A stretch of DNA of 64,000 bases from Marsupella aquatica (lineage: Eukaryota > Plantae > Marchantiophyta), in the NCBI GenBank assembly GCA_973895155.1, contig OZ316892.1, positions 448,917 through 512,916 on the forward strand. Direction: 5' to 3'. How positions within the stretch are numbered: position 1 is the stretch's first letter; each line of letters starts with the position of its first letter. Positions 1 to 64,000 of this stretch are shown one piece after another. Under the pieces are notes generated by a model, which was not told the DNA's origin, ran no database searches, and saw only the letters and a list, made by a program, of their open reading frames with translations. Position numbers and translations under genes: made by a program.

Positions 1-2060
1 ATCACTCCAAAGTCATACAACTTGGGAGTGATTTCCCCAAAGGTGCATCATGCCTTAAGTAAACGCAAAAACATGTGTCCAAAGTGTTTATGTCGCAACT
101 AGTGGTTGGACAATGATGAGTATAGTGTCCCGCGCGCAGTGGAGGGGTTCTCACCTCTATGTGGGGCCACATGGCACTCTAGGGCCCACCTCCAGCCCCT
201 AGCCCCAAACTGGTCATTTGTGCTTTTCCTTAATGACTGCATAAGGGACCCCTCAAATGACCACAAATCCAGTCATTAGACTGATATGACTCTCCATATG
301 ACAGTTTTAATGACCCTGCTTTTAGTCATTGATATTTATGACGGTCCATTGCTCACATATGACCCAATAAAGGCCCTAGTACCTCCAAAGAGAGCCCGCT
401 TTAGATTCCTTGCAAGGTTGGAATATTCCTATACCCTAAACCCGCACCCACACCATACAGGGAAGCACGACTCCCCTGCCCATTCCATTGGTGCAGCACC
501 ACCTCTTGGAGAACCCAAAAAAACTTTTATTTGCCTTTGGATGTGATGGTGTGCATGCATGGCAACACTTTAGGCAAATCACTCCAAAGTCATACGACTT
601 GGGAGTGATTTCCCCAAAGGTGCATCATGCCTTAAGTAAACGCAAAAACATGTGTCCAAAGTGTTTATGTCGCAACTAGTGGTTGGACAATGATGAGTAT
701 AGTGTCCCGCACCTAGTGAAGAGGTTCTCACCTCTATGTGGGGCCACATGGCACTCTAGGGCCCATCTCCAGCCCCTAGCCCCAAACTGGTCATTTTTGC
801 TTTTCCTTAATGACTGCACAAGGGACCAGACAAATGACCACAAGTCCAGTCATTACACTTATATGACATCCCATATAACAGTTTTAATGACTCTACTTTT
901 GGTCATTGGCATTTATGATGGGCCATTGCTCACATATGACCCAATAAAGGCCCTAGTACCTCCAAAGAGAGCCAGCTTTAGATTCCTTGCAAGGTTGGAA
1001 TATTCCTATACCCTAATCCTGCAGCCACACCATGCAGAGAAGCACGACTCCCCTGCCCATTCCATCCGTGCAGCACTACCTCTTGGAGAACCAAAAAACA
1101 GGTTTTATTTGCCTTTGGATGTGATGGTATACATCCATGGTTGCACTTTTGGCAAATCACTCCAAAGTTGTACGACTTGGGAGTGATTTCCCCAAAGGTG
1201 CATCATGCCTTAAGTAAACACAAAAACATGTGTCCAAAGTGTTTATGTCGCAACTAGTGGTTGGACAATGATGAGTATAGTGTCCCGCACGCAGTGGAGG
1301 GGTTCTCACCTCTATGTGGGGCCCCATGGTACTCTAGGGCCCACCTCAAGCCCCTAGCCCCAAAATGGTCATTTGTGCTTTTCCTTAATGACTGCATTAG
1401 GGACCCCTCAAATGACCACAAATCCAGTCATTAGACTGATATGACTCTCCATATGACAATTTTAATGACCCTACTTTTAGTCATTGGCATTTATGACGGG
1501 CCATTGCTCACATATGACCCAATAAAGGCCCTAGTACCTCCAACTAGAGCCAGCTTTAGATTCCTTCCAAGATTGGAATATTCCTCTTCCCTAATCCCGC
1601 ACCCGCACCATACTGAGAAGCATGACTTCCCTGCCCATTCCATTGGTGCAGCACTACCACTTGGAGAACCAAAAAACAACTTTTATTTGCCTTTGGATGT
1701 GATGGTATGCATGCATTTATTTGCAAATTAAAATATTCCCTGTCCAAACACTTGCACAAACATGACACAATTACAACAAAGGATGACAACCTTCCATTGG
1801 TATTGCCCTACTTCTTGGAGAGACAAAAAGGTTTCATTTGCCCCATGGATACGATAGTATGCGCGCATCTATATATGATGACACTTCTGGAAAATCACTC
1901 CAAAGGTGTATGACTTGGGAGTGATTTCCCCAAAGCTAGGTGCATCATGCCTAAAGTAAATGCAAGACATGTGTTCAAATTGCTAATGCTGCAACCAGTG
2001 GGAGGACAATGATTCAGAGTATTGTGTCCCACACTTAGTGGAAGGGTTATCAACTATATC
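1..2060. repeat. ~578-bp tandem repeat, ~3.3 copies (third unit lengthened, last degenerate)
   Basis: ATCACTCCAAAG..ACTTGGGAGTGATTTCCCCAAAG recurs at 1, 578, 1156 and 1894; ORF-track peptides repeat accordingly. Confidence 0.9.
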
Positions 2061-2164
2061 AATGACTCTACAATTATGATAGGTGTCTGGAATGACTATT
2101 GAGTATTTTAATCTTCATATCTCTTGGGTTCTTTAATGACTCTATAAGTAGTCATTTATACAAT

Positions 2165-2570
2165 AAGTCCATAATGATTGTATGTTATTGTAAACATTGA
2201 TATATCCTGATTTTTAGATTGACCCTATATTTAGTCATTTATGCGTCAAGTCCATAATGACAGTATGTTGTTGTAAACATCGATATATCCTAATTTCAAG
2301 ATTGACTCTGGAGTTAGTCATTTATGAGAGAAGTCCATAATGACGGTATGTTCTTGTAAACACTGATATGTCATTATTTCAAGAATGACCCTAGAGTTAG
2401 TCATTTATGAGAGAAGTCCATAATGACGGTATGTTCTTGTAAACACTAATATGTCCTAATTTCAAGATTGACCCTAGTGTTAGTCATTTATGGGAGAAGT
2501 CCATAATGACAATATGTTGTAAACACTGATATATTCTCATTTTCAGATTGACCCTAAATTTTGTCATTTA
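2165..2570. repeat. 83-bp tandem repeat, ~5 copies
   Basis: AAGTCCATAATGA..TATGTT..TGTAAACA..GATTGACCCTA..TTAGTCATTTA starts at 2165, 2248, 2331, 2414, 2497. Confidence 0.9.
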
Positions 2571-2945
2571 ACACCGTTGGTTAAAACGACGGTAATACAT
2601 TTTTTGTCATTTATCACTGTTGTCCAAAATGATCCAAATAGATTTTTGGTCATTTCAATCATTGTCCATAGTGACTATAATGTTGCTAAACACTGATTTA
2701 TCATTGTTGTTATTAATTGTGTCATTTAAGACATGTGTCTAAATTGACCATTTAGGGAAATTGGGTCATTTTGGTCGCATCGGTCATTAGAGACATTATA
2801 CAAAATGACGAAAAAATTAACATTTTGTCATTTCAGTCTATTGGTGATTGTGGACAGTCATTCCCCTGTCATTCTTTTTGTGTCATTAAAACTTTTGGTC
2901 ATTTATTCATCTCTGTCATTGGGTGATTGGTCATAAAGGGCCCTG

Positions 2946-2958
2946 TTTTCTTCTAGTG
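2946..2958 (-). repeat. CACTA terminal inverted repeat
   Basis: Reverse complement CACTAGAAGAAAA; following TTG (2959-2961) is the predicted 3-bp TSD. Confidence 0.75.
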
Positions 2959-4081
2959 TTGGGACCTACGAGGATAAAGAATCGGAGAGAGCCGCTCGAG
3001 AACGGCAGGAGCTCGCTCGACTGTGGGAGCTGCAAAAGTCTGCCAGGTTCTTAGGAGGAGAACTCATCACGGCTGAATTCCTGTGGACACCTACTGGCTA
3101 TGAACTCGACGATCTTCTGTTTTGTGAGAACATAATAGTCGGCATCCGGGAAGCCATCAACCGCTGCAACGACATACACTGGGAGTTGAAGGGTAGCACG
3201 GAGGGGTGGACGAAGGCAACCATGCTAGGAGAAACATCCACGGCAGCAGCTATGAAGAGGAAAGGGAACGCCAACGAAGTGACCACCCCTGCAAAGAGAA
3301 CGAGGTCGGCGGCACCAAGGAAGCTAGCCAAGCAAGGGAGCAGGAGGCAGGACAAAGCCAAAGAAGAGGAGGTCGACCCCATCAATGTCGTTCCGACAAT
3401 AGATGACACCTGGAAAGGCTGGGCGGCGACCCTCCCCGAGGAAGTGCAATTACACTTTGCACGTGAAGAGGATGCATGCTTTACGGCTATGCAAACTCGG
3501 AAGTACCAGGGCTTCATGGCCGGATCCGGCTTGGAAGCTTTCGTGAAATTACCATGGTTGAAGCCAGAGGCGCCGGATTCAGACTTATTAGAATTTGTGG
3601 GATCATGGGAACCTGAGACCAATTCCACATGGGTGTATGGGAAGGATTTCTATCTCACTCCCCGGGTGATTGCCGAAGTGTTTGGCTTGCCGATGGGCAA
3701 TAAGACCAAAGTAGATACCCAAAAGACCTTGCCAGACAAGGAGTTCCGATCGTTCCCAGGGCCATCAACAAAGAATGGCTTCTTTTGGAACACCTGCACC
3801 AACCCGCACATAGGAGAGATCATCGATTTCTTGCGGGTAACCATGCACTGCAACTTGCCAAGGCCAGAGATCGGCAAGGCACAGGTCTACCTAGCGAAAA
3901 GGCCAGACCCAAGCCGGGACTACAACAGGTACCTCCTCACCCAACTGAAGAAGATCTTCAAGGAGGAATAGCAGGCGATCATCATGGGAAGCGTGTCCCG
4001 GCTTGGCTATCACATGTCGCTGTTGTGCCAGTATGCTCGAAGTCAGATCTTTGCCCTGGTACTTCCACTGCAGGCAAGGGC
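2959..4081 (+). pseudogene. LTR-encoded protein of B', N-terminal/middle part (PMD/Athila-ORF-like domain)
   Basis: ORF 3186-3971 matches the family-B LTR ORF (GLEAFVKLPW..LLEFVGSWEPETNSTWVYGKDFYLTPRVIAEVFGLP); premature TAG at 3969; interrupted by element A. Confidence 0.85.
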
Positions 4082-4440
4082 TGTGACGCCGCCGGTATGG
4101 CGAGTAATGAGTAATTCGGTCTAAACCGTGCTTAGCACGCGCGTCAGGGGTATCTTAGGCCGCTATGATTAGCATAATGATAGTATTTAGGTAGCCATTA
4201 TGAGTAGGAAATCATTAGTCAATAAGGGGAATTCATGTTCAGGCTGGCGGCGCGTCACCATTCGCACGTCTGGGTTACGAGCGTGGAGGGGCCCCTCCCT
4301 CGGGTCCGTATAACGAACTTCGGGAGGCGTCCACTAACACGCGGTGACTCAGACCGGCGAAGTGGCCGACACACTACAAGCGTGAACGGTTCAGCCTATA
4401 GGCAACGAGGAGATGTCGGGGGATAGACAAGCCCTCAAGG

Positions 4441-4447
4441 TATAAAA
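4441..4447 (+). promoter_or_regulatory. Candidate TATA box in family A LTR (also 14539-14545)
   Basis: TATAAAA ~360 bp into the LTR and ~100 bp upstream of the likely ATG of the LTR ORF; present in both LTRs. Confidence 0.5.
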
Positions 4448-4548
4448 AGGGAGCCGACCCTTTGTAGTGCACCAGTCCATCAGTCCACGCGCCAGTTTCG
4501 ACCCCAGCTCTCTCGTTCGCTCTTAGTCGCCACTACTATCTCCTCTGA

Positions 4549-7203
4549 ATGTCGCACACGATCCTCTCCAGTTCGGCCATTCGATTCTGGACATAGTTCC
4601 TATCTGGAAGACACTTGGCCGACTCATTGAAACACACCAACCTGCGCCGATACGAAATCGAACGCGAGTACGAGAGAGCCATCCACCTAGCAGGACGACA
4701 CCATTACATCCTTAACTTTGACTACCCGTCTTAGAGCGAGCCTTACCGACCAGTAGAGGTATCTGGGTACTTCTTCAACGGAGACAAATATATCGGTTTC
4801 TAGGAAGCATTGCTTCGGCTTTCGGATGAGGTCTTCAATATCCCAGGTACGATCGACTTGCAATGACATCACTTCGACCACATCCCTGCTCAGGTTCGGG
4901 CTATCATCAACAGCGAGTCCAACACTACCCGTTCGACAAGGTTGTCTGCACTTGCTTCGGAGAACTTCTACCAGCACCTGCAGAGCTTCATGGGAACTAG
5001 ACCCGCAACCGCCGGCGCCGACCCAGTCGACCCCATACCCGTACCCGCACCAACGCAGACTCAGACTCAGGCTCAGGCTCAGCTTCAGTCTCAGTCTCAG
5101 TCTCAGCCTAGCCAGCCCCCACCGCCGATCGCCCCGCCAGCAGTACAAGTACGCTCCATCATCAATGCTGTGGACCTTAGCGACGACGATGAGGCTACCC
5201 CATCCTTGCTTAGGCGGCCCAGAGGAGCAAACACTTAGAGGGCCGACACTACATCGTCCCCTCCCCATGCTCGGACCCAAGGAGCGGCTCCAGCAGACAA
5301 CACGGTGACCGTGGTCGCCCCGGGCCCAATACTAACAGCGGTAGCACTACCTATGCCCGATGGAGAGGATGGGGAGGTGTCACCCTCCCCGAGCCAGTCA
5401 CGGGGGAAGAAGAGGAAGGAACCCACCACTGCATCCGGGTTACCATTGGCCACGGTAGCCGTGGCCAAGGTGACAATGCACCGCATGGGGGAAAACGTGC
5501 ATAAGAACATCCTCCATCCCAAGCATGCGGTGTACCTGAAGACTCAGGGATTCGAGCACCTCGCCTCTCTCCCCTGGAACACTTGCAGGTACTACGGGGA
5601 GGACATGACAGAATTCGTCAAGAATTATGATGACGCACGTCAGCATACTCGGCTGCGGGGAAGGAATATGTCCCTCACGGAAGAACGGCTCAAGATGATC
5701 TTTGGATTATCCAAAGGTGACCATTGAGTCGAATCACGGGCTCCCGGGGGCAAGGGAGCCAAGTACCAATCCTCGAGTTTTCCCTCAGAGGGAGCAGTGG
5801 ACAACGGGTTCGTGATGAGGACCTGCCTCATCCCCGAGATAGCTGAGAGACTGGAGTTCCAAAGGTACGTCCTCCACATGATGGAACCCCGGGGGGAGAT
5901 CTCCGCCGCCCAGGTTATCCAGGTCGAGAACCATCAACCTAGGAAGTGGGCGTCGTACTTCGCTAAGAAATTCCATGAAGAGATGGAGCGGCAAAGGAAG
6001 ACGCTGTACATTGGCGGGAAGGCGTATTTCGCTAGCCACATCGAGATTATTCTTGAGTGGTACGCTCGGTTTGATCGACGAACCCTTCCCCGTGTCAACG
6101 TTACAAAGCTGGTCCCAGCTAGGTGGGTTTTTCCGGCCTTGGAGAGACGGCCCCAACCCGAGGCCCGAAGTCCAGCGGACACGCAAGCTTCACCCACCCC
6201 ACCTCCACAAGTAGTTGTAGTCGTAACCGAGGAGGTACCGGATGGGTCGGTTATCGCAACCGTAGATGCAATCCAACAGGCCGGGCTAAGTACAGAAGTC
6301 GGTACAACGGAGGTCTTACTAGAGCCCGGGTCTTCCAAAGACCCACCGGTGGCTATTCCGGAGAACTGGACATTGCTGCAGGAGGACACTCCAGCCCCTT
6401 CCAACATTACGTCCCCAGGGCTGGATGTCACTGCCCCGGCCCCCGCGCGTGTTGATGTCTGCCCATGCCCAACTCCGGACAGGCACAACCTGAACCACCC
6501 GGAACTCTTCGTACTGGGTACATTTCTGAACGGGCTTCTGGGAGATTTCTCTCATCAAATTTCCCGGGATACCGGGGAGTTCATGGCCCGGAAGGTAGCC
6601 TGTTTCTTCAATCAGGAGTTAGTTGCCGCAGTAAAGGTAGGTCGGGCCCAGTTAGAGGCCCTTTAGAGGATAGAGCGGTACCGGGTGGAGTCCGTATACT
6701 TAAAGAACGAAGTTGTGGCTCAAGAGGCTGAGCTTCTACAACTATGACCCAAGATTGCAGCCGCCGATGAGTTGTTAGCAAAGGCGCACGCCCTTACCGC
6801 CCTAGCCGAGCAGGCCAAAGCTGGGAACGAGGCCGAGATTGCGCGACTTCGGAACCAGATTGACAGTTTGAAGAATCAAACTGTCATCTGGCAGAAAGAC
6901 CTGGAGGAGGCCGAAGAACGGGCCCAGCGGGACACTGCGGAGATAGCCACGCTAGAGGCCGAAGTGGCACGACTCCAAACCGAGCCTGAGAAGCAGGTCC
7001 AGCTGGCGGGCAAGCTGACGAGCGACGCCCAGCAGCTGGAGGAGGCATGCCAGGAGGCAGCGGAGGAGACAGACGCGGCAAAGCAAGAGAACGAATCTCT
7101 GCTGGACCAGGTCCAACTCCTCAAGGCGGACAACGACAAACTTCGTAAGCAGTGGGATGGCCGCTCCCCCTCGGGCGGCTCTGGCAAGCGTGCCAGGCAT
7201 TAG
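4549..7203 (+). pseudogene. Family A LTR-encoded protein (~880 codons; PMD/Athila-ORF-like domain + coiled coil), 5' LTR copy
   Basis: Fragments 4942-5238, 5305-5727, 5797-6666, 6772-7203 join into one protein when compared with the 3' LTR copy; start inferred at ATG TCG CAC (4549). Confidence 0.8.
5057..5113 (+). repeat. CAGnnT hexamer run encoding QTQTQAQAQLQSQSQSQ (also ~15157-15213)
   Basis: cagactcagactcaggctcaggctcagcttcagtctcagtctcagtctcag within the LTR ORF frame. Confidence 0.8.
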
Positions 7204-8114
7204 CGGCGGAGTAGGAATAGAATAGGGTTAGGAATAGCTAAGTTAGGCTACTGGGACAGGCACCTGCCATAGTTATAGCAGCACTGCCATGCTGTCCAGC
7301 CTGTGTAGATTACGATCTTCTAATAAGACACAGCCGTTTTTCAGCCTGACAGTCAGATTAGTTAGGACCTAAGTCAGCAAATCTTCGGGCGGGAGGACAC
7401 TCTGTTCCTCGGCCCTTAGTATTTAGTGCACCCCTCGGTAGAGGTAGGGGGGGTTTTTAGTCTCAAAGTTGGACATCCGTGGTATGTGCGGGGAGTCCCA
7501 ACCTCTGGGAGTGAAAGAGTACCAAGGGGAGGGGGTAGGACTAAGCTCATTGGGCGAGTGCGGAGCCGGGCTCCGTTGTAGTATACTCCCTCGACCTTGA
7601 ACCTGTTCATTCCGAAGCTTTCGGGTCAACCAAGTGTAGGCGCATGTCCCCTATGTAGTAAAATCCTTTCCCATTATTTCCTTCGTGTAAATCAAGATTG
7701 TATGCTTGTGCGCGTGTATGTGTGTGTAAATCTCGTGTATAGGTGACAACGCCGGGCCGAACGCACTACCCGAGTCGTGCACGGGATGTAGCTTGCGGGT
7801 ATGTGGTTGCGAGCATGGGTTGAGGACCTGTATCATAGAATCCAGATCGAAGGCGGACAACACAAAGGCTTAGAAGTCCTTAAGCTGGTGTCGATCCTGT
7901 TATCGACTAAGGTACGTTCCAGCGGCGGAACACAAACCATACCTAGGAGATGTCCGTATCTAACAGTAGGCGCACTTAGCGCTAGTTTACGTGAATTAGG
8001 TGCATTACGTTCTTCCCTCCCTGCCCGAACCCTCATATTTATGAAGGAGGTGCCCGTTTAAAGCTGAAGCCCGAGTTAAGGCCAAGGCTGATGACGTGAC
8101 ATAGCCTTTGTTTT

Positions 8115-8133
8115 TGGCGCTAGATGGAGGGGG
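8115..8133 (+). other. Primer binding site of element A, tRNA-Asn-like
   Basis: TGGCGCTAGATGGAGGGGG just after the 5' LTR; resembles the complement of the plant tRNA-Asn(GUU) 3' end (recalled as TGGCGCTAGAAGGAGGG); identical to the family-B PBS. Confidence 0.8.
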
Positions 8134-8225
8134 CACTCTACATATCGTAGAGGGGAGACATGTGCGTATTCGCCTGGGCAGAATACACCAGGCCCTAGTA
8201 CTAACCATCGCATTTACACGAGTAA

Positions 8226-11024
8226 ATGCCCGTCACTCGTTCTCAAGCAGCTTACTTGAGGAGATTGACCAGCGAACAAGAAGGTGTGACCACAACAAGC
8301 TCCGATTCTTCAAGCTCGGAGGACTCGCAATCGCCCCGACGAATGAACATACCACCGGGACCTTCGGGGTCCGGTTCGACCGGTCCTACTGTGGTTCGTG
8401 TGCCACCACCGCCACCACCTATGGCAGCCGCCCCACCGATGGCCTGCGCTGCCCAAGCTCCTCCACAAATATCACAACGATCGCGGTTTCATTATTGACC
8501 TTTCAAAGGGCATCATGGGGATGATCCGGATGAATGGTTGGATGAGTTTGAAGCCACTGCTAAGGCTAACGGGGAAGACGCCATTAAGTTAATCGTCCTC
8601 CCAGGAGTGATGCAGGGAGAAGCTCGTCCATGGTATAACTCGCTGCCACCCGGGACTACCTGGGCACAATTCCAAGCTGCGTTGTTGCAAGAATTTCGTG
8701 CTATTGGATCCGAGGAGCGCTCTCTATTAAAGATCGGCCAGCTTCACGTGGGAAAAAAGGAGTCCCTGCGAAAGTTCATTCAGAAGTTTCAAAAAATTGT
8801 TGCCAAAATATGGCCCAGGCCTGGTGACGCACTCCAGCTTACATGGTTCCTCCATGGTTTGCCCACGAATATGCAATTCTGGGTGCGCCAGAATAATCCA
8901 ATTTCAATGCAAGCAGCCATAGCGTGCTCCGAAACCTACCGGGAGTCCACCTATAACTCCCGGCAAAGCCAACGGGCACGCCGCAAGAAGGGAAAGTACG
9001 AGACCTTCAGTGACAGTGACTCCGAATCAGACGACGAGAAGAAGAAGAAACGCAAGAAGAAGAAGAAACATCGTTCGACCTTGTCCAGTTCGGAGACTGA
9101 ATCTAGTTTGGATTCAACTTTGAACAGTGGGTCCTCCACCTCCAGCTCATCAGGAAGTGATTCGGAGAGTGAGAGTCGGAGCAAGAAGAAGAAAAGGCGG
9201 GTTAAGAAGGAGGGGAAAATCAAATCTCGTACTCGTAGAACGATACCCGATCCAAAGGCTGCCGAAGCAGACAAGCTTAACAAAATCACGGATCGCCTCA
9301 AAGCACTGTCAGTACATCTCGCGGAAAAGCCGGTGGAGAAGAAGAAGCCATCTGAGATTCAAGCCCATGAATGGTGTTCAAAGTGCTTCCAATACGGGCA
9401 TGTCGTGCAAGAATGCCCAAGATGGAAGAACCGAGTTCACCAGGTGGACTTAGATGATGTCGACAACCCGGGACCTGAAGCAGAGTCCACGAAGTATTTC
9501 TTTGAAGACCCTCCTGATTTGGTGTATCAGATTTCAATGGTGGGTCCGCGTAACTTAGCAGGTAGAACTGCATACCCCTACCCAAACAATGGCCGAGGCT
9601 TCCAAGTTATCAGTAACCCTAGCATTCCTCCTAAACCAGGGATTTGGCGATCCCCGGTTTGTTACAACTGTGAGAAGCCAGGCCATTTTGTGAGGGAATG
9701 CACAGAACCAAGACGCCAGGGGGATGGCCGTGGCACGCCACTTTGTCAAGTCTACAAAACGGAAGCTCATTCCACGGCCAACTGTCCATTGGTAATGGCC
9801 GCTCGAACAAATGCAGCAAGACCAGCCCAGGGCGGACCGGCCACGAGTGATGCGGTCGTCCAAATGATTGCGGTGGAATGGCAAGATGACAACACCAAGT
9901 GGGTGAATCTGGTGGACGTGGCAGAACACCCTAATCCATCTGACGAGGCTGAGTGCTATCGTGTGTCAACAAGAGCCGAACGGAAGGAAGAGAAGCAGGA
10001 GGAGAAACGTAGGAAAAAGCAAGATACTACTCCGGTGCAGCCAGCGATAGATATACCCCCGGAGAAGGACGATGACTACCGACGGGACGACCCAAAGCTA
10101 TTTTTCCCCCGCATCGAAGAATTGGTAAAGAAACAGCTGGAGGCCTACGAAGCTCGGGAGTACCAGAAGGCAATCGATAAGGACATCAAAGCAGCCGAGA
10201 CAACCCGGCGACAGGAGCAAGAAAAGCAAGATAAGCAAGAGGAAGCCAAGCAACAGCCAAAGGAAGAAAAGAAGGAGGACTATGATATTAAGGAGGACGT
10301 AAAGAGTTGCCCGGTTACAGCAACGGTAGGACAACTGCTGCAAAACAATCCACAGTACAGACGGCAACTGAGGGAGTTGCTTACGGGTCGACGACTACCC
10401 CGAGTTGGGACCGCGGATTGCAACATGATATGCGAGGACCTGGGAGCGCCGGACATCTCGATTGAAATTAATAATTGTACCATCAAGATGGTTCTCGTAG
10501 ACGGAGGAGCGGGAGTCAACATCATGACTGAAGAAATGTTAGTCAAGTTAGGATACCTCACGTATCAACCCACAGCCCGAGCTATCAGATTAGCAAACGG
10601 GGCAAGGGTACTTCCATTGGGCACACTTACTCGGGTACTCACTCTGGTAGGAGGGGTGGAGTTCTATCTCAACTTCCTAGTCATGAGGCCGGTTTGGCCC
10701 TCCTCTTATCCGGTCCTCCTAGGCAGGCCATGGCTGTACGGTGGCCGTGTGGTCACGGATTGGGGAAAGAAGGAGCTACGGTTCGGGACACCCACAGTAC
10801 GGGTATCATGGGCAATGGACGATTATCAGGGCGAAACCCCACAGGGACCCGAGGAATATGATTTGGAGACCTCAGAGGAAGAGGAACTCAACATGATTGA
10901 ACTCATCTTGTCCCTGTCCGAGGAAGATGTCTTCGGAGTTGAGGCAACCCGCGAAACACATCTCCTGAATTACCCGAAGGCTGCTATTGAGCCCACCCCA
11001 AGCACCCTCTACTGCCCGGGATGA
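8226..11024 (+). pseudogene. gag: Family A gag-protease (one premature TGA at 8496)
   Basis: MPVTRSQ start; capsid-like DDPDEWLDEFE..GEARPWY; knuckles CSKCFQYGHVVQEC, CYNCEKPGHFVREC and degenerate CQVYKTEAHSTANC; protease LVDGGAG..LLGRPWL. Confidence 0.9.
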
Positions 11025-11040
11025 GGAAACGCAAAAATGA

Positions 11041-14000
11041 CTCATCGATACGGAGGACCCGGCTCTAGCTAAGCAGGGAGCCGATGCTGCTTCTACCAAT
11101 GCAGAGCCTCATGACCGTGAACCAGCCAAACAACTGGCCGAGGCTGAAAACCCGAGACCAAGACATAAGAAACGAGTCTCCTGGGATCCGTCCATCCCGC
11201 AATTGGAGGAAGTAACTCCAATCCCGAGACCAATCCCGGTTCCACCCATGTACGGAGGAGTTTGGTTAGCTGAACTTGATGCGAGCCTGGACCCGAGCTT
11301 GCGGAACCAGGTTGAAGTCATCAGGAAGGAGCACTACCGGAAGTACACCATTGGGATGGATAAATCGTTTAACCTGGGCCACGCTCTGACGGGGGAGGCG
11401 GAAAAATCTATCCAAGCTCTGCTCAAGGAATATGAAGATGTGTTTGCATGGAGCCATCATGATTTAACAGGAGTCTCCCCCAATTTAGGAGAACACACGA
11501 TCGATTTGAATCTGGGGGCCCATGCAGTACGGCAGCGACAACGTCGCATGAACCCAAGGTACTCCATCTTAGTGAAGGAGGAAATTGATCGTCTCCTCGC
11601 CGCAGATATCATCTACCCGATAATGGCCAACGATTGGGTCTCTCCCATCGTCATTGTACCAAAAAAGGGAGGAACGGACGGAAAACCTAAGATCCGGATT
11701 TGTCAGGACTATCGTAGGCTGAACGACGCGACCCGAAAAGACCATTACCCATTACCATTCATGGATATGGTTCTAGATATGGTAGCCCAAAATGAAATTT
11801 ATACATTCCTTGACGGGTATTCGGGTTATAACCAAATCTGGATTCGCCTCTCGGATTAGCTCAAAACAACGTTCACTATGGAATGGGGGATTTTCGCATT
11901 TCGAAGAATGCCGTTCGGACTGTGTAATGCTCCGGCCATGTTTCAGCGACTCATGATGAATATCTTCCATGATTTCCTACGGGAATTTCTGGAGATATTT
12001 ATCGACAACTTTGCCATCTTTGGAACTGTCGCCATGCACCCCGAACACCTAAGACGTACATTGCAACGATGCCGAGAGGTTAACCTCAAACTACATCCCG
12101 CTAAATGCTTTTTCGGGGTAGAGGAGGGAGTGTTACTCGGGCATTGTGTGTCCAAACGGGGTATCGAGGTGGACCAAGAGAAGGTCGTGGCCTAGATGGC
12201 GGTGGTGTTTCCCGTAGATCAAAAAGCGGTATGATCCTTCTTGGGTTGTGTAGGGTATTACCGTCGGTTCATTAAAGACTTTGCTAAAATAGCGTTGCCC
12301 TTGACTGAAATGATGAAAAAGGATGCGATGATCGAGGAGACACCCAGGAGACGGATTGCTTTCGAAGAACTCCGTAAAAGACTCACCACCGCACCTATCA
12401 TGGTCACTCCGGACTGGAATAAGGAGTTCCACGTGTATGTCGATGTGTCAGGGTTCTGTATTGGATCCGTGCTCAGTCAGCTTGATGAGGACGGACGCGA
12501 CCACCCCATCTACTTCGCTAGCCGTCAATTATTCATAGCCAAAAAGAATTATTCCCCCACTGATCGAGAAGCTATGGGAATAATCTACTCGTGTAAAAAG
12601 TTCCGACACTATCTGCTAGGCTACAAGGTCATATTCCACACGGATCATGATAGCCTGAAGTACATGGTCAACAAAGCGGACGTGACGGGATGGATAGCCC
12701 AGTGGGTGCTACTTCTCCAGGAATTTAACTACAAAGTTCGCGTTCGGCCCGAAAAGGCACACCTCAATGCCGACTTCTTTTCAAGGCTGGACGGCGTACC
12801 AGTCGATCAGCCAATTGATGATATTTTTCCGGATGAGGAGTTGTTCCACGTAGGGGCGGGGACGCCAACGTGGTACGGCTCAATAATCACCTTCCTCTTA
12901 ACAGGCCGCATCCCTGACGACATCAATCAGGAAGCCGCCGCTGTGTTTCTACGGAAAGCCGGGCCTTTTCTTCATGGTACAGGGTCACCTACATAAGGAA
13001 GGAATTAATGGGAAGTTACGACGCTACTTAGAGTATAAGGAGACGCTTATCGTGATGCGGGCCTTGCATGAAGAAGAAGCTGGAGGCCATTTCACGGCTA
13101 TCACGATAGCCCAAAAGATTCTGGACTCAGGGTATTGGTGGCCTACGTTGCATCGGGATGTACAACGCTTCATCAAGGGCTGTGACCTGTGTCAGCGGGC
13201 TGGGGCCCCGAGATGAGCCCATCATCACCCTCTCACGTCCGTGCTTCCATTAGCACCATTCGAAAAGTGGGGTATTGATTATATCGGACCATTTACTCCC
13301 GTTACCCGAAGACAAAGATGCAGGTACATCCTGCTAGCTATTGATTACTCCACCAAGTGGGTCGAAGCACAGGCTATGGTGAAGGACGACGCCGCAACCA
13401 GCGCCAGGTTCTTATATGAACAAATTTTCACCCGGTTTGGACCACCCTTAGAGTTGGTAAGCGACCGTGGAACACACTTTCTCAATGACACTATAGCCCA
13501 GCTTACAGAGCGTTACCTAGTCAAGCACCGCAAGACTACCCCGTATCATCCTAAAGCCAACGGGATGACAGAGAGAGCAAATGGTATCATTGGGAAGATC
13601 CTCAACAAAACGGTAGCTGCGCACAAAACGGATTGGGATGATAAGTTGTACGCAACAGTGTACTCGTATAATCTAGCTTACAAAACTACTACGAGTCACA
13701 GCCCGTACTTTCTCGTGTTTGGCCAACATTCGTTGGTGCCCGTTGAGTTTGAAGTACACACTCCACGGGTCAGCATTCGGGATCGCTTACCTAAATCTGA
13801 AATTTGGTCAGACCGAGCTTATCAGATTGAAGCCTTAGAAGAGGCATGGCTACTAGCAGCTCGACACGCCGTAATGAAGCAGGCAACTTCCAAGAAACAG
13901 CACGACAAAGGACTACGGAAGGTTGACGTCGTGACAGGCGATCTAGTCCTTCTGTACGACAGTAGGTACATGCAGTTTCCAGGGAATCTTCATACCCGTT

Positions 14001-14212
14001 GGTTAGGGCCCTTCCTAGTCAATCAGATCTACCCTAACGGATCTTTGGAGCTTGCGACGTACGCCGGCGATTTACTCCCCACGCGAGTCAATTACGATCG
14101 CGTAAAGAAGTACCACCATCAAGACAACAACGCCGAGAGTGATGTTCGCGAGGATGCTTCACAATTAAGCAGGGAGCTATGTGACACCGCCGGTACGGCG
14201 AGTAATGAGTAA
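11041..14212 (+). pseudogene. pol: Family A pol (RT-RNase H-integrase), multiple stops and a frameshift
   Basis: RICQDYRRLN, LDGYSGYNQI, MPFGLCNAP, FIDN (catalytic DD mutated), DVSGFCIG/FHTDH, GHF..CDLC, WGIDYIG..SDRG..TERAN, WLGPF; stops at 11857, 12193, 12232, 13214; frameshift near 12970. Confidence 0.92.
14167..14179 (+). other. Polypurine tract region of element A
   Basis: AAGCAGGGAGCTA immediately before the TG of the 3' LTR. Confidence 0.7.
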
Positions 14213-17200
14213 TTCGGTCTAAACCGTGCTTAGCACGCGCGTTAGGGGTATCTTAGGTCGCTATGATTAGCATAACGACAGTATTTTGGTAGCCATTATG
14301 AGTAGGAAATCATTAGTCAATAAGGAGAATTCATGTTTGGGCTGGCGGCGCGTCGCCATTTGCACGCCCGGGTTACGACCGTGGAGGGGCCCCTCCCTCG
14401 GGTCCGTATAACGAACTTTGGGAGGCGTCCACTGACACGCGGTGACTCAGACCGGCGAAGTGGCCGACACACTACAAGTGTGAACGGTTCAGCCTATAGG
14501 CAACGAGGAGATGTCGGGGGATCGACAAGCCCTCAAGGTATAAAAAGGGAGCCGACCCTTTGTAGTGCACCAGTCCATCAGTCCATGCGCCAGTTTCGAC
14601 CCCAGCTCTGTTGTTCGCTCTTAGTCGCCACTACTATCTCCTTTGAATGTCGCACACGATCCTCTCCAGTTCGGCCATTCGATTTTGGACGTAGTTCCTA
14701 TCTACCGGAAGACACTTGGCCGACTCATTGAAACACGCCAACCCGCGCCGATACAAAATCAAACGCGAGTACGAGAGAGCCATCCGCCTAGCAGGACGAC
14801 ACCATTACATCCTTAACTTTGACTACCCGTCTGAGAGCGAGCTTTACCGACCAGTAGAGGTATCTGGGTACTTCTTCAACGAAGACAAATATATCGGTTT
14901 CTGGGAAGCATTGCTTCGGCTTCCGGACGAGATCTTCAATATCCCAGGTACGATTGACTTGCAACGACATCACTTCGACCACATCCCTGCTCAGGTTCGG
15001 GCTATCATCAACAACAAGTCCAGCACTACCCATTCGACAAGGTCGTTTGCACTTGCTTCGGAGAACTTCTACCAGCACCTGCAGAGCTTCATGGGAACTA
15101 GACCCGCAACCGCCGGCGCCGACCCAGTCGACCCCATACCCGTACCCGCACCAACGCAGACTCAGACTCAGGCTCAGGCTCAGCTTCAGTCTCAGTCTCA
15201 GTCTCAGTCTAGCCAACCCCCACCGCCGATCGCCCCGCCAGTAGTACAAGTACGCTCTGTCATCAATGCTGTGGACCTTAGTAATGACCACGAGGCTACC
15301 CCACCCTTGCTCAGGCGGCCCAGAGGAGCAAACACTCAGGGGGCCGACACTACATCGTCCCCTCCCCATGCTCGGACCCAAGGAGCGGCTCCAGCAGACA
15401 ACACCGTGACCGTGGCGGCCCCGAGCCCAATACTAACGGCGGTAGCACTACGTATGCCCGATGGAGAGGATGGGGAGGTGTCCCCTCCCCGAGCCAGTCA
15501 CGGGGGAAGAAGAGGAAGGAACCCACCACTGCATCCGGGTTACCATTGGCCACGGTAGCCATGGCCAAGGTGACAATGCACCGCATGGGGGAAAACGTGC
15601 ATAAGAACATCCTCCATCCCAAGCATGCGGTGTACCTGAAGACTCAGGGATTTGAGCACCTCGCCTCTCTCCCTTGGAACACTTGCAGGTACTACGGGGA
15701 GGACATGATAGAATTCGTCAAGAATTATGATGACGCACGTCAGCATACTCGGCTGCGGGGAAGGAATATGTCCCTCACGGAAGAACGGCTCAAGATGATC
15801 TTTGGATTACCCAAAGGTGACCATCGAGTTGAATCACGGGCTCCCGGGGGCAAGGGAGCCAAGTACCAATCCTCGAGTTTTCCCTCAGAGGGAGCAGTGG
15901 ACAACGGGTTTGTGATGAGGACCTGCCTCATCCCCGAGATAGCTGAGCGACTGGAGTTCCAAAGGTACGTCCTCCACATGATGGAACCCCGGGGGGAGAT
16001 CTCCGCCGCCCAGGTTATCCAGGTCGAGAACTATCGACCTAGGAAGTGGGCGTCGTACTTTGCTAAGAAATTCCATGAAGAGATGGAGCGGCGAAGGAAG
16101 ACGCTGTACATTGGCGGGAAGGCGTATTTCGCTAGCCACATCGAGATTATTCTTGAGTGGTATGCTCGGTTTGATCGACGAACCCTTCCCCGTGTCAACG
16201 TTACAAAGCTGGTCCCAGCTAGGTGGGTTTTTCCGGCCTTGGAGAGACGGCCCCAACCCGAGGCTCAAAGTCCAGCGGACACGCAAGCTTCACCCACCCC
16301 ACCTCCACAAGTAGCTGTAGTCGTAACCGAGGAGGTATCGGTTATTGCAACCGTAGATGCGATCCAACAGGCTCGGCTAAGTACAAAAGTCGGCACAACG
16401 GAGGTCTTACTAGAGCCCGGGTCTTCCAAAGACCCACCGGTGGCTATTCCGGAGAACCGGACATTGCTGCAGGAGGACACTCTAGCCCCTTCCAACATTA
16501 CGTCCCCAGGGCTGGATGTCATTGCCCCGGCCCCCGCGCATGTTGACGTCTGCCCGTGCCCAACTCCGGACAGGCACAACCTGGACCACCCGGAACTCTT
16601 CGTACCAGGTACATTTCTGAACGGGCTTCTGGGAGATTTCTCTCATCAAATTTCCCGGGATACCGGGGAGTTCATGGCCCGGAAGGTAGCTTGTTTCTTC
16701 AATTAGGAGTTAGTTGCCGCAGTAAAGGCAGGTCGGGCCCAGTCAGAGGCCCTTTAGAGGATAGAGCGGTACTGGGTGGAGTCCGTATACTTAAAGAACG
16801 AAGTTGCAGTTCAAGAGGCTGAGCTTCTACAACTACGACCCAAGGTTGCAGCCGCCAAAGAGTTGTTAGCAGAGGAGCACGCCCTTACCGCCCTAGCCGA
16901 GCAGGCCAAAGCTGGGAACGAGGCCGAGATTGCGCGACTTCGGAACCAGATTGACAGTTTGAAGAATCAAACTGTCATCTGGCAGAAAGACCTGGAGGAG
17001 GCCAAAGAACGGGCCCAGCGGGACACTGCGGAGATAGCCATGCTACAGGCCAAAGTGGCGCGACTCCAAACCGAGGCCGAGAAGCAGGACCAGCTGGCGG
17101 GCAAGCTGACGAGCGATGCCCAGCAGCTGGAGGAGGCATGCCAGGAGGCAGCGGAGGAGACAGACGCGGCAAAGTAAGAGAACAAATCTCTGGTGGACCA

Positions 17201-17620
17201 GGTCCAGCTCCTCAAGGCGGACAACGATAGACTTCGTAAGCAGCGGGATGGCCGCTCCCACTCGGGCCGCTCTGGCAAGCGTGCCAGGCATTAGCGGTGG
17301 AGTAGGAATAGAATAGGGTTAGGAATAGCTAAGCAGGCTACTGGGACAGGCACCTGCCGTAGTTACAGCAGCACTGCCATGCTGTCCAGCCTGCGTAGAT
17401 TAGGATCTTCTAATAAGACACAGCCGTTTTTCAGCCTGACAGTCAGATTAGTTTGGACCTAAGTCCGCAAATCTTCGGGCGGGAGGACACTCCGTTCCTT
17501 GGCCCTTAGTATTTAGTGCACCCCTCGGTAGAGGCAGGGGGGTTTTTAGTCTCAGAGTTGGACATCCGTGGTATGTGCGGGGAGTCCCGACCTTTGGGAG
17601 CCAAGGCTGATGACGTGACA
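14180..17620 (+). repeat. Family A 3' LTR (3441 bp; lacks ~570 bp corresponding to ~7512-8081 of the 5' LTR)
   Basis: TGTGACACC...GATGACGTGACA followed by TSD AGGGC; 7 differences from the 5' LTR in the first 119 bp, 6 of them transitions. Confidence 0.95.
14647..17294 (+). pseudogene. Family A LTR-encoded protein, 3' LTR copy
   Basis: Fragments 14716-15558, 15546-16706, 16776-17177; GFEHLASLPW..MIEFVKNYD..TRLRGRNMSLTEERLKMIFGLP then heptad-rich C-terminus. Confidence 0.8.
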
Positions 17621-17625
17621 AGGGC

Positions 17626-19880
17626 ACCAGAGGAGGTTCCGAAATAGAGGCCGGCAACAGAGAAACCAAACCAGCCCAACAGTCCTACAATCGAGCAGGT
17701 GTTTAGGCCGAGGACGGAGGACTTGCCGATGCAACAACCAGGCATGCAGAATCTGCTGAAATTGCTAGAGAAGGAAAAGAGAATGGCAACGGCAATGGCA
17801 CAGGTAGAGGACACTCCTTCAAAGGTCGGCCTAAGCCGACTCATGAAGGAAAACCCCTTAAGTTTACCGGAGCCAAGGAAAGAGGGAGGCCAGAACACAA
17901 GCCGGGGGTTCAAATGTATGTAGGAGCCTCGAGTCCTGTAGCCGAGGGAAGGCAGCCTAAGGCTCATGTTCAGGGGAAACAGATGGAGAAGACAGCCTGG
18001 AAGCCAGAGGAGGAACTAGGACCTACTAGCTATGATCGGCAGGATGCCATGTTCACGGCAAGACCAGGGGAGCAGCGGGGGGAGCCGGTAGTCCAAGCAG
18101 TGGAGGAGGCGGTGGAGGACTACGGCAATGATGACTCCGGCTACGGGTCGGACCATCATGTCCCAGGAATAAGGACCTGTGGCCGTTTCATCCCCATGCT
18201 TCCAAGAGTAGTTTGAGGGGACCCCACCCAGCAGAACAGCCCTGAGTCCCCCCCACCAAATGTCGCTCCCCCGAGCTTTGACGACATAAAACAGACGACA
18301 CAAGAGTTTCAGGAGCGACTCAGGGAGGAAGAGAGGGCAGCCCTGGCTAGGGAGAAAGATTTACCAGGGGGAGAATGGCCAGAGGACATCAGGCGGCTTG
18401 CAGAAAAACAAAGCAGCCCTCCAGCCACGATAGAAGAAATCCGCAAGGCGGCTTGGGAACAAAGGCCACGGTGGTTGATGCCGATGACTTCTACTCACTC
18501 CACCTATGCTAAAGAAAGAGCCATGGAGTACGGGGAGATGTGTGGGCAACTTGCGCTCGGCATCTTTGGGGAGGAGTTGGAGCAGGGACCTTTTTTCCAG
18601 AGGGAGATGTTGGAAAAACACCGATTAGAAGAAGTGGTGGCTTTGGAGAGAAGAAAGAAAGACGAGGTCATCCGTCGACTTAGGGCAAGGGAAGCCAAGG
18701 TGGAAGACCTGAAGGCGGCCAAGAAAGACCAAGATGAGTTGCGGATTAAGCAGCATGAGCTAAACATCTTGCAGGGGCAATTGGATATCGCTCAGTCTGA
18801 TAATCAGATTATCAAGGATAAACTGACTCGGACCCAGGGGAGTTGGCCATTGCGGTCAAGGAAAGGGAGAAGTGGAAGCGGGAGCTGAGGGACGTAGAGG
18901 AGGCCCACATAGCAGCCAACAATCAGGCCATGGCAGAGACTCAGAGAAGGGAAAGGGCATTGAAGGGGGAACTCGAGGATATCCGTGGAGCCCTTGAGCA
19001 GAAGGAGGCCGAGTTAGGGAAATCCTATCAAAGGATTATTGTGCTGCAGCAGGAGCTTGCATCCCTAACGGCCAGGTTCAAGGCCGACCTGAGTGAGAAA
19101 GACGACCAGCTCGATCAGACTTATGCCAAGATGAATAAAATGGAGTTTGAGGTTGTAGCGGAGCTCAACAAGGAGCTAAGAGCAACCCAGGATGAGAGGG
19201 CTACCTTAAAGAAGGAATTGGAGGAAGCCCAAAAGGAGCTGGAGGAGGCGCGCAAGGACCTGGACAAAGTGCAGGAGGAGTTGGAGGAAAGCACGAGGAA
19301 GATGGAGAACTTACAACGGCGAGCCGACAACCAAACGGAGCAGCTAAAGAAACAAGTCGCAGTATTTAAGTGTTTGGCTTCATCAAGCCCAATTGGGGCA
19401 ACCAAGTTGCCAGGAGTAGTACTGGCCAAAGGACAAGCCGCGACACTCGCACCGGTGCTGGAGATAAGTGGCAAGGGGAAGGGACCAACTGCCGAAACAG
19501 GGAAGAAGAAGCGGAAACCTTCTGGGTCAAGGAGTAATGCGGCTTCTCAAGCCGTCATGACAAAGGAGGTACAACCGGCGCCAACCTCAGGCAGGATCAC
19601 GGTAGATCCACCCCTAGAAGGTGGGGATGGTAAGGCCGAGGCCGGAACAATCAGTGATGAAGCTGGGGTATCGGATCCTCCACTAGAGCATGTCGGGGAG
19701 GCCGTAGCCGTATTAGAGGCCATGGCCGATGCTGAGACCAAAGCCAAGGGTGGACCCAGTCAGGCCGATGGAGAGTTGACTCGGTCTGGGGCAGGTAATC
19801 TGTCAGAGGACGGACCTACGGTAGTGGCTACGGAAGAAGCGTTGGGGGCGTCCATTGAGGATCAGCCACCACTACCATGA
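17626..19880 (+). pseudogene. LTR-encoded protein of B', C-terminal part (coiled coil and acidic/Ala-rich tail)
   Basis: ORF fragments 17699-17923, 17914-18216, 18475-18888, 18843-19880 continue the family-B LTR protein, with stops and frameshifts. Confidence 0.85.
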
Positions 19881-22800
19881 CGGTGGTGGAGGGCCGCTCC
19901 TTTTAAGGAGGGCGAACGTGGAGGGAGGAGGCGTGAGTGGGCAGGGTGGGCTTAGATCTCCAAGTTTAGAATTAGGATCAGGACCAGGAGGCGGCCCTAA
20001 CACTTAGATTAGTGGGATTGCGGATCCACTGGTAAGAGCAACACTTGTGCTCCTGCCTCGCTGTACATAGGTAGATTACAGTTAGGTATATTAGTCTTAT
20101 GCTGCAAAGAATTAGGCGGATCCACTGCCAGGATAAGTACCTGGGATGCGGGGAGTTCAGGGCCTTCTTCTTTAGCAAGTTTTTAGTGCACCAACAGGGC
20201 TGGGATCAGGTAGTAAAAGAAGCTCTCGTTAGTTATACTGTGACCCTTGTGTATGTTCACGTTTCCTCATGCCTAAGAGATGAATAGAGTTGGCCTCACG
20301 GCTTAGTTCGCAGATCTTGTGTATGAGAAGTATTGTTTGTATGGCAAGTGCATGGTATAACTCAATCAGAAGGAGTCATTTTTGCTATTTGTGTGTTGCA
20401 TTAACTTGTTTGAAGATTGCCCACATCAACCAAGAGAAGGGAGTAAGCAAGGTAGTAAGAGTTGGATGTGTCGAGCTGAGAGAGGTCTTAGCGGCTTACC
20501 CAAGCCAGTTGGGGATCATTTTGGCGGCGGAATCCAAACATACCAAGAGAAAAGACCAAGAGAGGAGACCAAGGGAAGACATAGAAGAGGCCGGCTACGT
20601 ATCTCATGACCCGATGAAGGATCTGTCCAGTATATGTGTGTAAAATGTTAGTAGAAGCAGGTTAGCAGCGTCACATGCCACTAAGCCACGAAACCGGCCT
20701 CGCCAAGGGCAAAACCTGCGGGAATCGGCTTGTGCAAGGGGGTTTCTTGGGTTTAGGGAGCCATGGGACGCACCACAATAGCCAAGCCGCGTTCAGTTTC
20801 CCATGGGAGCTTGCGTTGGGGAGGCAAGGCGGAGTAGGCGGAGGTTGAGTTCCAACTACACTTGGCCCCTAGACTCTCATTTGAATGTAACCTAGAGTTG
20901 GTTGCTAGAGTGGGGGCCATTCTGGTCCCAGCGTTTTAGGACAAACTTAGGGACAAGCTAGCTAATTGAGCCATGAGCATGTCCTAGAGGCAGGGCGGTT
21001 AGCCAGTGACAAATAGGAAATGAGGAAGCTGGGGTGGCATCCGTAGACCCAGGGTCCTCACTTCTTTTCTTCTGATCCATCACACGCGAATAAGTATAGG
21101 GTTTTTTATTGGGTTTAGTGAAATACTTTTAAATTTTTGTTGAAGAACATTAGGGTTATTTTAATCTAATTTTGAGGATTATAAGAATCATGGGGTTTTT
21201 TAAATCAAATATGGGAATATTCTTGGAATATTCCATTAAGTTAGGGGTAAAACAATTCCTAAAAAAACTTTATTGACTTAACTTTTAGGGTGTTTATTCC
21301 CCCAAAACTTCGAGCGTGATATGGGACACCCCTTGGATTGAGGCCCCCGAGTCCGTAGAGGGGTTGATCTAGACAAACACTGGGTATCGGCTCTGGCTTT
21401 GGCTTATGGCAAGGCCATGCGGGCCTGAGAGGTTCTATTCATTGACCTACTTACAAGGTCTGTTGAGCTTGATTTGAGATACTAGTCTTGGAGTTCTTGG
21501 ATCCAGATGGGTTACTTAAATTATACCAAAGTGTTTGGTTGCTTGTGCAGACAATGAGGACCATTGAGCAACGGTTGGGTTAAGGTATAGGCAGCACAAC
21601 CAAAAACTTGAAGTCTAGAATAATCAATAGGTCTCTTATACCACAACTCAAATGGAGTTTGCATCAACTTACTAGTGGTAGACCTTGCCACCTAGCGCCC
21701 TCACCAATCCCAGCACCCACGCCTAAGGGCCCTGATGCCCAAACACATCTGTAAGTAGTGGGTAATTCCAAAAGCATGAAGAAACTGGAAATTTTCAATT
21801 TTTTTACGGTGTTTAGACTGCAATTATTGCTAACTGTAACTAAAACAACATTCGAAGTTACTAAGTTACTATGTATCCTGAAAGGCAATTGAGATGCCTA
21901 CCCTACTCTCGAGGATCCCCACGCCAGGCTGAACTGATGGAAGTTACACAGAATCGAACTGTTACAACAGTGGAGCTACTCGAACCAGAAGACATCCAAC
22001 AGCAAGCTTGAAGAAGTCTTTAAGTGTTTTTAGTTAAGTTTAGGAGTAATGCATCTTATCTGATTTTTATAAATGTGTTCTAAGGCTTTCGAAGCTCTCA
22101 TACTTCCTCAGTATATAGTCTGTACTTAGGAAAACCTGCTGGAAAAATCTTAGAGTTTTCCAACTTATAGTTAGGAAGTTAAAAATAGTTGAATTCCCTA
22201 AGTCTTTAACAATATCGCATTACGAGTTACTAGTTTCCGATTACGAGTTCCGATAGACAGTCGATTACGAGTTAATAGTTTACTAGTTACGAGTTCATAC
22301 TTAGCCATTTTTCCGGCTTTTCACTTACTGAATCGCCATTTTAACTTTTTGAGGGGTATGAAGAGGCATGTCTCTTCGACCCTGTAACCTCTCACTCTGT
22401 AGATTTTGGCTATAAGATAGCTTTGCCACTAGTGTAGTTTATGGTTAAGTTATGCATTTTTGCCTTTTCCTTGTGTTAAACTAGTTGATCATGAATCTAT
22501 GAGTTCGAGATCAGGTTTAACATTTGGAGAGACTTACCTCCTTCTTGTGTTTTTACCTATGATTATAAACACAGGAAGTAAAATTCCTTTTGTGCAAATC
22601 TTTTGAGTTGTAATGATAGATTCCTTGTTGGTGACTCATTGCAATCTCTTGAGTTCTTGAAGTTAACTCATTGATTTTAAGTCTTATTGAAATTGATGGA
22701 TTTTCTTTCATGTTGCTTAGTACCATCTAAATGTTGAAGTAGCTACCTTTTAGATCTTATCTGAGTACCACTTAGAAAGAAAGGATAAGACATGTTGACG

Positions 22801-23428
22801 GCATTTTAAAAGGTACTCTAGTAAGCAGTTTAGATCTGAAAAGCAATATGGATTTGTATCCTTAAGTCTTTTCATTTTGACTTATGTCTAAGGAGTAACC
22901 TTGGAAAATTCCAGACTCCCTTAGCATACTTTAAGATATACTTTCCTATGTTTTGTTAATCATTCCCTTTTCATTAATTTATGGTTACATGATGCTGAAT
23001 TGTCATTGAAAACCACTCACCGCTGTGGAGCGATCTTCAAAATACTTTATTAAAGTAATCAATTCTGATTACTATGTGTTAAAGAGAGTTCTTAAACTCT
23101 CATTTGTGTTTTTATGTATCAAATCAACCCCATATTGTTCTTTACGGGAATGAATACCGAGTTTGAAGACCTTTCAATGTGTTTTTGGTTCTTCATAGCA
23201 AACTACAACCTCCACAGAACCCCTCGAGCAAGCAACTTGGTGTCCTCAACACCACCTACTACCCCTCCCATACAAAGTCACACTTGCTCTCTAGCACGAC
23301 CATTGCTCAACGGTCCTTGTGATGCCTAGACAGGAATCACTCGACCGGTTAAGTGGGTAAAGCAGGAAGGCACCATAGGAACACCTTAGTATAGTGACAA
23401 AACAAGGAAAATATAAACAATTAGGGGC

Positions 23429-26400
23429 ATGGAACCCGGGCAGAGGCCGGAGGTAAGGCTGAGGGTGAAAACCCGATTAGGGTTAGGGCGCGTTAAGCGT
23501 CGGCGGCTAGGAAGGATCAACGGGAAGAAGGACCGGCAGAGGAGAGGGGTAAGGAGCGCTTGCAGGAGATGGTGGCTCATTTGCGAGCACGAACTAGGCA
23601 GACGACTACGGGAGGCCAACTACTGTCAGCTGCTTAGGCAAGCACTCGGGGAGAGAGTAGATACCGACGATCGACCTAAGGAGGGTATGAGCAACGTCAA
23701 TCAAGCGGCACATTTCTGGGGATGCCTGTTCGAACGGGCAACTGAGTACATCAAGACTTACGAGGACGAGGAGTCAGAAAGGGCAGCTCGAGAACGGCAG
23801 GAGCTCGCTCGATTGTGGGAGCTGCACAAGACGGCTTTCTTAGGAGGCGAACTCATCAAGGACGAGTTCCTGTGGACGCCTACTTCCAATCAACTCGACG
23901 ATCTTCTGTTTTGCAAAGACAGCGTCGTCGGCATCCGAGAGGCCATCAAGAACTGCAACGACATACACTGGGAATTAAAGGGTAGCACGGAAAGGTGGAC
24001 CCGGGCAACGGTGCTAGGAGAAACCTCCACGGCAGCAGAGATGAAGAGGAAGGGAGCCGTCAACGATGAAGCCACCCTGGCAAAAAGAACGAGGTCGGCG
24101 GCACCAAAGAAGCCAGCCGAGCAGCAGAGCAGGAGGCAGGGAGAAGCCGAAGAGGAGGAGGTCGATCCCATCAAGGCCATTCCAACCAGGGATGACACCT
24201 GGAAGGGCTGGGCGGCAACCCTACCGGTGGAGGTGCAACTACATTTTGCACGGGAGGAGGATGCATGCTTTACGGCCATGCAGACCAAGAAGTACCAAGG
24301 CTTCATGGCCGGATCCGGCTTGGAGGCCTTTGTAAGATTACCATGGCTGAAGCCGGAGGTACCGGAGTCAGACCTATTAGAATTCGTGGGGTCATGGGAA
24401 CCCGAGACCAATTGCACGAGGATATATGGGAAGGATTTCTATCTTACTCCCAAGGTAATTGCCGAAGTGTTTGGCTTGCCGATGGGCAATAAGACCAAAG
24501 TTGATACCAGGAAGACCTTGCCTGACAAGGAGTTCCGGTCGTTCCCCGGGCCATCAACGAAGAATGGCTTCTTCCAGAACACCTGCACCAACCCGCACAT
24601 AGGAGAGATGATCGACTTCTTGCGGGTGACCATGCATTGTAACTTGCCGAGGGCAGAGATCGGCAAGGCACAGGTCTATCTGGCAGAAAGGCCAGACCCA
24701 AGCCGGGACTACAACGGGTACCTCCTCAACCAATTGAAGAAGATCTTAAAGGAGGAGCAGCAGGTAATCGGCATGGGGAGCGTGTCGCGGCTTGGCTATC
24801 ACATGCCGCTGTTGTGCCGGTATGCCAGAGGTCAGACTTTTGCCCCGGTACTTCCCCTGCAGGTAAGGGCACCCGAGGAAGCTCCAACACCGAGGCCGTT
24901 GGCTGAGAAGCCTCCACCACCTGTTAGTCCTACGATCGAGCAGGTGTTTAGGCCCAGGAAGGAAGACTTGCCGATGCAGCAACCAGGCATGCAGAGTCTG
25001 CTGAAACTACTGGAGAAAGAAAAGAAATCGGCATCGGCAACAACAACAACAACGGCAACGGCAACAATGCAGGACACTACTACAGAGGTAGGCCTACACC
25101 GGCTCACAAGAGAAAACCCCTTTGCTGGAGACAAGGAGAGAATCAGGCCGGAATCCAAGCCAGGTGTTCGAATGTACGTGGGAACCTCAAGCTCCGAATC
25201 TGAGGCAGAATTGCCTGAAGCTCCTACCGACGAAGAGGAGAGGGAGAAGCCGGACGTCCAAGAAGTAGAGGAGGCAGTGGAGGACTGCAGCCATGATAAT
25301 TCCGGCTATGGGTCGGACCATCACGTTCCAGGAGTAAGGACCTGTGGCCGGTTTGTCCCCACACTTCCAAGGGTAGTGCGAGGGGACCCCAACCAGCAGA
25401 GTAGCCCTGAGTCTCCCCCACCAGATGTTGCTCCCCCGAGCTTCGACGACATAAAACAGACGGTGCAGGAATTTCAGGAGCGAATCAAGCAGGAGGAAGA
25501 GGCCGCCCTGGCTAAGGAAAAGGATTTACCAGGAGGAGATTGGCCGGAGGACATCAGGCGGCTAGCCGAAAAAGGAAGCAAACCTCTAGCCACGATTGAA
25601 GAGATCCGCAGGACGGCGTGGGAGCAGAGGCCACGATGGGCGATGCCGATCACTTCTACTTACTCCACCTACGCTAAGAATAGAGCCATGGAGTAGGGTG
25701 AGATGTGTGGGGAACTTGCGCTCGGCATCTTTGGAGAGGAGTTGGAGGTAGGACCCTTTTTCCATAGGGAGCAGTTGGAGAAGCACCAATTAGAAGAAGC
25801 GGTGGCTTTAGAGAGAAGCAAGAAGGACGAGGTCATTCGGCGGCTTAGGAGGATGGGAGCCGAGATTGAAGATCTAAGGGCGGCCAAGAAAGCCCAAGAT
25901 GAACTGCGGATTAAACGACATGAGCTGAACATCATGCAGGGGCAGTTGGACGCCGCGCAGGCTGATAATCAGAATATCAAGGATAAACTGGCTCAGACGC
26001 AGGAAGAGTTGGCCGACACGATCAAAGAGAGGGAGAAGTGGAAGCAAGAGCTGAAGAATACAGAGGAGGCCCACATAACAGCCAACAGCCGGGCCATGGC
26101 GGAGACCCAAAGAAAGGAATGGGCGTTGAAAGGGGAGCTCGAGAAAATCCGCGGAGCCCTTGAGCAGAAGGAGGTCGAGTTAGGGAGATCCTATCAAGGG
26201 ATTATGGCGCTGCAGCAGGAGCTTGCGTCCCTGACGGCCAGCTTCAAGGCCGACCTAAGGGAGAAGGACTAGATGCTCGAACAGACTTACGCCAAGATGA
26301 ACCAGATGGAGTCTGTCATCATTGCAGAGCTCGACAAGGAGCTAAGAGCAACCCAGGAGGAGAGGGCTACCTTGAAGAAGGAATTGGAGGAAGCCCACAG

Positions 26401-27058
26401 GGAGCAGGAGGAGGCCAAAAACGAGCTGGAGGGGGCACGTAAGGACCTGGATGAAACCCAAGAGGAGTTGGAGGAAATCACAAGGAAGATGGAGAACCTA
26501 CAGCGGCGGGCCGACAACCAAACAGAGCGGCTGAAGAAACAAGCCGCAGTATTTAAATGCTTAGCTGCAGCAGGTCCATCTCCCGTTGGGACAAACCAGT
26601 TACCAGGGGTGGTAATTGCCGAAGGACAAGCCGCGTCAACTGCACCAGTGCCGGAAGTAAGTGGGAAGGGGAAGGGACCAGCTGCTGAGCCACCAACGAA
26701 GAAGAAGCGGAAACCTCCAGGGTCAAGGAGTAATACGACTTCACAGGCCGTGGTGATCAAGGAGGTAGACCCAGCACCGACCCCAGACAGGGTCACGGCT
26801 AAGGATCCAACTACCCTAGGGGAAGGGGAGGCCGAAGCCGAGGGAGTGGCTGAAGCCGAAGCCGTGGGAGTGGCTGAGGCCGAAGCCGTGGGTATTGCCG
26901 AGGCCGGTGTCGAGGCTGAAGCCGAAGGTGGACCCAGTCAGGCCGATGGAGAGTTGACTCGGTCAAGGGCAGGTAATCTGTCAGTAGGCGGGCCAACGGC
27001 AGTGGCTGAGGAGGAAGTGTTGGGGGCGTCCATTGAGGATCCACCACCGGTGTCGTGA
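23429..27058 (+). pseudogene. LTR-encoded protein, LTR1 copy (in-frame TAG at 25694 and 26270)
   Basis: ORFs 23429-25696, 25703-26272, 26273-27058 are all in one frame. Confidence 0.85.
26828..26927 (+). repeat. 24-bp coding tandem repeat (EAEA[E/V]G[V/I]A x3) in the LTR ORF tail; same in all four LTRs
   Basis: GAGGCCGAAGCCGAGGGAGTGGCT / GAAGCCGAAGCCGTGGGAGTGGCT / GAGGCCGAAGCCGTGGGTATTGCC; not present in this form in B'. Confidence 0.8.
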
Positions 27059-27974
27059 CGGTGCAAGGGCGCCGTTCCTTTTAGGGAAGGCGGACATGGA
27101 GGGAGGAGGCGTGAGTGGGCAGGGCGGGCGCGGATCTCCACGTTTAGGATTAGGATCAGAACCAGGAGCGGCCCTGACACTTAGCTTAGTGGGATTGCGG
27201 TCCCACTGGTAGGAGCAACACTTGTGCTCCTGCCTTGCTGTACATAGGTAGATTCGGGCAAGTAGATTACTGTTAAGTAGATTAGGCTTACGATGCAAAG
27301 AATGGCGGATCCACTACCAGGATAAGTACCTGGGCAGCGGGGAGCTCAGGGCCTCTTCTTTAGCAAGTTTTTAGTTTGCACCAGACGGGCTGGGATCAAG
27401 TAGTACGAGAAGCTCTCGGTTAGTCATACAGTGACCCTTGTGTATATTCATGTTTCCTCATGCCTAAGAGCTGAATAGAGTTGGCCTCACGGCTTAGTTC
27501 GCAGAACTTGTGTATGAGATGTACTGTTTGTATGGCAAGTGCATGGTATGACTCAGTCAGAATGAGTCATTTTGCTATTTGTGTGTCGCATTAACTTGTG
27601 TGAAGAGTGCCCACATCAACAGAAGGAAGGAAAGTAAGCAGGGGAGTGAGAGTTGGATGTGTCGAGCTGAGAGAGGTCTTAGCGGCTTAACCAAGCCTAT
27701 TGGGGATCATTCCGGCGGCGGAATCCAAACATACCTAACAGGAAGACAGGGGAAGATAGGGGAAGGCCTATATTAGGCCGGCTACGTATCTCATGACCCG
27801 ATGAAGGATCTGTCCAGTATATGTGTGTAAAATGTTAATAGTAGTAGTAGAAGGTTAGCAGCGTCCCATGCCGCTAAGCCGCGGAAACGGCCTCGCCAAG
27901 CACGAAACCTGCGGGAATCGGCTTGAGCTGGGGGGTTTCTTGGGTTTAGGGAGCCATGGGACACACCACATTTT

Positions 27975-27993
27975 TGGCGCTAGATGGAGGGGG
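27975..27993 (+). other. Primer binding site, tRNA-Asn-like (also 38856-38874, 49740-49758, 60621-60639)
   Basis: TGGCGCTAGATGGAGGGGG, 4 nt (TTTT) after each LTR end. Confidence 0.85.
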
Positions 27994-28039
27994 CATTTCT
28001 TAAGCCGTGAGATATGAAGTTAGAACGGAAGCGTAGGTA

Positions 28040-31033
28040 ATGACTGACCTTACGCCGAGGGAAGAAAGAGTGATTCAACGGGAGAGAGCTCGACTACAGC
28101 AGCTCGCCGGGTGGCATGATACACAGCGACTGAGAGGGGCAGAAAGAGCTGGTAGCTCCGAAACTGGAAGTGGCGTCGAAGAAGACATACCAGAAGAAGA
28201 GTCGGTAAGGAGAAGTGAGTCTCCAACCGACATGGGGGAACCAGAGGCACGGCCAGACGAGAGGCCAGGGACCAGATTGAGCCAGCGGTCGCGCATACAT
28301 TACAAAGCATTTCATGGGAGAGGAGATGAGGATCCGGACGAATGGTTGGATGATTTCGAGGGAACCGCTGCAGCAAATGGAGAATCGGCCATCAAGATGC
28401 AGATTCTTCCTGGCCTGTTCAAGGGTGAGGCTAGGCCTTGGTACAGAGCATTAGATGTGGAAGATCAAGCCATCTGGGATATCTTCAAAACACTCATTGT
28501 TAAGGAGTTTCGACCCATTGGAACTTCAGAACTAGCAGTGCTGAAGTTGGGACAACTTCGGTTCAAGGAGAACAAATCCTTCAGGAAGTTCTTGCAACGC
28601 TTTCAGAAACTGGTAAGACGTACAAAGACCAATGCATCTGAAGGTATGCAACTTCAATGGTTGGTGAATGCTTTGCCACAGAAGATGAGTTTTGCAATTA
28701 GGAAGGAGAACCCGGAGACTTTAGCCGAAGCAATTAAGGATATTCAATTATACATTAATGCAGATATCACAAGCCGGAAGAAACAGCTTAAGTCTGAGAG
28801 TTCCTCATCAGAGGAGGGATCACCCCATAAGAAAAAAGATAAGAAGAAGAAACATTCCAAGAAGTCTAGAAGTGATAAGTCAAGCTCGGATAGTGGGAGT
28901 AGCAAGAGTGAGTCATCTTCTAGTTCTGAAGAAGAAAAAACTAGGAAAAGGAAGGGCAGAAGGAGAGGGAAGACGAAAGTCAAGATGGAGGCTAAGCCAC
29001 CAGATAACATCGTAGCCCTTACCGAGCAACTTAAGGCTATCATTGCAGAGGTAAAACCAAAGAAGAAGGTAGTACAGGAGGATAGCTCTGTATGGTGTGC
29101 CTTATGTTATAAAACCGGACACCATAAAGATGCGTGTCCTAAGCTTAATACTAATCATGTTCGGCATGTGGCCGAGATCAGACCATGTCAGGGAGAAGTA
29201 GAGTACTTTTTGGGAGATGCCGCTAATAGTGTTTTCGGCATCAGTGAGACTGGAGCACGAGACCTATCCAACAGACCTGCATCTCTGTGGTCAGGATTAA
29301 GGAACAATCCAGGAGAGATGTATCCTCGGATTATTCAGAACCCGTCAGTACCTCCTAGGCCGAATGTGCAAAGATTTGCGGCGTGCTATAATTGTGGTCA
29401 ACCTGGCCATTTTGCTAGAGAATGCCCGAATGCACGCAAACAGGGTGATGGACAACCAGCTCAGCTATGTATGGGATGCCGACAGGAAGGTCATATGCTA
29501 GGGCAATGTCCTACTTGGTTGGCAGGCCTGGCCGCAAATCATAAGCTTTTGCCGATCAAGATCTTACCGCCAGGTACTACCCCCGGAGGAGTTCAAATCA
29601 ACCACATCGAACTAGGATGGCAAGAGGATGCCGAGGCAGAGTTCGTACCATCTGATGATGAGGCCGAAGCCCTATCAACCTTCTCAGAGGAGGATTTAGA
29701 TCATGATTGCTACCGGGTCTCTACTCGATCTACCAGAAGGAAGGAAAGGTGGGATGGGCTGGCCAAAAATAAAGGGAAGGTTACGGAGGAAAGGATCGAC
29801 TCTTCGTCAACATCAACAGAAGGAGAAGGGAGGGCTCCGGCAATACAGGTAAGCCATGAGCCCACCAATGAAACCAATCCTTCACAAGATAGCGACTTCA
29901 ATCGAGATCATCCTAAGTTGTTCTACCCCTCTGTTACGGCTAGTGTTAAGGAACAACTAAGAGAATTAGAAACCCTGGAGAATACCGAAGCCATTGCCAA
30001 GGATGTAAAACGAGCAAAAGCATTGTTTGCTTCGGAAGACCCAACAGCTGTGGAGACTAGCGTGGCAAAACTGGCCGAATCCAAGACGGAAACACCACCA
30101 GAAGAGAAGCCGATTGTTCCCTATGACCTGGCTAAAGATGTACTAGAATCTAGAGTCTCGGCAACAGTAGGTCAACTATTGAAAAATAGCCCGTACTTCC
30201 GGAAGCAATTAAGGAAGGCTATTCTCGGCAAGCCGAGATTACCCAAGGTAGCAACCAGATCCGACGTACTAATGATAGAAGAAGATCAAGGAGCCCCAGC
30301 ATTACCATTAATGATTCAAGGAGAATTATTACTACGGGTACCCATCGATGGAGGATCAGGGGTATGTATTATGATTGATTCAACAGCAAAAGGGTGGGGT
30401 CTAACACCGGAGATGACTGGAAGAGTGTTGAACATGGCCAATGGATATCAGGTCATTCCGACGGGAGTGTTAACCGGCATCAAGACAGAGATAGGAGGTA
30501 TCTTCTTTAGCATTAACTATGTAGTAATGAAGCCGGTAAATCCTACGTCATTCCGGCTATTGATTGGTAGGCCATGGCTGTACCTAGCCGAGGTAATAGA
30601 AGATTGGGGTAAAAAGCAGTTCACTTTCGGGACCCCCTCTATCACGGTATCCTGGGACACTAAGGATGACCGTAGGAAAAGCATAAGGGAAGTAGATGGG
30701 TACGATAGTGGACTGGAGTCAGCCGATGAAGTACGTTGGTTAGAATGCCTCACTAACCTAACCGAAGAAGGTGTCTTTGGACCAGAGGTACCCCCCAGCG
30801 GATTATGGCAAGAACCAATGGAAGGTGACTTGGAAGAAGAAGACGAAGAGGTCGAGGACTGCTTTACAATAGAATCCACCTTTTTAGCTGCAATTCCGGA
30901 GGAAGTTAAGGATGTAGACCAATTGGATGAAACGGCTAAGTGGGGAGCAGTAGCAGGGACAGTGGATTTTCTGCAGGCGTTGTGGCAGAGCCGACGGGGT
31001 CCACAACGCCATCGATCATCGGCAAGGAATTAA
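28040..31033 (+). CDS. gag: Gag-protease polyprotein, unit 1 (997 aa)
   Basis: DEDPDEWLDDFE..GEARPWY capsid-like region, Ser/Lys-rich linker, three CCHC knuckles, aspartic protease PIDGGSG..LLIGRPWL. Confidence 0.95.
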   Translation: MTDLTPREERVIQRERARLQQLAGWHDTQRLRGAERAGSSETGSGVEEDIPEEESVRRSESPTDMGEPEARPDERPGTRLSQRSRIHYKAFHGRGDEDPDEWLDDFEGTAAANGESAIKMQILPGLFKGEARPWYRALDVEDQAIWDIFKTLIVKEFRPIGTSELAVLKLGQLRFKENKSFRKFLQRFQKLVRRTKTNASEGMQLQWLVNALPQKMSFAIRKENPETLAEAIKDIQLYINADITSRKKQLKSESSSSEEGSPHKKKDKKKKHSKKSRSDKSSSDSGSSKSESSSSSEEEKTRKRKGRRRGKTKVKMEAKPPDNIVALTEQLKAIIAEVKPKKKVVQEDSSVWCALCYKTGHHKDACPKLNTNHVRHVAEIRPCQGEVEYFLGDAANSVFGISETGARDLSNRPASLWSGLRNNPGEMYPRIIQNPSVPPRPNVQRFAACYNCGQPGHFARECPNARKQGDGQPAQLCMGCRQEGHMLGQCPTWLAGLAANHKLLPIKILPPGTTPGGVQINHIELGWQEDAEAEFVPSDDEAEALSTFSEEDLDHDCYRVSTRSTRRKERWDGLAKNKGKVTEERIDSSSTSTEGEGRAPAIQVSHEPTNETNPSQDSDFNRDHPKLFYPSVTASVKEQLRELETLENTEAIAKDVKRAKALFASEDPTAVETSVAKLAESKTETPPEEKPIVPYDLAKDVLESRVSATVGQLLKNSPYFRKQLRKAILGKPRLPKVATRSDVLMIEEDQGAPALPLMIQGELLLRVPIDGGSGVCIMIDSTAKGWGLTPEMTGRVLNMANGYQVIPTGVLTGIKTEIGGIFFSINYVVMKPVNPTSFRLLIGRPWLYLAEVIEDWGKKQFTFGTPSITVSWDTKDDRRKSIREVDGYDSGLESADEVRWLECLTNLTEEGVFGPEVPPSGLWQEPMEGDLEEEDEEVEDCFTIESTFLAAIPEEVKDVDQLDETAKWGAVAGTVDFLQALWQSRRGPQRHRSSARN

Positions 31034-34000
31034 ATACCAAGGGATCGGCATACAAGCCGATTACAAGGGCAGAACAAATTGAGGCCCTATTAGAAGCCGA
31101 GAGAGCACAGCGGCCTAACTCTCAGGAGCAAGAGGTGGATGAGATGGACAGACACGATCTAGAGCCAAGGCAGGAAGGGGAGCCGACCACTAATTCAAAA
31201 CCGAATAGACCGGTAAGGGGACAATCTATGGACACCAAGGAAGGGACCGACTCGGCTAGTCCAGCCGAGATCCCAGTTTATGGAGGTATGAGATTAGAGA
31301 GACTGGAAGCCGAACTGGACCCGAATTTGAAGAAGCAGATTAATATGATCCAAGCACGGCAATATCGGAAGCTCAACTTAGGAGAGGGAAGAGAACTGAA
31401 CTTAGGGAGAAACCTAGCACCTGAGCTCGAGAAAGAGATCAATGCCTTATTGATTGAATTTCAGGATGTGTTTGCATGGAGTCACCAAGATCTAAAGGGA
31501 GTAGATCCAACACTAGGGGAACATCGAATTGATCTCATGTTAGGAGCCAAATCATTTCGACAACCAATTCGAAGGATGAACCCGAAGTATTCCCTGCTGG
31601 TCAAAACAGAAATCGACAAACTAGTGGAAGCTGGATTCATCACTCCAGTCCTGCATTCAGACTGGGTGTCTCCAATTGTGATAGTTCCCAAGAAAGCTGG
31701 ACCCGATGGTAAACCCAAGATCCGGGTTTGTCAGGATTACAGGAAGCTGAATGAAGCAACATTAAAAGACCATTTTCCTTTACCGTTTACTGATATGGTA
31801 CTAGACATGGTAGCCAGTCATGAACTATATTCATTCATGGATGGATACTCTGGTTATAACCAAATCAGGATTCGGCAGGAAGACCAAATCAAGACGGCCT
31901 TCATCACGGAATGGGGGATCTATGTCTTCAATCGTATGCCGTTTGGACTCTGCAACGCACCAGCTATGTTCCAACGATTAATGGTGAACATTTTTCATGA
32001 TTACTTGAGAAAGTTCATGGAAATCTTCATTGATGACTTTGTAGTATTCGGGAAGGCATCGAAACATGCTAAATACCTCAGGAAAACCTTCATGAGATGT
32101 AGAGAGGTGGGTCTCAAGTTACACCCAGATAAATGTTTTTTTGCAGTAACCGAGGGGGTGCTACTAGGTCACAAGGTATCAAGGAAGGGCATTGAGATTG
32201 ACAAAGGTAAGCTAGCAGTATGGCTAGATATCATGCAACCTAAGAACATAAAGGATGTAAGATCCTTCTTGGGATGCATTGGTTACTATCGCCGGTTCAT
32301 CAAGGATTTTGCCAAGCTAGCTTTACCATTAACCAATATGCTCAAGGCAGGAGCAGACTTCGAACCCACACCCGAACGAGTCACAGCGGTGGTAGAATTG
32401 AAGCAGATGTTAGTAGAGGCCCCAGTCATGATAGCACCGGACTGGAACAAAGATTTTCATGTTTTTGTAGATGTCTCGGGCTTCTGTATTGGCTCAGTAC
32501 TAAGTCAGTTGGATGAGAAAGGAAGGGACCATCCCATATACTTCGCAAGCCGTCAGCTTGCCGATGCCGAACGGAACTACTCTACCACGGAAAGAGAAGC
32601 ATTAGGAGTCATTTATTCTTGTAAAAAGTTTAGGCATTATTTACTAGGGTACAAGGTAATCTTTCATACTGATCATGAAAGTTTGAAGTACCTAGTCAAT
32701 AAGCCGGACCTTACAGGCAGAGTAGCAAGATGGATTTTGCTATTACAGGAGTTTGACTATGAGCTGAGGATCAAGCCGGGAAAGTTACATGCCAATGCCG
32801 ACTTCTTTTCAAGGATCACAGGTAAACCTGCCACGGATTGCATCGATGATCGATTCCCCGACGAGGAGCTATTCGTTGTGGAAATAGCTGGTACATGGTA
32901 CCCTGAGATTTTACAATTTCTCAGCACTTCCAGATTACAGCCAGGATTAAGCCGAGAGCAAGCCGCAGTCTTTGTGCGGAAGGTCAGACAGTATCAGTGC
33001 ATTAAAGGCATACTGCACAAGCATGGAATCAACGGCACGATTCAAAGGTGTTTGGAAAAGAGAGAGGTAAAACGAGTCCTACGGGCCATGCATGGAGAGG
33101 AGGCCGGAGGACATTTTGCCCCAGTAACCACATCTAAGAAGATATTAAATGCCGGTTACTGGTGGCCCACCTTGCACAAAGATGTCTATCAGTTTATCAA
33201 ACAATGCGATCCTTGTCAACGAGCGGGAGGACCAAGGGCGTCCACCAGGCATCCACTGCACCCTATTCTACCTCTGGCACCATTCGAGAAGTGGGGTATT
33301 GATTACATTGGACCTCTGAAACCACTGACCCACCCTCGACGGAACAAGTACATAATCCTGGCTACGGATTATGCAACTAAATGGGTAGAGGCCAGACCAA
33401 CAACGAAGGATGATGCAATTACTACGGCTAGATTCATGTATGAGCAGATCTTCACCAGGTATGGAGCACCCCTAGAATTAGTTAGTGATAGAGGAACCCA
33501 TTTTTTGAATGATATAATTAGTCGTTTAAATGAGCAGTATTTAGTTAAACATAGGCCTACTACTCCCTACCATCCAAAGGCAAACGGGTTGACAGAACGA
33601 GCAAACGGGATCATAGGAAAGATATTGAACAAGACAGTAGCTCAGAACAAACTCGATTGGGATGATAAATTGTTTGCTGCTGTTTTTGCTTACAATCTGG
33701 CCTATAAATCCACTACCGGTCATACACCCTTCTTCTTAACCTTTGGACAAGAAGCCCTGGTACCCATGCAACTTGAGATACCGACATTTCAAGTTACAAT
33801 TGAGGAAAGAGCCTCAGCGGAGGAGAGCCTAAAGGAGCGAGAATATAGGTTAGAAGCTTTAGAGGAAGCGAGAATGATTTCAGCCGAGAGAGTAGAATAT
33901 AGACAGAATATCATGAAGCAGCAGTATGATAAAAGGTTAAAAGTAGTTAGTATTCATACCGGTGATCTTGTGCTACTTTATGACAGTAGGTATAGTAGGT

Positions 34001-34206
34001 TTCCAGGAAAGCTTTACACTCGCTGGTTAGGACCCTTTAGAGTAACCATGATGTTCCCCAATGGCTCCGTGCAATTGGCCAACATTACGGGAGAGGTATA
34101 TCCAGTTCGCATCCATTATGACCGCCTCAAGAAATACTATATGGACGAAGATGAAGTTGTTCGCGAGGACGCTTCACAATTAAGTGGGGAGCTATGTGAT
34201 GCCTAG
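30940..34206 (+). CDS. pol: Pol (RT, RNase H, integrase), unit 1; probably entered by frameshift near 30970 rather than from the listed GTG
   Basis: RVCQDYRKLN, MDGYSGYNQI, MPFGLCNAP, FIDD; DVSG..ERE..TDH RNase H; H..GH..CDPC; D-D-E (GIDYIG, SDRG, TERAN); WLGPF. Stop lies inside the next LTR. Confidence 0.97.
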   Translation: MGSSSRDSGFSAGVVAEPTGSTTPSIIGKELNTKGSAYKPITRAEQIEALLEAERAQRPNSQEQEVDEMDRHDLEPRQEGEPTTNSKPNRPVRGQSMDTKEGTDSASPAEIPVYGGMRLERLEAELDPNLKKQINMIQARQYRKLNLGEGRELNLGRNLAPELEKEINALLIEFQDVFAWSHQDLKGVDPTLGEHRIDLMLGAKSFRQPIRRMNPKYSLLVKTEIDKLVEAGFITPVLHSDWVSPIVIVPKKAGPDGKPKIRVCQDYRKLNEATLKDHFPLPFTDMVLDMVASHELYSFMDGYSGYNQIRIRQEDQIKTAFITEWGIYVFNRMPFGLCNAPAMFQRLMVNIFHDYLRKFMEIFIDDFVVFGKASKHAKYLRKTFMRCREVGLKLHPDKCFFAVTEGVLLGHKVSRKGIEIDKGKLAVWLDIMQPKNIKDVRSFLGCIGYYRRFIKDFAKLALPLTNMLKAGADFEPTPERVTAVVELKQMLVEAPVMIAPDWNKDFHVFVDVSGFCIGSVLSQLDEKGRDHPIYFASRQLADAERNYSTTEREALGVIYSCKKFRHYLLGYKVIFHTDHESLKYLVNKPDLTGRVARWILLLQEFDYELRIKPGKLHANADFFSRITGKPATDCIDDRFPDEELFVVEIAGTWYPEILQFLSTSRLQPGLSREQAAVFVRKVRQYQCIKGILHKHGINGTIQRCLEKREVKRVLRAMHGEEAGGHFAPVTTSKKILNAGYWWPTLHKDVYQFIKQCDPCQRAGGPRASTRHPLHPILPLAPFEKWGIDYIGPLKPLTHPRRNKYIILATDYATKWVEARPTTKDDAITTARFMYEQIFTRYGAPLELVSDRGTHFLNDIISRLNEQYLVKHRPTTPYHPKANGLTERANGIIGKILNKTVAQNKLDWDDKLFAAVFAYNLAYKSTTGHTPFFLTFGQEALVPMQLEIPTFQVTIEERASAEESLKEREYRLEALEEARMISAERVEYRQNIMKQQYDKRLKVVSIHTGDLVLLYDSRYSRFPGKLYTRWLGPFRVTMMFPNGSVQLANITGEVYPVRIHYDRLKKYYMDEDEVVREDASQLSGELCDA
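30964..31023 (+). promoter_or_regulatory. Candidate -1 programmed ribosomal frameshift signal (also 41845-41904, 52729-52788, 63610-63669)
   Basis: G GAT TTT in gag frame, 5-nt spacer, perfect stem GGCGTTGTGG/CCACAACGCC, loop GCCGA complementary to downstream TCGGC; lies in the 94-nt gag/pol overlap, pol in -1 frame. Confidence 0.8.
34182..34194 (+). other. Polypurine tract region (also 45063-45075, 55947-55959)
   Basis: AAGTGGGGAGCTA directly before LTR TG, within pol coding sequence. Confidence 0.7.
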
Positions 34207-37200
34207 ACAGGAATCACTCGACCGGTTAAGTGGGTAAAGCAGGAAGGCACCCTAGGAACACCTTAGTATAGTGACAAAACAAGGAAAATATAAACAATTA
34301 GGGGCAACCATGGAACCCGGGCAGAGGCCGGAGGTAAGGCTGAGGGTGAAAACCCAATTAGGGTTAGGGCGCGTTAAGCGTCGGCGGCTAGGAAGGATCA
34401 ACGGGAAGAAGGACCGGCAGAGGAGAGGGGTAAGGAGCGCTTGCAGGAGATGGTGGCTCATTTGCGAGCACGAACTAGGCAGACGACTACGGGAGGCCAA
34501 CTACTGTCAGCTGCTTAGGCAAGCACTCGGGGAGAGAGTAGATACCGACGATCGACCTAAGGAGGGTATGAGCAACGTCAATCAAGCGGCACATTTCTGG
34601 GGATGCCTGTTCGAACGGGCAACTGAGTACATCAAGACTTACGAGGACGAGGAGTCAGAAAGGGCAGCTCGAGAACGGCAGGAGCTCGCTCGATTGTGGG
34701 AGCTGCACAAGACGGCTTTCTTAGGAGGCGAACTCATCAAGGACGAGTTCCTGTGGACGCCTACTTCCAATCAACTCGACGATCTTCTGTTTTGCAAAGA
34801 CAGCGTCGTCGGCATCCGAGAGGCCATCAAGAACTGCAACGACATACACTGGGAATTAAAGGGTAGCACGGAAAGGTGGACCCGGGCAACGGTGCTAGGA
34901 GAAACCTCCACGGCAGCAGAGATGAAGAGGAAGGGAGCCGTCAACGATGAAGCCACCCTGGCAAAAAGAACGAGGTCGGCGGCACCAAAGAAGCCAGCCG
35001 AGCAGCAGAGCAGGAGGCAGGGAGAAGCCGAAGAGGAGGAGGTCGATCCCATCAAGGCCATTCCAACCAGGGATGACACCTGGAAGGGCTGGGCGGCAAC
35101 CCTACCGGTGGAGGTGCAACTACATTTTGCACGGGAGGAGGATGCATGCTTTACGGCCATGCAGACCAAGAAGTACCAAGGCTTCATGGCCGGATCCGGC
35201 TTGGAGGCCTTTGTAAGATTACCATGGCTGAAGCCGGAGGTACCGGAGTCAGACCTATTAGAATTCGTGGGGTCATGGGAACCCGAGACCAATTGCACGA
35301 GGATATATGGGAAGGATTTCTATCTTACTCCCAAGGTAATTGCCGAAGTGTTTGGCTTGCCGATGGGCAATAAGACCAAAGTTGATACCAGGAAGACCTT
35401 GCCTGACAAGGAGTTCCGGTCGTTCCCCGGGCCATCAACGAAGAATGGCTTCTTCCGGAGCACCTGCACCAACCCGCACATAGGAGAGATGATCGACTTC
35501 TTGCGGGTGACCATGCATTGTAACTTGCCGAGGGCAGAGATCGGCAAGGCACAGGTCTATCTGGTAGAAAGGCCAGACCCAAGCCGGGACTACAACGGGT
35601 ACCTCCTCAACCAATTGAAGAAGATCTTAAAGGAGGAGCAGCAGGTAATCGGCATGGGGAGCGTGTCGCGGCTTGGCTATCACATGCCGCTGTTGTGCCG
35701 GTATGCCAGAGGTCAGACTTTTGCCCCGGTACTTCCCCTGCAGGTAAGGGCACCCGAGGAAGCTCCAACACCGAGGCCGTTGGCTGAGAAGCCTCCACCA
35801 CCTGTTAGTCCTACGATCGAGCAGGTGTTTAGGCCCAGGAAGGAAGACTTGCCGATGCAGCAACCAGGCATGCAGAGTCTGCTGAAACTACTGGAGAAAG
35901 AAAAGAAATCGGCATCGGCAACAACAACAACAACGGCAACGGCAACAATGCAGGACACTACTACAGAGGTAGGCCTACACCGGCTCACAAGAGAAAACCC
36001 CTTTGCTGGAGACAAGGAGAGAATCAGGCCGGAATCCAAGCCAGGTGTTCGAATGTACGTGGGAACCTCAAGCTCCGAATCTGAGGCAGAATTGCCTGAA
36101 GCTCCTACCGACGAAGAGGAGAGGGAGAAGCCGGACGTCCAAGAAGTAGAGGAGGCAGTGGAGGACTGCAGCCATGATAATTCCGGCTATGGGTCGGACC
36201 ATCACGTTCCAGGAGTAAGGACCTGTGGCCAGTTTGTCCCCACACTTCCAAGGGTAGTGCGAGGGGACCCCAACCAGCAGAGTAGCCCTGAGTCTCCCCC
36301 ACCAGATGTTGCTCCCCCGAGCTTCGACGGCATAAAACAGACGGTGCAGGAATTTCAGGAGCGAATCAAGCAGGAGGAAGAGGCCGCCCTGGCTAAGGAA
36401 AAGGATTTACCAGGAGGAGATTGGCCGGAGGACATCAGGCGGCTAGCCGAAAAAGGAAGCAAACCTCTAGCCACGATTGAAGAGATCCGCAGGACGGCGT
36501 GGGAGCAGAGGCCACGATGGGCGATGCCGATCACTTCTACTTACTCCACCTACGCTAAGAATAGAGCCATGGAGTAGGGTGAGATGTGTGGGGAACTTGC
36601 GCTCGGCATCTTTGGAGAGGAGTTGGAGGTAGGACCCTTTTTCCATAGGGAGCAGTTGGAGAAGCACCAATTAGAAGAAGCGGTGGCTTTAGAGAGAAGC
36701 AAGAAGGACGAGGTCATTCGGCGGCTTAGGAGGATGGGAGCCGAGATTGAAGATCTAAGGGCGGCCAAGAAAGCCCAAGATGAACTGCGGATTAAACGAC
36801 ATGAGCTGAACATCATGCAGGGGCAGTTGGACGCCGCGCAGGCTGATAATCAGAATATCAAGGATAAACTGGCTCAGACGCAGGAAGAGTTGGCCGACAC
36901 GATCAAAGAGAGGGAGAAGTGGAAGCAAGAGCTGAAGAATACAGAGGAGGCCCACATAACAGCCAACAGCCGGGCCATGGCGGAGACCCAAAGAAAGGAA
37001 TGGGCGTTGAAAGGGGAGCTCGAGAAAATCCGCGGAGCCCTTGAGCAGAAGGAGGTCGAGTTAGGGAAATCCTATCAAGGGATTATGGCGCTGCAGCAGG
37101 AGCTTGCGTCCCTGACGGCCAGCTTCAAGGCCGACCTAAGGGAGAAGGACTAGATGCTCGAACAGACTTACGCCAAGATGAACCAGATGGAGTCTGTCAT

Positions 37201-38851
37201 CATTGCAGAGCTCGACAAGGAGCTAAGAGCAACCCAGGAGGAGAGGGCTACCTTGAAGAAGGAATTGGAGGAAGCCCACAGGGAGCAGGAGGAGGCCAAA
37301 AACGAGCTGGAGGGGGCACGTAAGGACCTGGATGAAACCCAAGAGGAGTTGGAGGAAATCACGAGGAAGATGGAGAACCTACAGCGGCGGGCCGACAACC
37401 AAACAGAGCGGCTGAAGAAACAAGCCGCAGTATTTAAATGCTTAGCTGCAGCAGGTCCATCTCCCGTTGGGACAAACCAGTTACCAGGGGTGGTAATTGC
37501 CGAAGGACAAGCCGCGTCAACTGCACCAGTGCCGGAAGTAAGTGGGAAGGGGAAGGGACCAGCTGCTGAGCCACCAACGAAGAAGAAGTGGAAACCTCCA
37601 GGGTCAAGGAGTAATACGACTTCACAGGCCGTGGTGATCAAGGAGGTAGACCCAGCACCGACCCCAGACAGGGTCACGGCTAAGGATCCAACTACCCTAG
37701 GGGAAGGGGAGGCCGAAGCCGAGGGAGTGGCTGAAGCCGAAGCCGTGGGAGTGGCTGAGGCCGAAGCCGTGGGTATTGCCGAGGCCGGTGTCGAGGCTGA
37801 AGCCGAAGGTGGACCCAGTCAGGCCGATGGAGAGTTGACTCGGTCAAGGGCAGGTAATCTGTCAGTAGGCGGGCCAACGGCAGTGGCTGAGGAGGAAGTG
37901 TTGGGGGCGTCCATTGAGGATCCACCACCGGTGTCGTGACGGTGCAAGGGCGCCGTTCCTTTTAGGGAAGGCGGACATGGAGGGAGGAGGCGTGAGTGGG
38001 CAGGGCGGGCGCGGATCTCCACGTTTAGGATTAGGATCAGAACCAGGAGCGGCCCTGACACTTAGCTTAGTGGGATTGCGGTCCCACTGGTAGGAGCAAC
38101 ACTTGTGCTCCTGCCTTGCTGTACATAGGTAGATTCAGGCAAGTAGATTACTGTTAAGTAGATTAGGCTTACGATGCAAAGAATGGCGGATCCACTACCA
38201 GGATAAGTACCTGGGCAGCGGGGAGCTCAGGGCCTCTTCTTTAGCAAGTTTTTAGTTTGCACCAGACGGGCTGGGATCAAGTAGTACGAGAAGCTCTCGG
38301 TTAGTCATACAGTGACCCTTGTGTATATTCATGTTTCCTCATGCCTAAGAGCTGAATAGAGTTGGCCTCACGGCTTAGTTCGCAGAACTTGTGTATGAGA
38401 TGTACTGTTTGTATGGCAAGTGCATGGTATGACTCAGTCAGAATGAGTCATTTTGCTATTTGTGTGTCGCATTAACTTGTGTGAAGAGTGCCCACATCAA
38501 CAGAAGGAAGGAAAGTAAGCAGGGGAGTGAGAGTTGGATGTGTCGAGCTGAGAGAGGTCTTAGCGGCTTAACCAAGCCTATTGGGGATCATTCCGGCGGC
38601 GGAATCCAAACATACCTAACAGGAAGACAGGGGAAGACAGGGGAAGGCCTATATTAGGCCGGCTACGTATCTCATGACCCGATGAAGGATCTGTCCAGTA
38701 TATGTGTGTAAAATGTTAATAGTAGTAGTAGAAGGTTAGCAGCGTCCCATGCCGCTAAGCCACGGAAACGGCCTCGCCAAGCACGAAACCTGCGGGAATC
38801 GGCTTGAGCTGGGGGGTTTCTTGGGTTTAGGGAGCCATGGGACGCACCACA
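34195..38851 (+). repeat. Family B LTR2 (4657 bp), shared between units 1 and 2
   Basis: Preceded by PPT, followed by PBS; TG...CA. Confidence 0.95.
34310..37939 (+). pseudogene. LTR-encoded protein, LTR2 copy (TAG at 36575 and 37151)
   Basis: ATG in strong context GCAACCATGG; three same-frame ORFs. Confidence 0.85.
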
Positions 38852-38920
38852 TTTTTGGCGCTAGATGGAGGGGGCATTTCTTAAGCCGTGAGATATGAAG
38901 TTAGAACGGAAGCGTAGGTA

Positions 38921-41914
38921 ATGACTGACCTTACGCCGAGGGAAGAAAGAGTGATTCAACGGGAGAGAGCTCGACTGCAGCAGCTCGCCGGGTGGCATGA
39001 TACACAGCGACTGAGAGGGGCAGAAAGAGCTGGTAGCTCCGAAACTGGAAGTGGCGTCGAAGAAGACATACCAGAAGAAGAGTCGGTAAGGAGAAGTGAG
39101 TCTCCAACCGACATGGGGGAACCAGAGGCACGGCCAGACGAGAGGCCAGGGACCAGATTGAGCCAGCGGTCGCGCATACATTACAAAGCATTTCATGGGA
39201 GAGGAGATGAGGATCCGGACGAATGGTTGGATGATTTCGAGGGAACCGCTGCAGCAAATGGAGAATCGGCCATCAAGATGCAGATTCTTCCCGGCCTGTT
39301 CAAGGGTGAGGCTAGGTCTTGGTACAGAGCATTAGATGTGGAAGATCAAGCCATCTGGGATATCTTCAAAACACTCTTTGTTAAGGAGTTTCGACCCATT
39401 GGAACTTCAGAACTAGCAGTGCTGAAGTTGGGACAACTTCGGTTCAAGGAGAACAAATCCTTCAGGAAGTTCTTGCAACGCTTTCAGAAACTGGTAAGAC
39501 GTACAAAGACCAATGCATCTGAAGGTATGCAACTTCAATGGTTGGTGAATGCTTTGCCACAGAAGATGAGTTTTGCAATTAGGAAGGAGAACCCGGAGAC
39601 TTTAGCCGAAGCAATTAAGGATATTCAATTATACATTAATGCAGATATCACAAGCCGGAAGAAACAGCTTAAGTCTGAGAGTTCCTCATCAGAGGAGGGA
39701 TCACCCCATAAGAAAAAAGATAAGAAGAAGAAACATTCCAAGAAGTCTAGAAGTGATAAGTCAAGCTCGGATAGTGGGAGTAGCAAGAGTGAGTCATCTT
39801 CTAGTTCTGAAGAAGAAAAAACTAGGAAAAGGAAGGGCAGAAGGAGAGGGAAGACGAAAGTCAAGATGGAGGCTAAGCCACCAGATAACATCGTAGCCCT
39901 TACCGAGCAACTTAAGGCTATCATTGCAGAGGTAAAACCAAAGAAGAAGGTAGTACAGGAGGATAGCTCTGTATGGTGTGCCTTATGTTATAAAACCGGA
40001 CACCATAAAGATGCGTGTCCTAAGCTTAATACTAATCATGTTCGGCATGTGGCCGAGATCAGACCATGTCAGGGAGAAGTAGAGTACTTTTTGGGAGATG
40101 CCGCTAATAGTGTTTTCGGCATCAGTGAGACTGGAGCACGAGACCTATCCAACAGACCTGCATCTCTGTGGTCAGGATTAAGGAACAATCCAGGAGAGAT
40201 GTATCCTCGGATTATTCAGAACCCGTCAGTACCTCCTAGGCCGAATGTGCAAAGATTTGCGGCGTGCTATAATTGTGGTCAACCTGGCCATTTTGCTAGA
40301 GAATGCCCGAATGCACGCAAACAGGGTGATGGACAACCAGCTCAGCTATGTATGGGATGCCGACAGGAAGGTCATATGCTAGGGCAATGTCCTACTTGGT
40401 TGGCAGGCCTGGCCGCAAATCATAAGCTTTTGCCGATCAAGATCTTACCGCCAGGTACTACCCCCGGAGGAGTTCAAATCAACCACATCGAACTAGGATG
40501 GCAAGAGGATGCCGAGGCAGAGTTCGTACCATCTGATGATGAGGCCGAAGCCCTATCAACCTTCTCAGAGGAGGATTTAGATCATGATTGCTACCGGGTC
40601 TCTACTCGATCTACCAGAAGGAAGGAAAGGTGGGATGGGCTGGCCAAAAATAAAGGGAAGGTTACGGAGGAAAGGATCGACTCTTCGTCAACATCAACAG
40701 AAGGAGAAGGGAGGGCTCCGGCAATACAGGTAAGCCATGAGCCCACCAGTGAAACCAATCCTTCACAAGATAGCGACTTCAATCGAGATCATCCTAAGTT
40801 GTTCTACCCCTCTGTTACGGCTAGTGTTAAGGAACAACTAAGAGAATTAGAAACCCTGGAGAATACCGAAGCCATTGCCAAGGATGTAAAACGAGCAAAA
40901 GCATTGTTTGCTTCGGAAGACCCAACAGCTGTGGAGACTAGCGTGGCAAAACTGGCCGAATCCAAGACGGAAACACCACCAGAAGAGAAGCCGATTGTTC
41001 CCTATGACCTGGCTAAAGATGTACTAGAATCTAGAGTCTCGGCAACAGTAGGTCAACTATTGAAAAATAGCCCGTACTTCCGGAAGCAATTAAGGAAGGC
41101 TATTCTCGGCAAGCCGAGATTACCCAAGGTAGCAACCAGATCCGACGTACTAATGATAGAAGAAGATCAAGGAGCCCCAGCATTACCATTAATGATTCAA
41201 GGAGAATTATTACTACGGGTACCCATCGATGGAGGATCAGGGGTATGTATTATGATTGATTCAACAGCAAAAGGGTGGGGTCTAACACCGGAGATGACTG
41301 GAAGAGTGTTGAACATGGCCAATGGATATCAGGTCATTCCGACGGGAGTGTTAACCGGCATCAAGACAGAGATAGGAGGTATCTTCTTTAGCATTAACTA
41401 TGTAGTAATGAAGCCGGTAAATCCTACGTCATTCCGGCTATTGATTGGTAGGCCATGGCTGTACCTAGCCGAGGTAATAGAAGATTGGGGTAAAAAGCAG
41501 TTCACTTTCGGGACCCCCTCTATCACGGTATCCTGGGACACTAAGGATGACCGTAGGAAAAGCATAAGGGAAGTAGATGGGTACGATAGTGGACTGGAGT
41601 CAGCCGATGAAGTACGTTGGTTAGAATGCCTCACTAACCTAACCGAAGAAGGTGTCTTTGGACCAGAGGTACCCCCCAGCGGATTATGGCAAGAACCAAT
41701 GGAAGGTGACTTGGAAGAAGAAGACGAAGAGGTCGAGGACTGCTTTACAATAGAATCCACCTTTTTAGCTGCAATTCCGGAGGAAGTTAAGGATGTAGAC
41801 CAATTGGATGAAACGGCTAAGTGGGGAGCAGTAGCAGGGACAGTGGATTTTCTGCAGGCGTTGTGGCAGAGCCGACGGGGTCCACAACGCCATCGATCAT
41901 CGGCAAGGAATTAA
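38921..41914 (+). CDS. gag: Gag-protease polyprotein, unit 2 (997 aa)
   Basis: Intact near-identical copy of 28040-31033. Confidence 0.95.
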   Translation: MTDLTPREERVIQRERARLQQLAGWHDTQRLRGAERAGSSETGSGVEEDIPEEESVRRSESPTDMGEPEARPDERPGTRLSQRSRIHYKAFHGRGDEDPDEWLDDFEGTAAANGESAIKMQILPGLFKGEARSWYRALDVEDQAIWDIFKTLFVKEFRPIGTSELAVLKLGQLRFKENKSFRKFLQRFQKLVRRTKTNASEGMQLQWLVNALPQKMSFAIRKENPETLAEAIKDIQLYINADITSRKKQLKSESSSSEEGSPHKKKDKKKKHSKKSRSDKSSSDSGSSKSESSSSSEEEKTRKRKGRRRGKTKVKMEAKPPDNIVALTEQLKAIIAEVKPKKKVVQEDSSVWCALCYKTGHHKDACPKLNTNHVRHVAEIRPCQGEVEYFLGDAANSVFGISETGARDLSNRPASLWSGLRNNPGEMYPRIIQNPSVPPRPNVQRFAACYNCGQPGHFARECPNARKQGDGQPAQLCMGCRQEGHMLGQCPTWLAGLAANHKLLPIKILPPGTTPGGVQINHIELGWQEDAEAEFVPSDDEAEALSTFSEEDLDHDCYRVSTRSTRRKERWDGLAKNKGKVTEERIDSSSTSTEGEGRAPAIQVSHEPTSETNPSQDSDFNRDHPKLFYPSVTASVKEQLRELETLENTEAIAKDVKRAKALFASEDPTAVETSVAKLAESKTETPPEEKPIVPYDLAKDVLESRVSATVGQLLKNSPYFRKQLRKAILGKPRLPKVATRSDVLMIEEDQGAPALPLMIQGELLLRVPIDGGSGVCIMIDSTAKGWGLTPEMTGRVLNMANGYQVIPTGVLTGIKTEIGGIFFSINYVVMKPVNPTSFRLLIGRPWLYLAEVIEDWGKKQFTFGTPSITVSWDTKDDRRKSIREVDGYDSGLESADEVRWLECLTNLTEEGVFGPEVPPSGLWQEPMEGDLEEEDEEVEDCFTIESTFLAAIPEEVKDVDQLDETAKWGAVAGTVDFLQALWQSRRGPQRHRSSARN

Positions 41915-44900
41915 ATACCAAGGGATCGGCATACAAGCCGATTACGAGGGCAGAACAAATTGAGGCCCTATTAGAAGCCGAGAGAGCACAGCGGCCTAAC
42001 TCTCAGGAGCAAGAGGTGGATGAGATGGACAGACACGATCTAGAGCCAAGGCAGGAAGGGGAGCCGACCACTAATTCAAAACCGAATAGACCGGTAAGGG
42101 GACAATCTATGGACACCAAGGAAGGGACCGACTCGGCTAGTCCAGCCGAGATCCCAGTTTATGGAGGTATGAGATTAGAGAGACTGGAAGCCGAACTGGA
42201 CCCGAATTTGAAGAAGCAGATTAATATGATCCAAGCACGGCAATATCGGAAGCTCGACTTAGGAGAGGGAAGAGAACTGAACTTAGGGAGAAACCTAGCA
42301 CCTGAGCTCGAGAAAGAGATCAATGACTTATTGATTGAATTTCAGGATGTGTTTGCATGGAGTCACCAAGATCTAAAGGGAGTAGATCCAACACTAGGGG
42401 AACATCGAATTGATCTCATGTTAGGAGCCAAATCATTTCGACAACCAATTCGAAGGATGAACCCGAAGTATTCCCTGCTGGTCAAAACAGAAATCGACAA
42501 ACTAGTGGAAGCTGGATTCATCACTCCAGTCCTGCATTCAGACTGGGTGTCTCCAATTGTGATAGTTCCCAAGAAAGCTGGACCCGATGGTAAACCCAAG
42601 ATCCGGGTTTGTCAGGATTACAGGAAGCTGAATGAAGCAACATTAAAAGACCATTTTCCTTTACCGTTTACTAATATGGTACTAGACATGGTAGCCAGTC
42701 ATGAACTATATTCATTCATGGATGGATACTCTGGTTATAACCAAATCAGGATTCGGCAGGAAGACCAAATCAAGACGGCCTTCATCACGGAATGGGGGAT
42801 CTATGTCTTCAATCATATGCCGTTTGGACTCTGCAACGCACCAACTATGTTCCAACGATTAATGGTGAACATTTTTCATGATTACTTGAGAAAGTTCATG
42901 GAAATCTTCATTGATGACTTTGCAGTATTCGGGAAGGCATCGAAACATGCTAAATACCTCAGGAAAACCTTCATGAGATGTAGAGAGGTGGGTCTCAAGT
43001 TACACCCAGATAAATGTTTTTTTGCAGTAACCGAGGGGGTGCTACTAGGTCACAAGGTATCAAGGAAGGGCATTGAGATTGACAAAGGTAAGCTAGCAGT
43101 ATGGCTAGATATCATGCAACCTAAGAACATAAAGGATGTAAGATCCTTCTTGGGATGCATTGGTTACTATCGCCGGTTCATCAAGGATTTTGCCAAGCTA
43201 GCTTTACCATTAACCAATATGCTCAAGGCAGGAGCAGACTTCGAACCCACACCCGAACGAGTCACAGCGGTGGTAGAATTGAAGCAGATGTTAGTAGAGG
43301 CCCCAGTCATGATAGCACCGGACTGGAACAAAGATTTTCATGTTTTTGTAGATGTCTCGGGCTTCTGTATTGGCTCAGTACTAAGTCAGTTGGATGAGAA
43401 AGGAAGGGACCATCCCATATACTTCGCAAGCCGTCAGCTTGCCGATGCCGAACGGAACTACTCTACCACGGAAAGAGAAGCATTAGGAGTCATTTATTCT
43501 TGTAAAAAGTTTAGGCATTATTTACTAGGGTACAAGGTAATCTTTCATACTGATCATGAAAGTTTGAAGTACCTAGTCAATAAGCCGGACCTTACAGGCA
43601 GAGTAGCAAGATGGATTTTGCTATTACAGGAGTTTGACTATGAGCTGAGGATCAAGCCGGGAAAGTTACATGCCAATGCCGACTTCTTTTCAAGGATCAC
43701 AGGTAAACCTGCCACGGATTGCATCGATGATCGATTCCCCGACGAGGAGCTATTCGTTGTGGAAATAGCTGGTACATGGTACCCTGAGATTTTACAATTT
43801 CTCAGCACTTCCAGATTACAGCCAGGATTAAGCCGAGAGCAAGCCGCAGTCTTTGTGCGGAAGGTCAGACAGTATCAGTGCATTAAAGGCATACTGCACA
43901 AGCATGGAATCAACGGCACGATTCAAAGGTGTTTGGAAAAGAGAGAGGTAAAACGAGTCCTACGGGCCATGCATGGAGAGGAGGCCGGAGGACATTTTGC
44001 CCCAGTAACCACATCTAAGAAGATATTAAATGCCGGTTACTGGTGGCCCACCTTGCACAAAGATGTCTATCAGTTTATCAAACAATGCGATCCTTGTCAA
44101 CGAGCGGGAGGACCAAGGGCGTCCACCAGGCATCCACTGCACCCTATTCTACCTCTGGCACCATTCGAGAAGTGGGGTATTGATTACATTGGACCTCTGA
44201 AACCACTGACCCACCCTCGACGGAACAAGTACATAATCCTGGCTACGGATTATGCAACTAAATGGGTAGAGGCCAGACCAACAACGAAGGATGATGCAAT
44301 TACTACGGCTAGATTCATGTATGAGCAGATCTTCACCAGGTATGGAGCACCCCTAGAATTAGTTAGTGATAGAGGAACCCATTTTTTGAATGATATAATT
44401 AGTCGTTTAAATGAGCAGTATTTAGTTAAACATAGGCCTACTACTCCCTACCATCCAAAGGCAAACGGGTTGACAGAACGAGCAAACGGGATCATAGGAA
44501 AGATATTGAACAAGACAGTAGCTCAGAACAAACTCGATTGGGATGATAAATTGTTTGCTGCTGTTTTTGCTTACAATCTGGCCTATAAATCCACTACCGG
44601 TCATACACCCTTCTTCTTAACCTTTGGACAAGAAGCCCTGGTACCCATGCAACTTGAGATACCGACATTTCAAGTTACAATTGAGGAAAGAGCCTCAGCG
44701 GAGGAGAGCCTAAAGGAGCGAGAATATAGGTTAGAAGCTTTAGAGGAAGCGAGAATGATTTCAGCCGAGAGAGTAGAATATAGACAGAATATCATGAAGC
44801 AGCAGTATGATAAAAGGTTAAAAGTAGTTAGTATTCATACCGGTGATCTTGTGCTACTTTATGACAGTAGGTATAGTAGGTTTCCAGGAAAGCTTTACAC

Positions 44901-45087
44901 TCGCTGGTTAGGACCCTTTAGAGTAACCATGATGTTCCCCAATGGCTCCGTGCAATTGGCCAACATTACGGGAGAGGTATATCCAGTTCGCATCCATTAT
45001 GACCGCCTCAAGAAATACTATATGGACGAAGATGAAGTTGTTCGCGAGGACGCTTCACAATTAAGTGGGGAGCTATGTGATGCCTAG
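41821..45087 (+). CDS. pol: Pol (RT, RNase H, integrase), unit 2
   Basis: Intact ORF, catalytic motifs retained. Confidence 0.97.
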   Translation: MGSSSRDSGFSAGVVAEPTGSTTPSIIGKELNTKGSAYKPITRAEQIEALLEAERAQRPNSQEQEVDEMDRHDLEPRQEGEPTTNSKPNRPVRGQSMDTKEGTDSASPAEIPVYGGMRLERLEAELDPNLKKQINMIQARQYRKLDLGEGRELNLGRNLAPELEKEINDLLIEFQDVFAWSHQDLKGVDPTLGEHRIDLMLGAKSFRQPIRRMNPKYSLLVKTEIDKLVEAGFITPVLHSDWVSPIVIVPKKAGPDGKPKIRVCQDYRKLNEATLKDHFPLPFTNMVLDMVASHELYSFMDGYSGYNQIRIRQEDQIKTAFITEWGIYVFNHMPFGLCNAPTMFQRLMVNIFHDYLRKFMEIFIDDFAVFGKASKHAKYLRKTFMRCREVGLKLHPDKCFFAVTEGVLLGHKVSRKGIEIDKGKLAVWLDIMQPKNIKDVRSFLGCIGYYRRFIKDFAKLALPLTNMLKAGADFEPTPERVTAVVELKQMLVEAPVMIAPDWNKDFHVFVDVSGFCIGSVLSQLDEKGRDHPIYFASRQLADAERNYSTTEREALGVIYSCKKFRHYLLGYKVIFHTDHESLKYLVNKPDLTGRVARWILLLQEFDYELRIKPGKLHANADFFSRITGKPATDCIDDRFPDEELFVVEIAGTWYPEILQFLSTSRLQPGLSREQAAVFVRKVRQYQCIKGILHKHGINGTIQRCLEKREVKRVLRAMHGEEAGGHFAPVTTSKKILNAGYWWPTLHKDVYQFIKQCDPCQRAGGPRASTRHPLHPILPLAPFEKWGIDYIGPLKPLTHPRRNKYIILATDYATKWVEARPTTKDDAITTARFMYEQIFTRYGAPLELVSDRGTHFLNDIISRLNEQYLVKHRPTTPYHPKANGLTERANGIIGKILNKTVAQNKLDWDDKLFAAVFAYNLAYKSTTGHTPFFLTFGQEALVPMQLEIPTFQVTIEERASAEESLKEREYRLEALEEARMISAERVEYRQNIMKQQYDKRLKVVSIHTGDLVLLYDSRYSRFPGKLYTRWLGPFRVTMMFPNGSVQLANITGEVYPVRIHYDRLKKYYMDEDEVVREDASQLSGELCDA

Positions 45088-45190
45088 ACAGGAATCACTC
45101 GACCGGTTAAGTGGGTAAAGCAGGAAGGCACCCTAGGAACACCTTAGTATAGTGACAAAACAAGGAAAATATAAACAATTAGGGGCAACC

Positions 45191-48037
45191 ATGGAACCCG
45201 GGCAGAGGCCGGAGGTAAGGCTGAGGGTGAAAACCCGATTAGGGTTAGGGCGCGTTAAGCGTCGGCGGCTAGGAAGGATCAACGGGAAGAAGGACCGGCA
45301 GAGGAGAGGGGTAAGGAGCGCTTGCAGGAGATGGTGGCTCATTTGCGAGCACGAACTAGGCAGACGACTACGGGAGGCCAACTACTATCAGCTGCTTAGG
45401 CAAGCACTCGGGGAGAGAGTAGATACCAACGATCGACCTAAGGAGGGTATGAGCAACGTCAATCAAGCGGCACATTTCTGGGGATGCCTGTTCGAACGGG
45501 CAACTGAGTACATCAAGACTTACGAGGACGAGGAGTCAGAAAGGGCAGCTCGAGAACGGCAGGAGCTCGCTCGATTGTGGGAGCTGCACAAGACGGCTTT
45601 CTTAGGAGGCGAACTCATCAAGGACGAGTTCCTGTGGATGCCTACTTCCAATCAACTCGACGATCTTCTGTTTTGCAAAGACAGCGTCGTCGGCATCCGA
45701 GAGGCCATCAAGAACTGCAACGACATACACTGGGAATTAAAGGGTAGCACGGAAAGGTGGACCCGGGCAACGGTGCTAGGAGAAACCTCCATGGCAGCAG
45801 AGATGAAGAGGAAGGGAGCCGTCAACGATGAAGCCACCCCGGCAAAAAGAACGAGGTCGGCGGCACCAAAGAAGCCAGCCGAGCAGCAGAGCAGGAGGCA
45901 GGGAGAAGCCGAAGAGGAGGAGGTCGATCCCATCAAGGCCATTCCAACCAGGGATGACACCTGGAAGGGCTGGGCGGCAACCCTACCGGTGGAGGTGCAA
46001 CTACATTTTGCACGGGAGGAGGATGCATGCTTTACGGCCATGCAGACCAAGAAGTACCAAGGCTTCATGGCCGGATCCGGCTTGGAGGCCTTTGTAAGAT
46101 TACCATGGCTGAAGCCGGAGGTACCGGAGTCAGACCTATTAGAATTCGTGGGGTCATGGGAACCCGAGACCAATTGCACGAGGATATATGGGAAGGATTT
46201 CTATCTTACTCCCAAGGTAATTGCCGAAGTGTTTGGCTTGCCGATGGGCAATAAGACCAAAGTTGATACCAGGAAGACCTTGCCTGACAAGGAGTTCCGG
46301 TCGTTCCCCGGGCCATCAACGAAGAATGGCTTCTTCCGGAACACCTGCACCAACCCGCACATAGGAGAGATGATCGACTTCTTGCGGGTGACCATGCATT
46401 GTAACTTGCCGAGGGCAGAGATCGGCAAGGCACAGGTCTATCTGGTAGAAAGGCCAGACCCAAGCCGGGACTACAACGGGTACCTCCTCAACCAATTGAA
46501 GAAGATCTTAAAGGAGGAGCAGCAGGTAATCGGCATGGGGAGCGTGTCGCGGCTTGGCTATCACATGCCGCTGTTGTGCCGGTATGCCAGAGGTCAGACT
46601 TTTGCCCCGGTACTTCCCCTGCAGGTAAGGGCACCCGAGGAAGCTCCAACACCGAGGCCGTTGGCTGAGAAGCCTCCACCACCTGTTAGTCCTACGATCG
46701 AGCAGGTGTTTAGGCCCAGGAAGGAAGACTTGCCGATGCAGCAACCAGGCATGCAGAGTCTGCTGAAACTACTGGAGAAAGAAAAGAAATCGGCATCGGC
46801 AACAACAACAACAACAACGGCAACGGCAACAATGCAGGACACTACTACAGAGGTAGGCCTACACCGGCTCACAAGAGAAAACCCCTTTGCTGGAGACAAG
46901 GAGAGAATCAGGCCGGAATCCAAGCCAGGTGTTCGAATGTACGTGGGAACCTCAAGCTCCGAATCTGAGGCAGAATTGCCTGAAGCTCCTACCGACGAAG
47001 AGGAGAGGGAGAAGCCGGACGTCCAAGAAGTAGAGGAGGCAGTGGAGGATTGCAGCCATGATAATTCCGGCTATGGGTCGGACCATCACATTCCAGGAGT
47101 AAGGACCTGTGGCCGGTTTGTCCCCACACTTCCAAGGGTAGTGCGAGGGGACCCCAACCAGCAGAGTAGCCCTGAGTCTCCCCCACCAGATGTTGCTCCC
47201 CCGAGCTTCGACGGCATAAAACAGACGGTGCAGGAATTTCAGGAGCGAATCAAGCAGGAGGAAGAGGCCGCCCTGGCTAAGGAAAAGGATTTACCAGGAG
47301 GAGATTGGCCGGAGGACATCAGGCGGCTAGCCGAAAAAGGAAGCAAACCTCTAGCCACGATTGAAGAGATCCGCAGGACGGCGTGGGAGCAGAGGCCACG
47401 ATGGGCGATGCCGATCACTTCTACTTACTCCACCTACGCTAAGAATAGAGCCATGGAGTATGGTGAGATGTGTGGGGAACTTGCGCTCGACATCTTTGGA
47501 GAGGAGTTGGAGGTAGGACCCTTTTTCCATAGGGAGCAGTTGGAGAAGCACCAATTAGAAGAAGCGGTGGCTTTAGAGAGAAGCAAGAAGGACGAGGTCA
47601 TTCGGCGGCTTAGGAGGATGGGAGCCGAGATTGAAGATCTAAGGGCGGCCAAGAAAGCCCAAGATGAACTGCGGATTAAACGACATGAGCTGAACATCAT
47701 GCAGGGGCAGTTGGACGCCGCGCAGGCTGATAATCAGAATATCAAGGATAAACTGGCTCAGACGCAGGAAGAGTTGGCCGACACGATCAAAGAGAGGGAG
47801 AAGTGGAAGCAAGAGCTGAAGAATACAGAGGAGGCCCACATAACAGCCAACAGCCGGGCCATGGCGGAGACCCAAAGAAAGGAATGGGCGTTGAAAGGGG
47901 AGCTCGAGAAAATCCGCGGAGCCCTTGAGCAGAAGGAGGTCGAGTTAGGGAAATCCTATCAAGGGATTATGGCGCTGCAGCAGGAGCTTGCGTCCCTGAC
48001 GGCCAGCTTCAAGGCCGACCTAAGGGAGAAGGACTAG
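45191..48037 (+). CDS. LTR-encoded protein, LTR3 copy (most intact: 948 aa to the shared TAG; ~1210 codons if read through to 48823)
   Basis: Uninterrupted ORF within the LTR: Arg-rich N-terminus, W-x-PET..I..VFGLP domain, Pro/acidic linker, coiled coil. Confidence 0.8.
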   Translation: MEPGQRPEVRLRVKTRLGLGRVKRRRLGRINGKKDRQRRGVRSACRRWWLICEHELGRRLREANYYQLLRQALGERVDTNDRPKEGMSNVNQAAHFWGCLFERATEYIKTYEDEESERAARERQELARLWELHKTAFLGGELIKDEFLWMPTSNQLDDLLFCKDSVVGIREAIKNCNDIHWELKGSTERWTRATVLGETSMAAEMKRKGAVNDEATPAKRTRSAAPKKPAEQQSRRQGEAEEEEVDPIKAIPTRDDTWKGWAATLPVEVQLHFAREEDACFTAMQTKKYQGFMAGSGLEAFVRLPWLKPEVPESDLLEFVGSWEPETNCTRIYGKDFYLTPKVIAEVFGLPMGNKTKVDTRKTLPDKEFRSFPGPSTKNGFFRNTCTNPHIGEMIDFLRVTMHCNLPRAEIGKAQVYLVERPDPSRDYNGYLLNQLKKILKEEQQVIGMGSVSRLGYHMPLLCRYARGQTFAPVLPLQVRAPEEAPTPRPLAEKPPPPVSPTIEQVFRPRKEDLPMQQPGMQSLLKLLEKEKKSASATTTTTTATATMQDTTTEVGLHRLTRENPFAGDKERIRPESKPGVRMYVGTSSSESEAELPEAPTDEEEREKPDVQEVEEAVEDCSHDNSGYGSDHHIPGVRTCGRFVPTLPRVVRGDPNQQSSPESPPPDVAPPSFDGIKQTVQEFQERIKQEEEAALAKEKDLPGGDWPEDIRRLAEKGSKPLATIEEIRRTAWEQRPRWAMPITSTYSTYAKNRAMEYGEMCGELALDIFGEELEVGPFFHREQLEKHQLEEAVALERSKKDEVIRRLRRMGAEIEDLRAAKKAQDELRIKRHELNIMQGQLDAAQADNQNIKDKLAQTQEELADTIKEREKWKQELKNTEEAHITANSRAMAETQRKEWALKGELEKIRGALEQKEVELGKSYQGIMALQQELASLTASFKADLREKD

Positions 48038-48823
48038 ATGCTCGAACAGACTTACGCCAAGATGAACCAGATGGAGTCTGTCATCATTGCAGAGCTCGAC
48101 AAGGAGCTAAGAGCAACCCAGGAGGAGAGGGCTACCTTGAAGAAGGAATTGGAGGAAGCCCACAGGGAGCAGGAGGAGGCCAAAAACGAGCTGGAGGGGG
48201 CACGTAAGGACCTGGATGAAACCCAAGAGGAGTTGGAGGAAATCACGAGGAAGATGGAGAACCTACAGCGGCGGGCCGACAACCAAACAGAGCGGCTGAA
48301 GAAACAAGCCGCAGTATTTAAATGCTTAGCTGCAGCAGGTCCATCTCCCGTTGGGACAAACCAGTTACCAGGGGTGGTAATTGCCGAAGGACAAGCCGCG
48401 TCAACTGCACCAGTGCCGGAAGTAAGTGGGAAGGGGAAGGGACCAGCTGCTGAGCCACCAACGAAGAAGAAGTGGAAACCTCCAGGGTCAAGGAGTAATA
48501 CGACTTCACAGGCCGTGGTGATCAAGGAGGTAGACCCAGCACCGACCCCAGACAGGGTCACGGCTAAGGATCCAACTACCCTAGGGGAAGGGGAGGCCGA
48601 AGCCGAGGGAGTGGCTGAAGCCGAAGCCGTGGGAGTGGCTGAGGCCGAAGCCGTGGGTATTGCCGAGGCCGGTGTCGAGGCTGAAGCCGAAGGTGGACCC
48701 AGTCAGGCCGATGGAGAGTTGACTCGGTCAAGGGCAGGTAATCTGTCAGTAGGCGGGCCAACGGCAGTGGCTGAGGAGGAAGTGTTGGGGGCGTCCATTG
48801 AGGATCCACCACCGGTGTCGTGA
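48038..48823 (+). CDS. C-terminal 261-aa segment of the LTR-encoded protein (coiled coil + low-complexity tail), in frame directly after TAG
   Basis: TAG-ATG junction; B' reads through the equivalent position (EKDDQLDQ). Confidence 0.55.
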   Translation: MLEQTYAKMNQMESVIIAELDKELRATQEERATLKKELEEAHREQEEAKNELEGARKDLDETQEELEEITRKMENLQRRADNQTERLKKQAAVFKCLAAAGPSPVGTNQLPGVVIAEGQAASTAPVPEVSGKGKGPAAEPPTKKKWKPPGSRSNTTSQAVVIKEVDPAPTPDRVTAKDPTTLGEGEAEAEGVAEAEAVGVAEAEAVGIAEAGVEAEAEGGPSQADGELTRSRAGNLSVGGPTAVAEEEVLGASIEDPPPVS

Positions 48824-49804
48824 CGGTGCAAGGGCGCCGTTCCTTTTAGGGAAGGCGGACGTGGAGGGAGGAGGCGTGAGTGGGCAGGGCGGGCGCGGAT
48901 CTCCACGTTTAGGATTAGGATCAGAACCAGGAGCGGCCCTGACACTTAGCTTAGTGGGATTGCGGTCCCACTGGTAGGAGCAACACTTGTGCTCCTGCCT
49001 TGCTGTACATAGGTAGATTCGGGCAAGTAGATTACTGTTAAGTAGATTAGGCTTACGATGCAAAGAATGGCGGATCCACTACCAGGATAAGTACCTGGGC
49101 AGCGGGGAGCTCAGGGCCTCTTCTTTAGCAAGTTTTTAGTTTGCACCAGCCGGGCTGGGATCAAGTAGTACGAGAAGCTCTCGGTTAGTCATACAGTGAC
49201 CCTTGTGTATATTCATGTTTCCTCATGCCTAAGAGCTGAATAGAGTTGGCCTCACGGCTTAGTTCGCAGAACTTGTGTATGAGATGTACTGTTTGTATGG
49301 CAAGTGCATGGTATGACTCAGTCAGAATGAGTCATTTTGCTATTTGTGTGTCGCATTAACTTGTGTGAAGAGTGCCCACATCAACAGAAGGAAGGAAAGT
49401 AAGCAGGGGAGTGAGAGTTGGATGTGTCGAGCTGAGAGAGGTCTTAGCGGCTTAACCAAGCCTATTGGGGATCATTCCGGCGGCGGAATCCAAACATACT
49501 TAACAGGAAGACAGGGGAAGACAGGGGAAGGCCTATATTAGGCCGGCTACGTATCTCATGACCCGATGAAGGATCTGTCCAGTATATGTGTGTAAAATGT
49601 TAATAGTAGTAGTAGAAGGTTAGCAGCGTCCCATGCCGCTAAGCCGCGGAAACGGCCTCGCCAAGCACGAAACCTGCGGGAATCGGCTTGAGCTGGGGGG
49701 TTTATTGGGTTTAGGGAGCCATGGGACGCACCACATTTTTGGCGCTAGATGGAGGGGGCATTTCTTAAGCCGTGAGATATGAAGTTAGAACGGAAGCGTA
49801 GGTA

Positions 49805-52798
49805 ATGACTGACCTTACGCCGAGGGAAGAAAGAGTGATTCAACGGGAGAGAGCTCGACTGCAGCAGCTCGCCGGGTGGCATGATACACAGCGACTGAGA
49901 GGGGCAGAAAGAGCTGGTAGCTCCGAAACTGGAAGTGGCGTCGAAGAAGACATACCAGAAGAAGAGTCGGTAAGGAGAAGTGAGTCTCCAACCGACATGG
50001 GGGAACCAGAGGCACGGCCAGACGAGAGGCCAGGGACCAGATTGAGCCAGCGGTCGCGCATACATTACAAAGCATTTCATGGGAGAGGAGATGAGGATCC
50101 GGACGAATGGTTGGATGATTTCGAGGGAACCGCTGCAGCAAATGGAGAATCGGCCATCAAGATGCAGATTCTTCCCGGCCTGTTCAAGGGTGAGGCTAGG
50201 TCTTGGTACAGAGCATTAGATGTGGAAGATCAAGCCATCTGGGATATCTTCAAAACACTCTTTGTTAAGGAGTTTCGACCCATTGGAACTTCAGAACTAG
50301 CAGTGCTGAAGTTGGGACAACTTCGGTTCAAGGAGAACAAATCCTTCAGGAAGTTCTTGCAACGCTTTCAGAAACTGGTAAGACGTACAAAGACCAATGC
50401 ATCTGAAGGTATGCAACTTCAATGGTTGGTGAATGCTTTGCCACAGAAGATGAGTTTTGCAATTAGGAAGGAGAACCCGGAGACTTTAGCCGAAGCAATT
50501 AAGGATATTCAATTATACATTAATGCAGATATCACAAGCCGGAAGAAACAGCTTAAGTCTGAGAGTTCCTCATCAGAGGAGGGATCACCCCATAAGAAAA
50601 AAGATAAGAAGAAGAAACATTCCAAGAAGTCTAGAAGTGATAAGTCAAGCTCGGATAGTGGGAGTAGCAAGAGTGAGTCATCTTCTAGTTCTGAAGAAGA
50701 AAAAACTAGGAAAAGGAAGGGCAGAAGGAGAGGGAAGACGAAAGTCAAGATGGAGGCTAAGCCACCAGATAACATCGTAGCCCTTACCGAGCAACTTAAG
50801 GCTATCATTGCAGAGGTAAAACCAAAGAAGAAGGTAGTACAGGAGGATAGCTCTGTATGGTGTGCCTTATGTTATAAAACCAGACACCATAAAGATGCGT
50901 GTCCTAAGCTTAATACTAATCATGTTCGGCATGTGGCCGAGATCAGACCATGTCAGGGAGAAGTAGAGTACTTTTTGGGAGATGCCGCTAATAGTGTTTT
51001 CGGCATCAGTGAGACTGGAGCACGAGACCTATCCAACAGACCTGCATCTCTGTGGTCAGGATTAAGGAACAATCCAGGAGAGATGTATCCTCGGATTATT
51101 CAGAACCCGTCAGTACCTCCTAGGCCGAATGTGCAAAGATTTGCGGCGTGCTATAATTGTGGTCAACCTGGCCATTTTGCTAGAGAATGCCCGAATGCAC
51201 GCAAACAGGGTGATGGACAACCAGCTCAGCTATGTATGGGATGCCGACAGGAAGGTCATATGCTAGGGCAATGTCCTACTTGGTTGGCAGGCCTGGCCGC
51301 AAATCATAAGCTTTTGCCGATCAAGATCTTACCGCCAGGTACTACCCCCGGAGGAGTTCAAATCAACCACATCGAACTAGGATGGCAAGAGGATGCCGAG
51401 GCAGAGTTCGTACCATCTGATGATGAGGCCGAAGCCCTATCAACCTTCTCAGAGGAGGATTTAGATCATGATTGCTACCGGGTCTCTACTCGATCTACCA
51501 GAAGGAAGGAAAGGTGGGATGGGCTGGCCAAAAATAAAGGGAAGGTTACGGAGGAAAGGATCGACTCTTCGTCAACATCAACAGAAGGAGAAGGGAGGGC
51601 TCCGGCAATACAGGTAAGCCATGAGCCCACCAGTGAAACCAATCCTTCACAAGATAGCGACTTCAATCGAGATCATCCTAAGTTGTTCTACCCCTCTGTT
51701 ACGGCTAGTGTTAAGGAACAACTAAGAGAATTAGAAACCCTGGAGAATACCGAAGCCATTGCCAAGGATGTAAAACGAGCAAAAGCATTGTTTGCTTCGG
51801 AAGACCCAACAGCTGTGGAGACTAGCGTGGCAAAACTGGCCGAATCCAAGACGGAAACACCACCAGAAGAGAAGCCGATTGTTCCCTATGACCTGGCTAA
51901 AGATGTACTAGAATCTAGAGTCTCGGCAACAGTAGGTCAACTATTGAAAAATAGCCCGTACTTCCGGAAGCAATTAAGGAAGGCTATTCTCGGCAAGCCG
52001 AGATTACCCAAGGTAGCAACCAGATCCGACGTACTAATGATAGAAGAAGATCAAGGAGCCCCAGCATTACCATTAATGATTCAAGGAGAATTATTACTAC
52101 GGGTACCCATCGATGGAGGATCAGGGGTATGTATTATGATTGATTCAACAGCAAAAGGGTGGGGTCTAACACCGGAGATGACTGGAAGAGTGTTGAACAT
52201 GGCCAATGGATATCAGGTCATTCCGACGGGAGTGTTAACCGGCATCAAGACAGAGATAGGAGGTATCTTCTTTAGCATTAACTATGTAGTAATGAAGCCG
52301 GTAAATCCTACGTCATTCCGGCTATTGATTGGTAGGCCATGGCTGTACCTAGCCGAGGTAATAGAAGATTGGGGTAAAAAGCAGTTCACTTTCGGGACCC
52401 CCTCTATCACGGTATCCTGGGACACTAAGGATGACCGTAGGAAAAGCATAAGGGAAGTAGATGGGTACGATAGTGGACTGGAGTCAGCCGATGAAGTACG
52501 TTGGTTAGAATGCCTCACTAACCTAACCGAAGAAGGTGTCTTTGGACCAGAGGTACCCCCCAGCGGATTATGGCAAGAACCAATGGAAGGTGACTTGGAA
52601 GAAGAAGACGAAGAGGTCGAGGACTGCTTTACAATAGAATCCACCTTTTTAGCTGCAATTCCGGAGGAAGTTAAGGATGTAGACCAATTGGATGAAACGG
52701 CTAAGTGGGGAGCAGTAGCAGGGACAGTGGATTTTCTGCAGGCGTTGTGGCAGAGCCGACGGGGTCCACAACGCCATCGATCATCGGCAAGGAATTAA
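49805..52798 (+). CDS. gag: Gag-protease polyprotein, unit 3 (997 aa)
   Basis: Intact copy; G>R change in first zinc knuckle (CYKTRHH). Confidence 0.95.
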   Translation: MTDLTPREERVIQRERARLQQLAGWHDTQRLRGAERAGSSETGSGVEEDIPEEESVRRSESPTDMGEPEARPDERPGTRLSQRSRIHYKAFHGRGDEDPDEWLDDFEGTAAANGESAIKMQILPGLFKGEARSWYRALDVEDQAIWDIFKTLFVKEFRPIGTSELAVLKLGQLRFKENKSFRKFLQRFQKLVRRTKTNASEGMQLQWLVNALPQKMSFAIRKENPETLAEAIKDIQLYINADITSRKKQLKSESSSSEEGSPHKKKDKKKKHSKKSRSDKSSSDSGSSKSESSSSSEEEKTRKRKGRRRGKTKVKMEAKPPDNIVALTEQLKAIIAEVKPKKKVVQEDSSVWCALCYKTRHHKDACPKLNTNHVRHVAEIRPCQGEVEYFLGDAANSVFGISETGARDLSNRPASLWSGLRNNPGEMYPRIIQNPSVPPRPNVQRFAACYNCGQPGHFARECPNARKQGDGQPAQLCMGCRQEGHMLGQCPTWLAGLAANHKLLPIKILPPGTTPGGVQINHIELGWQEDAEAEFVPSDDEAEALSTFSEEDLDHDCYRVSTRSTRRKERWDGLAKNKGKVTEERIDSSSTSTEGEGRAPAIQVSHEPTSETNPSQDSDFNRDHPKLFYPSVTASVKEQLRELETLENTEAIAKDVKRAKALFASEDPTAVETSVAKLAESKTETPPEEKPIVPYDLAKDVLESRVSATVGQLLKNSPYFRKQLRKAILGKPRLPKVATRSDVLMIEEDQGAPALPLMIQGELLLRVPIDGGSGVCIMIDSTAKGWGLTPEMTGRVLNMANGYQVIPTGVLTGIKTEIGGIFFSINYVVMKPVNPTSFRLLIGRPWLYLAEVIEDWGKKQFTFGTPSITVSWDTKDDRRKSIREVDGYDSGLESADEVRWLECLTNLTEEGVFGPEVPPSGLWQEPMEGDLEEEDEEVEDCFTIESTFLAAIPEEVKDVDQLDETAKWGAVAGTVDFLQALWQSRRGPQRHRSSARN

Positions 52799-55700
52799 AT
52801 ACCAAGGGATCGGCATACAAGCCGATTACGAGGGCAGAACAAATTGAGGCCCTATTAGAAGCCGAGAGAGCACAGCGGCCTAACTCTCAGGAGCAAGAGG
52901 TGGATGAGATGGACAGACACGATCTAGAGCCAAGGCAGGAAGGGGAGCCGACCACTAATTCAAAACCGAATAGACCGGTAAGGGGACAATCTATGGACAC
53001 CAAGGAAGGGACCGACTCGGCTAGTCCAGCCGAGATCCCAGTTTATGGAGGTATGAGATTAGAGAGACTGGAAGCCGAACTGGACCCGAATTTGAAGAAG
53101 CAGATTAATATGATCCAAGCACGGCAATATCGGAAGCTCGACTTAGGAGAGGGAAGAGAACTGAACTTAGGGAGAAACCTAGCACCTGAGCTCGAGAAAG
53201 AGATCAATGACTTATTGATTGAATTTCAGGATGTGTTTGCATGGAGTCACCAAGATCTAAAGGGAGTAGATCCAACACTAGGGGAACATCGAATTGATCT
53301 CATGTTAGGAGCCAAATCATTTCGACAACCAATTCGAAGGATGAACCCGAAGTATTCCCTGCTGGTCAAAACAGAAATCGACAAACTAGTGGAAGCTGGA
53401 TTCATCACTCCAGTCCTGCATTCAGACTGGGTGTCTCCAATTGTGATAGTTCCCAAGAAAGCTGGACCCGATGGTAAACCCAAGATCCGGGTTTGTCAGG
53501 ATTACAGGAAGCTGAATGAAGCAACATTAAAAGACCATTTTCCTTTACCGTTTACTGATATGGTACTAGACATGGTAGCCAGTCATGAACTATATTCATT
53601 CATGGATGGATACTCTGGTTATAACCAAATCAGGATTCGGCAGGAAGACCAAATCAAGACGGCCTTCATCACGGAATGGGGGATCTATGTCTTCAATCAT
53701 ATGCCGTTTGGACTCTGCAACGCACCAACTATGTTCCAACGATTAATGGTGAACATTTTTCATGATTACTTGAGAAAGTTCATGGAAATCTTCATTGATG
53801 ACTTTGCAGTATTCGGGAAGGCATCGAAACATGCTAAATACCTCAGGAAAACCTTCATGAGATGTAGAGAGGTGGGTCTCAAGTTACACCCAGATAAATG
53901 TTTTTTTGCAGTAACCGAGGGGGTGCTACTAGGTCACAAGGTATCAAGGAAGGGCATTGAGATTGACAAAGGTAAGCTAGCAGTATGGCTAGATATCATG
54001 CAACCTAAGAACATAAAGGATGTAAGATCCTTCTTGGGATGCATTGGTTACTATCGCCGGTTCATCAAGGATTTTGCCAAGCTAGCTTTACCATTAACCA
54101 ATATGCTCAAGGCAGGAGCAGACTTCGAACCCACACCCGAACGAGTCACAGCGGTGGTAGAATTGAAGCAGATGTTAGTAGAGGCCCCAGTCATGATAGC
54201 ACCGGACTGGAACAAAGATTTTCATGTTTTTGTAGATGTCTCGGGCTTCTGTATTGGCTCAGTACTAAGTCAGTTGGATGAGAAAGGAAGGGACCATCCC
54301 ATATACTTCGCAAGCCGTCAGCTTGCCGATGCCGAACGGAACTACTCTACCACGGAAAGAGAAGCATTAGGAGTCATTTATTCTTGTAAAAAGTTTAGGC
54401 ATTATTTACTAGGGTACAAGGTAATCTTTCATACTGATCATGAAAGTTTGAAGTACCTAGTCAATAAGCCGGACCTTACAGGCAGAGTAGCAAGATGGAT
54501 TTTGCTATTACAGGAGTTTGACTATGAGCTGAGGATCAAGCCGGGAAAGTTACATGCCAATGCCGACTTCTTTTCAAGGATCACAGGTAAACCTGCCACG
54601 GATTGCATCGATGATCGATTCCCCGACGAGGAGCTATTCGTTGTGGAAATAGCTGGTACATGGTACCCTGAGATTTTACAATTTCTCAGCACTTCCAGAT
54701 TACAGCCAGGATTAAGCCGAGAGCAAGCCGCAGTCTTTGTGCGGAAGGTCAGACAGTATCAGTGCATTAAAGGCATACTGCACAAGCATGGAATCAACGG
54801 CACGATTCAAAGGTGTTTGGAAAAGAGAGAGGTAAAACGAGTCCTACGGGCCATGCATGGAGAGGAGGCCGGAGGACATTTTGCCCCAGTAACCACATCT
54901 AAGAAGATATTAAATGCCGGTTACTGGTGGCCCACCTTGCACAAAGATGTCTATCAGTTTATCAAACAATGCGATCCTTGTCAACGAGCGGGAGGACCAA
55001 GGGCGTCCACCAGGCATCCACTGCACCCTATTCTACCTCTGGCACCATTCGAGAAGTGGGGTATTGATTACATTGGACCTCTGAAACCACTGACCCACCC
55101 TCGACGGAACAAGTACATAATCCTGGCTACGGATTATGCAACTAAATGGGTAGAGGCCAGACCAACAACGAAGGATGATGCAATTACTACGGCTAGATTC
55201 ATGTATGAGCAGATCTTCACCAGGTATGGAGCACCCCTAGAATTAGTTAGTGATAGAGGAACCCATTTTTTGAATGATATAATTAGTCGTTTAAATGAGC
55301 AGTATTTAGTTAAACATAGGCCTACTACTCCCTACCATCCAAAGGCAAACGGGTTGACAGAACGAGCAAACGGGATCATAGGAAAGATATTGAACAAGAC
55401 AGTAGCTCAGAACAAACTCGATTGGGATGATAAATTGTTTGCTGCTGTTTTTGCTTACAATCTGGCCTATAAATCCACTACCGGTCATACACCCTTCTTC
55501 TTAACCTTTGGACAAGAAGCCCTGGTACCCATGCAACTTGAGATACCGACATTTCAAGTTACAATTGAGGAAAGAGCCTCAGCGGAGGAGAGCCTAAAGG
55601 AGCGAGAATATAGGTTAGAAGCTTTAGAGGAAGCGAGAATGATTTCAGCCGAGAGAGTAGAATATAGACAGAATATCATGAAGCAGCAGTATGATAAAAG

Positions 55701-55971
55701 GTTAAAAGTAGTTAGTATTCATACCGGTGATCTTGTGCTACTTTATGACAGTAGGTATAGTAGGTTTCCAGGAAAGCTTTACACTCGCTGGTTAGGACCC
55801 TTTAGAGTAACCATGATGTTCCCCAATGGCTCCGTGCAATTGGCCAACATTACGGGAGAGGTATATCCAGTTCGCATCCATTATGACCGCCTCAAGAAAT
55901 ACTATATGGACGAAGATGAAGTTGTTCGCGAGGACGCTTCACAATTAAGTGGGGAGCTATGTGATGCCTAG
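52705..55971 (+). CDS. pol: Pol (RT, RNase H, integrase), unit 3
   Basis: Intact ORF, catalytic motifs retained. Confidence 0.97.
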   Translation: MGSSSRDSGFSAGVVAEPTGSTTPSIIGKELNTKGSAYKPITRAEQIEALLEAERAQRPNSQEQEVDEMDRHDLEPRQEGEPTTNSKPNRPVRGQSMDTKEGTDSASPAEIPVYGGMRLERLEAELDPNLKKQINMIQARQYRKLDLGEGRELNLGRNLAPELEKEINDLLIEFQDVFAWSHQDLKGVDPTLGEHRIDLMLGAKSFRQPIRRMNPKYSLLVKTEIDKLVEAGFITPVLHSDWVSPIVIVPKKAGPDGKPKIRVCQDYRKLNEATLKDHFPLPFTDMVLDMVASHELYSFMDGYSGYNQIRIRQEDQIKTAFITEWGIYVFNHMPFGLCNAPTMFQRLMVNIFHDYLRKFMEIFIDDFAVFGKASKHAKYLRKTFMRCREVGLKLHPDKCFFAVTEGVLLGHKVSRKGIEIDKGKLAVWLDIMQPKNIKDVRSFLGCIGYYRRFIKDFAKLALPLTNMLKAGADFEPTPERVTAVVELKQMLVEAPVMIAPDWNKDFHVFVDVSGFCIGSVLSQLDEKGRDHPIYFASRQLADAERNYSTTEREALGVIYSCKKFRHYLLGYKVIFHTDHESLKYLVNKPDLTGRVARWILLLQEFDYELRIKPGKLHANADFFSRITGKPATDCIDDRFPDEELFVVEIAGTWYPEILQFLSTSRLQPGLSREQAAVFVRKVRQYQCIKGILHKHGINGTIQRCLEKREVKRVLRAMHGEEAGGHFAPVTTSKKILNAGYWWPTLHKDVYQFIKQCDPCQRAGGPRASTRHPLHPILPLAPFEKWGIDYIGPLKPLTHPRRNKYIILATDYATKWVEARPTTKDDAITTARFMYEQIFTRYGAPLELVSDRGTHFLNDIISRLNEQYLVKHRPTTPYHPKANGLTERANGIIGKILNKTVAQNKLDWDDKLFAAVFAYNLAYKSTTGHTPFFLTFGQEALVPMQLEIPTFQVTIEERASAEESLKEREYRLEALEEARMISAERVEYRQNIMKQQYDKRLKVVSIHTGDLVLLYDSRYSRFPGKLYTRWLGPFRVTMMFPNGSVQLANITGEVYPVRIHYDRLKKYYMDEDEVVREDASQLSGELCDA

Positions 55972-58900
55972 ACAGGAATCACTCGACCGGTTAAGTGGGT
56001 AAAGCAGGAAGGCACCCTAGGAACACCTTAGTATAGTGACAAAACAAGGAAAATATAAACAATTAGGGGCAACCATGGAACCCGGGCAGAGGCCGGAGGT
56101 AAGGCTGAGGGTGAAAACCCGATTAGGGTTAGGGCGCGTTAAGCGTCGGCGGCTAGGAAGGATCAACGGGAAGAAGGACCGGCAGAGGAGAGGGGTAAGG
56201 AGCGCTTGCAGGAGATGGTGGCTCATTTGCGAGCACGAACTAGGCAGACGACTACGGGAGGCCAACTACTATCAGCTGCTTAGGCAAGCACTCGGGGAGA
56301 GAGTAGATACCGACGATCGACCTAAGGAGGGTATGAGCAACGTCAATCAAGCGGCACATTTCTGGGGATGCCTGTTCGAACAGGCAACTGAGTACATCAA
56401 GACTTACGAGGACGAGGAGTCAGAAAGGGCAGCTCGAGAACGGCAGGAGCTCACTCGATTGTGGGAGCTGCACAAGACGGCTTTCTTAGGAGGCGAACTC
56501 ATCAAGGACGAGTTCCTGTGGACGCCTACTTCCAATCAACTCGACGATCTTCTGTTTTGCAAAGACAGCGTCGTCGGCATCCGAGAGGCCATCAAGAACT
56601 GCAACGACATACACTGGGAATTAAAGGGTAGCACGGAAAGGTGGACCCGGGCAACGGTGCTAGGAGAAACCTCCACGGCAGCAGAGATGAAGAGGAAGGG
56701 AGCCGTCAACGATGAAGCCACCCCGGCAAAAAGAACGAGGTCGGCGGCACCAAAGAAGCCAGCCGAGCAGCAGAGCAGGAGGCAGGGAGAAGCCGAAGAG
56801 GAGGAGGTCGATCCCATCAAGGCCATTCCAACCAGGGATGACACCTGGAAGGGCTGGGCGGCAACCCTACCGGTGGAGGTGCAACTACATTTTGCACGGG
56901 AGGAGGATGCATGCTTTACGACCATGCAGACCAAGAAGTACCAAGGCTTCATGGCCGGATCCGGCTTGGAGGCCTTTGTAAGATTACCATGGCTGAAGCC
57001 GGAGGTACCGGAGTCAGACCTATTAGAATTCGTGGGGTCATGGGAACCCGAGACCAATTGCACGAGGATATATGGGAAGGATTTCTATCTTACTCCCAAG
57101 GTAATTGCCGAAGTGTTTGGCTTGCCGATGGGCAATAAGACCAAAGTTGATACCAGGAAGACCTTGCCTGACAAGGAGTTCCGGTCGTTCCCCGGGCCAT
57201 CAACGAAGAATGGCTTCTTCCGGAGCACCTGCACCAACCCGCACATAGGAGAGATGATCGACTTCTTGCGGGTGACCATGCATTGTAACTTGCCGAGGGC
57301 AGAGATCGGCAAGGCACAGGTCTATCTGGCAGAAAGGCCAGACCCAAGCCGGGACTACAACGGGTACCTCCTCAACCAATTGAAGAAGATCTTAAAGGAG
57401 GAGCAGCAGGTAATCGGCATGGGGAGCGTGTCGCGGCTTGGCTATCACATGCCGCTGTTGTGCCGGTATGCCAGAGGTCAGACTTTTGCCCCGGTACTTC
57501 CCCTGCAGGTAAGGGCACCCTAGGAAGCTCCAACACTGAGGCCGTTGGCTGAGAAGCCTCCACCACCTGTTAGTCCTACGATCGAGCAGGTGTTTAGGCC
57601 CAGGAAGGAAGACTTGCCGATGCAGCAACCAGGCATGTAGAGTCTGCTGAAACTACTGGAGAAAGAAAAGAAATCGGCATCGGCAACAACAACAACAACG
57701 GCAACGGCAACAATGCAGGACACTACTACAGAGGTAGGCCTACACCGGCTCACAAGAGAAAACCCCTTTGCTGGAGACAAGGAGAGAATCAGGCCGGAAT
57801 CCAAGCCAGGTGTTCGAATGTACGTGGGAACCTCAAGCTCCGAATCTGAGGCAGAATTGCCTGAAGCTCCTACCGACGAAGAGGAGAGGGAGAAGCCGGA
57901 CGTCCAAGAAGTAGAGGAGGCAGTGGAGGATTGCAGCCATGATAATTCCGGCTATGGGTCGGACCATCACATTCCAGGAGTAAGGACCTGTGGCCGGTTT
58001 GTCCCCACACTTCCAAGGGTAGTGCGAGGGGACCCCAACCAGCAGAGTAGCCCTGAGTCTCCCCCACCAGATGTTGCTCCCCCGAGCTTCGACGGCATAA
58101 AACAGACGGTGCAGGAATTTCAGGAGCGAATCAAGCAGGAGGAAGAGGCCGCCCTGGCTAAGGAAAAGGATTTACCAGGAGGAGATTGGCCGGAGGACAT
58201 CAGGCGGCTAGCCGAAAAAGGAAGCAAACCTCTAGCCACGATTGAAGAGATCCGCAGGACGGCGTGGGAGCAGAGGCCACGATGGGCGATGCCGATCACT
58301 TCTACTTACTCCACCTACGCTAAGAATAGAGCCATGGAGTATGGTGAGATGTGTGGGGAACTTGCGCTCGACATCTTTGGAGAGGAGTTGGAGGTAGGAC
58401 CCTTTTTCCATAGGGAGCAGTTGGAGAAGCACCAATTAGAAGAAGCGGTGGCTTTAGAGAGAAGCAAGAAGGACGAGGTCATTCGGCGGCTTAGGAGGAT
58501 GGGAGCCGAGATTGAAGATCTAAGGGCGGCCAAGAAAGCCCAAGATGAACTGCGGATTAAACGACATGAGCTGAACATCATGCAGGGGCAGTTGGACGCC
58601 GCGCAGGCTGATAATCAGAATATCAAGGATAAACTGGCTCAGACGCAGGAAGAGTTGGCCGACACGATCAAAGAGAGGGAGAAGTGGAAGCAAGAGCTGA
58701 AGAATACAGAGGAGGCCCACATAACAGCCAACAGCCGGGCCATGGCGGAGACCCAAAGAAAGGAATGGGCGTTGAAAGGGGAGCTCGAGAAAATCCGCGG
58801 AGCCCTTGAGCAGAAGGAGGTCGAGTTAGGGAAATCCTATCAAGGGATTATGGCGCTGCAGCAGGAGCTTGCGTCCCTGACGGCCAGCTTCAAGGCCGAC

Positions 58901-60616
58901 CTAAGGGAGAAGGACTAGATGCTCGAACAGACTTACGCCAAGATGAACCAGATGGAGTCTGTCATCATTGCAGAGCTCGACAAGGAGCTAAGAGCAACCC
59001 AGGAGGAGAGGGCTACCTTGAAGAAGGAATTGGAGGAAGCCCACAGGGAGCAGGAGGAGGCCAAAAACGAGCTGGAGGGGGCACGTAAGGACCTGGATGA
59101 AACCCAAGAGGAGTTGGAGGAAATCACGAGGAAGATGGAGAACCTACAGCGGCGGGCCGACAACCAAACAGAGCGGCTGAAGAAACAAGCCGCAGTATTT
59201 AAATGCTTAGCTGCAGCAGGTCCATCTCCCGTTGGGACAAACCAGTTACCAGGGGTGGTAATTGCCGAAGGACAAGCCGCGTCAACTGCACCAGTGCCGG
59301 AAGTAAGTGGGAAGGGGAAGGGACCAGCTGCTGAGCCACCAACGAAGAAGAAGTGGAAACCTCCAGGGTCAAGGAGTAATACGACTTCACAGGCCGTGGT
59401 GATCAAGGAGGTAGACCCAGCACCGACCCCAGACAGGGTCACGGCTAAGGATCCAACTACCCTAGGGGAAGGGGAGGCCGAAGCCGAGGGAGTGGCTGAA
59501 GCCGAAGCCGTGGGAGTGGCTGAGGCCGAAGCCGTGGGTATTGCCGAGGCCGGTGTCGAGGCTGAAGCCGAAGGTGGACCCAGTCAGGCCGATGGAGAGT
59601 TGACTCGGTCAAGGGCAGGTAATCTGTCAGTAGGCGGGCCAACGGCAGTGGCTGAGGAGGAAGTGTTGGGGGCGTCCATTGAGGATCCACCACCGGTGTC
59701 GTGACGGTGCAAGGGCGCCGTTCCTTTTAGGGAAGGCGGACGTGGAGGGAGGAGGCGTGAGTGGGCAGGGCGGGCGCGGATCTCCACGTTTAGGATTAGG
59801 ATCAGAACCAGGAGCGGCCCTGACACTTAGCTTAGTGGGATTGCGGTCCCACTGGTAGGAGCAACACTTGTGCTCCTGCCTTGCTGTACATAGGTAGATT
59901 CGGGCAAGTAGATTACTGTTAAGTAGATTAGGCTTACGATGCAAAGAATGGCGGATCCACTACCAGGATAAGTACCTGGGCAACGGGGAGCTCAGGGCCT
60001 CTTCTTTAGCAAGTTTTTAGTTTGCACCAGCCGGGCTGGGATCAAGTAGTACGAGAAGCTCTCGGTTAGTCATACAGTGACCCTTGTGTATATTCATGTT
60101 TCCTCATGCCTAAGAGCTGAATAGAGTTGGCCTCACGGCTTAGTTCGCAGAACTTGTGTATGAGATGTACTGTTTGTATGGCAAGTGCATGGTATGACTC
60201 AGTCAGAATGAGTCATTTTGCTATTTGTGTGTCGCATTAACTTGTGTGAAGAGTGCCCACATCAACAGAAGGAAGGAAAGTAAGCAGGGGAGTGAGAGTT
60301 GGATGTGTCGAGCTGAGAGAGGTCTTAGCGGCTTAACCAAGCCTATTGGGGATCATTCCGGCGGCGGAATCCAAACATACTTAACAGGAAGACAGGGGAA
60401 GACAGGGGAAGGCCTATATTAGGCCGGCTACGTATCTCATGACCCGATGAAGGATCTGTCCAGTATATGTGTGTAAAATGTTAATAGTAGTAGTAGAAGG
60501 TTAGCAGCGTCCCATGCCGCTAAGCCGCGGAAACGGCCTCGCCAAGCACGAAACCTGCGGGAATCGGCTTGAGCTGGGGGGTTTCTTGGGTTTAGGGAGC
60601 CATGGGACGCACCACA
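55960..60616 (+). repeat. Family B LTR4 (4657 bp), shared between units 3 and 4
   Basis: PPT-LTR-PBS; TG...CA. Confidence 0.95.
56075..59704 (+). pseudogene. LTR-encoded protein, LTR4 copy (private stops at 57521 and 57638 plus shared TAG at 58916)
   Basis: Same-frame fragments 56036-57523, 57713-58918, 58919-59704. Confidence 0.85.
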
Positions 60617-60685
60617 TTTTTGGCGCTAGATGGAGGGGGCATTTCTTAAGCCGTGAGATATGAAGTTAGAACGGAAGCGTAGGTA

Positions 60686-63679
60686 ATGACTGACCTTACG
60701 CCGAGGGAAGAAAGAGTGATTCAACGGGAGAGAGCTCGACTGCAGCAGCTCGCCGGGTGGCATGATACACAGCGACTGAGAGGGGCAGAAAGAGCTGGTA
60801 GCTCCGAAACTGGAAGTGGCGTCGAAGAAGACATACCAGAAGAAGAGTCGGTAAGGAGAAGTGAGTCTCCAACCGACATGGGGGAACCAGAGGCACGGCC
60901 AGACGAGAGGCCAGGGACCAGATTGAGCCAGCGGTCGCGCATACATTACAAAGCATTTCATGGGAGAGGAGATGAGGATCCGGACGAATGGTTGGATGAT
61001 TTCGAGGGAACCGCTGCAGCAAATGGAGAATCGGCCATCAAGATGTAGATTCTTCCCGGCCTGTTCAAGGGTGAGGCTAGGTCTTGGTACAGAGCATTAG
61101 ATGTGGAAGATCAAGCCATCTGGGATATCTTCAAAACACTCTTTGTTAAGGAGTTTCGACCCATTGGAACTTCAGAACTAGCAGTGCTGAAGTTGGGACA
61201 ACTTCGGTTCAAGGAGAACAAATCCTTCAGGAAGTTCTTGCAACGCTTTCAGAAACTGGTAAGACGTACAAAGACCAATGCATCTGAAGGTATGCAACTT
61301 CAATGGTTGGTGAATGCTTTGCCACAGAAGATGAGTTTTGCAATTAGGAAGGAGAACCCGGAGACTTTAGCCGAAGCAATTAAGGATATTCAATTATACA
61401 TTAATGCAGATATCACAAGCCGGAAGAAACAGCTTAAGTCTGAGAGTTCCTCATCAGAGGAGGGATCACCCCATAAGAAAAAAGATAAGAAGAAGAAACA
61501 TTCCAAGAAGTCTAGAAGTGATAAGTCAAGCTCGGATAGTGGGAGTAGCAAGAGTGAGTCATCTTCTAGTTCTGAAGAAGAAAAAACTAGGAAAAGGAAG
61601 GGCAGAAGGAGAGGGAAGACGAAAGTCAAGATGGAGGCTAAGCCACCAGATAACATCGTAGCCCTTACCGAGCAACTTAAGGCTATCATTGCAGAGGTAA
61701 AACCAAAGAAGAAGGTAGTACAGGAGGATAGCTCTGTATGGTGTGCCTTATGTTATAAAACCGGACACCATAAAGATGCGTGTCCTAAGCTTAATACTAA
61801 TCATGTTCGGCATGTGGCCGAGATCAGACCATGTCAGGGAGAAGTAGAGTACTTTTTGGGAGATGCCGCTAATAGTGTTTTCGGCATCAGTGAGACTGGA
61901 GCACGAGACCTATCCAACAGACCTGCATCTCTGTGGTCAGGATTAAGGAACAATCCAGGAGAGATGTATCCTCGGATTATTCAGAACCGGTCAGTACCTC
62001 CTAGGCCGAATGTGCAAAGATTTGCGGCGTGCTATAATTGTGGTCAACCTGGCCATTTTGCTAGAGAATGCCCGAATGCACGCAAACAGGGTGATGGACA
62101 ACCAGCTCAGCTATGTATGGGATGCCGACAGGAAGGTCATATGCTAGGGCAATGTCCTACTTGGTTGGCAGGCCTGGCCGCAAATCATAAGCTTTTGCCG
62201 ATCAAGATCTTACCGCCAGGTACTACCCCCGGAGGAGTTCAAATCAACCACATCGAACTAGGATGGCAAGAGGATGTCGAGGCAGAGTTCGTACCATCTG
62301 ATGATGAGGCCGAAGCCCTATCAACCTTCTCAGAGGAGGATTTAGATCATGATTGCTACCGGGTCTCTACTCGATCTACCAGAAGGAAGGAAAGGTGGGA
62401 TGGGCTGGCCAAAAATTAAGGGAAGGTTACGGAGGAAAGGATCGACTCTTCGTCAACATCAACAGAAGGAGAAGGGAGGGCTCCGGCAATACAGGTAAGC
62501 CATGAGCCCACCAGTGAAACCAATCCTTCACAAGATAGCGACTTCAATCGAGATCATCCTAAGTTGTTCTACCCCTCTGTTACGGCTAGTGTTAAGGAAC
62601 AACTAAGAGAATTAGAAACCCTGGAGAATACCGAAGCCATTGCCAAGGATGTAAAACGAGCAAAAGCATTGTTTGCTTCGGAAGACCCAACAGCTGTGGA
62701 GACTAGCGTGGCAAAACTGGCCGAATCCAAGACGGAAACACCACCAGAAGAGAAGCCGATTGTTCCCTATGACCTGGCTAAAGATGTACTAGAATCTAGA
62801 GTCTCGGCAACAGTAGGTCAACTATTGAAAAATAGCCCGTACTTCCGGAAGCAATTAAGGAAGGCTATTCTCGGCAAGCCGAGATTACCCAAGGTAGCAA
62901 CCAGATCCGACGTACTAATGATAGAAGAAGATCAAGGAGCCCCAGCATTACCATTAATGATTCAAGGAGAATTATTACTACGGGTACCCATCGATGGAGG
63001 ATCAGGGGTATGTATTATGATTGATTCAACAGCAAAAGGGTGGGGTCTAACACCGGAGATGACTGGAAGAGTGTTGAACATGGCCAATGGATATCAGGTC
63101 ATTCCGACGGGAGTGTTAACCGGCATCAAGACAGAGATAGGAGGTATCTTCTTTAGCATTAACTATGTAGTAATGAAGCCGGTAAATCCTACGTCATTCC
63201 GGCTATTGATTGGTAGGCCATGGCTGTACCTAGCCGAGGTAATAGAAGATTGGGGTAAAAAGCAGTTCACTTTCGGGACCCCCTCTATCACGGTATCCTG
63301 GGACACTAAGGATGACCGTAGGAAAAGCATAAGGGAAGTAGATGGGTACGATAGTGGACTGGAGTCAGCCGATGAAGTACGTTGGTTAGAATGCCTCACT
63401 AACCTAACCGAAGAAGGTGTCTTTGGACCAGAGGTACCCCCCAGCGGATTATGGCAAGAACCAATGGAAGGTGACTTGGAAGAAGAAGACGAAGAGGTCG
63501 AGGACTGCTTTACAATAGAATCCACCTTTTTAGCTGCAATTCCGGAGGAAGTTAAGGATGTAGACCAATTGGATGAAACGGCTAAGTGGGGAGCAGTAGT
63601 AGGGACAGTGGATTTTCTGCAGGCGTTGTGGCAGAGCCGACGGGGTCCACAACGCCATCGATCATCGGCAAGGAATTAA
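60686..63679 (+). pseudogene. gag: Gag-protease, unit 4, with two nonsense mutations
   Basis: CAG>TAG at 61046 and AAA>TAA at 62417 relative to units 1-3. Confidence 0.92.
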
Positions 63680-64000
63680 ATACCAAGGGATCGGCATACA
63701 AGCCGATTACGAGGGCAAAACAAATTGAGGCCCTATTAGAAGCCGAGAGAGCACAGCGGCCTAACTCTCAGGAGCAAGAGGTGGATGAGATGGACAGACA
63801 CGATCTAGAGCCAAGGCAGGAAGGGGAGCCGACCACTAATTCAAAACCGAATAGACCGGTAAGGGGACAATCTATGGACACCAAGGAAGGGACCGACTCG
63901 GCTAGTCCAGCCGAGATCCCAGTTTATGGAGGTATGAGATTAGAGAGACTGGAAGCCGAACTGGACCCGAATTTGAAGAAGCAGATTAATATGATCCAAG
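63586..64000 (+). CDS. pol: Start of pol frame, unit 4 (runs off window)
   Basis: Matches the first ~415 nt of the pol ORF of the other units. Confidence 0.85.
   Translation, partial: MGSSSRDSGFSAGVVAEPTGSTTPSIIGKELNTKGSAYKPITRAKQIEALLEAERAQRPNSQEQEVDEMDRHDLEPRQEGEPTTNSKPNRPVRGQSMDTKEGTDSASPAEIPVYGGMRLERLEAELDPNLKKQINMIQ

Follow-up and report, generated by a model that had tools for sequence, protein, structure and literature searches.

The window analysed here, a stretch of 64,000 nucleotides, raises the question of whether two families of LTR retrotransposons carry the same protein domain in a gene inside their LTRs, and of what such a gene would do for the elements. An earlier note on this DNA had noticed the domain by eye.

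Retrotransposon families in the window

The window is a pile of Ty3/gypsy retrotransposons belonging to two families, A and B, in which TG...CA LTR ends, a PBS, a target duplication and the domain order gag-PR-RT-RH-INT were all found. Family A is nested in a family-B LTR that is older and truncated at its 5' end (2963-4081 and 17621-20777), giving the following features:

2963..4081, + strand, left part of the older family-B LTR, 5'-truncated, with a copy of the central domain at 3450-4043
4082-17620, + strand, family A element, with TG...CA LTR ends, PBS and 5-bp target duplication
4082..8101, + strand, 5' LTR of A, 4,020 nt, TG...CA ends; target-site duplication just before it at 4077-4081
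8115..8130, + strand, PBS of A, identical in sequence to that of B
8499-11024, + strand, gag-protease of A
11041-14212, + strand, pol of A, broken; its integrase frame extends 33 nt into the 3' LTR
14180..17620, + strand, 3' LTR of A, with a 570-nt tail deletion; target-site duplication after it at 17621-17625
17621..20777, + strand, right-hand remainder of the older family-B LTR, with 82% identity to young B and no PBS after it

From position 23318 on, family B forms a head-to-tail array with a period of 10,881-10,884 bp (about 10.9 kb):

23318..27970, + strand, B LTR 1, 4,653 nt
27971..34206, + strand, B internal region, PBS at 27975
28037-31033, + strand, B gag-protease, open
30940-34206, + strand, B pol, open, with RT, RNase H and integrase; its integrase frame extends 12 nt into the LTR that follows
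34195..38851, + strand, B LTR 2, central domain at 35120-35710
45076..49735, + strand, B LTR 3, central domain at 46001-46591
55960..60616, + strand, B LTR 4, ORF frameshifted, central domain at 56885-57475

The four LTRs of the array (about 4.65 kb) differ by 13-25 substitutions, and the three complete internal regions show 2-12 differences per 6,224 bases, with gag and pol open in all three. The possibility that the array is an assembly artefact was considered and found unlikely, the LTRs differing at 13-25 sites, mostly by transitions. The two LTRs of A differ by 143 substitutions, 121 of which are transitions (K2P 0.043). Between A and B, pol shows 67% identity in DNA and 60-65% in protein, and these values show that the two families are not unrelated overall. 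Run contigs cover both families end to end in two runs, with organism labels that differ between runs. No tRNA genes were found in the window, Rfam gave one sub-threshold chance match within 1-35000, and folding of the LTR heads and tails revealed no structured RNA except near the end of the B LTR (z −3.9, the best of 35 folding windows).

The PBS shared by A and B is presumably of the Tat type, i.e., complementary to tRNA-Arg. The B pol contains a single RNase H with the integrase zinc finger directly after it, and no second RNase H. Tat lineages without the additional RNase H, designated Z1 and Z2, have been reported in Marchantia (PMC10508981, PMC13468544). The elements of the window resemble these lineages in the lack of a second RNase H in pol, the non-Met PBS and the 5-bp target duplication, and, judging by the homologues described below, the host is likewise probably a liverwort; placement in Athila, Phygy or Selgy may also be considered. 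However, no LTR-borne ORF is mentioned in the available text of the two reports on Z1 and Z2 (PMC10508981, PMC13468544).

A reading frame inside the LTRs

Each LTR of A and B contains a reading frame, of 884 codons in A and about 1,120 in B, corresponding to a gene of 2.7-3.4 kb. In both families, the ORF lies inside true LTRs (4.0-4.7 kb), with a PBS after the 5' LTR. The ORFs and their domains are located as follows:

4549..7203, + strand, LTR ORF of A, 5' copy, a single 884-codon frame, interrupted by 8 stops but without net frameshift
4570-4905 (N-terminal domain) and 5470-6066 (central domain), + strand, domains of the same copy, which also has the coiled coil
14668..15000, + strand, N-terminal domain in the 3' LTR of A, about 110 aa, without a Pfam family
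15570..16166, + strand, central domain in the 3' LTR of A, about 195 aa, lying in the naturally open stretch 15555-16214, with a predicted VANC21/DUF1985/PMD-type fold
16755..17294, + strand, coiled coil and ORF end in the 3' LTR of A, broken by stops
about 23687-27058, + strand, ORF of B LTR 1, with internal stops at 25694 and 26270
23699-24001 (N-terminal domain), 24239-24829 (central domain) and 25772-26551 (coiled coil), + strand, domains of B LTR 1, the central one lying in the naturally open stretch 24227-24850
ORF of B LTR 3, + strand, 966 open codons, with a single internal stop at 48035

The two families have a common layout, i.e., an N-terminal domain, a basic linker, the central domain, a low-complexity (disordered) linker, a coiled coil and a tail. 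The earlier note had described a basic patch before the central domain and a long coiled coil after it in both families. Both features are seen in both families; however, the patch is clear in A (KKRK) and visible in B, where the NLS pattern missed it, and the coiled coils located by a simple heptad scan (16755-17117 in A, 25772-26551 in B) cannot be aligned with each other. The central domain of B is nearly neutral (26 K+R, 24 D+E), and that of A contains 37 K+R and 25 D+E. No transmembrane segment was detected in five ORF pieces, with a maximum 19-residue hydropathy of 1.45.

Using a profile of six outside homologues, a further domain common to A and B was found at the N-terminus, about 105-110 aa long. 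The profile scores were 28-39 bits in A and, among the four young copies of B, 12-15 bits, the latter falling to 7-10 bits once the homologue closest to A was left out of the profile, and no further match of at least 5 bits was obtained in the six frames. This domain had been missed in the earlier note, along with its cut-off in the copy cited there: in the 3' LTR of A, a 1-bp deletion near 15482 puts the N-terminal domain out of frame with the central domain.

Homology of the central domain between the two families

By BLASTP, the central domains of A and B are identical at 52 of 185 positions (28%, with 48% positive) at E 6e-22, so the likeness that had been proposed by eye is significant over 185 residues. 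A profile built from outside homologues only detected the central domain in all seven window copies at 144-189 bits and gave no other match in the window at 8 bits or more. At the DNA level, a word-7 blastn search with one B LTR as the query and the two A LTRs as subjects returned a single 29-nt match (E 0.008), located in the non-coding LTR tail and thus outside the domain. The codon-aligned DNA identity of A and B within the domain was 38/50/31% at codon positions 1/2/3, near background. These results bear out the proposal of one domain in two LTR families that lack obvious DNA similarity in this domain. The A peptide quoted in that proposal was recovered at 15546-16170, within the frame 15288-16706, and the B peptide in the frames of the B LTRs, with LTRs 1 and 2 each one residue off the quotation.

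Selection on the reading frame and state of its copies

Comparing young with old B, dN/dS was 0.13 for the central domain (95% interval 0.06-0.21; 201 codons), 0.23 upstream of it, 0.25 for the coiled coil and 0.54 for the tail. The controls in the same comparison gave 1.10 and 1.56 for the other two frames and 0.87-1.02 for the non-coding LTR tail. Between the two LTRs of A, which have diverged since insertion, the ratio was 0.55-0.77. The LTR ORF is a gene under purifying selection, in agreement with the conservation that the earlier note had ascribed to it.

All copies in the window carry at least one stop or frameshift. The B ORFs have one or two internal stops in LTRs 1-3 and a frameshift in LTR 4, and one stop is common to all four young B LTRs. 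The two LTRs of A are broken mostly at different places, and at the stop codon shared within the B array more than 90% of the contig depth reads another letter in four of four runs. For these two reasons, the stops look like lesions of these particular copies. The breakage of every copy would also suit captured or decaying cargo that does nothing for the element, an explanation that is very unlikely and already largely refuted by the dN/dS of 0.13-0.31 between B subfamilies, by the retention of the gene in two families that have diverged by 35-40% in their pol proteins, and by the other letter read at the shared stop. In addition, 98 of the 121 transitions between the A LTRs fall in CG or CHG contexts, which make up 829 of 1,905 cytosines, and this concentration indicates that the host methylates these LTRs.

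Relatives of the central domain

Among 1.84 billion representatives scanned with HMMER, 69 matched at E ≤ 0.001, including 25 at E ≤ 1e-10, whereas word-indexed searches with the domain returned no homologue. At least one of these relatives, P0077 (787 aa), is naturally intact. The 69 homologues are known here from protein sequences alone, and a scan of metagenome contigs for loci around them found none. Twenty were looked up, and nine had a species name (five Calypogeia fissa, three Riccia sorocarpa and one Orobanche minor); eight of these nine are therefore from liverworts, and the Orobanche minor match is marginal (E 3e-4). The nearest outside proteins show 38% identity to A and 42% to B. 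In a tree of 35 rows, comprising domain stretches of at least 140 aa from a 44-row alignment plus two Riccia rows, A and B belong to different sub-clades of a broad radiation whose base is unresolved.

The earlier note had likened the domain to the plant mobile domain (PMD, PF10536) and to Athila ORF proteins, with PF03078 (Athila ORF1) and PF20167 (Transposase_32) as further profiles to compare. Neither the A nor the B domain matched any Pfam family at E ≤ 1, these three included. Among the 69 homologues, searched at E ≤ 0.1, PMD and ATHILA were matched by none, Transposase_32 by five (14-30 bits) and DUF1985 (PF09331) by one (23 bits), all below the curated cut-offs of 34.9 bits for PMD, 45 for Transposase_32 and 35.1 for DUF1985. 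The best PF20167 homologue, P0068 (30 bits), was itself recovered at E 4e-6 by a domain profile from which it had been left out. Since the scores are below the curated cut-offs everywhere, the domain is not a member of PMD, ATHILA, Transposase_32 or DUF1985 as these families are defined.

The weak PF20167 matches in five homologues are relevant to the suggestion of an env-like or movement protein, because PF20167 has been seen in an Athila accessory ORF (PMC11728184) and Athila 3' ORFs are often named env-like (PMC7264820). However, the ORF of the former study was itself predicted to be nuclear (PMC11728184), the LTR ORF lacks a transmembrane segment by the hydropathy maximum of 1.45, and the best match among predicted viral structures has a TM of only 0.23, making such a protein extremely improbable.

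Other leads came from a profile-profile comparison with Orobanche proteins that have weak DUF1985 and PMD matches, which gave a probability of 85% and a score of 40.7 over 134 columns, compared with at most 17.8 over 40 shuffles and 14.6 for the reversed control; this test is biased, because the Orobanche set was picked after one of its members had surfaced in the domain's own homologue search. A deeper HMM scored 9-16 bits on the Orobanche DUF1985/PMD-like proteins, which is not significant. Atlas look-alikes were DUF1985 and PMD clusters at 0.84-0.88, and these are leads only.

Predicted fold of the central domain

The central domain of family A was predicted by AlphaFold2 from 44 sequences with a pLDDT of 93.7 (about 94) and a pTM of 0.89; an earlier prediction from 3 sequences (pLDDT 34) was discarded. 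A Foldseek search of 350,542 PDB chains with this model gave the VANC21–DNA complex 9lnj as the top match (probability 0.99, TM 0.52, E 0.02), with the other rows among the matches listed at TM ≤ 0.19. Alignment of the domain with VANC21 by VIA-align gave Z 8.4 with an rmsd of 4.3 Å over 209 aligned residues. An independent scan of 48,161 chains again found VANC21, with Z 8.2 and an rmsd of 4.2 Å over 207 residues, the next best chain having Z 2.3. The identity to VANC21 is only 9-11% and a Z of about 8 is moderate, yet the match spans the whole domain. PDB sequence searches gave no relevant match, VANC21 being absent at E ≤ 10, and a library of predicted viral structures gave no credible match.

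The family A model thus reproduces the fold of the VANC21 globular domain. This result agrees with the weaker sequence leads, i.e., the Atlas look-alikes and the Orobanche profile-profile match. The DUF1985 of VANC has been described as structurally similar to the PMD of MAIL1/MAIN (bioRxiv 10.1101/2024.09.27.615353; PMC13547354), and the link of the modelled domain to the MAIN/MAIL1 PMD fold is indirect, through the VANC21 match and this published similarity. Because the Pfam cut-offs are not reached and VANC21 is the sole match among solved structures, the domain as modelled represents a liverwort-type branch that has diverged within the PMD/DUF1985(VANC) fold, and it is not a Pfam PMD member. 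The earlier assignment survives in so far as the predicted fold is PMD-related, and fails as strict membership of PF10536, PF03078 or PF20167.

Position within the LTR and origin of the gene

In each examined LTR, TATAAA occurs once, upstream of the ORF, at LTR position 360 in A and 95 in B. In the 3' LTR of A, the candidate promoter is located as follows:

14539..14544, + strand, sole TATAAA of the A LTR, at LTR position 360, 108 nt before the first ORF ATG at 14647

The integrase frame crosses the polypurine tract into the LTR by 33 nt in A and 12 nt in B, which leaves no 3' internal region in either family. Most simply, U3 would have taken in a 3' accessory ORF together with its promoter, the ORF having entered the LTR via the polypurine tract at the integrase end. 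As an alternative, the 5' TATA could be the main promoter and the ORF could lie within a very long R/U5. The run contigs gave no transcript ends or credible splice joints, and no RNA run is recorded among the 18 that were listed, which says nothing for or against expression. Between B subfamilies, divergence over the final 800 nt of the LTR is only about 0.09-0.17, compared with a dS of 0.45 in the ORF, and this slow divergence, together with the 29-nt motif that A and B share there, suggests that cis signals are likely located in the tail.

Possible function of the LTR-borne protein

The target of VANC21 is a nine-base motif, and the protein strips methylation from the transposon family that encodes it (PMC5735166). 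PMD-C proteins at DNA motifs oppose Polycomb, and those encoded by transposable elements have been proposed to act alike (bioRxiv 10.1101/2024.09.27.615353). Because VANC21 demethylates its own family, PMD-C opposes Polycomb and the LTRs studied here are methylated, a nuclear DNA-binding factor is the favoured reading. With a probability of roughly one half, the product of the LTR gene would be a nuclear, oligomeric protein that binds the element's own DNA and keeps the copies of its family transcribed. The gene would be transcribed from the TATA near the 5' end of the LTR, so that any LTR, a solo LTR included, could be a self-contained expression unit. The coiled coil would oligomerise the protein, the central domain would recognise a family-specific DNA site, and binding would locally oppose DNA methylation or Polycomb silencing in the manner of VANC and MAIL1/MAIN.

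A shared fold by itself shows no function, and several observations count against a DNA-binding anti-silencing role, namely the 9-11% identity to VANC21, the near-neutral domain of B, the lack of a repeated motif and the breakage of all copies, with one stop common to the four young B LTRs although gag and pol are open in the three complete units. The targets of VANC form tandem repeats (PMC5735166). In the non-coding LTR parts of A and young B, no 6- to 9-mer occurred above shuffles, and one of 12 motif repeat tests reached P 0.013, in the tail of old B.

The lack of a repeated target motif would also suit a protein of the same fold that serves replication, by binding element RNA or cDNA or by tethering the integration complex to chromatin, with the coiled coil as a scaffold. 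For VANC and the Athila domain, coiled-coil pentamers with numerous host contacts have been predicted (PMC13547354), purifying selection would be expected of any essential function, and the insertion of A inside a B LTR and the tandem array of B are compatible with targeting. However, a single nested insertion says little about targeting, the sole structural match is an anti-silencing factor that binds DNA sequence-specifically, and those members of the fold that have been characterised work on chromatin, so that a replication role appears rather unlikely.

The predicted DNA-binding-type fold, the basic patch and the location in the LTR would also fit a plain transcriptional activator or self-limiting repressor that binds the LTR and leaves silencing marks in place, and MAIL1/MAIN were first found as silencing factors (PMC5418596). 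However, VANC21 has been argued to act primarily by removing silent marks and not by activation (PMC5735166), and no activation or repression domain was identified in the LTR ORF; a plain regulator is judged unlikely, a little more so than a replication protein. If the preferred anti-silencing reading is true, the elements likely bring their own factor against shut-off by the host. As a hypothesis, the anti-silencing role suggested in the earlier note now stands on firmer ground.

Comparison with known systems

The closest system by predicted fold, over 207-209 residues, is VANC21/DUF1985 of the VANDAL Mutator-like DNA transposons (PDB 9lnj, 9lnk; PMC5735166). In both cases, the protein is the product of a transposon-encoded accessory gene and combines a conserved globular domain, variable flanks and a coiled coil. 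In contrast to VANC21, the gene described here belongs to LTR retrotransposons and lies inside their LTRs, and its product shows 9-11% identity, no DUF1985 match and an extra N-terminal domain, with no tandem target motifs found. The named relatives here are from liverworts, whereas VANC has been described as dicot-specific, with capture of MAIN as its proposed origin (PMC13547354).

PMD itself is known from gypsy elements, with PMD-A in 57% of Ogre elements, and from the host proteins MAIN/MAIL1/MAIL2 (PMC5418596, PMC6317226, bioRxiv 10.1101/2024.09.27.615353). The present ORF is likewise an accessory ORF of non-chromovirus gypsy elements, and its ties to PMD are a fold link via VANC/DUF1985 and a weak match between profiles. 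However, the Pfam PMD model was matched neither in the window nor among the 69 homologues, the domain has about 195 aa compared with 347 model positions, and the ORF is in the LTR rather than in the internal region; the published survey, in the text available, describes angiosperm clades only (PMC5418596). By sequence, the nearest Pfam family is Transposase_32, and the accessory ORFs with Transposase_32 or Athila ORF1 likewise run in the same sense and lack a transmembrane helix. They differ in that all PF20167 scores are below 45 bits, PF03078 is not matched and the published examples are internal 3' ORFs.

Accessory genes in or overlapping the LTR that act against host control are found in retroviruses, where HIV nef and MMTV sag are U3-borne. 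These genes have no relation in sequence or fold to the present one, which is a whole gene of 2.7-3.4 kb in the LTR of an env-less plant element. Open-access literature yielded no plant precedent for an ORF within LTRs. The Pfam-invisible liverwort-type branch, the structural match to VANC21, the second unnamed domain and the position of the gene wholly inside LTRs are new.

Accessory ORFs are common in plant gypsy elements, with functions mostly unknown (PMC6317226, PMC7264820), and the PMD, Transposase_28 and Athila ORF1 domains are known in those of Ogre, Retand and Athila (PMC6317226, PMC5418596, PMC11728184, PMC7264820). With the VANC21 lead, the question of their function can be put to the test on a small, well-folded domain. 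The lead is also relevant to the origin of PMD, in gypsy elements or in hosts, which has been called 'fully open' (PMC5418596), and to the proposal that VANC derives from captured MAIN. A selected and diverse family with a predicted VANC fold in liverwort-type retroelements would push the association of this fold with transposons back to early land plants. A bolder proposal, tentative and on balance doubtful, is that liverwort LTR elements encode a VANC-type sequence-specific anti-silencing factor in their LTRs, with solo LTRs protecting the family in trans, and that the VANC/PMD fold is an ancient retrotransposon invention of land plants, later passed to DNA transposons and domesticated as MAIN/MAIL, rather than the result of a host gene having been captured in dicots.

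It is unusual for a whole gene to lie inside the LTR. This arrangement doubles the gene dose per element and allows the gene to survive solo-LTR formation. In two runs, LTR bins are about 4-5 times deeper than internal bins, a depth that is not a copy number but hints at many solo LTRs.

Family B array and its LTRs

Family B forms a head-to-tail array in which neighbouring elements share LTRs.

23318-64000, family B array, period 10,881-10,884 bp

The four LTRs of this array diverge by 0.3-0.5%, and three of its units have both gag and pol open, with gag-protease and pol overlapping in different frames at 30940-31033. The only DNA common to the LTRs of family B and of the Ty3/gypsy element A is a 29-nt motif (E 0.008), the score of which was reached by none of 200 shuffles. 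This motif may be part of a promoter, a termination signal or a binding site.

about 27710-27740, 29-nt motif, B LTR
about 7917-7945, 29-nt motif, A LTR

In the non-coding tail of the B LTR (27185-27970), conservation between young and old subfamilies is about four times that of the synonymous sites of the LTR ORF, and RNA folding of this tail gave one segment close to the LTR end with z -3.9. Among sequencing runs X1-X6, which carry four different organism labels, 58-81% of B LTR words were present, suggesting close relatives or recent spread.

Domains of the LTR ORF and outside homologues

The LTR ORF protein has an unnamed N-terminal domain of about 110 aa that is conserved across families.

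14668-15000, N-terminal domain, A
23699-24001, N-terminal domain, B
P0004, P0025, P0027, P0030, P0074 and P0077-P0081, N-terminal domain in database homologues

The central domains of P0037 (Calypogeia fissa) and P0055 are 71% identical, and the two proteins form a clade of their own. A coiled-coil scan saw no coiled coil in either protein; they are possibly a domesticated host gene, parallel to MAIN/MAIL. The Riccia sorocarpa gene models P0049 and P0050 carry the central domain fused behind a Harbinger-type DDE_Tnp_4 fragment, which may represent either a DNA transposon with this domain or a gene-model artefact.

Tandem repeats

The element stack is flanked by 578-bp and 83-bp tandem repeats, and the disordered parts of the LTR ORF hold coding micro- and minisatellites.

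1-1716, tandem repeat with a 578-bp unit, roughly 3 copies that are 92-94% similar
2149-2570, 83-bp AT-rich tandem repeat, 5 copies
5056-5106 and 15157-15210, 6-bp coding repeat, A LTR ORFs
26828-26906, 24-bp coding repeat, B LTR ORF

Follow-up and report, generated by a model that had tools for sequence, protein, structure and literature searches.

Two families of Ty3/gypsy retrotransposons in the liverwort Marsupella aquatica carry a gene inside their true LTRs, not in the internal region, and this LTR-borne ORF has been kept by purifying selection. Both families were found in one stretch of 64,000 nucleotides (assembly GCA_973895155.1, contig OZ316892.1, positions 448,917 to 512,916, forward strand; hereafter the window, within which all positions are given). 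Structural modelling predicts a VANC-like core fold for the encoded protein, which is newly recognised here, the earlier sequence-only reading having left the protein unnamed. On the basis of this model, we see about an even chance that the gene encodes a VANC/PMD-fold nuclear DNA-binding anti-silencing factor, likely located in U3 with its own promoter.

Boundaries and arrangement of the family-B LTR

Family B forms a tandem array of ~99.5% alike copies, the LTRs of which differ by 13-25 substitutions (Table 1). In addition, a diverged LTR, B', shows 82-85% identity to the array LTRs and is split into two pieces (2961-4081 and 17621-20777), with element A inserted between them. A polypurine tract (PPT; …GTGGGGAGCTA, then TG) lies immediately 5' of the LTR at 45076-49735, and its terminal CA is followed by TTTT and the PBS-like sequence TGGCGCTAG; no tRNA genes were found within the window. 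Both ends were also fixed independently of these signals, the 5' end by the array copy starting at 23318 next to an unrelated flank without PPT, and the 3' end by B', which ends at 20777 next to an unrelated flank without PBS. The proposal of a 4.66-kb LTR bounded by PPT/TG and CA/PBS is thereby confirmed.

The family-B element measures 15.5 kb, and its pol frame ends 12 nt inside the next LTR, the 3' internal region being absent. Tandem LTR-retrotransposon arrays sharing internal LTRs, as described in PMC11899658, have the same LTR-internal-LTR-internal-LTR structure; as far as that description goes, they account for the array but not for the LTR-borne gene. An Rfam search of window positions 1-50500 returned zero matches.

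Table 1 Positions of the retrotransposon features within the window
Feature	Positions	Strand	Remarks
Family-B LTR, array copy 1	23318-27970	+	Array 5' end, unrelated flank
Family-B LTR, array copy 2	34195-38851	+	
Family-B LTR, array copy 3	45076-49735	+	4,660 bp, TG…CA
Family-B LTR, array copy 4	55960-60616	+	
Diverged LTR B'	2961-20777	+	5' end missing
Candidate ORF promoter, TATAAA	45170-45175	+	Putative; transcript start placed by inference
In-frame upstream extension	45191-45448	+	86 codons; no counterpart in aligned homologs
ORF from likely start M87	45449-48823	+	1,124 codons, 72% of LTR
Conserved N-terminal helical domain	45449-45790	+	FW…L.G motif; generic fold
Core domain, predicted VANC21/DUF1985/PMD-like fold	45953-46630	+	dN/dS 0.13
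Region read as long coiled coil	47591-48325	+	Residues 801-1045; from sequence and weak Pfam coil matches
Post-ORF non-coding LTR end	48824-49735	+	912 bp; constrained, roles putative
PBS-like TGGCGCTAG…	49740-49757	+	After 4-T spacer
Gag-protease frame, family B	49802-52798	+	Retrotrans_gag and zinc knuckle; protease recognised by its motif
RT-RNase H-integrase frame, family B	52705-55971	+	Overlaps gag-pro in -1
Element A 5' LTR	4082-8101	+	4,020 bp
Element A 5' LTR ORF	4549-7203	+	884 codons; decayed homolog of family-B ORF
Element A 3' LTR	14180-17620	+	570-bp deletion, same ORF; second TSD copy AGGGC follows

The reading frame inside the LTR

A single sense frame runs from ATG 45191 (LTR +116) to 48823, occupying 1,210 codons or 78% of the 4,660-bp LTR and stopping 912 bp short of its end, in agreement with the extent first described. 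The ATG reported ~115 bp into the LTR is thus present, but ATG 45449 (M87) is the more likely start, because the proteins of 8 of the 11 aligned database homologs and of family A begin 5-12 residues ahead of the same FW motif; the chance of the 86 codons upstream of 45449 staying open is P = 0.023, so initiation at ATG 45191 retains some probability. The TATAAA box lies only 21 nt 5' of ATG 45191, so this ATG would fall upstream of the start of a TATA-driven transcript. The description of the gene as complete had to be abandoned, as a premature in-frame TAG (48035-48037, codon 949) occurs in all four array copies, with additional stops in copy 1 (one), copy 2 (one) and copy 4 (two), and the B' ORF contains three stops plus frameshifts. 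Given the shared codon-949 stop, no intact family-B copy exists in the window.

The same layout was found in element A, a 13.5-kb element of a second family, the Pol of which is 69% identical to that of family B. Element A is flanked by a 5-bp TSD (AGGGC, first copy at 4077-4081) and carries the homologous ORF in both LTRs, not internally, which bears out the earlier suggestion that the accessory gene is copied with each insertion. The LTR DNA of A and B showed no significant similarity; the core domains of the two ORF proteins are 27% identical (E 5e-18), and the coding share of the LTR is 66-72% in the two families. Being within a true LTR, the gene is duplicated at each insertion, and its survival in solo LTRs is plausible. 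B' lacks a PBS after its 3' end and, with its 5' end missing, could be a 3' LTR. The copies in the window are decayed and could be served in trans only.

Classification of the elements

The gag-PR-RT-RH-INT order between LTRs, together with PBS and PPT, assigns the elements to Ty3/gypsy, the protease being recognised by a sequence motif in family B and by a Pfam match in family A. In the RT tree (midpoint-rooted, REXdb references not among its sequences), B and A grouped with two Calypogeia proteins and one unnamed protein in a clade (support 1.0), and the angiosperm sequences formed a separate clade (support 1.0). Calypogeia fissa has Pol relatives at 66-67% as well as homologs of the LTR ORF. 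Assignment to Phygy of REXdb was rejected, since that lineage is described in PMC6317226 as having a 4-bp NCGN TSD, a length of 7.7-10 kb and no extra ORF, whereas A has the 5-bp AGGGC (the TSD of B lies outside the window) and B (15.5 kb) and A (13.5 kb) each have an extra ORF. Tat/Ogre/Retand was likewise rejected, the additional archaeal-type RNase H (aRH) being absent by Pfam, with ~100 residues between RH (to 605) and INT (from 707).

The absence of aRH and the 5-bp TSD, the latter taken from element A, agree with Athila, but the accessory ORF lies inside the LTR and not, as in Athila, between pol and the 3' LTR. The PBS expected of Athila is one that pairs with tRNA-Asp, tRNA-Asn or tRNA-Ala. 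Athila (ATHILA PF03078, Transposase_32 PF20167) and Ogre (PMD PF10536) elements are described as non-chromovirus Ty3/gypsy elements that likewise carry a sense accessory ORF (PMC6317226, PMC7264820, PMC11728184). They further resemble the present elements in their large LTRs and large size (15.5 kb here), and language-model features and weak HMM matches place the accessory proteins in the same broad domain group. However, their accessory ORFs are internal and present in one copy per element, whereas here each element has two copies, both in LTRs, and its internal region comprises gag-pol alone. By RT, the elements sit in a clade of liverwort sequences separate from those of angiosperms.

Domains, homologs and predicted fold of the protein

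The ORF protein consists of an N-terminal helical domain, the core, a disordered linker and a coiled-coil-like region, in this order; it has basic NLS-like clusters and no transmembrane segment (best 19-residue hydropathy 0.98). For the N-terminal domain, no usable Atlas match was obtained and the fold search gave generic helical-bundle matches only (best Z 6.6), so no fold was assigned. The AlphaFold model of the core, built from 52 sequences, reached a pLDDT of 91.5; R361, K378, R399 and R408 are its conserved basic residues. Among 48,161 PDB chains, DNA-bound VANC21 alone matched this model at Z of at least 5, with a Z of 7.7 that lies below 8 and within the 7-8 range given by the search tool as common for unrelated models; 206 residues were aligned (rmsd 4.3, identity 8%), and the next-best chain had a Z of 2.2. 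Foldseek gave TM 0.53 and E 4.3 against the sister VANC21 entry, and Transposase_32 (0.89) and ATHILA (0.88) were the Atlas neighbours of the core by language-model features.

A full HMM search retrieved 70 protein homologs of the LTR ORF, all those carrying a species name being from liverworts; word-indexed protein searches with the ORF gave no match. Within this set, Pfam recognised Transposase_32 in three proteins and DUF1985 in one, all below the curated cut-offs, and the core profile matched the DUF1985-bearing homolog (E 8e-5, probability 61%). Pfam searches of the window's own proteins gave no match for the core and none to ATHILA or Transposase_32. The core profile had a single, unrelated match among PDB sequences (E 0.4) and missed three angiosperm proteins annotated with PF20167, and nothing in a viral fold library matched the core at E <= 0.001. 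None of the 286 candidates from a metagenome scan with the core was confirmed. The scan with Pol yielded 80 loci, mostly 32-49% identical, none of which had the core domain, and the 12 placed in the tree fell into another clade; these loci are consequently uninformative on this lineage.

Taken from the model, the ORF protein is predicted to belong to the PMD/Transposase_32/VANC fold group. Within this group, PMD-C is described as resembling the DUF1985 domain of VANC and PMD-A as retrotransposon-encoded (bioRxiv 10.1101/2024.09.27.615353). An alignment of VANC with MAIN is also reported, as are models in which VANC and the Athila domain oligomerise via coiled coils (PMC13547354).

Purifying selection on the ORF

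Between family B and B', dN/dS was 0.27 (bootstrap 0.22-0.32) over 1,068 codons, 0.13 in the core and 0.23 in the coiled-coil-like region. Neutral simulations (150 each for the whole ORF and the core) averaged 0.67-0.78 and did not fall below 0.51 (whole ORF) or 0.34 (core), far above the observed values. The earlier view that the frame was selected as protein, drawn from 13 core codons in which our recount again found six synonymous changes and one K/R change, therefore holds along the ORF. The antisense mirror frame was rejected as a gene: its dN/dS was also low (0.32), yet it contains 31 stops, and the value is the expected third-position echo. Pairwise comparison of the array copies revealed 0-2 synonymous and 9-12 non-synonymous changes and hence no constraint among them, indicating that selection worked on the replicating lineage. 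The 5' and 3' LTR ORFs of element A gave a dN/dS of 0.58, inside the neutral range. The segment after the ORF, nearly equal in length in B (912 bp) and A (898 bp), diverged by 10.7% between B and B' against 28% at four-fold sites, and is thus constrained.

Possible function of the protein

The closest functional parallel is VANC21 of Arabidopsis VANDAL21, a MuDR element (PDB 9LNK/9LNJ; PMC5735166), also a transposon-encoded accessory protein, with which the ORF protein shares a core fold as predicted by the model (Z 7.7, 206 residues), a coiled-coil region and variable low-complexity parts. The ORF protein is predicted, at about even odds, to bind a family-specific motif in the element, oligomerise via its coiled coil and lift DNA methylation or H3K27me3. 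VANC21 nevertheless comes from a MuDR/VANDAL DNA transposon and the liverwort ORF from a Ty3/gypsy LTR, their identity is 8%, and tandem target motifs were not found here. VANC targets are described as short motifs tandemly amplified in the non-coding parts of the element (PMC5735166). In the non-coding LTR parts of A, B and B', neither an over-represented short motif nor a tandem array of motifs was found, and none of their 6- to 9-mers was clearly enriched over shuffles; one of 12 tests reached P = 0.02, for a purine-rich 9-mer with three occurrences in B' only. Moreover, MAIN/MAIL1, which are cellular PMD proteins, were initially reported to promote silencing (PMC5418596), and a common fold is by itself no proof of function.

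The same gene and fold may instead serve another DNA or chromatin task, such as transactivation of the LTR promoter (as by foamy-virus Tas), tethering of integration to a chromatin domain, or limiting of copy number. This is a real but doubtful possibility. Nucleic-acid binding is the most that can be read from the fold match, VANC-like target repeats are absent as noted above, and the literature available on Athila/Ogre accessory ORFs with related domains offered no tested function; on the other hand, silencing marks are the point of action of all relatives of this fold characterised in that literature (VANC, MAIN/MAIL). That the ORF encodes an env-like protein or a movement protein active at membranes is very improbable: sense ORFs 3' of pol have classically been named env-like (PMC7264820), but here a hydrophobic span is absent, NLS-like clusters are present, and the fold match is to a DNA-bound protein.

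Proposed expression and origin of the LTR-borne gene

Judged from the sequence layout, the ORF is probably placed in U3. In that case, any LTR, solo LTRs included, would give rise to an ORF mRNA from a TATA promoter close to its 5' end; the poly(A) site terminating this mRNA would lie in the last 900 bp, as would the start of the genomic RNA. The 912-bp LTR end, with a T/TGTA-rich stretch near 49200-49300, likely holds the main promoter, R and U5. Upstream of the ORF, TATA boxes were present in both families, and comparison of B with B' showed no further conserved TATA box over the final 900 bp. In element A, the TATA box with its CT-rich leader resembles the principal promoter of an LTR; the ORF would then belong to R/U5.

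If the TATA near the LTR 5' end were the sole promoter, the ORF would be the first cistron of the genomic RNA, resembling the Ogre 5' extra ORF but with the PBS shifted behind it. We hold this arrangement, which is a matter of expression and compatible with either function, to be possible yet somewhat unlikely. Element A, with a TATA box at 4441, a CT-rich leader and a first ATG at 4549, shows a textbook promoter and gene start, and the last 900 bp of A and B lack a clear second TATA box. However, minus-strand strong-stop DNA would have to reach ~3.6-4.5 kb, transcription would have to pass through the 5' poly(A) region, and gag would have to be translated from a downstream position; the arrangement also faces the strong constraint on the 900 bp after the ORF. 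In addition, Athila Transposase_32-type ORFs are described as lying 3' of pol in sense orientation (PMC11728184).

A U3 gene may have arisen from an Athila/Ogre-type sense accessory ORF once located between pol and the old 3' LTR, if a polypurine tract upstream of this ORF came into use and made it part of U3. Such a PPT shift fits both the position of the pol end inside the LTR and the absent 3' internal region. Two further readings are refuted, one in which the repeat is no LTR but arose by segmental duplication or mis-assembly, the true LTR being short and the ORF internal, and one in which the frame is open by chance. Although the locus lies in a tandem array of nearly identical copies, unrelated flanks fix both LTR ends, the gene occurs in each LTR of the TSD-flanked element A, substitutions separate the array LTRs, and dN/dS lies far under neutral in a frame with 70 protein homologs.

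Precedents and significance

Coding sequence in or overlapping an LTR, copied to both ends by reverse transcription, is known from MMTV sag (~320 codons), HIV/SIV nef and foamy-virus bel2. The ORF of families A and B similarly lies wholly inside the LTR and is copied to both ends, but the retroviral proteins are unrelated, the ORF here has 880-1,120 codons, and its U3 position is putative. Cassandra TRIMs, which carry 5S rRNA sequence within their LTRs, also have a gene-like unit in a plant retroelement LTR, but there the element is non-autonomous and the unit a short module of non-coding RNA. No published account of ORFs in retrotransposon LTRs was found by exact-phrase literature search, and an earlier description may exist.

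The function of accessory ORFs in plant Ty3/gypsy elements is treated as an open question in reviews, and the predicted VANC fold turns it into a concrete, testable idea, namely that a retrotransposon carries out anti-silencing in a sequence-specific manner. Where coding sequence takes up 66-72% of an LTR, the meaning of a solo LTR changes, and gene-bearing LTRs should mislead pipelines that seek extra ORFs internally only or limit LTR length. The lineage also offers a case for how a PPT shift carries a gene into the LTR, and a VANC/PMD-fold protein in liverwort retroelements bears on the host or transposon origin of the domain.

It is a tentative extension of the model, held at somewhat below even confidence, that the LTR constitutes a complete anti-silencing gene and that solo LTRs act family-wide as cassettes for VANC-like sequence-specific de-silencing in trans. 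VANC has been termed dicot-specific (PMC13547354); if the extension is true, a retrotransposon would have its own counterpart of VANC, far outside the dicots, and the family would be a new source of natural sequence-specific epigenome modifiers. Each insertion would then yield two gene copies, each solo LTR would stay an expression cassette, and LTR-LTR recombination, the normal host removal route, would leave the counter-defence gene in place.

Array organization and LTR boundaries

Self-comparison and boundary checks revealed that the array of family B, a Ty3/gypsy family, runs beyond the window edge with internal regions of 6,224 bp each, and tandem LTR-retrotransposon arrays are described as common in plants (PMC11899658). 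Pairwise, the B array LTRs are separated by 13-25 substitutions distributed as a mosaic, evidence against collapse or duplication in the assembly. The array LTRs (23318-60616) group mainly as 1/2 and 3/4 with mosaic sites, suggesting growth of the array through unequal recombination or conversion.

Coordinates of LTR copies and elements in the window
Feature	Position	Basis or remark
B LTR copy 1	23318-27970	self-comparison, boundary checks
B LTR copy 2	34195-38851	self-comparison, boundary checks
B LTR copy 3	45076-49735	self-comparison, boundary checks
B LTR copy 4	55960-60616	self-comparison, boundary checks
Diverged LTR B'	2961-20777	82-85% identity to B
Element A	4082-17620	inserted in B'

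The B internal region encodes gag-protease and an overlapping RT-RH-INT frame and nothing else, with no match to an aRH or chromodomain in the domain search, and pol terminates 12 nt inside the following LTR. The two frames overlap in -1 (52705-52798) in all three full internal regions, with the break after protease, not after gag. In addition, window positions 1-2960 contain two tandem repeats, one of ~578 bp (about three copies) and one of 83 bp (2149-2570), together with the terminus TTTTCTTCTAGTG, which resembles a CACTA-type DNA transposon end; this CACTA-like region truncates the 5' end of B'.

The proposal of the sequence-only reading that the 4.66-kb repeat is a true LTR was borne out by the internal junctions of B (PPT/TG and CA/TTTT-PBS) and by unrelated flanks at both ends, as the first array copy has the same TG start preceded by unrelated DNA and B' has the same CA end followed by unrelated DNA. 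The check on a TSD-flanked copy was run with element A, of a second Ty3/gypsy family, which is flanked by an AGGGC duplication and carries a homologous, decayed ORF of about 884 codons in each LTR. Its 5' LTR spans 4,020 bp, and its 3' LTR lacks 570 bp close to its end (7512-8081 versus 17600), including a T/TGTA-rich stretch, with the terminal 21 bp kept. The PBS usually lies 0-5 nt from the LTR end; the distance is 4 nt in B and 13 nt for the PBS-like sequence of A (8102-8114), and the PBS core TGGCGCTAGATGGAGGGGGC is common to both. Moreover, in four public runs (four organisms) contig depth, which is not equivalent to copy number, was higher over the whole LTR including the ORF than over flanking internal bins (run X1 medians, about 590,000 in 22 LTR bins versus about 180,000 in 6 internal bins), weakly supporting the LTR extent.

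Selection, decay and start of the ORF

Between B and B' the ORF showed, over 1,068 compared codons, a dS of 0.49, a dN of 0.13 and a dN/dS of 0.27 (0.22-0.32), compared with means of 0.67-0.78 in neutral simulations with transition bias (minimum 0.51 for the whole ORF, 0.34 for the core), confirming that the frame has been selected as protein. By region, dN/dS was 0.13 in the core, 0.21 in the N-terminal domain, 0.23 in the coiled-coil region and 0.58 in the tail. Four of the other five frames gave 1.0-1.4, and the fifth, the antisense mirror, contained 31 stops.

The gene had also been described as complete, which did not hold: a TAG at codon 949 is common to all four array copies, three of which have further stops. 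Most ORF differences among array copies are non-synonymous, and the ORF copies in the window are dead or dying. The stop at 48035 was absent from 94-100% of the depth in four runs (X6, one contig only), and the TAG at codon 949 thus looks private to this array.

For the start, previously placed at ATG 45191, the 86 codons upstream of M87 (45449) are indeed open (chance probability 0.023), but homolog starts and TATA spacing favour ATG 45449. Proteins start just before an FW motif in family A and in eight of 11 aligned database homologs (starts predicted by gene callers), and in B this motif follows M87; furthermore, TATAAA occurs just once in the B LTR, at 45170, too near 45191 for the transcript to include that ATG. 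A predicted ORF of 1,124 codons from 45449 is therefore the favoured model. An out-of-frame uORF of 22 codons (45331-45399), between the TATA box and this likely start, could damp translation. The ORF tail also contains an in-frame 24-bp microrepeat (EAEAVGVA, 48593-48671), which the repeat finder did not report in B'; VANC coding regions are reported to have variable repeats as well.

Homologs and predicted fold

Pfam gave no match in the core of the window protein. A profile built from the three cores (A, B and B') and searched against 1.84 billion representatives (E<=0.001) found 70 homologs; organisms were named for nine of 20 checked, all liverworts (seven Calypogeia fissa, two Riccia sorocarpa). 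The nearest named Pol proteins were from Calypogeia (66-67%) and formed a group with A and B, supported at 1.0, in a 107-sequence tree restricted to matches covering at least 330 residues and to 12 loci. Taken together, the core homologs and Pol make a liverwort the likely host. Below the cut-off, three of the 70 homologs matched Transposase_32 (best E 4.6e-7) and one DUF1985 (E 8.1e-5). The profile link between the core and this DUF1985-bearing homolog is not independent, as the homolog was itself recovered with the core profile. Atlas neighbours of the core were an unnamed cluster (0.91), Transposase_32 (0.89) and ATHILA (0.88). The Riccia sorocarpa homologs P0175 and P0184 carry an annotated N-terminal DDE_Tnp_4 fragment, below cut-off; this hints that liverwort Harbinger-type DNA transposons may carry the core domain as well, or that these gene models are fused.

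The AlphaFold model of the core (pLDDT 91.5) had only two matches with Z>=2 among 48,161 chains, a designed protein (Z 2.2) and DNA-bound VANC21 (Z 7.7, rmsd 4.3, 206/226 residues; sister entry Z 7.6, Foldseek TM 0.53, E 4.3); Z<8 is by itself little proof, and the VANC21 match carries weight because it covers the whole domain, the next match is far below and it agrees with the sequence hints. The model thus gives moderate support to a VANC-like fold. DUF1985 is reported to be the VANC domain, which PMD-C resembles (bioRxiv 10.1101/2024.09.27.615353; PMC13547354). The N-terminal domain was modelled as a small helical bundle without a specific match in the fold search, and the ORF protein contains basic clusters resembling an NLS and lacks a membrane span.

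Position of the ORF within the LTR

Inferring transcript structure from these LTRs, we consider that the ORF probably lies in U3. Both families have a TATA box upstream of the ORF and about 900 bp downstream, and in B the post-ORF segment shows 10.7% divergence versus 28% at synonymous sites (mosaic ancestry could be an alternative cause), contains T/TGTA-rich sequence and ends in a part whose folding is better than that of 30 mononucleotide shuffles (z -3.1), which together favour U3. Placement in R/U5 is a live alternative, consistent with the promoter-like 5' end of A. Since related domains are located 3' of pol in Athila (PMC11728184), a U3 position would be explained in one step by PPT use shifting upstream of the accessory ORF and thereby enclosing it in the LTR. 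A purine tract followed by TG (48860-48885), directly after the ORF stop and kept in B', might, speculatively, mark a former PPT and LTR start.

Comparison and possible function

Plant extra ORFs are placed in the internal region by reviews (PMC7264820), and the REXdb survey, in which LTRs reach about 5 kb, lists PMD, Transposase_28 and Athila among the domains of extra ORFs, its accessible sections not mentioning ORFs in LTRs (PMC6317226). A phrase-based literature search, with key sources outside its reach, found no paper on this layout. Phygy membership was rejected because the elements depart from that group in TSD (seen in A), size and extra ORF, and Tat membership because aRH is lacking; Athila fits in part only. 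The window contains a gene-in-LTR architecture with selection on the ORF, and adds the ORF size, two-family evidence with a TSD and a predicted VANC-like fold.

VANC21 recognises a 9-base motif and strips its own family of methylation (PMC5735166), PMD-C proteins act against Polycomb marks, with the same role raised by the authors for TE-encoded PMD-C (bioRxiv 10.1101/2024.09.27.615353), and bryophyte TEs are repressed by PRC2 (bioRxiv 10.1101/2022.10.24.513474). Against an anti-silencing role, motif enrichment found no amplified target motif in non-coding LTR sequence of A, B and B', and MAIN/MAIL1 were first linked to promoting silencing (PMC5418596). We infer, at roughly even chances, that the ORF protein would enter the nucleus, bind DNA and oligomerise, and so keep its own family active; it may work like VANC, though not filed as VANC.
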